From positions 73,490 through 137,489 of the forward strand of contig JBJOKS010000013.1 of the NCBI GenBank assembly GCA_046045965.1: a DNA stretch of 64,000 nucleotides. The letters run 5' to 3'. How positions within the stretch are numbered: the first letter of the stretch is position 1; each line of letters starts with the position of its first letter. A model generated the notes under the pieces. That model made no database searches, had not been told where the DNA came from, and was given only the letters and a program-made list of their open reading frames with translations. Shown here one piece after another: positions 1 through 64,000 of this stretch. A program made the position numbers and the translations under genes. This DNA comes from Cyanobacteriota bacterium. GTDB taxonomy: Bacteria > Cyanobacteriota > Cyanobacteriia > Cyanobacteriales > Nostocaceae.

Positions 1-1
1 T

Positions 2-451
<450 letters not shown>

Positions 452-539
452 GGAGGCAGGAGGCAGGAGGCAGGAGGCAGGAGGCAGGAGGCAGGAGGCA
501 GGAGGCAGGAGGCAGGAGGCAGGAGGCAGGAGGCAGGAG
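452..539 (+). repeat. STRR heptamer array (GGAGGCA) x~12
   Basis: Perfect tandem heptamers immediately after the fabG stop. Confidence 0.95.
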
Positions 540-564
540 AAATGAAAATTGTAACTTTTGCCTT

Positions 565-662
565 TTCCTATTCCCTATTCCCTGTTTTTTGACTTTTGAC
601 TTTTGACTTTTGACTTTTGACTTTTGACTTTTGACTTGATTTTTCCCTGTTCCCTGTTCCCT
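565..662 (+). repeat. STRR arrays (TTCCCTA/TTCCCTG and TTTTGAC x~7)
   Basis: Tandem heptamers between convergent fabG and glycosyltransferase genes. Confidence 0.9.
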
Positions 663-667
663 AACTC

Positions 668-1747
668 CTAATTATTCTTAATTCTTTGCAAAACCGTAAA
701 ACCCAAAAGCAAAATAATACTAGCAGCAGAAGCCAGTATCACAGGTAAAGTCATCCCTTGTATTGTCATTGCCAGCAAATTGAAAAACAAAGTAACTGAC
801 CACAGAGTAAAAGCCGCACGACGTTGGGAAAAACCCCAAGCCAGCAACCGGTGATGTAAGTGGTCTTTACCGGGGGTACTCAGAGGGTTTTTTCCCGCTA
901 AAAGTCGCCTGACAAACACCTGAGTGGTATCTAAAACTGGCAACATCAGAAATAAAACCGTTGGTATCAGGGCATAAACTGTACTTTGTTGCAATTTGCC
1001 TAAAATGCTAGTCGCAGCTAGTACATAGCCGAAAAAATAAGCTCCCGCATCACCCATAATGATCCGTGAAGGATAGAAATTATGGCGTAAAAAGCCCAGT
1101 GCTGCACCTCCCAAAGCAGCTAATACCAGAGTTGCTGCTGCCCGGTTATCAAACTGAGCAGAAACCCCCAACAAACTCATCGCCGTAATAAAACTGATCC
1201 CCCCTGCCAAACCATCCATACCATCCATCAAATTGATAGCATTAGTAATACCAACTACCCACAACACAGTCAAAGCCATTGACAATAGAGAGTCAATAGG
1301 TGTACCAAAAGCAACATTAATACTAATGCCATTAGCCACCAGCAACAATGCCGTGATCATCTGCGCCCACAAACGCACAGAAGGAGGTAAACCAAATTGA
1401 TCATCAATAAAGCCAACCAAGACCAGAATAGAACCCCCTAACAAAATCGTTAGTACCTGAGCTAATACGCCTTGGAGTTCAATTGGTCGTAAAAGACTAG
1501 CTAATACTAAAGCGGCAATAACACCGGCATAGATAGCCAAACCCCCCGCATTGGGTAAAGGTTCTCGGTTAAGTCGTCGGGCGTTCGGTTGGTCAGCCCA
1601 ACCCACCCGCAGGGCAAATTGACGGATAGCGGGAATTAAACGCCAAGTGACAACCCAAGCCAAAATAAAAGTAAATACTACCGCCAACCAGCCGGTGCCG
1701 CTAGGGTTAGCAATACCAAGGGATCTAAGGGAGTTGTCTAAATTCAT
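668..1747 (-). CDS. MraY/WecA-family UDP-GlcNAc:undecaprenyl-phosphate GlcNAc-1-P transferase
   Basis: Multi-TM; GFIDD, NAINLMDGMDGL, IMGDAG, HLHHRL motifs; ATG 1747 preferred over TTG 1759. Confidence 0.9.
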   Translation of the reverse strand: MNLDNSLRSLGIANPSGTGWLAVVFTFILAWVVTWRLIPAIRQFALRVGWADQPNARRLNREPLPNAGGLAIYAGVIAALVLASLLRPIELQGVLAQVLTILLGGSILVLVGFIDDQFGLPPSVRLWAQMITALLLVANGISINVAFGTPIDSLLSMALTVLWVVGITNAINLMDGMDGLAGGISFITAMSLLGVSAQFDNRAAATLVLAALGGAALGFLRHNFYPSRIIMGDAGAYFFGYVLAATSILGKLQQSTVYALIPTVLFLMLPVLDTTQVFVRRLLAGKNPLSTPGKDHLHHRLLAWGFSQRRAAFTLWSVTLFFNLLAMTIQGMTLPVILASAASIILLLGFTVLQRIKNN

Positions 1748-1846
1748 CTCCCGATTCAACCATTACTGCTAGTTTCCAAAATAAGTATCAACTGTAATAT
1801 TAATCAATTTTTTATGACTATTTGTTAAATTGAATAACTGAAGCAG

Positions 1847-3585
<1,739 letters not shown>

Positions 3586-3622
3586 TTACCGCTTTCCCTA
3601 ATCAATAATTTTTAATTTTTTT

Positions 3623-3659
3623 ACAGTTTGTCTTGACAAAATCAGGCAAACTGTTTTTT
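3623..3659 (+). terminator. Rho-independent terminator of groEL
   Basis: ACAGTTTGTCT...AGGCAAACTGT hairpin followed by a T run. Confidence 0.75.
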
Positions 3660-3661
3660 AT

Positions 3662-3717
3662 ACAGGAAACAGGGAACAGGGAACAGGGAACAGGAAACAG
3701 GAAACAGGAAACAGGAA
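3662..3717 (+). repeat. STRR array (ACAGGGA/ACAGGAA) x~8
   Basis: Tandem heptamers. Confidence 0.9.
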
Positions 3718-3854
3718 CTGAGGTTAGTTCAGTTATAGTAGAAGGCAAGAGTGAAACCCCTGCTATGATTAGGTTTTAAGGATCAATAATATCCTAATCT
3801 GAATGGCTACAGCTAGATCAAAAGCTAACTGCTAACTGCTATAGGTAAAATTTG

Positions 3855-5000
3855 ATGATTAAAAAAAATCGCCGTCTACCCAAAGGCATAAATAAACCTA
3901 CTTATCTACAGGAATATTATCATCAACCAGGAACTCCACCAGGAACCATAATTGTTGATGAAAATGCTGAACAACCAAATATTATTTTGATTGACTACAA
4001 CCAAACTAATCTGATTCGTCAACAAATAACTAACCCTGAAGATTGCGCTAATTATTTGGATACAACATCTGTTTCTTGGGTGGATGTTCAAGGTTTAGGT
4101 AATAGAGACATTTTAGAAAGATTGGGTAAAGTTTTTGATTTGCATCCTCTCGTTTTGGAAGATGTGATGAATATGGCAGAACGTCCAAAAATTGAGGATT
4201 ATGAAGACCAGTTATTGATTATTGCTCGGATGGTAGTACCGAAAGGAAGAAGTTATGGTTTTCATAGTGAACAAGTGAGTTTTGTGTTGGGAAAACATTA
4301 TTTACTTACAGTTCAAGAAGAACCAGAGTATGATTGCTTTGACGGAGTAAGAATGCGAATTGAAAAAAATAAAGGCACAATTCGCAAACAAGGAGCAGAT
4401 TATTTAGCTTATGCTCTATTAGATGCAATTATTGATGGTTTTTTTCCAGTGCTAGAACTCTATGGAGAACGCATTGAAGAATTAGAGGAAGAAGTAATAG
4501 TCAAACCTACTCCACAAACATTACAACAAATTTACCAAATTCGGCGAGAATTATTACAATTACGTCGTGCGATTTGGCCTCAAAGGGATGCTATTAATTC
4601 TTTGATTAGAGACAGTAGTGAAATAATTAGTGATGAAGTAAGGATTTATTTAAGAGACTGTTATGATCATACCGTGCAAGTGATGGATATGGTCGAAACT
4701 TACCGAGAATTAGCATCTGGTCTGATGGATGTCTATCTTTCAGCAGTTAGCAATAAAATGAATGAAGTGATGAAATTACTCACCGTGGTTTCATCAATTT
4801 TTATTCCTCTAACTTTTGTAGCTGGAATCTATGGGATGAATTTTAATACTGAAAAATCACCATATAATATGCCGGAATTAAATTGGTATTGGGGTTATCC
4901 ATTGTGCTTAGGATTGATGGGGGTCATCGCTGGTGGGTTAATTTTCTTCTTTTGGCGACGGGGTTGGTTGACAAATTCATTGTATATTAAACAAAAATAA
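3855..5000 (+). CDS. corA: Magnesium/cobalt transporter CorA
   Basis: GIYGMNF signature, MPELNW, two C-terminal TMs. Confidence 0.95.
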   Translation: MIKKNRRLPKGINKPTYLQEYYHQPGTPPGTIIVDENAEQPNIILIDYNQTNLIRQQITNPEDCANYLDTTSVSWVDVQGLGNRDILERLGKVFDLHPLVLEDVMNMAERPKIEDYEDQLLIIARMVVPKGRSYGFHSEQVSFVLGKHYLLTVQEEPEYDCFDGVRMRIEKNKGTIRKQGADYLAYALLDAIIDGFFPVLELYGERIEELEEEVIVKPTPQTLQQIYQIRRELLQLRRAIWPQRDAINSLIRDSSEIISDEVRIYLRDCYDHTVQVMDMVETYRELASGLMDVYLSAVSNKMNEVMKLLTVVSSIFIPLTFVAGIYGMNFNTEKSPYNMPELNWYWGYPLCLGLMGVIAGGLIFFFWRRGWLTNSLYIKQK

Positions 5001-5036
5001 GGATTAAAAACTTTACAGGGAGTTATTTGCAGTTTT

Positions 5037-5753
5037 ATGGCAGTACAAAGTGGTGATCAAAATCTGATTGTTTTGATGGTTTATATATTGGGGATATATT
5101 ACACATTCAATCGCATGATTGAATCTATTGATGATATGGTGACACTAGATTTCCAAAAAGGTGCTGTTGATGAACAATTGAAAGAACAAAACCTTCAGGA
5201 TAAAATTGGTATTTCTTTTGGTACAGGTACATATTCTTTAGAGAAACTGAAAGACAATTTAAAAGAATTGTCAATTAGCATCGAGAATAAGTCAGAAAGT
5301 TTAGCGGTATATGTAGACTGGGACAATAGCTCTTGGGTAGTTGAACATAACAAAAAATCCCGCCGAGTGATTCGCAAATCTCCAGACCTCAGCCGTGACT
5401 TGGCAATACCACAGGTTCCTACTATTATTGCTCCCAAGAAAACAATTTCTGAAAATGTCACGGCAGAAGATATTTTAAGAAGGGACAAAGAAACAGGTAC
5501 ATATCAACCAGGAGAACCCTTAATTGATATAGTTGCAATGAAGAATCAAAAGCCTTTCAAGGGTTTGTACAAAGACTTTATGGATCGTAAAAAGAAGGTG
5601 GAATTTTCTTTTCAACTGGTGCTAAGGATATCTGAGTTGCGTGTTGGTTTAGCTCCTGGTGTGAATGTTCCTCCCATATCAATTATTAATTGTCCTTTCA
5701 CTATCGAGAAACTACCCTGGACATATGCCTTACCTTGGAATAAGAAAAAGTAA
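5037..5753 (+). CDS. Hypothetical protein with N-terminal TM helix
   Basis: 238-aa ORF with ATG start, same strand directly after corA; no recognised motif. Confidence 0.7.
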   Translation: MAVQSGDQNLIVLMVYILGIYYTFNRMIESIDDMVTLDFQKGAVDEQLKEQNLQDKIGISFGTGTYSLEKLKDNLKELSISIENKSESLAVYVDWDNSSWVVEHNKKSRRVIRKSPDLSRDLAIPQVPTIIAPKKTISENVTAEDILRRDKETGTYQPGEPLIDIVAMKNQKPFKGLYKDFMDRKKKVEFSFQLVLRISELRVGLAPGVNVPPISIINCPFTIEKLPWTYALPWNKKK

Positions 5754-5797
5754 TAATTATCCACACAGAAGGGGCGATCAAAGCTTAAACTGGATGT

Positions 5798-6235
5798 AGG
5801 AGGAGAGTAGGCGTAGGCAGTTGCAGATCAGTTATTAAGACTGGTTTGAGGAAAGTCCGGACTCCCGAAAGACCAAACTTGCTGGATAACGTCCAGTGCG
5901 AGCGATCGTGAGGATAGTGCCACAGAAAGATACCGCCAATACTGGGGACTGGGTACTAGGGACTGGGTACTGGGGAAGAATTTTCCCAATCCCCGATCCC
6001 CAATCCCCGATCCCCAATCTTGGTAAGGGTGCAAAGGTGCGGTAAGAGCGCACCAGCAGCATCGAGAGGTGCTGGCTCGGTAAACCCCGGTTGGGAGCAA
6101 GGCCAGAGGAACTATGGTTGGTCTTTTACCAGTTCCGTCAAACAAGCGCCGCTAGAGGTGTCTGGTAACAGGCATCCCAGATAGATAACTGCCCTCGCAA
6201 GAGAACAGAACCCGGCTTACTACCGACTCTCTTCT
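5798..6235 (+). ncRNA. rnpB: RNase P RNA (type A)
   Basis: GAGGAAAGTCCGG, AGTGCCACAGAAA, GGGTGCAAAGGTGCGGTAAGAGCGCACC, ACAGAACCCGGCTTA; 5' AGGAGAGT pairs with 3' ACTCTCTTCT. Confidence 0.97.
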
Positions 6236-6237
6236 GA

Positions 6238-6278
6238 AACGAATTATGGATTTTTTATTTTCCATAGTTCGTTTTTTT
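6238..6278. terminator. Terminator hairpin between convergent rnpB and thioredoxin-like gene
   Basis: AACGAATTATGGA...TCCATAGTTCGTT plus T run. Confidence 0.7.
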
Positions 6279-6290
6279 GAATGGATGTCT

Positions 6291-6542
6291 CTAATTTATG
6301 GGTTGACCTACACCAGCGGCTTGCAACTGCTCTAGACTCGGTTTACCAGTTAAGACAAGTTTTCCGTTGATGACGATCGCTGGCACGGCATTTACTCCAT
6401 ACTGCTGGGCTTTCTCCTGCTCTTGTCGCATATTATAAACTGATACTTCACAGCTAGGACAAATCATATCTTGCACCATCTGCACTGTTTCATCACAAAG
6501 AGGACAGTCAGCTGTAAAAATCTCAATTTGACGTTTTGTCAT
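6291..6542 (-). CDS. Small thioredoxin/glutaredoxin-like protein
   Basis: CPLC redox motif, second CPSC, YGVNAVPAIVING; ATG at 6542. Confidence 0.85.
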   Translation of the reverse strand: MTKRQIEIFTADCPLCDETVQMVQDMICPSCEVSVYNMRQEQEKAQQYGVNAVPAIVINGKLVLTGKPSLEQLQAAGVGQPIN

Positions 6543-6572
6543 GATGTCCACCAAAATTCTTTTTACTCATTC

Positions 6573-6604
6573 ATTCTCAAGCCTATAGTTGACTATAGAG
6601 TCAA
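6573..6604 (-). promoter_or_regulatory. MerR-family (CadR/PbrR/ZntR-like) promoter-operator
   Basis: Minus strand TTGACT-ctatagtcaactataggctt-GAGAAT: long 19-20 bp spacer containing the perfect dyad CTATAGT-CA-ACTATAG. Confidence 0.75.
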
Positions 6605-6749
6605 CCCCATCTGAACATAATTTTCCAAATAACCTGAATTTAACAAGTTCGTTGAGTACGTCGTGCTGACGGATATTAGGCTCAATTTGCAATTGATGAA
6701 CTATGCCCTTTTCTTAAAGGAGTGACAATTTCACATTCCACAAGGGGTA

Positions 6750-6808
6750 TAGTTTAAGTGGACTCTTTGAACCAAGAATCTCCGCGCCTTTAGGTCGGAG
6801 AGTGTTAA
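6750..6808 (+). mobile_element. IS200/IS605 (TnpB) right-end remnant
   Basis: GACTCTTTGAACCAAGAATCTCCGCGCCTTTAGGTCGGAGAGTGTTAA resembles the cyanobacterial IS605 right-end hairpin ending in GTGTCAA; no tnpA/tnpB ORF. Confidence 0.65.
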
Positions 6809-6857
6809 ATTGAATGCTAAGTTAAGAGTTATTAGCCCTTTTTTCCATACTTACCTA

Positions 6858-7583
6858 ATGTCTCGCGTTTATCCTCGCCGTCAACGGCAACTTGAAAGTT
6901 TAGTCCAAAAGTTAGGTTTGTCACTAGATAGTCCGATAAAGTGGCCGTTACTTGACTTGGCTCTAACTCATGCTACTGTTTCGGAGTCGGCAAATTATGA
7001 ACAGCTGGAGTTTGTGGGTGATGCGGTGGTGCGGCTGGTTGCTGCTGTGGTGTTATGGGAACATTACCCCGACTGCTCGGTGGGTGATTTTGCGGCTATT
7101 CGTTCGGTTTTGGTGAGCGATCGCATTCTCTCCAAATTAGCACGAGAATATGGTTTAGAATTATACTTACTGGTAGCAGGTAGTGCTACTGCTGATCAAG
7201 TTGGTCAAGAGTCACGTCTAGCAGATTCTTTTGAAGCAGTTCTAGGTGCGCTTTATCTCAGCACTAACAATTTAGACCTGATTCGCCCTTGGTTAGATCC
7301 GCACTTCATGGAATTGACACAAGAAATTCGCCTTGATCCGGCTAGACTCAACTATAAAGCGGCTCTGCAAGAATGGACTCAGGCACAATTTAAAGTTTTA
7401 CCAGAGTACCGAGTTATGGAAGTTAATCAACCCCATCGTACTCATGAGCGTTTCTTGGCTGAAGTTTGGTTACATGAGAAAATGTTAGGACAAGGTAAGG
7501 GACGCTCTATTAAAGCGGCTGAACAAGCTGCTGCAAAAATTGCTTACTTGGCGGTTACTGAAGAGGTGACAGGTGACAGGTGA
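6858..7583 (+). CDS. rnc: Ribonuclease III
   Basis: NYEQLEFVGDAV, ADSFEAVLGA, dsRBD NYKAALQE...AEQAAAK. Confidence 0.95.
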   Translation: MSRVYPRRQRQLESLVQKLGLSLDSPIKWPLLDLALTHATVSESANYEQLEFVGDAVVRLVAAVVLWEHYPDCSVGDFAAIRSVLVSDRILSKLAREYGLELYLLVAGSATADQVGQESRLADSFEAVLGALYLSTNNLDLIRPWLDPHFMELTQEIRLDPARLNYKAALQEWTQAQFKVLPEYRVMEVNQPHRTHERFLAEVWLHEKMLGQGKGRSIKAAEQAAAKIAYLAVTEEVTGDR

Positions 7584-7645
7584 CAGTAAAGAGGCAGGGG
7601 AGCAGGGAGCAGGGGGAAAAGATTTATACCAGTGACTAATAACTA

Positions 7646-8671
7646 ATGAGTAAAATTAAACTGGCAATTATTGGTGTTGGGCGTTGGGGAGTACATTTGT
7701 TGAGGAATTTTCTGGCACATCCTCAAGTAAGTGTAGTGGCTGTAGTAGATCCACATCAAGAAAAATTAGCAGCAGCCAAACAACAGTTTGATTTAGATGA
7801 AAATGTATTATTAACAACCGAGAGGGAATCTATAAAGCAGATTTCGGGACTATCAGCAGTGGCGATCGCAACTCCCGCTACCACTCACTATAGCTTAATT
7901 AAAGATTCTCTTCAGCACGGATATCATGTTTTGGCAGAAAAACCCCTGACTCTTGACCCAGAAGAATGTCGGGAACTGTGCCAATTAGCAGAGTATCAGC
8001 AATTGATCCTCATGGTTGACCATACTTATTTATTTCACCCAGCAGTGGAAAAAGGTCAAACGGTAGTTCAAGCTGGTCAGTTGGGTGATTTACGTTATGG
8101 TTATGCTACCCGTACTCATTTGGGACCTGTACGCCAAGATGTTGATGCACTATGGGATTTAGCAATTCATGATATTGCGATTTTCAACACTTGGTTAGGT
8201 AAATTACCTGTAAAAGTACAAGCAACGGGTACAGTTTGGTTACAGGAAAATAGGACAGAAAGCCAGGGTTTAGCGGATTTAGTTTGGGTAACGCTGACTT
8301 ATCCAGATAATTTTCAAGCATATATTCACCTATGCTGGTTGAATCCTGATAAACAGCGTCGGTTAGGAATTGTAGGTAGTAAAGGAAGTTTGATTTTTGA
8401 TGAAATGTCAACTTCATCTCCTTTAACCCTGATACATGGAGAGTTTAGCAAAGAGGGAGATTTATTTATACCTGTAAATCAACGTCAGGAAGTGCTGGAA
8501 ATTGCCAAAGCTGAACCATTAGGAAAAGTGTGCGATCGCTTTGTTACCAATGTCCAAAAAAATACCCCCTCACTCATTTCATCCGGGTGGGTAGGTAGAG
8601 AGTTAGTAGAAATTCTCAGTGCTTTAACTACATCCCTCAACCAAGGCGGTAAATCGATCAAAATCACCTAA
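7646..8671 (+). CDS. Gfo/Idh/MocA oxidoreductase
   Basis: IIGVGRWG Rossmann motif, EKPL, WDLAIHD. Confidence 0.9.
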   Translation: MSKIKLAIIGVGRWGVHLLRNFLAHPQVSVVAVVDPHQEKLAAAKQQFDLDENVLLTTERESIKQISGLSAVAIATPATTHYSLIKDSLQHGYHVLAEKPLTLDPEECRELCQLAEYQQLILMVDHTYLFHPAVEKGQTVVQAGQLGDLRYGYATRTHLGPVRQDVDALWDLAIHDIAIFNTWLGKLPVKVQATGTVWLQENRTESQGLADLVWVTLTYPDNFQAYIHLCWLNPDKQRRLGIVGSKGSLIFDEMSTSSPLTLIHGEFSKEGDLFIPVNQRQEVLEIAKAEPLGKVCDRFVTNVQKNTPSLISSGWVGRELVEILSALTTSLNQGGKSIKIT

Positions 8672-8808
8672 AAATTAATTTTAATTCTAAATTAAGAATT
8701 TAACAGCGTAAATATGTGGATTTTATCTGTAAAATTTAAATCCTATAGGGTTATTTTTTAACTCAAAACCGATATTTTTGTACCAATTTACAACTTAACA
8801 ATAAACTT

Positions 8809-9582
8809 ATGACATCCCCAGATTCAATCAACCCTGGAACTCTCAAATCTCTATCTGAGTTTGTGCAACTCAACCCACCTGCTATATTTATCACTGATGC
8901 TCACCCAGACCTGATCAAAGAAATACAGGAAATTCTGAAGATAGAAGTAGATGGTATCGTCGGTCCTTTAACCAAGCAAGCTTTCGCAGAATTTAAGGAA
9001 TTTAACCAACTACAATATCCCTTGGGACTAGGAGTAACTACAGCTAAGGAGTTACTAGAGTTCAAAGGTAAGGAAGAAACCGCAAGTACCACGGATGACA
9101 GCACTGGTTCAGAAGCAAAACTCAATCCTTCTGCTGGTTCACGTACAGGTGCAACCATGAAACTTCCTGGAGGTGAAATAGTCTATGCAAACCAATATAT
9201 TGTTGAAGGTATTCCTCTAACTTGGGGTGAAGCTACCAAAAATTGTACTCGTATTCCTACAAGTGCTGAATATGTAGCAAATGCCATCAAAGTGGCGAAA
9301 ACTTGGGGACCAGTGAGAGAGAAGTTTGGTTCACCCATCAGAATTACTTCTGGTTATCGTCCACCCCAAGTCAACAAGTCAATAGGAGGCGCTCGGAATA
9401 GTCAGCATCTCTACTTCCGAGCTATAGATATGATACCTATGAACGGAGACTTTAGAAAGCTTTGGGATGTGTTAAAAGCTTCTCAATTTTCAGGTTTGGG
9501 AGATGCTGTTTTTATGGGACGAAATAAAGGATTTTTCCATGCTGACATTCGACCCGGTGGAAGAGTTATTTTCCCTTACTAA
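8809..9582 (+). CDS. Peptidoglycan-binding domain + peptidase M15A (D-Ala-D-Ala carboxypeptidase/endolysin-like)
   Basis: VDGIVGPLT PG-binding motif; SGYRPPQVN..GGARNSQH..AID..FFHADIR Zn-peptidase motifs. Confidence 0.8.
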   Translation: MTSPDSINPGTLKSLSEFVQLNPPAIFITDAHPDLIKEIQEILKIEVDGIVGPLTKQAFAEFKEFNQLQYPLGLGVTTAKELLEFKGKEETASTTDDSTGSEAKLNPSAGSRTGATMKLPGGEIVYANQYIVEGIPLTWGEATKNCTRIPTSAEYVANAIKVAKTWGPVREKFGSPIRITSGYRPPQVNKSIGGARNSQHLYFRAIDMIPMNGDFRKLWDVLKASQFSGLGDAVFMGRNKGFFHADIRPGGRVIFPY

Positions 9583-9617
9583 TAACTCAATCTGCTAATT
9601 ATACAATCAAATTAAAG

Positions 9618-9647
9618 CCCCCCTTTTTAAGGGGGGTTGGGGGGATC
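9618..9647. repeat. Dispersed palindromic repeat CCCCCCTTTTTAAGGGGGGTTGGGGGGATC
   Basis: GC hairpin between convergent genes. Confidence 0.7.
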
Positions 9648-11565
9648 AAACACAAGGAAACAGCGTAATTGTTTTATCTCCACTTCCAGCAGCTAAAATC
9701 TTCCCATCTGGACTGAAAGCAACTGCATAAACCGCATCATCAGCACATTTGACACTGGAAATTTCTGCACCACTATCTACAACCCATAATTTCACAGTTT
9801 TATCTTTACTAGCACTAGCTAAAATCTGACCATTGGGACTAAAAGCAACTGCATAAACCGCTTCAGAATGTCCATTTAAAACCTTAATTTCCTGACCAGT
9901 TTCTACATCCCACAGCTTAATAGTTTTATCTTGATTACCACTAGCTAAAATCTTACCATCAGCACTAAAAGCTAAAGCATTAATAGCACCAACAAACCAA
10001 TCAGAACTTACCGTTAAAGCTGTTAAAGTTCTCACTTTGTTTTCAGCTAATTGAAAGATTTTGATAGTTTTATCATTATTACCTCCACAACTGGCTAAAA
10101 GTTTACCATCTGGACTAAAAGCTACACACAAAACATCATCTATATGACCTTTAAAAGAGTAAATTTCCTTTTCTGTTTCTAAAGACCAAAGTTTAACTGT
10201 TTTATCTTTACTACCACTAGCTAAAACTTTGCCAAATGGACTAAATACTACAGAATTAACCTTCTCTTCATGTCCTGTGAAAGTGAGAATTTTATTACCT
10301 GTTTCTACATCCCATAATCTAATAGTTTTATCATTACCACCACTTGCTAATATTGTACCATCGGGACTAAAAGCAACTGAGTTAATACCTCCACTCCAAG
10401 CAGCATCTTGATGTCCTTCTAAAGTACGATGTTGCTGAGTTGTTAAATCCCAAATTTTGATAGTTTTGTCATCACTTCCACTAATTAAACTTTTTCCATC
10501 AGGACTAAAAGCAACTGAAGAAATTTTATATTCATGACCTTTTAAAGTTCCCACAAATAATAAGTTTTCTAATAATTTATCTGTGTTTTCTTCAGATGCA
10601 GATATCGTAGGAATTGCTTGATTAAATTCGACTTTGATACTAGAATTTTGTAAAGGTTGAATATTTGATTGATTTGCTGTCTCCAGCGGTTTGATTAAAG
10701 AATTAAATGTGATTAAAGCATCAAATGAAGTATCTAATGCTGTTAAGGATTCATGTACAGAATCAAAAATATCATTGAATCTAGAATTTTCACTGTTTTG
10801 ATTTTGTTTAACTTGCTCAAACTCCTCAATTTGTGTAGCAAAAGCTTGATTTAATTGCTGGATGGAATTATCAATATTTTCACAGCGATAATTAATATCA
10901 GCAAGTTGATGACTAAGTTGCGAAAATTCTAAAGTTCGATTTTCTTGATTTTCTCTTAATTCTGCTAATTCTTTTTGACTTTTTTCACTCCAATTTTTTA
11001 GATATTTATCAATTTCCTCAATCTTGCTTGTTTGAGAATTAACAACTTCAATTTTTTCAATCCTTTGATTTAAGTGGTAAAATTCAGATTGTATTTCCTC
11101 AACAATGTTTAATTTTTCTTCTTGTTGCTGAATCTGCTGCTGTAAATTTTTTAGTGAATTACTTAATTCTGTCAAACTGTTGTTAATATCTTGAATTTGT
11201 TCAGGAAATTGGTTAATTTCTGTACTCAATTTTTGTAGTGAGATTTCAATTTTTTGATCAATAAGTTGGTTTAATTGTTGTTTCCAAACTTCAATTTGTT
11301 GTAACCTCTGATTAGATGTATTCATAGTTTCCTGTACTTGGTAAAAGTTATCTGTGATATTTTGCAGACTTGTTTGTAATTGTTCAATTTTTTGTTGCGA
11401 CTGAGAATAATTAAACTGGGAACGAGTCGCTAAATTTGCTATACTTAAAATCACAGGTATAACTGCATAAACCACCTGTTGAGTCACTGTTGCTGCTATT
11501 GTTCCCAATACTATTAAACCCAAGCATACATACTCGCTAATTTCTAGCCATTGACGTTTGCTCAT
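9646..11565 (-). CDS. Membrane-anchored coiled-coil WD40-repeat protein
   Basis: N-terminal TM pair, Q/E-rich coiled coil, 7 GH...AFSPDG...WD repeats. Confidence 0.9.
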   Translation of the reverse strand: MSKRQWLEISEYVCLGLIVLGTIAATVTQQVVYAVIPVILSIANLATRSQFNYSQSQQKIEQLQTSLQNITDNFYQVQETMNTSNQRLQQIEVWKQQLNQLIDQKIEISLQKLSTEINQFPEQIQDINNSLTELSNSLKNLQQQIQQQEEKLNIVEEIQSEFYHLNQRIEKIEVVNSQTSKIEEIDKYLKNWSEKSQKELAELRENQENRTLEFSQLSHQLADINYRCENIDNSIQQLNQAFATQIEEFEQVKQNQNSENSRFNDIFDSVHESLTALDTSFDALITFNSLIKPLETANQSNIQPLQNSSIKVEFNQAIPTISASEENTDKLLENLLFVGTLKGHEYKISSVAFSPDGKSLISGSDDKTIKIWDLTTQQHRTLEGHQDAAWSGGINSVAFSPDGTILASGGNDKTIRLWDVETGNKILTFTGHEEKVNSVVFSPFGKVLASGSKDKTVKLWSLETEKEIYSFKGHIDDVLCVAFSPDGKLLASCGGNNDKTIKIFQLAENKVRTLTALTVSSDWFVGAINALAFSADGKILASGNQDKTIKLWDVETGQEIKVLNGHSEAVYAVAFSPNGQILASASKDKTVKLWVVDSGAEISSVKCADDAVYAVAFSPDGKILAAGSGDKTITLFPCV

Positions 11566-11792
11566 TCTGCTTAATTTATGATCCGGTTTATACAGTATAT
11601 TTATGCAAAAGTTTTATTGTCAATAATCATTTTTTACTCTCTTCCCAGTCCCCAGTCACCAGTCACCAATCCCAAAATTGCTATAATCAATAAAATATGA
11701 TATGATGAGTAGTTCTCTAAAACAGTGCTGGGTGAAGAACGTAGATAGAAAACTCAGCACATCTACACACTCAGCACAAAGAACTCTAGTTT

Positions 11793-13154
11793 ATGGCACT
11801 GCCAATTGTAGCAATTATCGGTCGCCCCAATGTGGGCAAATCCACCTTAGTAAATCGTTTAGCCGGAGATCAAACGGCGATAGTTCATGATGAACCAGGT
11901 GTAACACGCGATCGCACTTATCGACCAGCATTTTGGAGCGATCGCGAATTTGTGGTAGTCGATACCGGCGGGTTAGTATTTAACGATGATACCGAATTTC
12001 TCCCTTTGATTCGTCAACAGGCAATGACGGCGCTATCAGAAGCCTGTGCAGCCATATTTGTAGTCGATGGCCAAGCAGGTCCCAACCAAGCAGATGAAGA
12101 AATCGCCCAATGGTTGCGTCAACAACCTGTTCCCGTCTTACTAGCTGTAAACAAATGTGAATCACCAGATCAAGGTATTATTCAAGCCAGTGAATTTTGG
12201 GAATTAGGATTAGGTGAACCTTACCCCATTTCTGCCATTCATGGTAGTGGTACTGGGGAGATCCTCGACGAGTTAATAAAACACATTCCCGATGTAAAAG
12301 ACCTAGAGGAAAATACAGAAATCAAAGTTGCCATTATTGGCCGTCCCAACGTTGGTAAATCAAGTTTATTAAATGCTTTCGTTGGTGAAGAACGGGCAAT
12401 AGTTAGCCCCATTTCAGGAACTACCCGCGACACAATTGATACTTTAGTTGAACGGGATGGACAGACTTACCGCTTAATTGATACTGCGGGAATTAGAAAA
12501 AAGAAACATATAGAATACGGTACGGAATTTTTCAGCATTAACCGCGCTTTTAAAGCCATTCGTCGTGCCGATGTGGTTTTATTGGTATTGGATGCTTTAG
12601 ATGGAGTCACCGAACAAGATCAAAAATTAGCCGGTCGCATTATCGAAGAAGGTCGCGCTTGCATTATTGTGGTTAATAAATGGGATGCCGTAGAAAAAGA
12701 CTCTTACACTATCTACGATTACGAAAAGAGTCTAGAAGCACGCTTGCATTTTACCGAATGGGCAGATACCATCTTTGTGAGCGCAGTTACAGGACAACGG
12801 GTAACAAAGATTTTAGAATTGGTGAATAAAGCTGCGGAAGCGCACAAACGCCGTGTTAGCACATCAGTAGTGAATGAAGTCCTTACAGACGCAGTGAGTT
12901 GGCATTCTCCACCAGCTTCACGCAGCGGAAAACAAGGTAAGATATATTATGGTACGCAAGTTAGTACCCAACCGCCAACATTTGCCTTATTTGTCAACGA
13001 TGCTCAACGGTTTAATGACAATTATCGCCGTTATATTGAAAGACAATTCCGCAAACAATTAGGTTTTGAAGGTACACCAATTCGTTTATTTTGGCGGAGT
13101 AAAAAAGTCCGGGAAATGGAAGTTGGTAGTGTCAATCGAGCAACTCGCGTGTAA
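11793..13154 (+). CDS. der: Ribosome biogenesis GTPase Der (EngA)
   Basis: Two GRPNVGKS P-loops, DTGG/DTAG, NKCE/NKWD. Confidence 0.97.
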
Positions 13155-13225
13155 TAGTAGTCATTATTCAGAGGTCATTCTCACCAGTGACTAATGACTA
13201 ATGACCAATGACTAATGACTAAAAT

Positions 13226-14155
13226 ATGGATTTACTGCGATCGCTTCCACTGGGATTATACTTAGAACAACCACAAACTTGGCTACACAAATTAGATCCA
13301 CGAGTCAAGTTAATTTGGTTGTTAAGTTTTCTCACTAGCTATGTTGTCGCTAACAACTATTGGCGCGTATTACTGGTATTACTGTTAATTATTTTTACAG
13401 TATTTGCCAAAATTCCCCTGAGAGTATGGCGGCAACAAATGGGCTGGCTATTAGTGCTATCATTTATGGTATTGGCGATCGGTGCGATCAGTCCAGATGG
13501 ACTAAGTATAAATTATCAATCACGCCTACCAGCAAATGAACAGGTTTTAACTCAACCACCAACGGCTAAAGATACCAAAAAGACTCCAGAAATAGTAGAT
13601 AGTAATAAAGAATATAGATATGTACTATTTCATCAAGGACCAATCAAAATAAATCGTCGTTCCTTAGATTTAGCAATTAGTTTGAGTACAATAGTTTTTA
13701 CTTTAATTTACAGCACTAATTTATATTTGCTGACAACTGCACCAGAAGAAATTACATCTGGGATGGAAAGCTTAATGCAACCGTTAAGAAGATTCAAAAT
13801 TCCAGTTACAGAAATTACCCTTACTTTAACTTTATCTTTGCGGTTTATTCCTTTAGTTTTAGAAGAAATTCAAAACCTAATACGTTCTGTAATGACTAGA
13901 GCAATTAATTGGAAAAAGCTAGGATTAAAAGGAGGTGCTAAAGTTTGGTTAATTGTCATTGAAAGACTATTGGAAAATTTGCTATTAAGAGCAGAACAAA
14001 TGGCAAATGCAATGATGGTAAGAGGTTTTACCAGTCCTAACGAACATCGAGTTAAATGGCAAGAGTTAAAATTAAGAACAGGTGATTGGTTAGCTATTGC
14101 AATTTTAATTGTATTTTGGGGGTTAAGAATAGCCTTTGGTACGGAAGTTTCTTAA
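13226..14155 (+). CDS. ECF transporter transmembrane component T (CbiQ/EcfT, Ycf92-like)
   Basis: LHKLDPRVKL, LSLRFIP, AMMVRGF. Confidence 0.88.
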   Translation: MDLLRSLPLGLYLEQPQTWLHKLDPRVKLIWLLSFLTSYVVANNYWRVLLVLLLIIFTVFAKIPLRVWRQQMGWLLVLSFMVLAIGAISPDGLSINYQSRLPANEQVLTQPPTAKDTKKTPEIVDSNKEYRYVLFHQGPIKINRRSLDLAISLSTIVFTLIYSTNLYLLTTAPEEITSGMESLMQPLRRFKIPVTEITLTLTLSLRFIPLVLEEIQNLIRSVMTRAINWKKLGLKGGAKVWLIVIERLLENLLLRAEQMANAMMVRGFTSPNEHRVKWQELKLRTGDWLAIAILIVFWGLRIAFGTEVS

Positions 14156-14270
14156 TATTTAATTGCGCTAATTTTTCAACTACAAGCTTGGTGTTAGACA
14201 AACTCAACTTTGAAATCATTCAACAATGAGACTGGAAGCATAACTTTGCCGTACCATTTTCTGTAACCTT

Positions 14271-14440
14271 ATCGCACTTTGGCTGTTTTTGTCCAGGTGC
14301 GTTTACTTTTTTTAATCACTGTCTGAATCAGGATGTCCAGGATTTTAGGATTTACAGGATGTTGATTTTCATAATTATGGCGATCGCACTTTGGCTTTTT
14401 TGACAATGTGCGTTTATTTTTTTAATAATTGTCTGATAGC
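14271..14440 (+). repeat. Degenerate ~60-bp direct repeat pair with internal AGGAT-type 9-mer repeats
   Basis: ATCGCACTTTGGCT...GTGCGTTTA.TTTTTTAAT...TGTCTGA at ~14271 and ~14383. Confidence 0.7.
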
Positions 14441-14611
14441 GAAGCGTGGCGCAATCCATATCAGAATTTACAAGACTTTAATTTATGAAACAAGTGTAGT
14501 TATTATTTGTTACATTACGACCCTTGGCTAATGCTAAAAAGCGATTAAACTATATATCTAGCCAGGAAATAAATTCCCTGGCTTTCAGATTTTCTCACAA
14601 ACAAATAAAAA

Positions 14612-14685
14612 TGGACGTAACTGGATTCGAACCAGTGACCCCATCGATGTCAACGATGTACTCTAACCAACTGAGCTATACGTCC
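14612..14685 (-). tRNA. tRNA-Val(GAC)
   Basis: GGACGTATAGCTCAGTTGGTTAGAGTACATCGTTGACATCGATGGGGTCACTGGTTCGAATCCAGTTACGTCCA folds as a cloverleaf with GAC anticodon; CCA not encoded. Confidence 0.97.
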
Positions 14686-14761
14686 TTAGCCAAAGCAATT
14701 TCTATCATAGCATATATATTTTCCAGGTCAAGAGCAAAATGCAACTAATGGCAAAAAGTAT

Positions 14762-15400
14762 TTAGCTCCTCGAACCTTCCACCACTTCCAACAAACTCCG
14801 CAACATCCAATAAGCAGAAGTTCCCCCTGGATCTTGATGTCCGATACTGCGATCGCCCAAATAACTGGCTCTACCCTTCTTTGCTAACATTGGTATAGTA
14901 GCCTTTAACCCACATTCCGCAGCAGTTACAGCTAACCGCAAAGCTTCCACAGTTCCCATACCTTCATTTACAGCTTGCTCAAAAGCCGTTACAGATGGAG
15001 ACAGCACATCAACCATTGTCTTATCTCCTAACTGCGCCTTACCACGCTCAACTACCCCATCTAAACCAGATTGAAGTAAACTTAACATATCTTTTGCAGT
15101 TAATTCCTGCTTATCAGCAGTGGCGGAACTAGCTCTTAAAAACCAAGTTCCATACAAAGGACCACTTGCACCACCAACGCTGGATATCAAAGTCATGCTG
15201 ACGGTTTTAAAAATGCTGCTGATATCCTTACCTGCAACACTCGGTAAAATACTCTTGACCTTCTTAAAACCTCTATCCATATTGATACCATGATCAGCAT
15301 CACCTATGGCTGCATCTAATTCCGTCAAATCTTCTTTATGATGCTCAATCACAGAAGCAAACACCATTAACCATTCAACAATTTGCACCTGAGTAACCAT
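14762..15400 (-). CDS. dhaL: Dihydroxyacetone kinase subunit L
   Basis: LDAAIGDADHG, GGASGPLYG, GDKTMVD, KGRASYLG; ATG at 15400 just after dhaK stop. Confidence 0.93.
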   Translation of the reverse strand: MVTQVQIVEWLMVFASVIEHHKEDLTELDAAIGDADHGINMDRGFKKVKSILPSVAGKDISSIFKTVSMTLISSVGGASGPLYGTWFLRASSATADKQELTAKDMLSLLQSGLDGVVERGKAQLGDKTMVDVLSPSVTAFEQAVNEGMGTVEALRLAVTAAECGLKATIPMLAKKGRASYLGDRSIGHQDPGGTSAYWMLRSLLEVVEGSRS

Positions 15401-15401
15401 T

Positions 15402-16475
15402 TCATACTCCCCAGCGTAAACTTGCGGTTTTAACTGGTGCATCCCATAACCGTAACATCTCTTCGTCTAACTTCAGCAGAGTGATGGAGCAACCTTGCAT
15501 TTCTAATGATGTCATGTAGGGTCCAATTAGATTACGCACTATTTGCAGTCCTTCCATCTCACAAATTTCTGCTAGTTTGCGGTAGACCAGATAAAGTTCA
15601 GAAACGGGAGTACCACCCATACTGTTAACATAAGCTAAGAGGCGATCGCCTTTTTGCAAGGGTTTATTTAACAGTTCCACATCTACCCATCCTTCCTTGC
15701 TTTCGTCCCATTCCCGCACTGTGCGACTATAGGCATTATCATCAATGAGTGATTGCACTAAAATCTCTGTAATTTCATCCCCAGAATTCATAGAAACCCT
15801 TTCTCGTCCTGGTTCTCCATGAATCCCTATTCCCAATTCTATTTGATCATCTTCCAAAGCAAAAGTCGGTGTACCCTTAGCAGGAACAGTACAAGAACTC
15901 AACGCTACCCCTACACTGCGGCCATGCAAATTCACCTTTCTACACAAATCTGCAACCTGCTGCAAATCATAACCTTTTTCCGCTGCGGCTCCACAAATTT
16001 TTTCTGCCAGTACCGTTGTTCCTACACCCCTTCTTCCTTGGGTATATAAACTATCTTTCACTGCCACATCATCATCAATGATAATATTCAAAGTGCGGAT
16101 ACCTTCACTTCTGGCTAATTCCGTTGCCATTTCAAAATTCATCACATCGCCACTATAATTTTTGACAATATAAAGAATACCCGCACCTCCATCTACCCGT
16201 TCCGCTGCTGCTAACATTTGATCAGGAGTTGGTGAGGTGAAAACCTCTCCAGGACAAGCAGCATCAAGCATTCCCTGACCTACAAAACCCGCGTGCATCG
16301 GTTCGTGACCACTTCCACCACCAGAAATAATTGCTACTTTTCCCTGTATAGGTGCATCGGCTCGATAGATAAAAGTAGGCTCATAATTTACCTGAATTAA
16401 ATCGCTATGAGCCGCCGCCATTCCTGCTAGACTTTCCTTTACAAAGTCTTCTGGTTGATTAATCAGCTTTTTCAT
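15402..16475 (-). CDS. dhaK: Dihydroxyacetone kinase subunit K
   Basis: [28 protein letters not shown]. Confidence 0.94.
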
Positions 16476-16609
16476 GATTTCTATTGGCAAAGGTGCTAAA
16501 AATCAGGATAAACTTTTACAGCACCAAATTTCAGCATTTTTGCTTATAGAAGGGAACTCTTAACAGGGAATAGTGTTGAAACTTCTTTGGAATCTGAATT
16601 TGATTTCTG

Positions 16610-17146
16610 TCACCTGTCACCTGCTACAACATTATTTAGTTTCAAGAAACTATCAAAAGCATACCAAGCTAAAACATACCAAGGAATTACTTCTAATTGC
16701 AGACCTTTAATCATTAACTGTCTCACAGCTAAGATACTCAATCCAAAGGGAAACAGAAAACGTAAATCAACAGTACCATCTGTAGCACGTTCAACTCGTT
16801 GGTTTAAGTCAATAACTGCATTAGATATACCCGTTGCTGCTTCTGTTTTACCTTGGGTAATATCTGCAAAAATTATGCCTATATCTTTTAGTGTTGCCAA
16901 AATTTCTGATAAAGCACCAGTTTGGGCATCATGATTAATAAGAATACTACCATGATGGATATTAGTTCGCACTTGAGTAATGTGAGGTTGTGCTGTTAAA
17001 AAATTGGCGATATGTTGTATTTTATCAGCTTGGCGGTTTTCCGGTGCAATTCTCAACCGTAGTCTTCCTGGAGTATCACTGACAATTTTTGTAGCTATGG
17101 GATTAAATGGTGTATTTAAACTTGCTTTCTCTGTAATTTCGAGCAT
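16610..17146 (-). CDS. HMA2-like domain membrane protein
   Basis: DTPGRLRLR...GSILI fold shared with N-domains of proteins at 55-64 kb; C-terminal hydrophobic PWYVLAWYAF. Confidence 0.75.
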   Translation of the reverse strand: MLEITEKASLNTPFNPIATKIVSDTPGRLRLRIAPENRQADKIQHIANFLTAQPHITQVRTNIHHGSILINHDAQTGALSEILATLKDIGIIFADITQGKTEAATGISNAVIDLNQRVERATDGTVDLRFLFPFGLSILAVRQLMIKGLQLEVIPWYVLAWYAFDSFLKLNNVVAGDR

Positions 17147-17179
17147 ATTTTAAACCTTTACCATGCAAAATTCATAATG

Positions 17180-17280
17180 GAAGCATTCAGCTAATAGCTA
17201 CGTCACGCTACTTTCTCGATGTTGAGTTTGGATATAAATTGTCTTGGCTGATAGCTGATAGCTGACGGCTGAATGCTTAC
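17180..17280. repeat. Short inverted-repeat element AAGCATTCAGC...GCTGAATGCTT containing GCTGATA STRR
   Basis: Terminal inverted repeats; shorter copy at 19265-19302. Confidence 0.6.
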
Positions 17281-17287
17281 TTACTAA

Positions 17288-17575
17288 TTACGAATTAGGT
17301 TGATTTTCAGCAGCTTCAAATGTAGGTGTATGTTGTTCTTCTGCTATTTCGGCTCTAGCTTCAGCGACAATATCTTCCCACGTTTCACCCAATTCTGCAA
17401 AAGCTCCCTTGCTTTTTTCATAAGCAACAAGTCCGCCTTTGATGATTGATTTAGCTATTGGTTTACCAATTCCTGCGACAACAGGGACTACCACAGGAGC
17501 AAGTAATACTGCACCAATTCCGGCTATAATTCCAGGAGCGCCAGCATCTTCTACAAAATCAGTAATTTTTGCCAT
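17288..17575 (-). CDS. DUF5132-like small membrane protein (GxxxG helix)
   Basis: GIIAGIGAVLLAP...KPIAKSIIKGG...EARAE; GGAGG RBS; paralog begins at 63929. Confidence 0.75.
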   Translation of the reverse strand: MAKITDFVEDAGAPGIIAGIGAVLLAPVVVPVVAGIGKPIAKSIIKGGLVAYEKSKGAFAELGETWEDIVAEARAEIAEEQHTPTFEAAENQPNS

Positions 17576-17798
17576 ATTAAATCAACCTCCAATAAGTTAG
17601 AGAATCTTAAATAAGCTTTTTAATTTACTCTAATTTCTTTCATAAAATCCTCTTACTACTGGTAGAGGTTTTCAGAAGTCAGGAGATAAGATGTTTTTAC
17701 ACAACTTTAGTTATACGTAAGTAATATTATATTTACACGGTTAATCCAAGGTGATATTATACCAGAATAATCAAAATGATTCCTGCTTTTGCCTCACC

Positions 17799-18330
17799 AT
17801 GTCAGCATCTACAGATGAATCTCAAAGTAATATTACTATCAGCGATCAACCTGCTGGAAAAGATAGTCTAGGTTTGACACCCTATGTCATCGCTATGACT
17901 GAATTTTTAACCCATCCTGACACCAAACCACCGCTAACTATTTCTATTGAAGGTGAATGGGGAAGCGGTAAATCTTCCTTTATGGAGCAATTGGAAGAAC
18001 AGATAAAAGTGAAGTCTAAAGAGGTGAGAAAACAAGAGTTACAAAAAGTCAGGAAGAATCTCAAAATTGATAGCGATTTATCAGAGATATGGAAATTTTT
18101 ACAATTACGCTTTGGACAAGAAACTCAAACAGTTTGGTTTAATGCTTGGAGACATGAAAAAGCTGCTGATTTATTACAAGCTTTAAATATGATGATTTCT
18201 AATGATCCGCAGATAATTTTTATCTTGGGTATGGATCGGGAAAAGGTAGCAGCGGGGATAACATATAAACAGAAGAATGTACTTCCGTATTTAGCTTCTA
18301 TTAGAGGAAAAAACCAAGATTCAACAGAAT
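17799..18330 (+). pseudogene. Internally deleted KAP-family NTPase, paralog of 22098-24476
   Basis: Walker A GEWGSGKS retained; WFNAWRHEKA joined directly to ADLLQALNMM, so TMs and Walker B are lost; then runs into a different frame. Confidence 0.85.
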
Positions 18331-18342
18331 CAGGAGTTGATT

Positions 18343-18630
18343 ATGAAATTATCAGAAATGTATCAACAATTATTGGAAGAACTGAAAGAAGAACAAAGAC
18401 AAGAAGGAAGAGAAGAAGGTCGTCAAGAAGGTCGTCAAGAAGGTCGGCAAGAAGGAGAAATAAGAGAACGTCGTGCAATGGTGGAAAGTATTTTACAAGT
18501 AAGGTTTGGAGAAGTTGATCCTGAATTAGCAAACATTATTGATCAGGTAATTACCATGTCTAGAGATAAATTTACTCCACTACTTTTAAATTTATCTCGT
18601 GCAGATTTATTAAATAGGTTTACAAACTAG
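18343..18630 (+). CDS. Standalone C-terminal module of Rpn-like protein (95 aa)
   Basis: Closely similar to 25277-25576; AGGAG RBS 6 nt before ATG; QEGR repeats. Confidence 0.6.
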   Translation: MKLSEMYQQLLEELKEEQRQEGREEGRQEGRQEGRQEGEIRERRAMVESILQVRFGEVDPELANIIDQVITMSRDKFTPLLLNLSRADLLNRFTN

Positions 18631-18698
18631 CTACAAACTAGCTATTCAAAAAATCAATGGTGAGATGATTATCATTTTTAATCTATCTCACCTGTCAC

Positions 18699-19226
18699 CT
18701 ACTTAACTATCCTGGCTTGATATTCAGCCTCAGTCATCAATTCCTCAGTAGATTCTACTCTATCTAAAAATACCTTGCCTTCCAAATGATCATACTCGTG
18801 TTGAAAAATTCGAGCGATGAAATCAGTTAATTCTTGCTTTTGTATCTTTCCATGACGGTTAGTATATTCAATTTCAATCTTCTGATATCTAGGAACTAAA
18901 CCCCTAATTCCCGGAACACTTAAACAACCTTCCCAGCCTTTGACAACTTCCGTTGAATGACCAATAATTTGCGGATTAATCATTGCTGTTGGTTCCATTT
19001 CCGGTGCATCGGGATATCTGGAATTAGGACGAGAAGCAACAATAAATAAACGATAGGATGCTGCTACTTGAGGTGCAGCAATTCCCACACCATTAGCTTG
19101 GGAAACCGTAGCTATTAAATCATCAATGAGTTTTTGAATATGCTGATCATCAATGTTTGCCACCAAAGCAGCTTTTCGTCGTAATATCGGATTACCTAAT
19201 TGGATGATTGGTACTTTTTCACTCAT
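18699..19226 (-). CDS. def: Peptide deformylase
   Basis: GVGIAAPQ, EGCLS, QHEYDHL. Confidence 0.96.
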   Translation of the reverse strand: MSEKVPIIQLGNPILRRKAALVANIDDQHIQKLIDDLIATVSQANGVGIAAPQVAASYRLFIVASRPNSRYPDAPEMEPTAMINPQIIGHSTEVVKGWEGCLSVPGIRGLVPRYQKIEIEYTNRHGKIQKQELTDFIARIFQHEYDHLEGKVFLDRVESTEELMTEAEYQARIVK

Positions 19227-19305
19227 TTTTAAACCTCCTGTAATTTAAAACTCTTGTAAACATGGTAAGCATTCAGCCGTTAGCTAATGACTGAATGCTG
19301 ACAAA

Positions 19306-20565
19306 TTAAGTATCACGTCTAATTGGTAAAGGTGCCGGTCTGACTGTTAATTGAACAATTGTTCCATTCCGTTCTACTTGGACTTCGAGAGGAGTACCAA
19401 TTTGACTTTTTTCTACTAGCTTTTGGACTTCATCAACTTTAGTTACAGGTTGATTATTAATGCTTTTAATTACATCCCCTGGTCTGAGTCCACCAATTGC
19501 GGCTGGTGATTGAGGAACAATTCTTACTAACAAAACGCCTTGATCTGCAATTAAATTTACTCTATCACCTAATCTACTAATGATTCTTTCCTTAACTTCT
19601 GGTGTGAGCGTCATCATTTGCACACCCAAATAAGGATGATCTACCCTACCTTTGCTAATTAATTCTTGAGAAATTTTCTGCACTGTATTAATAGGAATTG
19701 CAAACCCTAAACCTTGAGCGCCTTGAATAATAGCGGTGTTCATTCCTATTACTTCACCACGAATATTAAGCAGTGGACCACCAGAATTGCCAGGATTAAT
19801 TGCTGCATCTGTTTGTAAATAATCCACCCGCTTATCACTAGCACCAATGTCACTACTAGAACGGTCTGTAGCACTCAGAATTCCTGAAGTAACGGTATTA
19901 TTTAAACCCAAAGGATTACCAATAGCAATTACCGCTTCTCCTGGTTGCAAGGTACTGGAATTACCTAAAGCTAGAGTTGGTAGATTATTAGCCTCAATTT
20001 GGATGACGGCTACATCTGTAACTGGATCTTCTCCTAATACTTTGCCCTCAAAATTACGACCGTCTTTGAGTGTAACTGTAACTTGATCTGCGCCATCTAC
20101 GACATGAGAATTAGTCAAAATTTGCCCAGAAGAATTAATAATAAATCCAGAACCGCTACCCCTTTCTACTCTTTGTCTCTGCTGTGGGATTCTGTCACCA
20201 AAAAACCTGCGGAAAAATGGATCGGAAAATTCATCTGGTACTTGAGATGTAACAGTTCTAGCCGAATCAATACGAACAACAGCACCTCCAACTTTTTGTA
20301 CTACTCCCACGACAAAGTTAGGATTACCAGAAGATGCGATGATAGCAGGAGGCATAATTACTGAAGTTGGGTTAGTAGTCTTTTGGACTTGAGCCATGCC
20401 TTGTTCCGCTTCTAAGGTTCTACTATTTAAGTTAGAGCAGCCACTAAGAACCAATGCGGCTAAACCAGTGATTAACATCCATCCTTTTGCTTTTGCTCCC
20501 CTTTGGTGGATCAAAAGCGTGGTATCAATATGTTTAGACGTTAGGTTATGATTATTCGTTTTCAT
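19306..20565 (-). CDS. HtrA/HhoA-family serine protease with PDZ domain
   Basis: GSGSGF, TNSHVV, GNSGGPL; lipobox-like LSGC. Confidence 0.92.
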
Positions 20566-20706
20566 GATGTACTTTTTTCTCCGTGTTAGTCACTAAGTGG
20601 TAGGATATTGGCTACCTGGTTTAAACCAGAATGATTACAGTTTAAAGTTAAATAATTGTTTGCTCATATCTTCTTCTATTGTGGCAATTAGCAGCAAAGT
20701 TTGTAG

Positions 20707-22086
20707 ATGATGGAAATTCCCATAGACAATCTGTGGCATCAAGTGCTAGAGCGTTTACAGCTAGAGCTATCTCGTCCTACCTTTGAAACTTGGATTAAAA
20801 CTGCTAATGCAGAACAGTTAGAAAATAATTGCTTAGTGATATCTACTCCTAACTTATTTGCGCGGAATTGGCTGCAAAAGTATTACATCAATACTATTGC
20901 TCGTGTGGTGCAAGATATTTTAGGTTATCCAGTAGAAATTTACATTACTGTTGCTCAAGGTGATGAAGTTTCTCCTTTAGATAAACAAGAGGTAGGTTGG
21001 GAATTACCAGCAGTCAATCCTATTACCCCAAATGTACCCAAAAACCCACAAAAAAGTACAGAATTAAATTCTAAGTACGTTTTTTCCAGATTTGTGGTTG
21101 GTGCTAATAATCGTATGGCTCATGCGGCTTCTTTAGCAGTAGCAGAATATCCAGGTAGGGAATTTAATCCTTTATTTTTATGCGGTGGTGTGGGTTTAGG
21201 AAAAACTCATTTAATGCAGGCTATTGGTAATTATCGCTGGGAAATTTATCCTGATTCTAAAATATTTTATGTTTCTACTGAGCAGTTTACTAATGATTTA
21301 ATTACTGCTATTCGTAATGATAGTATGCAAAGTTTTCGGGAGCATTACCGAGCGGCTGATGTTTTGTTAGTTGATGATATTCAATTTCTGGAAGGTAAAG
21401 AATATACTCAAGAAGAATTTTTTCATACTTTTAATACTTTGCATGAGGCTGGTAAGCAAGTTGTGATTGCTTCTGACCGTCCTCCTAAACAAATTCCTAG
21501 TTTGCAAGAACGGCTTTGTTCGCGGTTTTCGATGGGGTTAATTGCAGATATTCAAACGCCGGATTTAGAAACGCGGATGGCAATTTTGCAAAAAAAAGCT
21601 GAGTATGAAAATATTCGTTTACCCAGAGATGTAATTGAATATATTGCTTATAATTATACTTCTAATATTAGAGAATTGGAAGGAGCTTTAATTCGGGCTT
21701 TGGCTTATATTTCTATTTGGGGTTTACCCATGACTGTGGAAAATATTACCCCGGTTTTAGGCACTCCTAGCGAGAAATTGGAAGCAACACCAGAGGTAAT
21801 TTTAAATGTGATAGCTGATTTTTTTAAGCTCTCAATTGAAGATTTAAAAAGTAATTCCCGCAGGAGAGAAATTAGCTGGGCTAGACAAATTGGTATGTAT
21901 TTAATGCGTCAATATACAGGATTAAGTTTACCAAGAATTGGTGAAGAGTTTGGAGGGAAAGACCATACAACGGTGATGTATAGTTGTGAGAAAATTACAC
22001 AACTTCAGGAGACAGATAAGAGTTTAATGCAAACTTTACGACAATTGAGCGATCGCATTAACATGAATAGTCGTTATCAAAAATAG
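20707..22086 (+). CDS. dnaA: Chromosomal replication initiator DnaA
   Basis: [30 protein letters not shown]. Confidence 0.98.
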
Positions 22087-22097
22087 GAGTTGAGAAG

Positions 22098-24476
22098 ATG
22101 TCTAACGAAGAATCGAACCAGAATAATATTATTATTAGCGATCAAAGTGCTACAAAAGATAGTCTTGGTTTTGAACCTTATGTAATAGCTATGGCTGATT
22201 TCTTAACTAATCCTGACACACAACCGCCGCTAACTATTTCTATTGAAGGTGAATGGGGTAGCGGTAAATCTTTTTTTATGGAGAAACTTGAAACCCACAT
22301 AAAAGTGAAGTCTGAAGAGTTGAAAAAAGAAAAGTTAAATAAAGTTAAACGTGCTTCATGGCAATTTTGGAAATTAAAGTGCAGCCAAAAAACTCAAACA
22401 GTTTGGTTTAATGCTTGGAGACATGAAAAAGCTGAATCACTTTGGGCTACTTTTGCAATCTCTTTTTTAGAAGAAATATCTAGAAATCGTGATTGTCGAG
22501 ATTTTATACATAATCTATATAGTTCCTTACTACTGTTTATAAAACGTCTAGATTTTAAAGAGAAACCAATGAAATCTCTTCAGACATTATTTAGTGGAAT
22601 CGTAATTTGCAGTATTATTGTAGGGTTTATATATGTTGCTTTTTTTAAAGTTGGCTTTGCTGGAATTTCTAATTGGTCTGAACAGGTTGTAGAGATTATA
22701 GAAAAATCAAAGGGTGCAGATAAGGAAGAACCAAAAAACGAGCAAAAACCCAGCAGTAAAAATGCGGAAAATCTGCCTTTAACTCTCTCATTATTATTTG
22801 GAGGTGCTGCTGGTTCATTGGCCGGAGTAGGTAAACTTCTGGCCAAGTTAAAGGAATTAATTGGTGATCCGAAAATGGATTTGACTCAATATCTGGAATC
22901 ACCTGACTATAAAAGCCAAGTTGCTTTTGTGGAAAAGTTCCATGCAGATTTTAGGAAGATTGTGGAAGCTTATGTAGGAAAAGATGAAAAAGTTTATGTT
23001 TTTATTGATGATCTTGACCGTTGTGAATTAGGTAAAGCGGCTGATTTGTTACAAGCTCTCAATATGATGATTTCCAATGAACCGCAGATAATTTTTATTT
23101 TGGGTATGGATCGAGAAAAGGTAGCAGCAGGGATAACATATAAACAGAAAGATGTACTTCCCTATCTGGCTTCAATTGCAGGAAGAAATCAAGATCCGAA
23201 AAAAGAAATTGATACCATAAGCAAGCAGTTGAACTATGGCTTTAGTTATCTGGAAAAATTTGTTCAATTATCCTTTACACTTCCCAAACCTTCAGAAAAT
23301 AGTTTAGATGGCTTTTTTGAAGATCTATCTTCTAGTCATAAAGAAAAGGTAACTTCTGAAAAAAGCTTTTTTTGGACTTCTACTGTCTTATTTATCAACC
23401 AAAAGTTCGATGATGTAAAAAGTAAAATAAAAAAGTCTAAGAAAGCAGATACAAAATTTGATACAGAATCAGAAGTTAAAGAAAATTCAAAACCTAATCA
23501 TCTAGAACTAGCACTTTTCCCCATCGTTAAAAAACATTTAGAAAAAGATGAAAAAGAAGACCTTATAAAAATGGTTGCTCCTTTTTTTGATAATAATCCT
23601 CGTCGATTGAAGCAATACATTAATGGATTTAGATTAACAAGATATATCTATTATTATGCCATTGGAGTTAAGTGGGAGGAAAAAAAGCAAATAATAACTC
23701 AACAGCAATTAGGTAAGTTTGTGGCAATTACTCTCCAATATCCCCGTCTTTTAAATGAACTTAAAAAAGACAATATGCTACTTAACCAGTTAGAACAGTG
23801 TGCTATTGATAAATTCAATCAATCGAATAGTTTTAATAATTCTCAGAATACTGAACTTACAGTCAATAATCAGGGAGATGCAAATTACGGAGATGCAAGT
23901 TACTGGGTAAACACATATCAAAAACTAGCAGAATTACTTTACTATGGAGTGAAAACAGATCCGGACAATTATAGTCTTAAAAATGAAGGTATTAAAAAAC
24001 TCCTGGAAGTTTCACCAAAACTAGAGCTACCTTCTAAATATTTCAAACTGCGTGAGTTTCTGGAAGAGAAAAAATGGCAAGATGCAGACGTAGAAACGCT
24101 GATTTTAATGCGGAATGTAGCCGAGCGAGAGGGTTATGAAATGAATGGTAAGGCGTATTTTAGAACTATCGAAGATTTTCCTTTAAAAGACCGCTACATT
24201 ATTGACCAACTTTGGGTAAAATACAGCGCAGGACACTTTGGTTTTTCTGTCCAACAGCGCATCTATCAAGAATTCGGTGGTACTATTATCAATGATGATG
24301 AAGAAATCAGGAACAAATTCCTCAATCACGTAGGATGGCGACAAGAAAACGACCTCACCTTCACAGCGGATGCGTATGAAACAGCACCCAAGGGATATCT
24401 CCCTAAAAAAGTGTATTGGTACATCAGCATAAGGGAATTAACATTTGAAAACCAGGACAGAGATTCTCTTCTCTAG
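22098..24476 (+). CDS. KAP-family P-loop NTPase with C-terminal GUN4 domain
   Basis: D-LG, GEWGSGKS, WFNAW, two TMs, FIDDLDRC, YLEKFVQ, NPRRLK; GUN4-like WQDADVET, DQLWVKYSAGHFGFSVQ, APKGYLP. Confidence 0.85.
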   Translation: MSNEESNQNNIIISDQSATKDSLGFEPYVIAMADFLTNPDTQPPLTISIEGEWGSGKSFFMEKLETHIKVKSEELKKEKLNKVKRASWQFWKLKCSQKTQTVWFNAWRHEKAESLWATFAISFLEEISRNRDCRDFIHNLYSSLLLFIKRLDFKEKPMKSLQTLFSGIVICSIIVGFIYVAFFKVGFAGISNWSEQVVEIIEKSKGADKEEPKNEQKPSSKNAENLPLTLSLLFGGAAGSLAGVGKLLAKLKELIGDPKMDLTQYLESPDYKSQVAFVEKFHADFRKIVEAYVGKDEKVYVFIDDLDRCELGKAADLLQALNMMISNEPQIIFILGMDREKVAAGITYKQKDVLPYLASIAGRNQDPKKEIDTISKQLNYGFSYLEKFVQLSFTLPKPSENSLDGFFEDLSSSHKEKVTSEKSFFWTSTVLFINQKFDDVKSKIKKSKKADTKFDTESEVKENSKPNHLELALFPIVKKHLEKDEKEDLIKMVAPFFDNNPRRLKQYINGFRLTRYIYYYAIGVKWEEKKQIITQQQLGKFVAITLQYPRLLNELKKDNMLLNQLEQCAIDKFNQSNSFNNSQNTELTVNNQGDANYGDASYWVNTYQKLAELLYYGVKTDPDNYSLKNEGIKKLLEVSPKLELPSKYFKLREFLEEKKWQDADVETLILMRNVAEREGYEMNGKAYFRTIEDFPLKDRYIIDQLWVKYSAGHFGFSVQQRIYQEFGGTIINDDEEIRNKFLNHVGWRQENDLTFTADAYETAPKGYLPKKVYWYISIRELTFENQDRDSLL

Positions 24477-24534
24477 CGTCCAAACTTGTAAGCTTAAAAA
24501 CATAATTTTATACTACTAATTAAAGATTAATATG

Positions 24535-24569
24535 CCCCTCTCCGCCTCGGAGAGGGGTTGGGGTGAGGT
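24535..24569. repeat. Dispersed palindromic repeat CCCCTCTCCGCCTCGGAGAGGGGTTGGGGTGAGG
   Basis: GC hairpin typical of cyanobacterial intergenic repeats. Confidence 0.7.
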
Positions 24570-24604
24570 TCTAATTTCCAACAATCTTGGTAAAAATCAG
24601 AAAA

Positions 24605-25576
24605 ATGACACGCTTTATCCATGACCAATTTTCCAAACAATATCTTACAGAACTATTCACACCCTACGGTCAAGTAGAAATGAGTAAAGATATCACTTCC
24701 GAAGTGAGACAAATTGACGTATTCTTTACTCCCACATCTCCAGAAAACATAGGAGAATTAGGACTGTTAGGAAAAATGGGGACTTATGCAGCATCGGTCA
24801 TATTTGAACCATTCCGTAACGCAGTCAGTAAAAGTGAAATTCGTAGTTGCATGGGTAAACTATTTGATATTCATGCAGAAATAGAAAGACAAAACAAACG
24901 CAACGATACCCGAATTAATGAAACCGAACTACCCCATTTATGGATATTTACACCCACAGCATCAGAAGACATTTTAGCAGGTTGTAATGCTAATGTAGAT
25001 ATAGAAACATGGGGTCAAGGGGTTTATTTACTCGGTAAAGTCTTAAAAACTGGCATTGTGGCCATACATCAATTACCGAGTACACCAGAAACACTGTTTT
25101 TGAGGGTATTAGGTAGAGGAAAGGTACAAAGACAAGCAGTGGAAGAATTAGAAGCACTAGCTAAGAATAATCCAAGCTTGGAGAATGTTATAAAATTGGT
25201 AAATGACCTAATTGCCATGTTATCTGCACGTCAACAAAAAGAAAAAGATATTGATCAAGATGATCGGGAGTTGATTATGAAATTATCAGAAATGTATCAA
25301 CAATTATTAGAAGAACTCAAAGAAGAACAAAGACAAGAAGGACGACAAGAAGGACGACAAGAAGGACGACAAGAAGGAGAATTAATAGGAATTGATAGAG
25401 GGATTCAAAGAGAACGTCGTGCTATGGTAGAAAGTATTCTACAAGTAAGGTTTGGAGAAGTTGATCCTGAATTAGCAAACATTATTGATCAAGTAATTGC
25501 TATGTCCAGGGAAGAATTTACACCCTTACTTTTAAATTTATCTCGTGCAGATTTATTAGCGAGGTTTAAAAAGTAG
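24605..25576 (+). CDS. Rpn-like (PD-(D/E)XK) protein with QEGR repeats
   Basis: HDQFSKQYL, RQIDVFF, IFEPFR; 12-bp CAAGAAGGACGA repeats; C-terminal RFG module. Confidence 0.7.
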   Translation: MTRFIHDQFSKQYLTELFTPYGQVEMSKDITSEVRQIDVFFTPTSPENIGELGLLGKMGTYAASVIFEPFRNAVSKSEIRSCMGKLFDIHAEIERQNKRNDTRINETELPHLWIFTPTASEDILAGCNANVDIETWGQGVYLLGKVLKTGIVAIHQLPSTPETLFLRVLGRGKVQRQAVEELEALAKNNPSLENVIKLVNDLIAMLSARQQKEKDIDQDDRELIMKLSEMYQQLLEELKEEQRQEGRQEGRQEGRQEGELIGIDRGIQRERRAMVESILQVRFGEVDPELANIIDQVIAMSREEFTPLLLNLSRADLLARFKK

Positions 25577-25583
25577 CAGAATT

Positions 25584-25731
<148 letters not shown>

Positions 25732-25734
25732 AAA

Positions 25735-25900
25735 ATATTAAGCAAAGTATAAAAAAATATTAAATTTTACTGCGATTGTGGAAAAAATATGACCTCTTGG
25801 GGAAAAAGTTGTGGAAAACTTAAACATTTTTTAAGTAAATTAAATTGAGTATAATTACCTTGTGGAAAACTAGCCTGGTTTTTCCACAGCTTTTCCACAG
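25735..25900. other. Probable replication origin oriC (DnaA-box cluster)
   Basis: TGTGGAAAA at 25777, 25810, 25861; TGGGGAAAA at 25798; TTTTCCACA at 25880, 25891; AT-rich spacers; directly upstream of dnaN. Confidence 0.88.
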
Positions 25901-26027
25901 ATATAGCAATCAGTAATCAGCAACCAAGAGGTAACAATTTTGACTTCTGACTTTTGACTTTTGACTTGTGAACAGTCCCCAGCCCAAAATTTGCTACGAT
26001 AATCCTTCACCAGTTGAATCAATATTT

Positions 26028-27176
26028 ATGAAATTAGTTTGCTCTCAGAGTGATCTTAGTACAAATCTTTCACTCGTCAGTCGTGCAGTACCATCAAGAC
26101 CTACCCATCCTGTACTTGCAAACGTGCTGCTGCAAGCGGATGCTGAAACTAACCAAGTCAGTTTAACAGCTTTTGATCTCAGTTTGGGTATCCGTACCAG
26201 TTTTAGTGCTGAGGTCATCGAAGGAGGTGCGATCGCTCTTCCTGCTAAACTACTTGTAGATATTACCTCCCGTCTACCAGAAGGGGAAATTACCCTCGAT
26301 GATGAATCAGGAGACAACACCGGAGAAGGTATAATTGTCACCCTTAAACCCAAAAGCGGTAAGTATCAAGTCCGCGCAATGGGAGCAGAAGAATTTCCCG
26401 AATTACCTGTAATTGAAGCCTCGGAAGCAATTCAACTCACCACCGCTGCATTAATTGAAGGATTAAAAGGTTCATTATTTGCTACCAGTGCCGATGAAAC
26501 CAAACAAGTGCTGACTGGTGTACATTTAACAGTTAAACAGGATACCTTAGAATTTGCGGCTACTGACGGACATCGTTTAGCAGTGCTGGAAACTGCTAAC
26601 GAGCGTCCCCTTGAAGGTAACGAACAACTAGAAGTAACAGTACCAGCGAGAGCATTACGGGAATTACAGAGGATGTTAGCTCATAGTTCCTCAGAAGAAA
26701 CTGTAGCCTTATATTTGGATCAAGGTCAAGTGGTATTTGCTTGGCAAAATCAACGTTTAACTAGCCGCACTTTAGAAGGACAATATCCCGCTTATCGGCA
26801 ATTAATACCGCGTCAATTTGAGCGACAAGTAACACTGGAACGGCGGCAATTTATCAGCACTTTGGAAAGAATTGCAGTGTTAGCTGATCAGAAAAATAAT
26901 ATTGTCAAAATCAGCATTGATAACGCTAATCAAGAAATTACTTTATCTTGTGAAGCGCAAGATGTGGGTAGTGGTACAGAGTCAATGCCAGCACAAATTT
27001 CAGGGGAAGATATAGACATTGCTTTTAACGTCAAATATTTAATGGAAGGCTTGAAAGAGTTACCAGCTTCGGAAATTCAAATGCACTTAAATCAAAGTTT
27101 AACCCCAGTAATTTTTACACCTTTAGGTGGGTTAAAAATGACCTATTTAGCTATGCCTGTGCAGTTGAGAAATTAA
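26028..27176 (+). CDS. dnaN: DNA polymerase III beta clamp
   Basis: MKLVCSQ, ATDGHRL, EGQYPAY, IAFNVKYL, LAMPV. Confidence 0.97.
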   Translation: MKLVCSQSDLSTNLSLVSRAVPSRPTHPVLANVLLQADAETNQVSLTAFDLSLGIRTSFSAEVIEGGAIALPAKLLVDITSRLPEGEITLDDESGDNTGEGIIVTLKPKSGKYQVRAMGAEEFPELPVIEASEAIQLTTAALIEGLKGSLFATSADETKQVLTGVHLTVKQDTLEFAATDGHRLAVLETANERPLEGNEQLEVTVPARALRELQRMLAHSSSEETVALYLDQGQVVFAWQNQRLTSRTLEGQYPAYRQLIPRQFERQVTLERRQFISTLERIAVLADQKNNIVKISIDNANQEITLSCEAQDVGSGTESMPAQISGEDIDIAFNVKYLMEGLKELPASEIQMHLNQSLTPVIFTPLGGLKMTYLAMPVQLRN

Positions 27177-27265
27177 TAGGTAATTGGGGACTGGGGACTG
27201 GGGACTGGGAACAGAAAGCAGGGGGGGCAGGGGAGGCAGGGGAAGAAACAACTAATGACTAATGA

Positions 27266-30046
27266 CTAACGACTAATGACTATATGTTTAATAGGTATTT
27301 CAATCCAGAATTGCGTACCTACATTTGGTTGGGAATCACATTTCAAAATCCCACCGTGTTTTTCCACAATAATTTGATAACTAATTGATAAACCCAAACC
27401 AGTACCTTTTCCTACTGGCTTAGTGGTAAAAAATGGGTCAAATATTCTGGCTTTGATAGCTTCTGGCATTCCTGGACCGTTGTCACTAATATGAATAACG
27501 GCACTGTTCACATTGTCATTAATTACTCCCACAGTAGTAGAAATACTAATTTTCCCTGACTGGGGATTTTCCGATGAATATTTTCTGTAACTTTCTAAAG
27601 CATCAATGGCATTACTCAAAACATTCATAAAGACTTGATTGAGTTGTCCTGCATAACATTCTACCAATGGTAAATTACCATATTCTTTGATAATTTGAAT
27701 GGCAGGAGATTCAGGTCTTGCTTTTAAACGATGCTGTAAAATTAATAATGTGCTATCAATACCTTCATGAATATTTACCTCTTTCATTTCTGCTTCATCA
27801 AGACGTGAAAAATTCCGTAAAGATAAGACAATTTGCCGAATTCTATCTACCCCTATTTTCATAGAAGATAAACTTTTTGGTAAATCTTCTAGGAGAAATT
27901 CTAAATCTAGTTCTTCTGCTAGTTCGGAAATTTCTTCACAGGGTTGGGGATATTTTTGCTGATAGATATCTAGCATATTCAGTAAATCTTCAGCATATTC
28001 ATTGATATGGGTAAGATTGCCAGAAATAAAGTTAACTGGGTTATTAATTTCATGGGCAACACCAGCTACAAGTTGCCCTAAAGATGACATTTTTTCAGTT
28101 TGAATCAGTTGGGTTTGAGTGGTTTGTAATTCATTCAAAGTTTGTGTTAGCTGTTCTGCTTGTTGCTGAGTTTTTACCAGTAATTCAGCTTGTTGAATTG
28201 CTACTCCCAGTTGACAGGCAATTTGACTGATAAAATTCACTTCTGAGGTTTTCCATTGACGTGGACCAGTGTGTTGATAAGTGCAGAGTAAACCCCAAAG
28301 TTTTTTCCTAATAAATATAGGCGCTAATACAAAAGCATGAATTTGAAATTGCTCTAAATTATCGACATGACAGGGAGTAAATCCCATTTTATAAATATCA
28401 TCTACGGCAAAGGTTTCATTATTGCGGTATCTTCCTCCTTCCGTATCTTGTAAATATGTGTCATTCCAAATTGTATTAATTCCCAGTCTGGATTTATTAA
28501 ACCAGTTGGGACTTGTAGCTTCAAAATCAGCAACAAATTCTCCACCCCAATCATCACTAAATTTATAAACAGAAACTCGGTCAGATTTGATTAATTGACA
28601 AACTTCTTTGGTCGTTGTTTTAAAAATAGTTTCAATGTCTAGAGACTTACGAATTTTATTAATAACTCCAAATACAGCTTGTTGTTGTTCTGCTGTTCTT
28701 TGCATTTCCAATGTCCGCTTATGGACTTGTTTTTCTAAATTTTCATTAAAACTTTGTACTTGTTGATAAAGTTCATATTGCTGAATCGCAGAAGCAAAGT
28801 GTTTACTAATTTCTCTAGCTAGTTCAATTTCTGCATCTGTCCATTTTTGAGATTGTGATTTTTTAGATTCGCGCCACAAGTCAAAGGATAGACGGGGGTA
28901 AAGTTGTCTATGATCTGGGTCAAATTTGCCCGCCCAAAGAGTTTCTGTATCTATTTGATTGCGAAAAATACTTAAATAACCCACTAATTCTTGTCGATAG
29001 TGGAGGGGAATCATTAAAATACTGCGAATTTTTGTAGGTTTAAAAGCAAGTTGGACAATTCGTAAATGATAATCTTGATAAATATCAGGAATTGCCCAAA
29101 TGTCGTATTCACCAGATTTATAATGTTCCTGCCAAACACTATACTGTTCTAGTAATGGATATATGTTGGGGTTAGGAATAACTGGTTGCTGTCCACATAC
29201 ATAAAGCTGAAGACAATTACTACCAGGAATTAAACATTCTGTTAAAGATTTAAAACTACTATGTTGGAAGTTAAAGGCATTATGTCTCGTACATAACCTA
29301 CCACCAACACCATTAAATGCTGCAACTGTAGCTTCTAAAGCTGGTTGTAAAACTATTGTTGGTAGTGAATGCAGGAGGGTAGCAATACGGTTAATGATAG
29401 CTTCTCGTTCGGCTTTGGCACGGGTTTGGGTGAGGAGATTACTTTGAGCGATCGCTACAGATAATTGCTCTACCACCATCTGCATCGCATCTAGTTCATA
29501 TTCTGCCACGTCACGAGATTGAGAATGATGAGATGCTAATAATCCCCAAAGTTGATTTTGATGAATAATCGGTGCAACCACTGAAGATTTAACACCCATA
29601 GCTGTCAAATATTCTATATGACAAGGATCTACAGGACGGTAAAGAATATCCTCAGAGATAATTTCCCCTGTTTCTAAGTTACGCACAGGACTTTGGCCAA
29701 TTTCTCTGGACTCAACATTGACTACAGAACGCACCCGCGACTGAATAAACAGTTCCCGTGCATGGGGGGGAATATCATCAGCAGGAAAATTCAACCCCAA
29801 CAACGAGGGTAAACGATGTTCATAAATAGATTCAGCAATAACTTGTCCACTACCATCATCATGAAATTTATAAATCATTACTCGGTCAGTCCCTAATAAG
29901 GAACGAACCTCCGCTGTGGTTGCTGTAATAATGTCTTCTAGTTCTAAAGACTGACGGATACGATTTGTAATCCGACGTAGTAGAGTTTCTTGAGCCATAC
30001 CTGTTCGCAGGTCTAGTGGAGGGATGGAAACCATTTTTTTATACAA
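27266..30046 (-). CDS. aphC: Knotless phytochrome/cyanobacteriochrome histidine kinase (GAF-PHY-GAF-HK), AphC-like
   Basis: GAF1 FPADDIP..VDPCH; PHY tongue PRLSF; GAF3 WNDTYLQ..TPCH; HEINNP H-box and HATPase; exact start uncertain. Confidence 0.8.
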
Positions 30047-30339
30047 TTATTTAATATTTTACTATAACTATAGTTGATTATTAAGCTTAATAATATTTAA
30101 AGGTTTCGTTTCGGGATTTGTCTTCGGTGAGACTACGGTCAAATCCTAGATGTAACAATTATTAATTTTATGGTAAATTTCCGCATAATTATTGCTAGGG
30201 AACAGTGAATAGGTGACAGGTGACAAAAATAATCCAAAATCTAAACTTCAAAAATAGGTAATAGGGCGTGTATATCTTTAGTTATACATCCTGCCTTTTG
30301 CCTTTTGCCTCTTGGCTCCCATCACCTATCACCTATCAT

Positions 30340-31527
30340 TTAAACTCTCACATTGTCAGCAAAACGGATTTTCAGATAATCTTCTTCCATTTTTGCCCCT
30401 GATGGTTGTAGTGCGGCTAAAGCTTGGGGTAAAACCAAGTTACGGCGATGATTACCAATAGTAATGTTTAATTCGTCGCCACTTTTACTTAGCTGAACTT
30501 GGCTTTTAGGAATGCCAGGTAAATAAATTTCCAAGCTGTATTGGTTATTTTCCTGCACAACTCTGATCGTGGTTTCTTTGTAATAAACCTGAGTGGGATC
30601 TTCGTCTGGGTAGAGAGTTTCTTTAAGTCTCTCTAATGCTGCTAAACCACACATTTCTTCAGAATAAAGAGGTACTTCTTTCACAGGTAAGGGAAGGAAG
30701 TTTTCATGAATTTCTTGGCGGTATTGTTCTTGATTTTCTTTCCAACGTTGGAAAAATGGATCTTCAACTTCTTTAGGAATAATGCGATTAGCAATAATTA
30801 AATCTGTCGCCACATTATACAAACTCAGATAAGCATGAGCGCGAAGAGATTCTTTAATCACCATTTTTTCTGGGTTGGTGACAAGACGAACTGAGGTTTG
30901 AGTATTATCAGTTAATACTTTTTCCAGTGCTTCTATTTGTTCATAAAATTCATAAGGCGCATCCATCACTTCTTTATCTGGTAAAGAAAACCCAGCAATT
31001 GGCCTAAAAATAGGTTCTACCAAAGGTCTGAGTGCGACTGAGATATTTTGAAAAGGTTTGTAAAAACGCCGCATATACCAGCCACCAACTTCTGGTAAAC
31101 TTAACAGACGTAGTGCAGTACCAGTAGGTGCAGAATCAATAATTAAAACGTCAAATTCCCCTTCATCATAATGACGTTTCATTCTTACCAAACCGAAAAT
31201 TTCATCCATTCCTGGTAAAATTGCCAGTTCTTCCGCTTGTATTCCATCTAAACCCCTTGCTTGCAAAACTTGGGTAATATAACGCTTTACCGCACCCCAA
31301 TTACCTTCTAATTCTTGCAGTGCATCAAGTTCTGCACCCCATAAATTTGGCCGGACTTGTTTAGCGTCGTGTCCCAATTCTAGATCAAAACTGTCTGCTA
31401 GGGAGTGAGCAGGATCTGTACTTAAAACCAGTGTCCGATAACCGAGTTCTGCACACCGGAGTCCAGTTGCAGCTGCGACGGAGGTTTTACCTACGCCACC
31501 TTTACCTGTCATTAAAATTACTCGCAT
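30340..31527 (-). CDS. ArsA/GET3-family ATPase with C-terminal HSP20-like domain
   Basis: [22 protein letters not shown]. Confidence 0.92.
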
Positions 31528-31570
31528 GAATGATTAGGTCCTGCCTGAATTTTGTTTACATTTATTTACA

Positions 31571-31960
31571 TTATCCTTTGTTTACGGAAAATAGGTGTTG
31601 CTTCAGCACATCTAATTGGGAACAATGCCAATAGTCAATGTGGGAAATTATTAAACCTTCCGTATTGAGACGTAGTTCACTCCAACCAGAGATAGATATC
31701 CTTGGTTTCCAGGGTAAAGGAGAATTCCAGCTAAGTGTCCACTCGCTTTTAATGATGTCTTCTTGTTGTTGAATATTATGTAAATCCATTTTTAGATTGA
31801 GGAAGAAAGTCTGGATAAATTTAATCATCCATTTGTAAAGTCCCAAACCCCGAAATTTAAATACAGCATCTTGAAAATAAACATCGTTTGCATAAATGCT
31901 GTAGGTTTGATTTTCTGGAAATCTCGCGTAATCTGCTTTAAGTGTTTCTAAAATATCCAT
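31571..31960 (-). CDS. DUF2358 (SnoaL/NTF2-like) protein
   Basis: YSIYANDVYFQD, LPWKPRI, SHIDYW. Confidence 0.82.
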   Translation of the reverse strand: MDILETLKADYARFPENQTYSIYANDVYFQDAVFKFRGLGLYKWMIKFIQTFFLNLKMDLHNIQQQEDIIKSEWTLSWNSPLPWKPRISISGWSELRLNTEGLIISHIDYWHCSQLDVLKQHLFSVNKG

Positions 31961-31961
31961 G

Positions 31962-32075
31962 ATTGGTAATTGGTAATTGGTAATTGGTAATTGGTAATTG
32001 GTGATTGGTAAATAATGATTATTATATATTCCCTATTCCCTATTCCCTCTTAACTGTCACCTGTCACCTGTCACC
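31962..32075 (+). repeat. STRR arrays (ATTGGTA x~7, TTCCCTA, TGTCACC)
   Basis: Tandem heptamers. Confidence 0.9.
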
Positions 32076-32967
32076 TATTACCTTGGGTTATTTCTACATA
32101 AATATGTTCTAAGCGGACAGGTTGACGAGAAATAGAATCAATGGGTATACCATCAAATCGGGCAATGATTTCTTTTAATTCTAGCATTTCTGGTAGTAAA
32201 AAAGCTAAATCGCTACCATAACGCCTGGGGATGAAATTATATTTTTGGGCTAGGGCGATCGCCTCTTCTTCTTGTGTTGTTTGTAACATGACAATTTCTT
32301 GACCCGGAATTAAAGTTTTTAACTCGGATAAACTACCCTCTGCTAATATTTTACCATCTTTTAAAATGCCAATGCGGTTACAAAGTCTTTCTGCTTCATC
32401 TAATAAATGGGTAGTTAATAAAATAGTCATTCCTTGATTTTTAAGATTACGAATTAATTCCCAAATTTCATATCGAGCTTCAATATCTAAACCTGTAGTT
32501 GGTTCATCAAGAATTACTAACTGGGGTTTATGTACCAAAGCAACAGCAATATTTAAACGTCTTTGCATTCCGCCGCTGAGAGTTTCAACAGGACTTTTGG
32601 CTCTATCTAATAAGTTAACAGCTTTGAGAGTTGCTTCTATTTGTTTTTGTTTTGTTTCTCGATCTAAACCGTAAATGTCAGCGAAAAAATTGAGATTTTC
32701 TGCACAGGAAAGGGTTTTATACAAGAGATTTTCTTGAGGAGCAATACCAATAAGTTTTTTTGTTACTTCCGAAATAGGTTGATGATTGATGGTAATATAA
32801 CCGCTGTCAGCATTGAGAAGATTACAAATAATATTGATGGTTGTTGTTTTTCCGGCTCCGTTTGCACCCAGTAAACCGTAAACTTCTCCTGGTTGAATAC
32901 TGAATGTTAAATTTTGGAGGACTTTTCGGCTTTTGTAGGACTTGTTTAAATTTTTAATTCTGAGCAT
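32071..32967 (-). CDS. ABC-2 type transporter ATP-binding protein
   Basis: GANGAGKTT, LSGGMQRR, ILDEPTTG. Confidence 0.93.
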   Translation of the reverse strand: MLRIKNLNKSYKSRKVLQNLTFSIQPGEVYGLLGANGAGKTTTINIICNLLNADSGYITINHQPISEVTKKLIGIAPQENLLYKTLSCAENLNFFADIYGLDRETKQKQIEATLKAVNLLDRAKSPVETLSGGMQRRLNIAVALVHKPQLVILDEPTTGLDIEARYEIWELIRNLKNQGMTILLTTHLLDEAERLCNRIGILKDGKILAEGSLSELKTLIPGQEIVMLQTTQEEEAIALAQKYNFIPRRYGSDLAFLLPEMLELKEIIARFDGIPIDSISRQPVRLEHIYVEITQGNR

Positions 32968-33267
32968 GGTTGTGATTAACTTTGAATTTTTTAGACGTAA
33001 CCCTAACAGTCTAATACTACCTCCGTGATGTTTTACGTCATCAGGAACTTACCCAAAGTGATAATGAGACATATCTTGTTTGCCAAATAACATTTTTTGC
33101 GATATAACTAAGAATAATTACGCATTTGAGTAATTTTTCAACTGCACTCAAGGAATTTCCGGTAATAGCACCAGTGGCTTAAGTCCTGGACAAAAAACGG
33201 AAGTTTTTGCTTTGGAATAATTATCAACCCTAACTCATCCTAATCTTAGTTAAAGACAAAACTAACT

Positions 33268-34068
33268 ATGAAAGAAAATCAGGTCTTAAATATTGAGCAA
33301 GATTTTGCCCTTGTTTTAACAGCTAGTATTGATGTCAAGGGAATGCCTAAAGCTTATCCTACTGTAGCAGAACAGCGTCAAGAAGATTATTACAATAGTG
33401 TTAGGTACTATGTCAATAATCAACCCAGAATACAAAAAATTATTTTTATCGAAAATTCAGGATGGCCTCTTGATAGAGTTAAAGAAGCTGTTACTGATAA
33501 TCCTTATAATAAGAAAATTGAATTTATTTCCTTAGATTGTAATGATTTTCCCAGAGAATTTGGTAAAGGATACGGTGAGAGCTTATTAATAGAAAAAGGA
33601 TTATTGAAATCTAATTTAATTAATACAGTCACCCATTTCGCTAAAATTACAGGTCGAATTTATTTAAAAAATATGACCCAGATATTGGAATCAACAAAAG
33701 AAAATTATGATTGTTTATGTGATTATAAAGATCAAGGGTGGAGAATTAAAAAAATCTTGGGTAAAAAGGATGTAAGTCCCTATTGCGATACTCGTTTTTT
33801 AGTTTTTAGCCAGAATTTTTATGAGCATACTATTAAACCTCTCCATCAAAAACATGAAAAGGGTTGTTTTTATTTGGAAACTCGTTTTTATCAAGCTATT
33901 AAAACTGTAGAAGGACAACAGAAAGTTATTTCTCGTTTTGGTATTGAGCCTGATTTTCAAGGAATTGCTGGTCATTTTGGTGGTAAAAACTATAGCAGTA
34001 AAAAGGAGAGAGCAAAGTTTATGATTCGTTCATTAACTCGACAGTTAGTACCTATGTTACATCTATAA
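33268..34068 (+). CDS. Hypothetical protein, possibly surface-polysaccharide glycosyltransferase-like
   Basis: LVLTASI, IFIENSG, GKGYGE, KITGRIY, DTRF motifs; AT-rich. Confidence 0.6.
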   Translation: MKENQVLNIEQDFALVLTASIDVKGMPKAYPTVAEQRQEDYYNSVRYYVNNQPRIQKIIFIENSGWPLDRVKEAVTDNPYNKKIEFISLDCNDFPREFGKGYGESLLIEKGLLKSNLINTVTHFAKITGRIYLKNMTQILESTKENYDCLCDYKDQGWRIKKILGKKDVSPYCDTRFLVFSQNFYEHTIKPLHQKHEKGCFYLETRFYQAIKTVEGQQKVISRFGIEPDFQGIAGHFGGKNYSSKKERAKFMIRSLTRQLVPMLHL

Positions 34069-34110
34069 AAGCTCTCTGTAAAATCTCTAAATAAGGCATT
34101 TAGTATTTGC

Positions 34111-34145
34111 CATATCTCCGACTTTTTTTGACAGTCGAGCATCTG
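34111..34145. repeat. GAT.CCCGACTT...AAGTCGGG.ATCT palindromic repeat family
   Basis: Degenerate copies at 34111, 34969-35002 and 47106-47139. Confidence 0.6.
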
Positions 34146-34163
34146 ATTTAATTGACAATTGAT

Positions 34164-34937
34164 TCAAAGTTTCCTCTCTACCATCAACATCCGTTGATAA
34201 GATACCCATCCACAGGCTAACATGAACATGGCAAACCAAAATAAAAACCAGAAGTGTAAGATGATATCATTAAATTGATCTCCATTAGCCCACACACCTA
34301 AAAGAGCTTCATTCATGTGATAAATGGGATTAAATCTAGCAATATCCAAAAGAGTTTTCGGAAATAAAGAAGTTGGTAAAAATGCCCCACCTAGAATTAA
34401 TAATGGTACGCCAAAAGCTGCTACCAAAGCATTAACATCTTCAATGCGTCTAGCTAATTGTGTACCTAAAATAAATCCTAAACCAACATAAGCTATGATA
34501 CTTAATATAATAATCAATATTCCTAATAAAATCGAACCTTGAAAAGTAGCACCCCAAAAAGCAGCAATAGTATAAACTAAAAGAGTTTGTCCAATACCAA
34601 TACAGCTATGAGCAAGAAAAATTCCCAAAAAATAAGATGTACCACTTAACGGAGAAATAAACAAGCGTTTGAGGGTTTGCTGTTCTCTTTCTGCAACTAC
34701 AGTAGCAACACTCCCACCCAAACAACTAAAAAATAGTGCAGCACCTACTAAAGTTGAAGGAGCAGCATTTTCAAAAGCCACAGCCATTGTTAATTTTGCC
34801 CGTTCTGCCAAAATAAAGCCATTGAGAATTAAAATTGAGATGGGGAAAATACTCCAAAAAATTAAGCTGCGTCTGCGTCGTAAGAGTTCAATTAAGATGC
34901 GCTGAGTTACAGCTATAGTTTCACGCCAATATTTCAT
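34164..34937 (-). CDS. ABC-2 type transporter permease
   Basis: 6 TMs, EREQQTLKRL, GAFLP, NPIYH. Confidence 0.9.
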   Translation of the reverse strand: MKYWRETIAVTQRILIELLRRRRSLIFWSIFPISILILNGFILAERAKLTMAVAFENAAPSTLVGAALFFSCLGGSVATVVAEREQQTLKRLFISPLSGTSYFLGIFLAHSCIGIGQTLLVYTIAAFWGATFQGSILLGILIIILSIIAYVGLGFILGTQLARRIEDVNALVAAFGVPLLILGGAFLPTSLFPKTLLDIARFNPIYHMNEALLGVWANGDQFNDIILHFWFLFWFAMFMLACGWVSYQRMLMVERKL

Positions 34938-35104
34938 CTTGATTAGTTAATATACAATTTTACCGCATCAGATACCCTACATCTTTGAGAAGTCGGGAAT
35001 CTTGACTTAAAATTATTATACATTGGCAATTTACAGAAAAAGCTGTTAAATTCTATTTATCATTTCATGCTGTGTTTCATCGTGAGAAGTTCATTGCGTC
35101 AATC

Positions 35105-37051
35105 ATGAGTCAACTATTTAATTTACCAGAATCATCTACCATTTCCCGGCGTACACTGCTAAAATTATTTGGTGTAGGTACGATAGTCGGAGCCACAGGA
35201 TATTCTCGTTTTAGTAAACCACAACCGTCAGTTTTTCAACCAGATAATCTGGATTTACCCAAGATATTAAATACTAACAAAACTGTTGCTGTCATTGGTG
35301 GGGGTTTAGCTGGTTTAGCTTGTGCATATCAATTAGTGCAACGAGGTTTTACTGTCACTCTGTTAGAAAAATCTCCACAACTAGGGGGGAAAATTGCCAG
35401 TTGGGAAATAGAAGCTGTTGGTGAAAATTTCAGAATGGAACATGGTTTTCATGGTTTTTTCCCCCAGTATTATAACTTAAATAGTGTGGTGTCTGAACTA
35501 GGGATAAAAGATAATTTTCAATCCTTAAATTATTATTCAGTAGTTTATCACAATTCTCAATATCAACCAGAGGTATTTCGTCCTAGTAGTTCTGCCTTTC
35601 CTTGGAATATTATTGATTTAGCTGTTGCTTCTCCCAATCGCTTACAATGGGGGATAAATCTCACTAAAATCAAGCATTTACAAGTCTTTCAAGCAATTAC
35701 AGGTTTTCAGCGAGAAAAGAATTATCAGCGTTTTGATCATATCTCTGTTGCTGATTGGGTTGCTACAGAATTTCCCCAAGGTTTGTATGATTTGTATTTT
35801 CTCCCTTTTGCCAAGTCTAGCTTAAATGCACCTGATTTAATGAGTGTGGGAGAACTAATGCAGTTTTTCCATTTTTATTTTTTTGGTAATCCTGAAGGAT
35901 TGGCTTTTAATGGTACAAAAGATGATATGGGGACAAGTTTAGTCCAACCTATCGCTCAAACAATTCTCAAAAATGGGAAGATTATCACAGATGCAAATGT
36001 GAGTGAAATTGTTGCTAATGAAGGTAAAATATCGGGAATTAAATATTTTGTAGGAAACAATAATAATACAGTGCCTTTTTGGGTTAAGCGTAACTCAATT
36101 GTTAATGATGAAAGAATAGAATATTTTGGCGCTGCGGATGAAGTTTATGCTGTCAAAAATGGTAGTCAGGAAGCAATTTCTCTCACTTGTACACATCAAG
36201 GTTGTACAGTGAAAATGGCAGAGGATGGACAATTTCACTGTCCTTGTCATGGTGCAGTATTTACAGCAGATGGTAAAGTTGTTAAAGGACCAGCACAAAG
36301 AGATTTATCTAAGTTTCAGGTAATGCAGAAACAGGATGATAATTTGCAACTTTTAGCAGTTAATCAAGAGTCATCATCACCAGAAATAATTAACGCTGAT
36401 TATTATGTTTTAGCGACTGATGTACCGGGAGTGCAACAATTATTTAAACGCATGACTGGGGATGTAGATAAAAACGTGAAACAAGTGCGATCACAAATTG
36501 AAAACCTCAGTGTTGCTGATCCTTTTGCAGTTTGTCGTTTCTGGTTTGATCAGGATTTTCAATGGGAACATAGTAATTTTACTTCTTTATCCGGTTACAA
36601 ATTAACTGACAGTATCACCCTTTATCACCGCATTCAAACCCAATTTATTGAATGGTCAAAACGCACAGGTGGTAGTGTAGTAGAATTACACGCTTACTGT
36701 TACAAAGAAAAAGAATTTCCTCACCAAGAAGCGTTGTTATCCACCTTTGAACAGGAACTTTATGATATTGTTCCTGAATTAAAACAAGCAACTTTACTAC
36801 ATCGAGAATTAGTAAATCAACATAACTTTTCTGGATATCCACCCAATAGTTATACAGAACGTCCAGAAACTAATACAACTTTGACTAACTTATTCTTTGC
36901 AGGTGATTGGGTAAAAATGCCTTTTCCTTGTGGTTTAATGGAACGCGCTGTGAGTAGCGGTTTACTCGCTGCTAATGAAATTTCACACAGTGAAGGTTTG
37001 CAGCGAAGACCACTTTTAACAGTTAATCCAGAGGGAATGTTACAAATTTAA
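35105..37051 (+). CDS. FAD-dependent carotenoid desaturase with inserted Rieske domain (CrtU/CruE-like)
   Basis: GGGLAG, EHGFHGFF, CTHQGC...CPCHG, AGDW, MERAV; N-terminal SRRTLLK. Confidence 0.78.
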   Translation: MSQLFNLPESSTISRRTLLKLFGVGTIVGATGYSRFSKPQPSVFQPDNLDLPKILNTNKTVAVIGGGLAGLACAYQLVQRGFTVTLLEKSPQLGGKIASWEIEAVGENFRMEHGFHGFFPQYYNLNSVVSELGIKDNFQSLNYYSVVYHNSQYQPEVFRPSSSAFPWNIIDLAVASPNRLQWGINLTKIKHLQVFQAITGFQREKNYQRFDHISVADWVATEFPQGLYDLYFLPFAKSSLNAPDLMSVGELMQFFHFYFFGNPEGLAFNGTKDDMGTSLVQPIAQTILKNGKIITDANVSEIVANEGKISGIKYFVGNNNNTVPFWVKRNSIVNDERIEYFGAADEVYAVKNGSQEAISLTCTHQGCTVKMAEDGQFHCPCHGAVFTADGKVVKGPAQRDLSKFQVMQKQDDNLQLLAVNQESSSPEIINADYYVLATDVPGVQQLFKRMTGDVDKNVKQVRSQIENLSVADPFAVCRFWFDQDFQWEHSNFTSLSGYKLTDSITLYHRIQTQFIEWSKRTGGSVVELHAYCYKEKEFPHQEALLSTFEQELYDIVPELKQATLLHRELVNQHNFSGYPPNSYTERPETNTTLTNLFFAGDWVKMPFPCGLMERAVSSGLLAANEISHSEGLQRRPLLTVNPEGMLQI

Positions 37052-37272
37052 TACAGCAACTCTAATACATCAGCCCTCTTTTTATACTCTTTTTTTGGCT
37101 ACAGTATTGAGTTATGTCCCTAATTTCATCCTAATTTCATCTTGATGTAGAAGACTTGAAATAGAGGGCTTTTTAACTCCCACAAGCTAAATAATGACAG
37201 TATTGCATTTTTGAGCTATAGTTCCCAGAGCTAAACCCCTGATAATGCTAAACCCCTGATGATGAATAAACC

Positions 37273-37626
37273 TCAATTTTTATAATTCTGCAAGTATTCA
37301 CTTAAATTTAAACCAATCACCCCGACAATTATTAAAAATATGGATATAAATTTTACCACTGTAAAAGATTCCCGGAACCAAACAACACCAATACTACTAA
37401 TTAAAATAGTACCCAAACCTGCCCATACAGCATAAACTATACTAACTTCTAGTTTTCTCAGAGAAAGAGTTAAAAAAGTTAAACAAAGTCCATAAAAGAC
37501 AAAAATCAAAATAGAAGGAACTATTTTCGTAAATTCTTCAGAAAGTTTCATGCAAATTGTACCAGAAACTTCAAACAGAATTGCTATCATCAGGTAAAGC
37601 CAACTTATCAACATATAGTGCAGCAT
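37273..37626 (-). CDS. SMR (small multidrug resistance) transporter
   Basis: WLYLMIAILFEV, YAVWAGLG, 4 TMs. Confidence 0.9.
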   Translation of the reverse strand: MLHYMLISWLYLMIAILFEVSGTICMKLSEEFTKIVPSILIFVFYGLCLTFLTLSLRKLEVSIVYAVWAGLGTILISSIGVVWFRESFTVVKFISIFLIIVGVIGLNLSEYLQNYKN

Positions 37627-37690
37627 TAGGGTTATTCAATTATCTCTAACAAAACCCCAAATTTCTATAAAATACTTTCAACTCTGTCAC

Positions 37691-38509
37691 CTAGTTAGAT
37701 AAAAAATCTGCCATTGCTGTGGTAAACCCGGCAAATGAACTATAATCTTTTGACACAATAGAAACATTCACACCCAAACTTTTCGCATTTGCGGCTGTAT
37801 ATGGTCCAAAACAAGCAACTATTGTGTTTTCATAATCACTTTTGGAGTCAAACATTCTGATAAAACTTTCTATTTCTGCTGTGCTAGTAAAAGCAATAAT
37901 ATCTATCATTCCTTGACGCATTAAATTCAATTCCACTTGGTAAATATTTTGATCTATATTTTGTGTAATATAAGTAGATAAACGCGTAACTTGCATACCC
38001 AAGTTATTTAAATCATTAATCAAATTAGGTATAACATTTGGTTCAGGTAAACCCACAACTTCAGGAGCAGGTACTAACACCGTTTGCTGCTGAATATTAG
38101 GTATTTTAGATAACTCAGATATAATTCCTGCGGGACTAGGTTCTTGGGGTATTAAATCAACTCTACCACAAATAGATAATAAAGTTTCTGAATCTTTACC
38201 TAAAGCAGATAATTTGCTATTCTGTAACACCGAAAGAGGAATATTTAAATCATGTAGACGCTGAAAAAAAGCAATAATTCCGTTTCTACTGGTAAAAATA
38301 ATCCAGTTAAATTGATCAAGATTATTCAAAGCAATATCTAAATCATTATAGTCTGATAACAGGCAGGTTTCAATAGTAGGCATGAGAACGGGAAGACCAC
38401 CTTGTTTGATGATTTCTTCAGACAAGCGATAGGCATAATTTCTGGGGGATGTGACTAGAATTCTTTTAGCATATAAAGGTAATTCAATAGATGGTGTAAG
38501 TAGATTCAT
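37691..38509 (-). CDS. Uroporphyrinogen-III synthase family protein
   Basis: RILVTSPR, WIIFTSRNG, IAFTSTAE, CFGPYTA. Confidence 0.85.
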   Translation of the reverse strand: MNLLTPSIELPLYAKRILVTSPRNYAYRLSEEIIKQGGLPVLMPTIETCLLSDYNDLDIALNNLDQFNWIIFTSRNGIIAFFQRLHDLNIPLSVLQNSKLSALGKDSETLLSICGRVDLIPQEPSPAGIISELSKIPNIQQQTVLVPAPEVVGLPEPNVIPNLINDLNNLGMQVTRLSTYITQNIDQNIYQVELNLMRQGMIDIIAFTSTAEIESFIRMFDSKSDYENTIVACFGPYTAANAKSLGVNVSIVSKDYSSFAGFTTAMADFLSN

Positions 38510-38524
38510 TTCTCTGTCACCTCA

Positions 38525-39925
38525 CTAGCAACTTACTTTATTATCAGAGAATATGGGAATTTTTATGATAAATTTAGACCCTTGTCCCAAATGAGATATA
38601 CAGGAAAGTTGACCACCATGTTTTTCAACTATAATTTGATGACAGATTGATAATCCTAATCCTGTCCCTTTTCCTACAGGTTTGGTAGTAAAGAAAGGAT
38701 CAAATAAACGTTTTTGTATACTCTCTGGTATTCCCGGTCCATTATCAGTAATGCAAATCATGACGTGATTATCTTCAGTTACCTCACTGCAAATATGAAT
38801 CGTCATTTCTGGTTGAGTCCTTGAGGTGATATTATGACTATAAGGTGATAATTTATAATTTTCCGAAACAGCATCAATAGCATTAGCAATGATATTCATA
38901 AATACCTGATTAAGTTGCCCAGCATAACATTCTACTAAGGGCAGATTTCCATATTCTTTAATTACCTTAATTTCGGGACTATCTGGTTTGGCTTTTAAAT
39001 TGTGTTTCAGAATTATGAGGGTATTTTCAATACCTTCATGAATGTCAACAAACTTTAATTCTGCTTGATCCAGTCTGGAAAAATTGCGTAAGGATAAAAC
39101 AATTTCATTAATTCGAGTAGCACCAACTTTCATGGAAGATAACAATTTTGGCAAATCTTCCATAATGAATTCAATGTCAATTCCCTTCATTTTTGCTTGT
39201 GCTACTACATGAGAAGAAGAAGGTTCTTTTTGACAAGATTCCAGCACGTATATTAAGTCTTGTACATATTCACTTGCATAGCTGAGATTGCCATAAATAA
39301 AATTCATGGGATTATTGATTTCGTGAGCAATACCCGCTACCAATTGTCCCAAAGCAATCATTTTTTCATTTTGTAGTAATCGGGTATAGTTGTGTTGGAG
39401 ATCACGAAAATCTGCTCGTGCTATGCGAACGCGTTCTTTTTCTTTTTGTAGTCGAGAAAGTGTTAAGACGTGGATTTGAGAGTAGGCTAAAAGTAATTGA
39501 TGAAAATCAAGTAAACCGTACTGACAAGATTGATCTGTAATTACAATTGGTTCATAGACAAGTTTAGGCGATCGCCCTAATGCCATCTGAGTTGCATCTA
39601 CAATTGTTGTATCCTCAGATAAGATAGATATCTCAGGGATGAGAAAATTATAAAGATATTCAACAGGACGACCAGCAAACAGTCCCAAACCATAAGGACG
39701 ACTCATTTGCTCAAAAAATAGTCGTCGTGAAATCATGCCAACACATTGGTGATTTCTAGTCAAGATAATTCCTGGTAGCAAAGGTTCTTGATCAAACAGT
39801 TTAGACAATTCATTTCCTAGATGATCTAGCTCAATTTGAACTGTCCAAACTGGTAGTTCTTGCAAGGTTGACTCTAATTTTAGATTCAATTCATCAGCAT
39901 TTCTCATGCCATGCATAGCCAGCAT
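38525..39925 (-). CDS. Sensor histidine kinase with N-terminal CBS-like domain
   Basis: HEINNP, NAID, DNGPG, FFTTK, GTGLGL; N-terminal GMISRR...G..LF. Confidence 0.88.
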   Translation of the reverse strand: MLAMHGMRNADELNLKLESTLQELPVWTVQIELDHLGNELSKLFDQEPLLPGIILTRNHQCVGMISRRLFFEQMSRPYGLGLFAGRPVEYLYNFLIPEISILSEDTTIVDATQMALGRSPKLVYEPIVITDQSCQYGLLDFHQLLLAYSQIHVLTLSRLQKEKERVRIARADFRDLQHNYTRLLQNEKMIALGQLVAGIAHEINNPMNFIYGNLSYASEYVQDLIYVLESCQKEPSSSHVVAQAKMKGIDIEFIMEDLPKLLSSMKVGATRINEIVLSLRNFSRLDQAELKFVDIHEGIENTLIILKHNLKAKPDSPEIKVIKEYGNLPLVECYAGQLNQVFMNIIANAIDAVSENYKLSPYSHNITSRTQPEMTIHICSEVTEDNHVMICITDNGPGIPESIQKRLFDPFFTTKPVGKGTGLGLSICHQIIVEKHGGQLSCISHLGQGSKFIIKIPIFSDNKVSC

Positions 39926-40444
39926 TTTTACAACCCTTAATGTTTATCTAATATTGACGGTTACGAAAATCCGCATTATTTCTCAAGTGATTGTTCCCAA
40001 ACGTGATTGATAATTTTTCCTAGTACGCAAAATAATCATCTGGGATTTATTAGTCAAATCGTTGGTTATCGGTCAAATCAAGCGATCGCAGCATCGATTT
40101 AGTCTATGATCAGAGGATGGATAAATCTTACCATCTGCCCTTTAACTAAAAGTTAAGGATTGAAGCTAAAATCAGCCAAAATGACCGAAAAATATTTTAT
40201 AGTTAAATTTACTTACCTAAAACTTCAAATCAGCAAATAATCTATCTTGATCATGTAAATATTACTGGCTCAAACATCAGAATATTTTATTTATTATACA
40301 AAATTACTTAAGAATTTCTCAGTGATTCTCCATCGGGTTTACTATCCCGCCCAAATTCTTCTATACTGATAATAACGCAGATCATAGATGTAGGAGTAAA
40401 TTCCTGTACATTTCCTCAAAAACTCAGTTGTAAATCTGTAAAAT

Positions 40445-41173
40445 ATGAGCAATACCAGCAATTTTCGTCAAGCTTTCCGTGAAGCACAAAATCACGCCCT
40501 CGTTGGTCCAAACGTCATTGCTAACGCCCTTCCCTATGTTGGTGGTGGGTTAATACTCACCGCAATAGGAACCTATGGTGGTTTGGGAGTTATTCGTTCT
40601 CACCCCGAACTATTCTTTCCCACCTTCTTTGGTGCTGTCGTTCTCGAATTAATTCTATTCTTTGTTGCCCAAAACGTAGCCTCCAAAGGCAACAATAGCG
40701 TCGCCTTACCACTGTTGGCAATTTACAGCCTCTTATCGGGTTATACCCTGAGTGGCTTGGTGTTTGTCGCTTTGAGAACCCAAGGCGTTGGTATTCAAGG
40801 TATTGGTATAGCCGCCCTGGGATGTGGTATCACCTTCATTGCAGCCCGTCAAATAGGTTCTAACCTCTCAGAATCAGACGGTATGGCCTTAACCAAAACC
40901 ATCTCCCTGGGTATCATAGCCTTAGTAGTTGTGTGCCTCACCCAATTTGTCTTGGCTTTATTTGGTGTCTACACACCCAGTTGGTTAGAAATCGGTATTT
41001 CCGGCATAGGCGTTTTTCTATTCGCAGGAGCATCTGTAGTCGATTTTTACATTTTGCCCCGCACCTACCGCAATGATCAATATTTACCTGCGGCTTTGTC
41101 GATGTACCTCACCTACATCAACCTCTTCGTCTTTATTTTGCGGTTACTAATTGCCATTAATGGCCGCGATTAA
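40445..41173 (+). CDS. Bax inhibitor-1/YccA family membrane protein
   Basis: 7 TMs, ALSMYLTYINLFVFILRLL. Confidence 0.9.
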   Translation: MSNTSNFRQAFREAQNHALVGPNVIANALPYVGGGLILTAIGTYGGLGVIRSHPELFFPTFFGAVVLELILFFVAQNVASKGNNSVALPLLAIYSLLSGYTLSGLVFVALRTQGVGIQGIGIAALGCGITFIAARQIGSNLSESDGMALTKTISLGIIALVVVCLTQFVLALFGVYTPSWLEIGISGIGVFLFAGASVVDFYILPRTYRNDQYLPAALSMYLTYINLFVFILRLLIAINGRD

Positions 41174-41214
41174 GTAATTATCAACACAGTAACAAAGGAA
41201 ATTTAAGTAAAATT

Positions 41215-41247
41215 AACCGTGGTTCATGCACACAGACCACGGTTTTT
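41215..41247 (+). terminator. Rho-independent terminator
   Basis: AACCGTGGT...ACCACGGTT followed by Ts. Confidence 0.75.
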
Positions 41248-41312
41248 CATCTGAAGCCGATGACTGATAACTGTTAACTGTTAAAATTGTCTTTATACCT
41301 TAGTAAGCAATT

Positions 41313-42432
41313 ATGGAAGTACTAGAACTCAAACGCGAAATCGAAACGTTGTCTGGCCGCCTGGGTAAAACCCAGGACTATCTTTGACGTACCCGCACTC
41401 AAAGCCAAAATTCATGACCTGGAACAAATATCAGCCCAGCCAGAATTTTGGGACGACCAAAACCAGGCACAACAAACACTGCAAGAACTCAACGATCTCA
41501 AATCCCACCTAGAACAATATCATCAGTGGCACGCCAATTTAGATGATACCAGGGCGGTTGTTGAACTATTAGAACTAGAAACGGATGAAGCACTACTGCA
41601 AGAAGCGGAAGCTACCATTACCAAGCTGAACCGTGAACTTGACCAGTGGGAATTACAACAGTTACTTTCTGGACCTTATGACTCTCAAGGCGCAGTTTTA
41701 ACAATTAACGCGGGTGCTGGTGGTACAGACGCTCAAGATTGGGCGTTTATGCTCATGCGGATGTACACCCGTTGGGCAGAAGACCACGGTTATAAAGTGA
41801 CATTAGCTGAAGAGTCAGAAGGAGACGAGGCGGGAATTAAATCAGCTACCTTAGAAATTACTGGACGCTATGCCTATGGTTACTTGCGCTCAGAAATGGG
41901 TACTCATCGCTTGGTCAGAATTTCCCCCTTCAACGCCAACGGTAAGCGCCAAACCAGTTTCGCTGGGGTGGAAGTCATGCCACAAATAGATAATACCGTC
42001 AAGTTGGAAATCCCAGAAAAAGATTTGGAAATTACCACAACTCGTTCTGGTGGTAAAGGTGGGCAAAACGTCAACAAAGTAGAAACAGCAGTGCGGATAG
42101 TTCATATCCCCACCGGTCTAGCCGTGCGTTGTACAGAAGAACGTTCCCAACTGCAAAACAAAGAAAAAGCCTTAGCCCGTCTCAAAGCCAAATTATTAGT
42201 CATAGCCCAAGAACAACGCGCTCAAGAAATTGCCGAAATTCGTGGTGATATGGTAGAAGCTTCCTGGGGCAACCAAATTCGTAACTATGTCTTTCACCCT
42301 TACCAAATGGTCAAGGATTTACGTACAAATACGGAAACAACCGCGATTGGTGATATCATGAACGGCGAAATTGATGCTTTCATCCAAGCCTATCTGCGGC
42401 AAGAAAACCAATTGGTAGACGGTAATGGGTAA
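41313..42432 (+). CDS. prfB: Peptide chain release factor 2 with programmed +1 frameshift (372 aa)
   Basis: 24-codon frame 0 ends CTT TGA C (41382-41388); +1 frame is open through SPF and GGQ motifs. Confidence 0.96.
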
Positions 42433-42531
42433 TTGGTAAAAATCATCTCCCTGCTTCCCCTATTCCCTATTCCCTGTTCCCTGTTCCCTGTTCCCTGATA
42501 AAGTTATAAATAGATATCATTGTGAAAAATT

Positions 42532-42687
42532 ATGAGCAATTCTCCTGCAAACGAACCTAAACCCAGCTACGTCAAGCTTGCCATGCGAAACATGGTCAGA
42601 AAAGGTGGAACATCTCTCCAACATTTTGGACTAACTGCGGTAGGATTGTTAGCTCTGCTGGTTGGTCTTGCTTACTTAACTCGCTAA
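42532..42687 (+). CDS. DUF3285-like small membrane protein (51 aa), absent from the ORF track
   Basis: MSNSPANEPKPSYVKLAMRNMVRKGGTSLQHFGLTAVGLLALLVGLAYLTR; lies between prfB and ybeY. Confidence 0.85.
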   Translation: MSNSPANEPKPSYVKLAMRNMVRKGGTSLQHFGLTAVGLLALLVGLAYLTR

Positions 42688-42700
42688 CAAAGGAGATTAT

Positions 42701-43234
42701 GTGCCTCCTCAACTTGAATTATTTGTAGATAATTGTTTTCAAGACTCTTCACCAGTCCTCGCGGAAAACAACTTGGCTACTCAGCCAGTAGTATCTGATG
42801 ACACCGTAGAAAACTGGTTTATGCAATGGTTGGAAATTCTCACCCCTGAACTTCCACCTGCACTGAGTTATGAAATCGGACTGCGTTTGACAAATGATGC
42901 TGAAATTCAAGAATTAAACGCCCAATACCGCCAACAAAATAAACCTACAGATGTTTTAGCCTTTGCTTCCTTGGAAGACAACTTCCCCCAAACTGAGGAA
43001 ATGCTGGCTTCTCAACCTTTGTATTTGGGAGATATTATTATATCTATAGATACTGCCCAGGGTCAGGCTCAACAGCAGGAACATAGTTTAATCACAGAGT
43101 TAGCTTGGTTAACTGCTCATGGTTTATTGCATCTTTTAGGCTGGGATCATCCTGATGAAGAAAGTTTGATGGAAATGTTAAAAAAACAGGTAACATTACT
43201 AGACGCAGTAGGTATTATCGTTAACTTAAAGTAG
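42701..43234 (+). CDS. ybeY: rRNA maturation endoribonuclease YbeY
   Basis: NKPTDVLAF, LGDIIIS, HGLLHLLGWDH; AAGGAG RBS. Confidence 0.95.
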   Translation: MPPQLELFVDNCFQDSSPVLAENNLATQPVVSDDTVENWFMQWLEILTPELPPALSYEIGLRLTNDAEIQELNAQYRQQNKPTDVLAFASLEDNFPQTEEMLASQPLYLGDIIISIDTAQGQAQQQEHSLITELAWLTAHGLLHLLGWDHPDEESLMEMLKKQVTLLDAVGIIVNLK

Positions 43235-43375
43235 TGAATGTAAATAAGATTTTGGCTTTGGGTGGCAATGTTTACAAAATTATTGTCACAAATTCCTTAA
43301 AATTACCTCAAATTTTCATTCCGCTCTTAAAATTAACCAAGATTCCCACCTGATAATATTTGTATTCCCCAGCCT

Positions 43376-43831
43376 ATGTCCCAACAAATTTCCCCACCAC
43401 CAACACCAAACCGCTTACCAACCCTTGTGTCTAAAGAACGGGAATTTTCCTGGCAAATAGCCTCTAATTTATTTGTTAGTTTTAAGTATGCCTGGGCTGG
43501 AATCAGCTATAGTTTTCAAACGCAACGCAACTTTCGCATTCATGTAGCTGTTTGCGCTTTCGCTATTGGATTGAGTCTGTTTTTACATCTACAAGCATTA
43601 GAAATAGCCATAATTGCTATTACTAGCGGTTTAGTTTTGACATTGGAGTTAGTGAATACAGCTATTGAGTCTCTGGTAGACTTAACAGTTAAGCAAACAT
43701 ACCATGACTTAGCTAAAGTTGCGAAAGACTGTGCTGCTGGTGCTGTGCTTGTTTCTGCTCTGGTATCTCTGCTAGTAGCTGCTACACTTTTACTTCCTCC
43801 TCTAGTAGCTTTAATTATGACTGCTATTTAA
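43376..43831 (+). CDS. dgkA: Diacylglycerol/undecaprenol kinase
   Basis: QRNFRIH, ELVNTAIESLVD, AKDCAAGAV. Confidence 0.92.
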   Translation: MSQQISPPPTPNRLPTLVSKEREFSWQIASNLFVSFKYAWAGISYSFQTQRNFRIHVAVCAFAIGLSLFLHLQALEIAIIAITSGLVLTLELVNTAIESLVDLTVKQTYHDLAKVAKDCAAGAVLVSALVSLLVAATLLLPPLVALIMTAI

Positions 43832-43895
43832 AGGATTGCCAATCCAAAATCCAAAATCTAAAATCTAAAATCCAAAATGGTATTAGGTAAAAATT

Positions 43896-44495
43896 GTGAT
43901 TATAGTCATTGATAATTACGATAGCTTTACATATAATTTGGTGCAGTATTTGGGAGAACTAGCCGCAGATTTCCCTGTAGCTGCTGAATTGAAAGTTTTT
44001 CGTAACGATAAGATCAGTGTAGATGAAATTCGGGCATTAAATCCCGATGCAGTGGTAATTTCACCAGGTCCTGGTCGTCCAGAAGATGCAGGAATTTCTT
44101 TGGATGTAATTGAAAAACTCGGTTCTAGTTTACCGATTTTGGGTGTTTGTTTAGGACATCAAAGTATTGGTCAGGTGTTCGGTGGTAAAATCGTTTCTGC
44201 ACCAGAGTTGATGCACGGTAAAACTTCCTTGGTATCTCATCAGGGAGTTGGGGTTTTTCAAGGATTAGAAAATCCCATTACCGCTACTAGATATCATAGT
44301 TTGGTGATTGACCGCGAGACTTGCCCGGAAGTATTGGAAATCACAGCTTGGGTGGAAGATGGGACAATTATGGGAGTCCAACACCGGAACTATCCTCACA
44401 TCCAGGGAGTCCAGTTTCATCCAGAGAGTGTGTTGACTGCTTCGGGTAAGCAGTTACTGCGGAATTTTCTGGAACAATTACAGGCGAGAAAATGA
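43896..44495 (+). CDS. trpG: Anthranilate/aminodeoxychorismate synthase component II
   Basis: [28 protein letters not shown]. Confidence 0.9.
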
Positions 44496-45259
44496 AACGA
44501 CGACAGTTAATGGGCTATGCTGGGGCTGGTTTGGTGACAGCTTTAGTTACTAATTTAAGTTCTAACTTTTCAGCTAATGCCCAATCTAGTGGTGTATCAG
44601 TTCAATGGTTGGGTCACACTTGCTTTCTGTTCACTGGTGGGGGTGTGAAAATTCTCGTCAATCCTTTTCGGACTATCGGCTGTACTGCTGGCTATCGTCC
44701 GCCAAAAGTTGCAGCTGATTTAGTATTGATTAGCAGTCAATTGTTAGATGAAGGTGCAGTGGACGGACTACCGGGAAATCCTAAAATAATTTATGAACCG
44801 GGTGTTTATGAGTTTAAAGGTCTTAATTTTCAAGGAATTTCTATAGACCATGACCGCAAAGGTGGTAGACAATTCGGTAAAAATACTGCTTGGAAGTGGA
44901 ATCAAGGGGGAATTAATATTTTACATCTAGGGGGCGCGGCTGCACCTATTTCTCTTGAGCAAAAAATCCTTATGGGTCGTCCTGATGTGGCTTTAGTTCC
45001 CGTGGGGGGTAGTGCTAAAGCTTACAATGCTCAGGAAGCAAAAGAGGCTATTGGGGTGTTAAATCCCAAGTTGGTCATTCCCACCCATTATCGTACTCAG
45101 GCGGCTGATGCAGCTAGTTGTGAGATTACACCTGTGGATGATTTTCTTAATTTGATGTCGGGTGTGAATGTGCGCCGGGGTAATGATGATGCTATCGCTA
45201 TTAATTCTCAGGCTTTGCCGGAAAGTACGGAAATTCAGGTTTTGAGTTATAGGTTTTAG
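44492..45259 (+). CDS. Tat-exported MBL-fold protein
   Basis: MKRRQLM signal, WLGHTCF, VIPTHY; metal ligands degenerate. Confidence 0.82.
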
Positions 45260-45271
45260 GTAGATATTGAC

Positions 45272-45300
45272 GTTGGGTTTCGTTCCTTAACCCAACCTAC
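45272..45300 (-). repeat. REP-like element GTAGGTTGGGTT..GGAACGAAACCCAAC
   Basis: GTAG-headed palindrome; same family as 49463-49537. Confidence 0.8.
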
Positions 45301-45332
45301 CCTGATGCTAAATATTTTGTCGTAGTTCTTCC

Positions 45333-45372
45333 TTATCCACTTTAGGATAACATATCTAAAACTCTTTGTCAA
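45333..45372 (-). promoter_or_regulatory. Orphan sigma70-type promoter with overlapping palindrome
   Basis: TTGACA-17 bp-(TGn)TATCCT on minus strand; TTATCC-N6-GGATAA dyad at 45333-45350. Confidence 0.5.
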
Positions 45373-45562
45373 CACTCGATACTACATCAAGTGAGCGTTC
45401 CGGTGTGGTGGGAGTCAAGAAAGCGATCGCTCTCCTATGAGATTAAATCAAAAGTGCGATCGCTGGTTTTTAGTTCTCAATAATTCCAGAAATCTTGGTA
45501 AATTGATTATCAGTGATTTTTCCCAATCACCAATTACCAATTACCAATTACCAATTACCCAT

Positions 45563-46822
45563 TTAATTTGTAAACCATTCTGAAGTCAGCCTATTTTCAT
45601 CAGCTATAAATGTCTCAGTTGCGAGAGTGCCATTCATGGTCCAAATTCTATCTGCACCTGTTTGTTGATCTCTCCAGTAGATGTCAGTTCTGCCATCACC
45701 ATTGAAATCACCAAGAGATGATGTCAAACCAGGGGTATTGCTAGGTAAGAAGGCTTCCGATTCAATTGTTGTACCATTCATCAACCAAGCGGTATTCTCA
45801 CCAGTTGTAGTATTGTTCCAGAAAATGTCAGTTCTGCCATCACCATTGAAATCACCAATGTTAGCAGTCCAATCTGTACTCAATGTATTAACAGCACCTT
45901 CGGTAACAAGAATGCCATTCATGGTCCAAATCTGGTTCTCACCGGTGGAGGTGTTGCGCCACAAAATATCTGTACTTAAGTCGCCGTTAAAATCACCAAG
46001 CATAGCAGTCCAAGACGCATCCTGTGATTGTAAAGTAAATTCGCTGGCTTCGCTACCATCCATAAACCAAACGCTGTTTTCGCCGGTGGTGGTGTTGCGC
46101 CAGAAAATGTCACTCCTACCATTTCCGTCGAAATCAACAATGGTTGCAGTCAAACCTATTTCTGTTGTTTCTAAAATGTTAGCACTGACAACTGTTGTTC
46201 CATCCATTTGCCAAATGGCATTCTGACCTGTTTGGGCATTGTGCCAGAAAATATCAGTTTTGCGATCGCCATTAAAATCAGCAATATTCGCAGTCCAACC
46301 TGGATCAACTCTATCTAATGTTAGGAAACTAGCAACTCTAGTTCCATCCATTAACACAACCACATTCTCACCAGTTTGTTGGTTGCGTAATAGAAAGTCT
46401 GTCTTATTATCACTGTTGAAATCAGCAGTTTGATAAGTCCAGGTTGTTAAGTCATATTGACCTAAAGAAGCCTGTTCGACAACGTTTACACCATCCATTA
46501 AGCGAACGAAAATTTCACCAGTTTGTACATTTACCCACAGTTTATCAGTTCTCCCATCACCGTTGAAATCAGGAACAATTGCTGCACTGGTTAAATAAGG
46601 GTTAGGGTTGGGGTTGGCGCTTCCTACTGGTGGTAACTGAGGTAAAGTATTTGTGGGTAAATCACTTGGTAGTTGGGGAAATAATGAATCTGAAGATGAT
46701 CCAGGTGCAAAATTTGTAGGAAGTTCTGCATTAAGAGGATCTACCAAAGTATTTGATCTTTCGAGAGATAGTAATCCTGCTGATTGTAGGCTTTCTTGAT
46801 ATAATCCTGATTGATTAGGCAT
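45563..46822 (-). CDS. FG-GAP/VCBS repeat protein
   Basis: Seven DFNGDGRTDI.W-type repeats after a low-complexity N-terminus. Confidence 0.9.
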   Translation of the reverse strand: MPNQSGLYQESLQSAGLLSLERSNTLVDPLNAELPTNFAPGSSSDSLFPQLPSDLPTNTLPQLPPVGSANPNPNPYLTSAAIVPDFNGDGRTDKLWVNVQTGEIFVRLMDGVNVVEQASLGQYDLTTWTYQTADFNSDNKTDFLLRNQQTGENVVVLMDGTRVASFLTLDRVDPGWTANIADFNGDRKTDIFWHNAQTGQNAIWQMDGTTVVSANILETTEIGLTATIVDFDGNGRSDIFWRNTTTGENSVWFMDGSEASEFTLQSQDASWTAMLGDFNGDLSTDILWRNTSTGENQIWTMNGILVTEGAVNTLSTDWTANIGDFNGDGRTDIFWNNTTTGENTAWLMNGTTIESEAFLPSNTPGLTSSLGDFNGDGRTDIYWRDQQTGADRIWTMNGTLATETFIADENRLTSEWFTN

Positions 46823-47257
46823 GGTGTGTTTTTATGAGTAATTAATATAAAGTTTTAGTTGATTAAAAATAAAGATTCTGTAAATAAAAAACATTTATTT
46901 AATTATTTAATGTGAATGTCATTATATATAGATATTTCATTAATGTTTTCCAGAGCTTTTTCTCAAAAATAAAAGTAATATATGAGCAATCAAAAATCAA
47001 TTTATTTTTTGTTTATCAATGTCATAATTTAACTATCAAATCCTGTTTTGTTGACAATTTAATTGTCATAATTTATTGATTCAATTTAGGAGTTCTATAA
47101 GATTTATATTCCCAACTTCTGGAATAAGTAGGGGATCTGGTAGTTCGTTAAAAAAATTAAAAATTAGCTAAAATAATTAAGATTAGCAATCACAAACATA
47201 CCTGTGTAATTTTGCTAGTGTTAAAAACAATACTATCTTTTCAAGGTTAAATCAGCT

Positions 47258-48565
47258 ATGCAATCAGAATATCGGCAGCGTCGTGAGCAGTTAATGGCGA
47301 AAATTGGTACTGGGACAGGGATTTTTCGCAGCGCACCTTCAGCAGTGATGCACAACGATGTTGAGTATGTTTACAGACAAGATAGTGATTTCTATTACTT
47401 AACAGGATTTAACGAAGCGCAAGCGGTAGCGGTGTTAGCACCCCATCACCCAGAACATCGGTTTATTTTGTTTGTGCAACCCAAAGATAGAGAAAAGGAA
47501 GTTTGGAGTGGTTATCGCTGTGGAATAGATGCAGCGAAGGAAATTTATGGTGCAGATGCAGCTTATCCTATTGCAGAGTTAGATGAGAAGTTACCACAAT
47601 ATTTGGAAAAAGCGGATCGGATATATTATCATTTAGGACGCGATCGCAATTTTAATGACAAAATTCTCAAACATTATCAAAGTTTACTGCGTACCTATCC
47701 CAAACGCGGAACAGGACCAATAGCAATAGAAGATACCAGCACTATTTTACACGGTTTAAGATTACATAAAAGTAAAACCGAAATAGACCTCATGCGTCAA
47801 GCAGCGGATATTGCAGTGGAAGCACACAACCACGCTTTAAAAGTCACCGCACCAGGACGTTATGAATATGAAATACAAGCAGAAATAGAACATATTTTCC
47901 GTTTACGGGGTGGGATGGGTCCTGCTTATCCTTCCATTGTTGCTGCGGGAAGAAATGCTTGCGTTCTGCATTACATAGAAAATAATTGTCAGATGCAAGA
48001 AAACGAATTGTTATTAATTGATGCTGGTTGTGCTTACGGTTATTACAATTCTGATATTACCAGAACATTTCCGGTGAGTGGTAAATTTACAGGAGAACAA
48101 AAAGCATTATATGAAATAGTATTAGAAGCACAAAAACAAGCAATACAAGAAGTAAAACCAGGAAATGCTTTTGATGCACCTCATAAAAAAGCAGTGCGTA
48201 TCTTAACAGAAGGTTTAGTAGAATTGGGTTTACTCAAAGGGGAAATTGACAAATTAATAGAGGAGGAAAAATACAAACCATTTTATATGCACCGCACCAG
48301 TCATTGGTTAGGGTTGGATGTGCATGATGTGGGAATTTATCAACATGGAGAAAACCCGCAACTTTTACAACCTGGACAAGTGCTGACAATAGAACCAGGA
48401 CTTTATATTGTACCAGATACCACACCCGCAGAAGATCAACCAGCAATAGATCCGCGTTGGGTGGGAATTGGGATTAGAATTGAGGATGATGTGTTGGTTA
48501 CTGCTGAGGGAAATGAGGTTTTAACTGCGGGAGTTGCCAAGGAAATTGAGGATGTAGAAAGATGA
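47258..48565 (+). CDS. pepP: Xaa-Pro aminopeptidase
   Basis: YRQDSDFYYLTG, IDAG, SDITRT, HWLGLDVHD, EPGLY, GIRIEDD. Confidence 0.94.
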   Translation: MQSEYRQRREQLMAKIGTGTGIFRSAPSAVMHNDVEYVYRQDSDFYYLTGFNEAQAVAVLAPHHPEHRFILFVQPKDREKEVWSGYRCGIDAAKEIYGADAAYPIAELDEKLPQYLEKADRIYYHLGRDRNFNDKILKHYQSLLRTYPKRGTGPIAIEDTSTILHGLRLHKSKTEIDLMRQAADIAVEAHNHALKVTAPGRYEYEIQAEIEHIFRLRGGMGPAYPSIVAAGRNACVLHYIENNCQMQENELLLIDAGCAYGYYNSDITRTFPVSGKFTGEQKALYEIVLEAQKQAIQEVKPGNAFDAPHKKAVRILTEGLVELGLLKGEIDKLIEEEKYKPFYMHRTSHWLGLDVHDVGIYQHGENPQLLQPGQVLTIEPGLYIVPDTTPAEDQPAIDPRWVGIGIRIEDDVLVTAEGNEVLTAGVAKEIEDVER

Positions 48566-48700
48566 TTTGTAAATAATTTGTAGGGAATTATTGCCAGGAA
48601 TTATAGCCAGGGAATAAATTCTTAAAAGCTGAAGTCGGTTTTAACCGACTATTTTATTTAACCTTGTATTTGGGAAAAATTTGGCAAGAGTGAATATATT

Positions 48701-48831
48701 TAAGTAGGTAGGCGTTAAAAATTGTCGTTATGACAAGGCAGGAGGCAGGAGGCAGCTATGCTGGAGGGAGGAGGTTTTTAGCAATTTTACATTTTTTTAC
48801 ATACCTTGGTTTTTTCGTGCCGACTTACTTA
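48701..48831. mobile_element. MITE (~131 bp) with TAAGTAGGT.GGC terminal inverted repeats
   Basis: TAAGTAGGTAGGCG ... GTGCCGACTTACTTA; internal AGGCAGG STRR. Confidence 0.7.
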
Positions 48832-48900
48832 GATACAATATAAAATATCTATTTTCTGATTTTTTTGTTTGTCAAAAACCAAATTTAACCGGAGGTGACA

Positions 48901-49458
48901 ATGACTCTTACTTTAGTCAGACACCAATTTACTGTTAAACAATATCATCAAATGGCTGATGCGGGTATTTTAACAGAAAATGACCGTGTAGAATTAATCA
49001 GGGGGGAAATGATTGATATGTCACCTATTGGGACAAGACACTCAGGTTGTGTACTATTTTTAAATAGTTTACTAGCTGTGTTATTGGGAGGACGTGCTTT
49101 AATTAATGTGCAGAATCCTGTAGAATTAGATGAAATTTCTGAACCGCAACCAGACATAGCATTATTAAAACCCCGTGCAGATTTTTATAGAAATGCACAC
49201 CCCCAACCAGAAGATATATTTTTGTTAATAGAAGTTGCCGATACAACGGTAAAATATGATCGGGAAGTGAAAATTCCTTTGTATGCAGAAGCAAATATTC
49301 CTGAAGTTTGGTTAGTGGATGTTAACCAGGAAATTATGGAAGTTTATAGAAATGCTATTGATGGAATTTATCAGGATGTAAAGAATTTAGGGAAGAATCA
49401 AGTTTTATCAATTTTAGCTTTTCCTGATGTGAATATTAATGTGAGTGAGATATTTTAA
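48901..49458 (+). CDS. Uma2-family endonuclease
   Basis: RVELIRGE..MSP, EPQPD, LIEVAD, YAEANIPEVW; GGAGG RBS. Confidence 0.92.
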   Translation: MTLTLVRHQFTVKQYHQMADAGILTENDRVELIRGEMIDMSPIGTRHSGCVLFLNSLLAVLLGGRALINVQNPVELDEISEPQPDIALLKPRADFYRNAHPQPEDIFLLIEVADTTVKYDREVKIPLYAEANIPEVWLVDVNQEIMEVYRNAIDGIYQDVKNLGKNQVLSILAFPDVNINVSEIF

Positions 49459-49462
49459 AGTA

Positions 49463-49537
49463 GTAGGTTGGGTTAAATGAAATGCAACCCAACAAAGTCT
49501 GCAAAACGTTGGTTTTCCTTATGTCAACCCAACCTAC
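49463..49537. repeat. REPIN-like inverted pair of REP elements
   Basis: GTAGGTTGGGTT...AACCCAAC / GTTGGTTT...AACCCAACCTAC between convergent genes. Confidence 0.8.
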
Positions 49538-49560
49538 AATTTTGATATATGGTGAAATAT

Positions 49561-52500
49561 TTACTCTATCGGGAAACCAGGAATTAAATAATCAATTTCT
49601 TGCATTAACCGCAAGGTTTCTGTTAAAGCAACAACGATTTTTTGATAGTGGATAATCTCATCTTCAGATAATACTCGATTAGCATTTTTTCTATCTTTTA
49701 ACCATTTATCCAATACTTGATATCCACCTATTTTAAATTCCCAGATGTGTTGAGGAATATCTGTAAAATAATTCTGTTTATTGATATAAACTCTTTGCAA
49801 TTCTGAATTATAGGTAACTTCAGTAATTTGATTATCTCCTATTTGTTGATAGGTTGTAATTAAATTATCGAGTTTTTCAGATTTCATTAAATGTAAATTG
49901 ACTAATTCTTCTCCTTTGGTAGCTAAAGAATTAAATAGTTTTTGATTACTGGTTAAGGGAAGACGGGGAAAATCAATCTTGAGAAATTCAGCGTATCTAG
50001 TGCGATAGATAGGACTGTGAAAAATAGCATAAGCATAGTAAAATATTTGTTCTGGAGTTGGTATTTTACCAAGTTTGTTTTTTATAGTTTCTAAGAATTT
50101 TGGGGATAAGTTAGGAGTTTTTTCTACGAAAAGGTTAGTTTGTTCATTTTCTGTATTTGGATAAGTGTAGAGAGGGAAAACACTTGGTCTACCTCTATTA
50201 CTAAAAAAACTACGATTATCAACTATATGATTACAAACCATAAAATGTGTATATTGATTATCTCCTGAAGCTACTTGTCTCATCGCTAATAGTCCCAGGT
50301 TATTCTGAATTAAATTTGTTAAAACTTTTTCTTGCATTCTTCTAAGAATACTATGAAAATAGGTAAATCTTATATCAAAGGGTCTATAATATATCGGTTG
50401 AATTAGATTATTTTCGATTCCATTTTGAACAATTAATAATCTGGATTTAAAAAAGTTCCAATTAGAAGAATCTGCAATTTTATAAACATCAGCTATGTCT
50501 TGATCAGAAATTTTGGGGTTAGCTAAAATTTTAATAAATTCTTGAATTTTATTTTTTTCAAAAGCAACTAAAACATCATCTTTTCCAGTTTCTATGACGT
50601 TAGAATAGACTAAAAATATATCTTGAAGACTCCAATATTTTTTATATTCTTTTTCTGTATCTGAACAATAATTGATAGCAGTAAAAAAGTAATTTGGTGC
50701 AGTTGGTTGTAACTCTATCCAATCAACATTATTTAAACTTGTAGATTCTAAAAACTTATATTTTTCATCACGACTTCCCCACAGATCATAATACCACACC
50801 TTAGCCATTTCCTTGATACCATCTCTGGATTTATAAGCAGTAGAAAAATAATCAGGTTCGCTTTTTTCGCGCACAGCAATTAAAATAGATACACCTTGTT
50901 GAATATCAAAAACATTTTGATCAACATTTCCCTCTGGTGTAGTTTCTTTTAATAAAGAATTACCATGTAAATCCATAATATATAAAGTATCAAAATACTT
51001 TAATAACTCCTCTCTCATACCGCGATGAATTAACCCATTGAGATAGGAATGATTAGTAATAAAACCGATGATACCATAGCCTTTAGGTGTTTTTTGAATT
51101 TGATATTGAGCAAAACGAATAAATTTAATATAATCATCATCTAAAGGTTGAATATTCTTTTCTTTTTCTAACCTAACTCTACCTTTATATAATTCTAAAA
51201 GTTCTCCAATATGGGTTAATTCAGTAATAGTTTTACCAGCTTTTCCGGTTTTATAAATCCGATTCCAAACTGAACCAGTATATTCAACATCAGCTAAATA
51301 TCTTTCATCTTGGTTTAAGATTCTTTTGCGTTTACTCGCATTTTGGGAACTAACAGAATAAGGAGGATTTCCTAATACCACCATTACGGGAATTTCGGTT
51401 TTCACTTTTCCAGCTTGACTGGATTCTTCAGCTATAATTTGCGTGATACCAGGAATCAAATCACCTTGTTTTATTCCTTCTTCCAACGCATTAGTTAAAT
51501 AAATATTTAATCTTTCATCCGGTGCAAATTTATAACCCAAATCTCCTAATAATAAACCTAACTTTAGATGTGCTATGGTGTAAGGAGTCATTAATAACTC
51601 AAACCCAAAAAGACGATTTACAAGTTTTGCATCTCTTAAAAAACTATTCCATTTATCAATTCCATATTTAGCGACATTATCCCGAATTTGTTTGATAACT
51701 GCATATAAAAAAGTTCCTGTACCTGTTGCGGGGTCAAGAATAGTTACTTTTCTATTTCCTAAACCATGTTGTAAATCGAAAATTTCTTCATTCACTAAAA
51801 TATCATTAACAGCACGCACAATAAAATTAACTACAGGTTCAGGAGTGTAATAAACTCCGCGACTTTTTCTTAATGAAGATTGATAAGCAGCTAAAAATGT
51901 TTCATAAAAGTGAATAACCGGGTCTTCTGTGCGGGTTTCTCGTCCGAAGGTTTCTAAAATATTGGTCATGTCAACTGTATTTAGTAATTCTACTAAATTT
52001 TCAATTGACTTATGAATTTTACTAACGCTATCTGTAGCAATAACTATATCAAATAAACCTTTCAAAAAAGGGATTCTATCACTAATATAAATACTGGCTG
52101 TTGTGCGGTTAAATGTAAATTGTCCAGGGTTTTGTGCATGACCAATTCTCGCAGTAAATAAACCATAAGCAATGGTTTGAGCATACATATCCGCAAAACT
52201 TTGATTATCTATATCCAGAATCAATATTTGTTTAAATGTTTCTTTTAATTGATTTAATTGTTCTGTATATGTTTCTATTTCCAAAGATGAGAAAATCGCG
52301 TTTCTAATAGTTTTAGTATAAGCTGCCATTTCTTTAGCCAAATCATAATAGTTATTAATATCTTTGGCTTTTTGGTCAAGAAATAATTGCAGTAATTCTG
52401 TAATAGGTTGTAAATCATCAACCAGCGTAATTTCACCTTGTTCTAAATCAGCTAATTTCGCAGTTTTTTCACATTCTCCATCGACATACCAACGAAATTC

Positions 52501-52806
52501 CAGGTAATTAGTTAAAATCAAGTTGTAACCAATATTGGATTCTAAATAACGTTTAATTTGTTCTGTTTTTTCGGTTTTCTTTAAATCAACATTAATATCC
52601 TTAGCTTCGATATATCCCAAAACTCGATCATTTTTTCTGATGGTAAAATCAGGAATACCTTCTTGATTACCTTTTTCTTCAATTCTGGCATTAATTCCAA
52701 TCATTAAACCTTCAATGAGACGTTGTAAACTAGGGTAATGACTGCGTTCTCCACCGCGTTTAATGTTGGTTTGTAAATCTTGGATGTAGTTGTTAAAATT
52801 AGACAT
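49561..52806 (-). CDS. Single-chain restriction-modification enzyme (nuclease + N6-adenine MTase + type ISP-like TRD; no helicase)
   Basis: PDF..IEAK nuclease, GVYYTP, LDPATGTGTF, GNPPY, YRPFD, DFPRLP, IGGYQVLDKWLKDR. Confidence 0.88.
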   Translation of the reverse strand: MSNFNNYIQDLQTNIKRGGERSHYPSLQRLIEGLMIGINARIEEKGNQEGIPDFTIRKNDRVLGYIEAKDINVDLKKTEKTEQIKRYLESNIGYNLILTNYLEFRWYVDGECEKTAKLADLEQGEITLVDDLQPITELLQLFLDQKAKDINNYYDLAKEMAAYTKTIRNAIFSSLEIETYTEQLNQLKETFKQILILDIDNQSFADMYAQTIAYGLFTARIGHAQNPGQFTFNRTTASIYISDRIPFLKGLFDIVIATDSVSKIHKSIENLVELLNTVDMTNILETFGRETRTEDPVIHFYETFLAAYQSSLRKSRGVYYTPEPVVNFIVRAVNDILVNEEIFDLQHGLGNRKVTILDPATGTGTFLYAVIKQIRDNVAKYGIDKWNSFLRDAKLVNRLFGFELLMTPYTIAHLKLGLLLGDLGYKFAPDERLNIYLTNALEEGIKQGDLIPGITQIIAEESSQAGKVKTEIPVMVVLGNPPYSVSSQNASKRKRILNQDERYLADVEYTGSVWNRIYKTGKAGKTITELTHIGELLELYKGRVRLEKEKNIQPLDDDYIKFIRFAQYQIQKTPKGYGIIGFITNHSYLNGLIHRGMREELLKYFDTLYIMDLHGNSLLKETTPEGNVDQNVFDIQQGVSILIAVREKSEPDYFSTAYKSRDGIKEMAKVWYYDLWGSRDEKYKFLESTSLNNVDWIELQPTAPNYFFTAINYCSDTEKEYKKYWSLQDIFLVYSNVIETGKDDVLVAFEKNKIQEFIKILANPKISDQDIADVYKIADSSNWNFFKSRLLIVQNGIENNLIQPIYYRPFDIRFTYFHSILRRMQEKVLTNLIQNNLGLLAMRQVASGDNQYTHFMVCNHIVDNRSFFSNRGRPSVFPLYTYPNTENEQTNLFVEKTPNLSPKFLETIKNKLGKIPTPEQIFYYAYAIFHSPIYRTRYAEFLKIDFPRLPLTSNQKLFNSLATKGEELVNLHLMKSEKLDNLITTYQQIGDNQITEVTYNSELQRVYINKQNYFTDIPQHIWEFKIGGYQVLDKWLKDRKNANRVLSEDEIIHYQKIVVALTETLRLMQEIDYLIPGFPIE

Positions 52807-52900
52807 AACCAGCAGCAGCACATTAATAGATAATTTTCGTTTGACAATAGCATAAAACTATTTATAAGTGACTGAATTGTAGCGAAAAATTACAATAGTC

Positions 52901-52937
52901 AAAAAAAATGGATATGGTCAAATCAACCACATCCATT
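52901..52937 (-). terminator. Terminator of ftsH
   Basis: AATGGATATGGT...ACCACATCCATT hairpin with an A run on plus (U tract on minus). Confidence 0.75.
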
Positions 52938-52959
52938 CACAGAATTGATAAGTTAGAAA

Positions 52960-54846
52960 TTACAGTTGAGGAACAAACTGTTGCTTATCAGGTACTTCAG
53001 TATACTCAGCGACAATTTGCCGGAATTCGTCACCGTCAATGGTTTCTTTTTCAATTAACAGATCAACCAAGCGGTCTGTAACACTGCGATGTTCACGAAT
53101 AATTCTCTTAGCATTTTCGTAACACTCTTCGGCGATCGCTCTGACTTGTCCATCAATCCGAGAAGCAATAGATTCAGAATACTCTGATCTGGTTGTCCAG
53201 TCACGACCTAAGAAAACTTCACCCTGTTGACTTTCCAAAGACAAAGGACCTAAGTCAGACATCCCAAATCGTGTTACCATTTGTCGTGCCATTCCTGATA
53301 ACTGTTGCAAGTCTCCACCCGCACCAGTTGTCACTTCCGCAGCACCGAAAATCACTTCTTCAGCAGCACGACCACCCAAAGCACCAGTAATTCTGGCTTT
53401 GAGTTGGGAACGAGAAATTAAACCTTGTTCTTCGTTGGGAGTAAACCAGGTTAAACCCTGTGCTTGTCCTCTGGGAATGAGGGTAACTTTTTGTACTGGG
53501 TCGTGGTCTTTTAATAAAGTACCCACCAAAGCATGACCGATTTCATGGTAAGCAATTAACCGCTTACTCTTGCTGTCTACTAAAGGAGTACCTTCCATAC
53601 CCGCAACTACTCTGTCTACTGCATCATCAATTTCTAACAGAGTAATTCCTTCTTTGCGTCTTCTAGCGGTGAGAATAGCTGCTTCATTGAGGAGGTTAGC
53701 TAAGTCTGCACCTGTAAAGCCGGGTGTACGACGAGCGATCGCATCTAAGGAAACGCTGGGATCTAATTTTTTATTGCGAGCATGAACTTGCAATATTTCT
53801 AAACGTCCTTTAATGTCGGGAGCATCAACAGTTACTTGTCTATCAAAACGACCGGGACGCAATAGTGCTGAGTCTAAAACATCAGGACGGTTGGTAGCAG
53901 CAATAATAATGATGCCTGTATTACCTTCAAAACCATCCATTTCGGTTAATAGTTGGTTTAAGGTTTGCTCTCTTTCATCATTACCACCACCGATACCCGC
54001 ACCCCGTTGACGACCTACAGCGTCAATTTCATCAATAAAGATGATACAAGGAGCGTTATCTTTCGCTTTTTTAAACAAGTCGCGGACACGGGAAGCACCC
54101 ACACCCACAAACATTTCGACAAACTCAGAACCAGAGATAGAGAAGAAAGGAACAGCAGCTTCTCCAGCGATCGCTTTTGCTAGTAGAGTTTTACCAGTAC
54201 CAGGAGGTCCAACCAACAGCACACCTTTGGGAATTTTCGCACCCACAGCCGTAAATTTTTCCGGTTGTTTCAAGAAAGTGACAACTTCCTGTAATTCTTC
54301 CTTCGCTTCTTCAATTCCCGCCACATCATCAAATTTTACGCCGGTTTTCGCTTCCATTTGGAAACGAGCGCGAGATTTACCGAAATTCATCGCTTGGCCA
54401 GGACCACCGGGAAGATTATTAGAACGACGGAACAAGAAGAATAAACCAGTAATCAATAAAACTGGAAAGATCAAATTTCCCAACAAACCCCAGATAGCGC
54501 CATCATTGCGGATGGGATGAGCATCAAAGCTAACATTATGTTCTTTGAGTTTATTAATTAACTCAGGCGCGTTATAAGGCAAATCTACCCGCCAGCGTTG
54601 AACACGGTTTTCAATATCTTGGTCATTCGCTTCGATAATTGCAGTTCTACCGCCATCATACAGGTCTACATTGGTAACGCGATCAGCGTCCAAGTATTCC
54701 AGAAAGCGGCCATAGGTCATGCGGGTATTAGCTGCATTTTTACTTTGATCAGCGGGAGCGCCCGCAAAAGCGCCTTGCCAAAAGAAAAAGCCAATTACTA
54801 AAGCCAGCACTGACCAGAGTGCTACGACTTTCCAAGAGAATTTCAT
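52960..54846 (-). CDS. ftsH2: ATP-dependent zinc metalloprotease FtsH2
   Basis: [32 protein letters not shown]. Confidence 0.93.
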
Positions 54847-55168
54847 CTTTTAATTTGCCTCTATATACCAATATGACTGCTTTTGTAACGGATGTTTATA
54901 AATCCATTTTGTAATTTGAGCCATAAAACGCCGGTTTGCTTATGGCAGATTCATGAAGTTTGTCCAGAATCTTAATTAAATTTAACCTAATTCTCATACT
55001 AATACCAATTAAAAATAGAAATTAAAAGTTAAATTTTCCCAAAGCCTTATCTATCAAGGTTTTGGAACTAAGTTCTATCTTTCACTCCCTGATACTAATT
55101 TTATGCTAAATCGCGCTGAATCTTAATTTATTAAACGCAGATAAACGCGGATGAACGCAGATAAAAAA

Positions 55169-57379
55169 TTACTGTTCATCTTTGTGCATCAGTGGACGTA
55201 AACCATTTAACCCCGCCGCTATAGCAGAACCATTATGTACTACTGTCGCTGCTAAGGGGTGCATTCCTACGGTTGCAGCTAGTCCTAATGCGGCTAAGTT
55301 GGGAATTACTGCTAAACTGATATTCTGTTTAATGACGCTTTTGGTTTCACGAGCGATCGCTATTGCATCCACAAAACTGGTTAAGTTATTATTCATTAAC
55401 ACAACATCGGCTGTTTCTCTGGCTATCTCTGAACCATCACCAAAGGATATAGCCGCATCAGCATAAGCTAAAGCAGCAGAATCATTTAACCCATCTCCTG
55501 TATATCCTACGGTTTTTCCTGCGGCTTTTAATTGCTGAATAATTTCTGCTTTGCTTTCGGGAAACGCTTCTGCATGAACATTATTTAATGGTATACCTAA
55601 TTCCTCAGCTACCATCATCGCTTTATCCTGACTATCTCCTGTTAACAAGTGAATTTCCATTCCGTATTCGGTTTGTAATTCTTGGATAATAGCTGGACTT
55701 TCAGGACGCAGGGGGTCAGTGTAAGAAATTACCCCAGCAAATTGACCATTAACTGCTACATATAATAAGGAATCATGAGCAGAAATTCTACAGTGTAGTC
55801 TGCGCTGGCATTTTCCAGGATGACAGCTATGTTCAGCATACAAACAAGTGAGGGAAATGCCGAATTTAGCTAATAGGCGATCGCTACCAACTAATACCTC
55901 ATTTCCATCTATTCCCGCAATTACACCTAAACCGATTTCATAACTCCACTTTCCACGGGGTAAAATTTCTACTCCCTGTTCCTGTGCATAACGCATCACT
56001 GCTTCTGCAACGGGATGGGTTAATCTTTGTTCTGCTGCTGTAGCTAATTCTAATAATCTGGCAGCAGATATCCGATTAATAACAGGTTCAACTTCCACTA
56101 TTTGAATATTCCCCTGAGTTAAAGTCCCAGTTTTATCAAAAACTAAAGTATCAACTTGTGCTAATTTTTCTAAAGCTCGACCGCTACGGATAAGTACACC
56201 ATGTCTAGTTGCATGAGTTAAAGCGGCTAAAAAGGTTGTGGGGAGAGAAACACGAATCCCGGTAACAAAATCTAAGGTTAAAATAGATGCGGCTCTGGCT
56301 GGGTTGCGAGTAGCAGCTAATACTAAACCTGCAAATAATAAAGAAGGAATTACAGCTTTATCAGCAATAGTAGAAGCATAGTTTTCCATGCGGGTATCGT
56401 GAACCGGTGCTTGTTGCACTAACTCAATACTTGCACCTGCACGAGTAGCATTTCCTACTTTCTCGGTTTTAATATAAATTTCCCCTTCCCTGACCAAAGT
56501 GGAAGCATATACAGTTTCGCCAATTTCTCGTAATACAGGCAGAGATTCACCTGTAAGCTTTTGCTGGTCAATTAAAGCTTTACCATGTAAGATTTGCCCA
56601 TCTACGGGTATTTGCTCACCTGGATAGACTATAACTGTATCATTTACTTGGACATCTGTAGCGGTGATTTGTTTTTTCTCGCCATCGGGTTGCAGTACCC
56701 ACGCATAACGTCCCAAAGAGTCGAGTAAGTCAGAAGCGTTTTGTTGAGATACTCGCGCTGTGCGATCGCGAATCATATCACCAATTTCATGCAGTGTCAT
56801 CACTAAAGCCGGAGTGAGTAAATTTCCTTGCGCTGCGGTGAGGGAAATGGCCATAAAATCTAGGCAATCTATATTTAATTTATGATTTACTGTTAAACTT
56901 TGATAAGCGCGTTTAGCTACAGGAAAAGCAGCCAAAGCGACAACGGAAGCAATTAAACTGGTAGGAATAGGAATTGTTAAACCCAGTATAGCTAAACCAG
57001 CAGCTAAAGCGGGTAATTTGATACCTGCATCTTCTTCTTCCTTTATAGTTGCAGTTGTAGGAGTATCCTGTATAACTGTAGCAACTTGAAGCGAGCGCAC
57101 CACATCCTGGAAAAAAGATTGATGATGATCCGCTTTCAGTTGATAATTAATAGCAATAGAAGCAGCATGACGATTAATACGAATAGCTGTCACCCGACTA
57201 TCAGCTTGTAAAATTCCTTCCAAACGCAAAGCATAATCTTTATTATCTGCTAACAAAGGAACACGAAACCTGATCCGGCCAGGAATGGAATGAACGACAT
57301 GATAAGTAATAGCAGTATTTATCTGCTGTATATCAGACTTTATCCGTCCGTCTCTTGCTGCTTGCACTGCTAAAACCAT
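55169..57379 (-). CDS. P1B-type ATPase, non-CPC (P1B-6/FezB-like)
   Basis: HSIPGRIRFR N-domain, TGES, LDFVTGIRVSLP in place of CPC, DKTGTLT, HP, GDGLND, HNGS; ATG 57379 with purine-rich RBS. Confidence 0.88.
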   Translation of the reverse strand: MVLAVQAARDGRIKSDIQQINTAITYHVVHSIPGRIRFRVPLLADNKDYALRLEGILQADSRVTAIRINRHAASIAINYQLKADHHQSFFQDVVRSLQVATVIQDTPTTATIKEEEDAGIKLPALAAGLAILGLTIPIPTSLIASVVALAAFPVAKRAYQSLTVNHKLNIDCLDFMAISLTAAQGNLLTPALVMTLHEIGDMIRDRTARVSQQNASDLLDSLGRYAWVLQPDGEKKQITATDVQVNDTVIVYPGEQIPVDGQILHGKALIDQQKLTGESLPVLREIGETVYASTLVREGEIYIKTEKVGNATRAGASIELVQQAPVHDTRMENYASTIADKAVIPSLLFAGLVLAATRNPARAASILTLDFVTGIRVSLPTTFLAALTHATRHGVLIRSGRALEKLAQVDTLVFDKTGTLTQGNIQIVEVEPVINRISAARLLELATAAEQRLTHPVAEAVMRYAQEQGVEILPRGKWSYEIGLGVIAGIDGNEVLVGSDRLLAKFGISLTCLYAEHSCHPGKCQRRLHCRISAHDSLLYVAVNGQFAGVISYTDPLRPESPAIIQELQTEYGMEIHLLTGDSQDKAMMVAEELGIPLNNVHAEAFPESKAEIIQQLKAAGKTVGYTGDGLNDSAALAYADAAISFGDGSEIARETADVVLMNNNLTSFVDAIAIARETKSVIKQNISLAVIPNLAALGLAATVGMHPLAATVVHNGSAIAAGLNGLRPLMHKDEQ

Positions 57380-57785
57380 ATTCTTCCCCCTGACTTCCAA
57401 AAAGGAGTTCAGCAGTTACAGAACTTACAGGAGTACCAAATTCTCTCTGACTCAGAGAAAGTAAAAAGTAATTAATCTGTGAATTTAAATTTTCCGTAGC
57501 AGTAAAAAAGCTGATAAAAAACCGAATTATCAAAACTCGGATAGAATGACCAGAGAATTTAGGATTGACTGTAAAACTTATCTTCTCAACTCCTGTCAAG
57601 TCTAAACTTGTGACTTCCTACAATTATTTTTATACAATACAACGTTTTAGGGATTTTAGCAAAACTTTGGCGTATAATTTCTCAGTTTTTTTAGTGATAT
57701 TTTGTATCATCTCAGATGAGAAAAATTGCAAAAATAAACATTGATTTACATAAATTATTAATCTAGTTCATAAAACTAAATTCTT

Positions 57786-57804
57786 ATTGAAAGTTATTCT
57801 CAAT
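57786..57804. promoter_or_regulatory. Fur-box-like 19-bp dyad
   Basis: ATTGAAAGT-T-ATTCTCAAT (7/9 symmetric) 65 bp upstream of feoA. Confidence 0.65.
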
Positions 57805-57869
57805 TTTAATGAGAAGTGCTAGTATTAACAGAAGATAAATTTTAACTAAATTTTGACCTGGAGTGAGCA

Positions 57870-58163
57870 ATGAGAAATAGCTATCTCGCTTCATTACAAC
57901 CACAGCAAATCGCTACTATTAGTCACTTAGCACCAGAAACCGGCTTCAACCAAAGATTGCAAGCATTAGGTTTTCGAGTTGGACAACAGGTAGTTATGCT
58001 GCGTAAAGCTTGGTTTTCTGGTCCTGTTCATGTTCGTGTTGGCATGACAGAAGTTATACTACGCCGCCAAGAAGCTCAAAAAATAGCAGTCACAAATATT
58101 ACGAATTTAATAGACTTTGATACACCACAAGTACCAAAAATTACCAGGCTAATAAACTCTTAA
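57870..58163 (+). CDS. feoA: Ferrous iron transport protein A
   Basis: RLQALGFRVG, GPVHVRVG..VILRRQEA; GGAG RBS. Confidence 0.92.
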   Translation: MRNSYLASLQPQQIATISHLAPETGFNQRLQALGFRVGQQVVMLRKAWFSGPVHVRVGMTEVILRRQEAQKIAVTNITNLIDFDTPQVPKITRLINS

Positions 58164-58271
58164 TAAACATAGGTGACAGAAAGGAGAAAAGAGGGAATAG
58201 TTGTGTCTCTTTCATTTGTTACAAGAGCGAGAAATGCGTCCGTTAGGCGCTCTTAATTTGCATATTTCTAT

Positions 58272-58295
58272 TGTGGGATGGGCATCTTGCCCGTC
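58272..58295 (+). repeat. REP-like palindrome TGTGGGATGGGCATCTTGCCCGTC
   Basis: Short hairpin between feoA and feoB. Confidence 0.6.
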
Positions 58296-58330
58296 ATGAA
58301 TATCACAATTAAATACAAGGTGAAACTACC

Positions 58331-60124
58331 ATGAAACAAGTAGCCGTTCTGGGAATGCCTAATACGGGCAAATCTACGTTTTTTAACCGCCTCACTGGTG
58401 CAACTGCAAGTATCGGCAACTGGCCAGGAATTACCGTAGATTTAATGATGGTGCAAGTTAAATTTGGTGAAGAAACCGTTGAAGTAATAGACTTACCAGG
58501 CATCTATGACTTACGTGGTTTTTCGGAAGATGAACAAGTAGTAAGAGACTTTTTAGAACATACTCCCATAAATTTACTTTTACTCATTCTTAATACTACC
58601 CAAATTGACCGCCAAATTAGCCTCGCATTGCAGGTTAAGCATTTGGGAGTACCTGCGGTACTGCTATTAAATATGTGCGATGAAGCACCTGAGTTTGGAG
58701 TGGAAGTAGAAGCAGAAAAAATGTCAGCACATTTGGGGATGCCAGTAATGCCAATTAGTGCTAAATATGGCAGTGGTTATGGGGAAGCTTATCAAACCAT
58801 TGAAAATAGCATCCAGCATCAAAATGAACCAGTTGTTATCGGTGAAATTGCAGGACATTTAATTGCTGATCATCAAATTGCCACAGAAATGGGTCATCTT
58901 TTGCAAGATGCAGTCCATACTCCTTCCCATGTCAAAGAAAATTTGACTACTCGCCTCGACCGCATTTTACTACATCCTGTGTGGGGATTACCAATCTTTT
59001 TTGCAGCGATGTATCTGATGTTTCAATTTATCTATGCTGTGGGTACACCATTGCAAGAATTGATGGGGTCAATTTTTGACGGGATACAAAATAGCGTTTT
59101 AGTTCCTGCTTTAGCCAATGCACCAGAGATTTTACGGGGATTTTTAATAGACGGTTTATACACAGGAGTCAGCACTGTAGCGGCTTTTATTCCTGTAATT
59201 ATCTTATTTTTCTTCGTCATGGCCATCATTGAAGATAGCGGTTATTTATCCCGTTCCGCTTTTTTGATGGATGCGTTAATGGCAAAATTGGGTTTAGATG
59301 GACGTTCCTTTGTCATGTCGCTGATGGGTTTTGGGTGTAACGTACCGGCGATTATGGGAACAAGAGTAATGCGATCGCCCGCTTTACGGATGCTATCAAT
59401 GTTAGTCATCCCTTTTTCTCTCTGTTCTGCAAGGCTTAACGTCTTTCTATTCATGACAACGGCTTTATTTTCACCCCGTCATGCACCTTTGGTTTTATTT
59501 AGTTTATATCTTCTCAGTTTTGTCGCCACCATTGTCACAGCTTTATTATTCAAACATCATTATCCCAACCAAGAACCCTTTGTTTTAGAACTACCTCCCT
59601 ATCGTTTCCCCACTCTCAAACAAATGTTAATTCGTGCTTGGTGTGAGGTGAAGAACTTTGTCAAATGGTCCCATAGATTTATTATCTTTGGTGTTGTAGC
59701 AATTTGGGCATTAAATAATTTTCCTCCTGGTGTTCCTGCTGCCAGTTCCCAAACATTATCAGGCATAATTGGACAATGGACTCAACCTATTTTAGCACCT
59801 TTAGGAATCAATCCCCAATTAGCAGTAGCACTAATTTTTGGTTTTATTGCTAAAGAGATTGTTTTAGGAGGGTTAGCAGTAATTTATGGTCAGAATGATG
59901 ATGGACAATTAGCAGGAATTATTGCCAATCAAATAGACTGGGTACAGGCTTATAGTTTTATGCTGTTCACTCTTTTATATGTACCTTGTTTATCAACCAT
60001 AGCCGTACTCAAAACGGAATCTAAGAGCATCAAATTTGCTACTATAGCCGTTGCTTGGTCTATCGCTTTAGCTTGGGTAGCAAGTTTTATCTTTTATCAA
60101 GGTGCAAGAATTTTGGGATTTTAA
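58331..60124 (+). CDS. feoB: Ferrous iron transporter FeoB
   Basis: GMPNTGKST, GNWPGIT, DLPG, EDSGY, GFGCNVP, CSARL, ELPPY, YVPC. Confidence 0.96.
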   Translation: MKQVAVLGMPNTGKSTFFNRLTGATASIGNWPGITVDLMMVQVKFGEETVEVIDLPGIYDLRGFSEDEQVVRDFLEHTPINLLLLILNTTQIDRQISLALQVKHLGVPAVLLLNMCDEAPEFGVEVEAEKMSAHLGMPVMPISAKYGSGYGEAYQTIENSIQHQNEPVVIGEIAGHLIADHQIATEMGHLLQDAVHTPSHVKENLTTRLDRILLHPVWGLPIFFAAMYLMFQFIYAVGTPLQELMGSIFDGIQNSVLVPALANAPEILRGFLIDGLYTGVSTVAAFIPVIILFFFVMAIIEDSGYLSRSAFLMDALMAKLGLDGRSFVMSLMGFGCNVPAIMGTRVMRSPALRMLSMLVIPFSLCSARLNVFLFMTTALFSPRHAPLVLFSLYLLSFVATIVTALLFKHHYPNQEPFVLELPPYRFPTLKQMLIRAWCEVKNFVKWSHRFIIFGVVAIWALNNFPPGVPAASSQTLSGIIGQWTQPILAPLGINPQLAVALIFGFIAKEIVLGGLAVIYGQNDDGQLAGIIANQIDWVQAYSFMLFTLLYVPCLSTIAVLKTESKSIKFATIAVAWSIALAWVASFIFYQGARILGF

Positions 60125-60280
60125 GGGAAGGTGACAGGTGACAGGAAGAAGAAGCAGGGGAGCAGGGGAGCGGAGGATAAATATGATCTTTTTTTGCCTT
60201 TTCTCAATTACCAATTACCAATTACCAATTACCTTAAAGAAATACTAAGAAATATCAAGAAATGGTAGTAAAAATTACGG

Positions 60281-60329
60281 ATTATAAAATTATTCTCAAG
60301 AAAGAGGCTTATTGAGAAAATAATCAGTT
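60281..60329. promoter_or_regulatory. Fur-box-like AT-rich sites
   Basis: AAATTATTCTCAAG and ATTGAGAAAATAATCAG share the ATTGAGAA/TTCTCAA half-site seen at feoA. Confidence 0.45.
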
Positions 60330-60375
60330 ATATTGAAATTACCGTGAATCTCTGACTTGGTGCAGCTATCAAAAA

Positions 60376-61458
60376 ATGACCACAACCATCAGTAGTACCA
60401 ACAATAGCTTGAAGTTAAGTCCCCAGTTGGAAGAACATCCCGATTTAACTTCTACCCAGAGTCAAAACCCTAGTCAAACAGTTGACGAGGTGCAATTGGA
60501 TCTACAATTACAAGTTGTTCATGCGATCGCTGGCAGGGTACGCATCCGTACTATTGATGGTAGTTGGAATTCACAGATTGAACATCTATCCCAAGAGTTA
60601 AAACAGCAAAGTTGGGTATTAAAGATTTCTGCTAATGAAAACACGGGAAGTTTGATTTTTACCTTTGATGAAAATCAATTACCATTATCACAGGTTTTGC
60701 AAGTATTAACAGAATTTGATGTTAAATATTCTCCATCTGCAACTAAACTCGATTTAGCTGAAATTAAATCTCCTGGGTTTTGGCAAAAACAATCTAATTC
60801 TATAATTCCTTTAATTGCTGGTTTACTCGTAACAAGAGGTTTAAAAGTTAGTGGCTTTCCAGCAATTTTAGTTTACATGATAGCCGCAGATGGAACTCGG
60901 TGGTTAATGGATTCTTTAGAACCGGGTTTGTTGACTGCTGTCATCGGGAAAACTGCCCAAAAATTAACCCAAACAGAAATACCATTACCGGGGTTAACAA
61001 AAGTGAATAAAAAATCTACTACCAAAACAACAACACCGGGAAAAATAGATGCTCAAATTGATTATAAAGTTGTACATCAAATTCCGGGGAGAATTCGTTT
61101 TCATCTGTCACAAATTGCCCAAGATTCAGCATACTGCAAAAGATTAGAAAAACTACTCAAAACTGATGCAGAAGTTAGCAATTTTCGGGTAAATATTCAA
61201 GCAGCATCAGTATTAATAAACTATCACCATCCAGAAACCAGTATCACCCATTGGGTAAACCTGATGGAATTAGCTTTATTAACAGAATTACCACCACCAG
61301 AAATAGTAACTCCCACCCCTGAACCTCCAACAGTGACAAATTTATTTGAGGACACAAATATAGATAATATTGATATAGATTTATCAAACTTGTGGACAGA
61401 TTTAAAACCCGCAATGATGTCTTATTCCTTAGCAGTAATGGCGAACTTTTCGTTATAA
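60376..61458 (+). CDS. Protein with two HMA2-like domains and a central hydrophobic hairpin
   Basis: HAIAGRVRIR and HQIPGRIRF motifs; no CxxC. Confidence 0.78.
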   Translation: MTTTISSTNNSLKLSPQLEEHPDLTSTQSQNPSQTVDEVQLDLQLQVVHAIAGRVRIRTIDGSWNSQIEHLSQELKQQSWVLKISANENTGSLIFTFDENQLPLSQVLQVLTEFDVKYSPSATKLDLAEIKSPGFWQKQSNSIIPLIAGLLVTRGLKVSGFPAILVYMIAADGTRWLMDSLEPGLLTAVIGKTAQKLTQTEIPLPGLTKVNKKSTTKTTTPGKIDAQIDYKVVHQIPGRIRFHLSQIAQDSAYCKRLEKLLKTDAEVSNFRVNIQAASVLINYHHPETSITHWVNLMELALLTELPPPEIVTPTPEPPTVTNLFEDTNIDNIDIDLSNLWTDLKPAMMSYSLAVMANFSL

Positions 61459-61472
61459 CAGTTTCACGCTTA

Positions 61473-61586
61473 ACACCAATTTTATATGAGGCTGCACAGA
61501 ATCATAAAATCCGCCTTTATCTGCGTTTATCTGCGGTCAATTATTCTTGATATCTTATTCTATGCAGCTTCTTAAGAATTTGGTAT
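61473..61586. mobile_element. MITE-like element with ~30-bp imperfect TIRs and TTTATCTGCG repeats
   Basis: ACACCAATTTTATATGAGGCTGCACAGAAT vs reverse complement of right end ATACCAAATTCTTAAGAAGCTGCATAGAAT; related CGCAGATAAA repeats at ~55132-55165. Confidence 0.65.
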
Positions 61587-61607
61587 AAAAGCATTGGAGG
61601 AAAAGGA

Positions 61608-63863
61608 ATGGCACAAACAACAGCTTCATTAGGATCAATTCCCCAGGAATTTCCTCTCAAAACTAAAAGTCAAGAAAATGGTAAAGTTGTCAAACTTCCT
61701 GTATTGATTAATAACAAAGATAGAAAATCTCAAATATCTCAAATAAGTTATAGCTTTGTTCATGCTATTCCGGGAAGGTTGCGGTTAAAAGTACCAAATT
61801 TACAGCATGATGAAAAATACAATCAAAGATTACAAACTTTACTCCAAGCAGAACCATTAATTACAAGTTTTCGCATTAATTCAGCCGCAGCATCTTTAAT
61901 TATCACTTATCAGATTAGCATCGTTTCTGAAAAGGAAATGCGCTGCTATTTAAATAATTTACTATTAGCTGCTAGTCAAATTATTTCCACTTCTCAACAT
62001 AGTCCAACTTCTCAACCCCAAGAAAAACCTAAATCTAGTTTATCAATGTCAGCAGTAGCTACAGGTTTAGCTGTCTTAGGAGGTAGTTTCGGTTTACCTA
62101 TTCCCCCAGTTTTCATAGTTGGAAGTATTGCTGTTGCTAGTTTACCAGTTTTCCAAAGAGCAGTTACAGGAATTGTCAAACAGCGTAAATTTACAATTGA
62201 CTTTTTAGACTTTTTAGCAATAGTCATTACCACGTCCCAGGGGAATTTTCTCGCACCTGCCCTGATGTTAAGTTTAATAGAAATTGGGGAAAATATCCGC
62301 GATCGCACTGCCCGATCTTCCCAACTACAAACATTAGACCTTCTCAGTTCTTTAGGACAATTTGTATGGGTTGAAAGAAACGGAGAAAAGCTAGAAATTG
62401 CTATTCAAGAAATCCAAAAAGGTGATATTGTTATTGTCTATCCTGGTGAACAAGTCCCCGTTGATGGCAAAATCATTAAAGGTAAAGCCTTACTCGATGA
62501 ACAAAAACTCACAGGTGAGTCAATACCCATCTGCAAAACTAAAGGACAACCGGTATTTGCTTCTACCCTAGTACGGGAAGGCAGAATTTATATTGTCGTC
62601 GAAAGAACAGGTAATGATACCCGTGCGAGACAAAGTATCAAATTAATGCAAGAAGCACCAGTCCATGATACCCGCATGGAAAACTATGCAACGACAATTG
62701 CCGAAAAAGCTGTATTGCCAACTTTGCTACTAGGAATCACAGTATTTACCCTCACACGCAACGCCGCCAGAGCCGCCAGCATCCTGACTTTAGATTTAGC
62801 CACAGGAATTAGAGTATCAATTCCTACGGCAGTTTTAGCGGCTCTTAGTTATGCAGCTAAACATGGTGTACTTATTCGCAGTGGTAGAGCCTTAGAACAA
62901 CTAGCACAGGTTGATACAATAGTCTTTGATAAAACCGGCACACTGACAAAAGGCGAAGCAGAAGTTATTGGTGTCGAGAGTTTCCATCCCGATGTTTCTC
63001 CGTTGCGAGTTTTAGCCTTAGCAGCAGCCGCTGAACAAAGATTAACTCATCCGGTAGCAGAAGCGGTAATACGCTACGCGGAAAACCAAGGTGTAGAAAT
63101 TCCTAACCGCAGTAAGTGGAACTACCAACTTGGTTTAGGTGTAGAAGCCATAATTGATAGTGAAACAGTCTATGTGGGTAGTCAACGTTTTCTACATCAA
63201 CAAAACGTAGATATGTCAACCTTACCAGCATCAACTCAGGAGGTAGAATCAACAATTTATGTTGCCAGTAATGGACAATTACAAGGTAAAATCAAGTATA
63301 GAGATGTATTGCGAGCAGAAAGCCAGGAAGTAATTAATCAATTGCTCACGGTGTCAGAAATAGACGTGCATATTCTCACCGGTGACAACAAGCGAACTGC
63401 TAGGATAGTGGCTGCTGAACTGGGAATTTCGCCATCACATACCCATGCAGAAGCCTTTCCCGCCCAAAAAGCCGCTATTGTTCAGCAACTACACGACACA
63501 GGAAAAACAGTTGCGTTTGTAGGAGATGGGATCAATGATTCACCTGCTTTAGCTTATGCTGATGTATCCATATCCTTTGGCAATGGTGCGGATATTGCTA
63601 GAGAAACAGCAGATGTGGTATTAATGCAGAATGATTTGTATGGTTTGTTAACAGCAATAGAAATTGCCCATCAGACGAAACAACTAATTCAGCAAAATAC
63701 AGCTATTGTGGCTATTCCTAACTTAGCAGCATTAGCGATCGCTGTCTGCTTTGGACTTAACCCCCTAGCCGCAACCATAGTTAACAACGGTTCTACAGTC
63801 ATAGCCGGAGTTAACGGTTTACGTCCCATCTTGAAAATGAAGGGAGCAGGGGGAAAGAGATAA
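61608..63863 (+). CDS. Second P1B-type ATPase, non-CPC (P1B-6/FezB-like)
   Basis: HAIPGRLRLK, TGES, LDLATGIRVSIP, DKTGTLT, HP, GDGIND, NNGS; GGAGG RBS. Confidence 0.88.
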   Translation: MAQTTASLGSIPQEFPLKTKSQENGKVVKLPVLINNKDRKSQISQISYSFVHAIPGRLRLKVPNLQHDEKYNQRLQTLLQAEPLITSFRINSAAASLIITYQISIVSEKEMRCYLNNLLLAASQIISTSQHSPTSQPQEKPKSSLSMSAVATGLAVLGGSFGLPIPPVFIVGSIAVASLPVFQRAVTGIVKQRKFTIDFLDFLAIVITTSQGNFLAPALMLSLIEIGENIRDRTARSSQLQTLDLLSSLGQFVWVERNGEKLEIAIQEIQKGDIVIVYPGEQVPVDGKIIKGKALLDEQKLTGESIPICKTKGQPVFASTLVREGRIYIVVERTGNDTRARQSIKLMQEAPVHDTRMENYATTIAEKAVLPTLLLGITVFTLTRNAARAASILTLDLATGIRVSIPTAVLAALSYAAKHGVLIRSGRALEQLAQVDTIVFDKTGTLTKGEAEVIGVESFHPDVSPLRVLALAAAAEQRLTHPVAEAVIRYAENQGVEIPNRSKWNYQLGLGVEAIIDSETVYVGSQRFLHQQNVDMSTLPASTQEVESTIYVASNGQLQGKIKYRDVLRAESQEVINQLLTVSEIDVHILTGDNKRTARIVAAELGISPSHTHAEAFPAQKAAIVQQLHDTGKTVAFVGDGINDSPALAYADVSISFGNGADIARETADVVLMQNDLYGLLTAIEIAHQTKQLIQQNTAIVAIPNLAALAIAVCFGLNPLAATIVNNGSTVIAGVNGLRPILKMKGAGGKR

Positions 63864-63928
63864 AAACGGCTTGCTGCCTTCGTTAAACAAATATTTTCAA
63901 CTATTTTCAACTGGAGAGTAATAAAAAT

Positions 63929-64000
63929 ATGCCTAAAATTACAGACTTAATGGAACACGCTGGTAGACCTCGAATTCTCGTTGGTATTGGTGCAGTATTA
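63929..64000 (+). CDS. DUF5132-like protein, 3'-truncated by window edge
   Basis: MPKITDLMEHAGRPRILVGIGAVL aligns with MAKITDFVEDAGAPGIIAGIGAVL at 17575; GGAG RBS. Confidence 0.75.
   Translation, partial: MPKITDLMEHAGRPRILVGIGAVL

Follow-up and report, generated by a model that had tools for sequence, protein, structure and literature searches.

Gene content of the locus

The locus closes the window (the whole stretch of 64,000 nucleotides that was analysed) and holds two P1B ATPases (pumps A and B), feoA, feoB, a protein with two HMA_2 domains (2xHMA2) and the start of a small membrane protein gene (Table 1). The end of the window is also the end of the contig (C13), which cuts the last open reading frame. 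The original prediction of two paralogous P1B ATPases without CPC/CPx, placed around feoA-feoB together with a double-HMA2 membrane protein, agreed with the coordinates and the domain matches: TM4 reads LDFVTGIRVS in A and LDLATGIRVS in B. Its R-rich N-domains without CxxC were recovered as HSIPGRIRFR (A) and HAIPGRLRL (B), in N-terminal HMA_2 domains (PF19991). The two pumps are 54% identical, and TGES, DKTGT, HP, TGD and GDG are intact in both. For pump A, a TTG seven codons upstream of the ATG is a possible alternative start. The 2xHMA2 protein has a single hydrophobic stretch, near residue 143. A second feoB was not found in the assembly, that of the locus being the only one.

Table 1 Positions of the features of the locus and of the native dnaA/def site within the window.
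Feature	Position	Strand	Remarks
P1B ATPase A, 736 aa from ATG	55169..57379	-	HMA_2/CoBaHMA N-domain; TM4 DFVTG, TM6 HNGSA; feo-linked clade
Four-Cys/His loop of pump A (nucleotide-binding domain)	55790..55846	-	Cys count across clade rows
Fur-type palindrome	57786..57804		84 bases upstream of feoA; distance to the pump A start about 400 bases
feoA	57870..58163	+	PF04023
feoB	58331..60124	+	TIGR00437 over cut-off
Two weak Fur-like boxes, forming the TTCTCAA-N12-TTGAGAA element	60282..60318		Same element in the furA promoter
Decayed Pho box	60322..60351	+	Aligned position by position with the ancestral operons' three-repeat SphR box; altered TTAA cores
2xHMA2 protein, 360 aa, first gene of the pump B operon	60376..61458	+	One hydrophobic stretch with an HMA_2 (CoBaHMA) domain on either side
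P1B ATPase B, 751 aa	61608..63863	+	TM4 DLATG, TM6 NNGST; nested in the Pho-box clade linked to dnaA/def
DUF5132 small membrane protein, start only	63929..64000	+	Cut by the contig end; identity from orthologs
Orphaned native HMA2-membrane gene at the dnaA/def site	16610-17146	-	Whole remnant spans 16610..17575
Orphaned native DUF5132 copy at the dnaA/def site	17288-17575	-	

The open reading frame at 63929 was assigned to DUF5132 by its orthologs. In contigs of three runs it continues for 246 aligned bases without gaps, compared with the Richelia locus. The small GxxxG membrane protein expected at this position was thus identified as a gene, but the motif is missing from the 24 visible residues: at the position of the first Gly in the orthologs, which carry GxxxG, there is an Arg, and the window sequence at this point is matched exactly by two RNA-library contigs. 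The rest of the pump B operon was sought in the assembly; the contig ends, and no second HMA2-membrane gene was found. RNA-library contigs from two studies overlap parts of pump A, feoB, 2xHMA2 and pump B, and one contig per study spans the end of pump B and DUF5132 (depth 36 and 23), although such contigs say nothing on transcription, its level or its regulation.

A generic scan of the locus for promoters and terminators stayed at chance level. Between feoB and the 2xHMA2 promoter there are short tandem repeats of a cyanobacterial type (60130-60235), which match many unrelated contigs. A large N6-methyltransferase/type ISP-like restriction-modification gene, read from motifs, adjoins ftsH (49561-52821, minus strand) and is conserved in three genomes of the same genus.

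Family placement of the pumps

Trees were computed under LG+G4, with SH-aLRT support only, for 74 and 138 proteins; the latter were the members of 600-950 aa among 150 cluster representatives. The FezB-type references were defined by the DYSCA motif (from plasmid records and metagenomes) and are not experimentally tested FezBs. CtpC-like, ZntA, CopA and CadA-type pumps were included. Both pumps fell in a cysteine-free clade, hereafter DxxTG (SH-aLRT 99), sister to the D[Y/F]SCA proteins with a joint support of 99-100 in the two trees. CtpC-like ACPCA pumps branched further out than FezB in both.

The ATPase phylogeny had been set beforehand as one of the refuting tests. On 31 of the 74 rows, the AU test rejected a grouping of DxxTG pumps with ZntA/CadA-type (P1B-2/4-type) pumps (p=0.0002), and the CPC/SPC of P1B-2/P1B-4 exporters is missing from TM4 of both pumps; they do not group with the Zn/Cd/Co exporters. 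Neither pump is FezB. In the accessible part of the ferrosome preprint (Grant and Komeili, bioRxiv 10.1101/2020.01.10.902569), FezB is defined by D[Y/F]SCA in TM4 and HNxxT in TM6, and the R-rich motif is common to related pumps. The original assignment to P1B-6/FezB fails on this printed definition. TM4 has DFVTG in A and DLATG in B, and in TM6 HNGSA of A keeps the His and NNGST of B the Thr. The R-rich N-terminal motif is present on the pumps and their partners and, according to the preprint, is not FezB-specific. A placement of clade A within FezB was also rejected (AU test, p=0.0001, the same 31 of 74 rows, with motif-defined FezB references). Since the Cys and Ser ligands of FezB are absent, the motifs give no ground for an inherited Fe(II) specificity.

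No DYSCA-level match was found in 251 cyanobacterial genomes among the four candidates scored per genome, the best reaching 31-36% identity. A search for FezB homologs returned only near-identical Fusobacterium proteins, and a metagenome scan gave Arcobacter-like loci, without a DxxTG pump in the motif census. Pump homologs at E 1e-100 were present in 36 of 61 genomes of the bacterial family.

The model of pump B has a P1B ATPase fold (pLDDT 77). Its best structure match was ZntA (4umw, E 4e-41) at only 29% identity, and no solved structure was found within the DxxTG family. The predicted complex of pump B with DUF5132 scored 0.06, a value that speaks neither for nor against an interaction. 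Pump A differs from pump B in a loop of its nucleotide-binding domain: four or more Cys occurred in 13 of the 20 parsed clade-A rows (three of the 23 were not parsed) and in 0/14 parsed rows of pump B's 15-row clade. We infer that this four-Cys/His loop is a candidate metal or Fe-S sensor.

The DUF5132 profile matched a small Azospirillum protein whose gene precedes that of a DYSCA pump (hhalign 74%, E 2.8e-5; Pfam E 0.0026). Homology of DUF5132 to DUF1490 is not convincing, as a weak BLAST similarity (E 3e-4) reached only 8% in the profile comparison.

Pump A and the feo genes

Genes for feo were found within 6.5 kb in 29 of 45 His-bearing clade-A loci, in 3/70 clade-B loci (the three relocated ones, see below) and in 0/15 clade-C/D loci. 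Where at least 5 kb were present on both sides, 22 of 31 clade-A loci were feo-linked. These counts cover distinct cyanobacterial loci that are kin and were chosen by similarity, and are descriptive only. Clade-A genes often stand in feoA-feoB-feoC-(ferritin)-HMA2-pump-DUF5132 strings, co-oriented behind feoABC, and in Microseira a clade-A pump lies behind a FecCD-type ABC operon. In the window, pump A is transcribed away from feoA, and the nearest Fur box is the distant one of Table 1.

Ferritin was found in two clade-A operons (L041 and L278). These have the most fez-like arrangement, with feoA, feoB, ferritin, feoC, an HMA2 protein, pump and DUF5132 (L041, in genome G059, at 8259-16535), and are a better test object than the window locus.

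In three genomes of the same genus (99, 99 and 80% complete) pump A gave no match at E 1e-120. One same-genus genome keeps only deletion remnants, namely A and the start of feoB beside ftsH, with 90-94% identity, like the flanks. The module therefore looks dispensable. In view of the remnants, a recent horizontal gain into the window genome alone was rejected; judged from these sequences, the block entered the genus early or was inherited, and was later lost in the relatives searched.

Relocation of the pump B operon

Clade-B pumps adjoin def/dnaA in 41 of 70 loci, in the order 2xHMA2-(HMA2)-pump-DUF5132-HMA2. Next to feoAB, the operon was found in the window genome and in three other genera. 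Richelia sinica has the gene order of the window, followed by DUF5132, an HMA2-membrane gene and dhaK. In Tolypothrix FACHB-123 and Calothrix anomala, the B operon and pump A stand back to back, with feoB behind. In these three the relocated block holds the only copy of pump B that was found. Relocated pump B is intact in all four genera, with 76-80% identity. The four relocated As and the four relocated Bs each form a clade with a support of 100 in the 74-row tree, which argues for one relocation event rather than four. The branch leading to the relocated B clade is longer.

The native dnaA/def site also lies in the window. Its DUF5132 and HMA2-membrane genes remain (Table 1), but the site lacks pump B and the 2xHMA2 gene; a same-genus genome shows an equal loss of pump B at this site. 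The original idea of one unitary iron locus is replaced by that of an iron-linked pump joined to a relocated phosphate-regulon operon. Between def and DUF5132, the usual place of 2xHMA2 and pump B is occupied by a fragment of a KAP-family P-loop NTPase (17799-18518, plus strand). A longer KAP-family paralog follows just after dnaA (22098-24476, plus strand).

From Pho box to Fur-like boxes

Printed SphR (Pho) sites consist of tandem CTTAACCT-type repeats with 3-base linkers. The gene all2006 of Anabaena PCC 7120 is a predicted Pho-regulon member with a printed Pho box in the consulted part of Su et al. 2007 (PMC1906773). In loci L029, L135 and L136, the 2xHMA2 gene is preceded by a 30-mer with exactly the sequence of this box. 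Going by this match, all2006 is very likely the same gene as 2xHMA2.

A repeat score of at least 20 of 24 was reached by 64 of 72 B promoters (duplicates included) vs 84 of 3933 upstream regions of the window genome, whose top matches include genes read as ppk and pstS. The eight low-scoring promoters were three unusable regions, one unexplained case (L031) and the four relocated ones. The promoter in the window scored 17, the genome median. Once duplicates, regions that were short or masked, and four regions with wrongly set starts had been excluded, 52/56 ancestral promoters vs 0/4 relocated ones had the two-repeat pattern. Position by position, the relocated promoters can still be aligned with their ancestral counterparts, with altered TTAA cores. 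Nostoc-type B loci away from dnaA (L098, L101-L106, L110, L114, L126) have a TGATAATCATTATCA-like palindrome upstream of the Pho box and the 2xHMA2 gene, which we take to be Zur-like.

For Fur, a palindromic 19-mer matrix was learned from 17 other feo promoters. It gave ATTGAGAATAATTCTCAAT, which resembles printed cyanobacterial Fur boxes. The predicted site before feoA, a 19-base AT-rich inverted repeat as expected in the FurA regulon, scored 20.7 (rank 1 of 4069 in the genome) and fits the consensus printed in PMC7546424. The 2xHMA2 promoter box scored 8.6 (rank 227 of 4069), and is part of the paired TTCTCAA-N12-TTGAGAA element. The genome has four copies of this element, one of them immediately upstream of furA; two Fur boxes are listed for furA of PCC 7120. 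The TTGAGAA half-site was found in 1/56 ancestral B promoters vs 4/4 relocated ones. Of the Fur-like boxes predicted at the outset, the one at feoA thus stood firmly and the one before the B operon weakly, and the iron-gene association with Fur control, as in fez clusters, is likewise predicted strongly for feoA and weakly for B.

The controls were thin: isiA was not found in the genome as a positive control, and most of the top matches of the matrix that were scanned there are not known iron genes. Outside the training set, only 3/16 clade-A upstream regions scored above 14, and no strong Fur box was found between the pumps of Tolypothrix and Calothrix (best 7.1). To judge from the promoter alignment, the Pho repeats of the relocated B promoter have disappeared and paired Fur half-sites similar to those of furA have been gained, and the pump B operon is now likely under iron control. 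At the level of sequence, the 2xHMA2 promoter is a clear example of an apparent change of regulon. The third-best Fur box in the genome belongs to a multicopper oxidase (contig C50:1160-2185), and a gene of the same homologous family heads a Fec-type operon upstream of a clade-A pump (L074, 5173-6138).

Proposed function and alternatives

P1B pumps export cations from the cytosol. Efflux pumps and an Fe(II) importer under one iron repressor would be best explained if the cargo is stored instead of discarded, as in fez systems, or if a co-imported cation is removed. On balance we lean towards a Fur-repressed module for Fe(II) uptake and likely transfer of surplus iron from the cytosol to a membrane-bound buffer. 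Low iron would lift Fur from feoAB and the pump B operon, and FeoB would import Fe(II). Pump A, with Asp in TM4, His in TM6 and its four-Cys loop as a possible sensor, would export Fe(II) from the cytosol. The pumps may be scaffolded, in the manner of FezA/FezC, by DUF5132 and the HMA_2 membrane proteins. Pump B would be a recruit from the phosphate regulon; what it carries is the most uncertain part of this scheme. The receiving space could be a dedicated vesicle, the thylakoid lumen or the periplasm. Storage would fit better than detoxification, because an efflux-type pump would share its control with an importer. The phosphate-regulon origin of pump B as a pointer to an Fe-phosphate store is suggestive, no more.

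True ferrosome-like Fe-phosphate vesicles in an oxygenic cyanobacterium, with DxxTG pumps in place of FezB, appear unlikely. The fez parts list is present, with an R-rich pump, R-rich membrane partners and a small protein whose orthologs are of the GxxxG type, and the Azospirillum match of DUF5132, the sister-clade position of the pumps and the Fur box fit as well. However, the FezB signature motifs and DYSCA-level matches are lacking as described above, the genome already has ferritin-family genes, and no report of ferrosomes in cyanobacteria was found in the literature searched. Published ferrosomes, as far as the sources consulted describe them, contain an Fe(II)-phosphate that is sensitive to oxygen, and are found mostly in anaerobes; such a mineral disfavours vegetative cells and favours micro-oxic states. 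That a ferrosome-like compartment arose from non-FezB pumps, through capture of a phosphate-starvation operon rewired from SphR to Fur, is a similarly doubtful proposition. If it were true, the DxxTG family would be a general kit for ion-storage compartments, with cargo and control (Fe, P-linked, Ca) swapped between paralogs.

Plasma-membrane exporters in scaffolded patches of the CtpC/PacL style, with no store, would remove a non-iron cation entering via Feo, or load periplasmic metallo-enzymes, e.g., Fe/Ca phosphatases. PhoX and PhoD need Fe/Ca, and we infer that Pho control of ancestral pump B fits metal supply to secreted phosphatases. The oxygen-donor ion site, the R-rich domain common to CtpC-like pumps and the weak BLAST similarity of DUF5132 to DUF1490 point the same way. 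We give this little credence, as the DUF1490 match fails in the profile comparison, CtpC-like pumps branch beyond FezB, and the ferritin in two clade-A operons points to storage. Quite improbable is a neutral rearrangement that put the B operon beside feoAB with loss of promoter control, so that only feoAB, and perhaps pump A, would be iron related, while B decays or handles calcium/phosphate. The single event, the weak B boxes, the broken GxxxG of DUF5132 in the window, the loss of B at the native site in the genus and the longer branch could all be read in this way. Yet pump B is intact in four genera at the identity given above, all four relocated promoters retain the new TTGAGAA half-site, and B, A and feo stay together in two different gene orders.

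Relation to known systems

CtpC/PacL (DUF1490) of actinobacteria is modelled as a metal-efflux platform. It resembles the locus in combining an R-rich P1B pump with a small membrane partner, and differs in its ACPCA site, its more distant branch and the unconvincing DUF1490-DUF5132 homology. P1B-2/P1B-4 pumps (ZntA, CadA and CoaT types) share the overall P1B fold and the database labels, but have the CPC/SPC that is missing here, and the grouping was rejected.

With fez clusters, as described in the accessible part of the preprint, the locus has in common a CPC-less P1B pump with an R-rich N-domain, R-rich membrane partners, a small hydrophobic partner and an iron-gene neighbourhood; larger fez clusters also have a second pump, FezH. 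The differences lie in the pumps, which have DxxTG and HNGSA/NNGST instead of D[Y/F]SCA and HNxxT, in the oxygenic host, and in the origin of one pump from a Pho-box operon. The proposed kinship with ferrosome loci therefore holds for the sister-clade position, the R-rich HMA_2 partners, the related DUF5132 and the iron linkage, and not for FezB identity: the locus is real and fez-like, but not FezB. A literature search (ferrosome with cyanobacteria, the pumps, DUF5132 and CoBaHMA) found no study of these pumps; subscription papers or supplements may list them, e.g., among 'related P1B-ATPases'.

The locus offers a testable route to whether ferrosome-type storage exists in aerobic phototrophs, and to what is carried by the DxxTG pumps, a large and uncharacterised sister family of FezB. 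The block also occurs in Richelia sinica FACHB-800, and PCC 7120 very likely has the ancestral Pho form, from all2006 onward, so that both states can be compared. Unlike the region of all2006 as far as it is described in print, the homologous stretch in the window has no Pho repeats and its operon lies away from dnaA/def.

HMA_2 (PF19991) is the CoBaHMA domain of the calcyanin papers (PMC8890360; bioRxiv 10.1101/2024.07.07.602159). In the parts of these that were available, DUF5132 genes adjoin CoBaHMA genes in Microcystis, and calcyanin neighbourhoods are tied to calcium carbonate inclusions and cax, whereas the partners in the window are feoAB and a Fur box. Calcium-linked pumps belong to other DxxTG clades than A and B. 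The neighbours of clades C/D include genes that we read, by sequence, as cax, carbonic anhydrase and USP, and such calcium genes beside related clades count against the iron reading of the window locus. At L042, L045-L050 and L282, a similar neighbourhood holds paired pumps of the DxxTG family (DFGTG plus DFSHS/DFGHA), which are probably calcium related. The window genome also has a calcium-type operon on another contig (C22:50322-55090), with a DUF5132/HMA-like gene, an HMA_2-fused P2-type (PEGL) ATPase and a SAM-synthetase-like gene.
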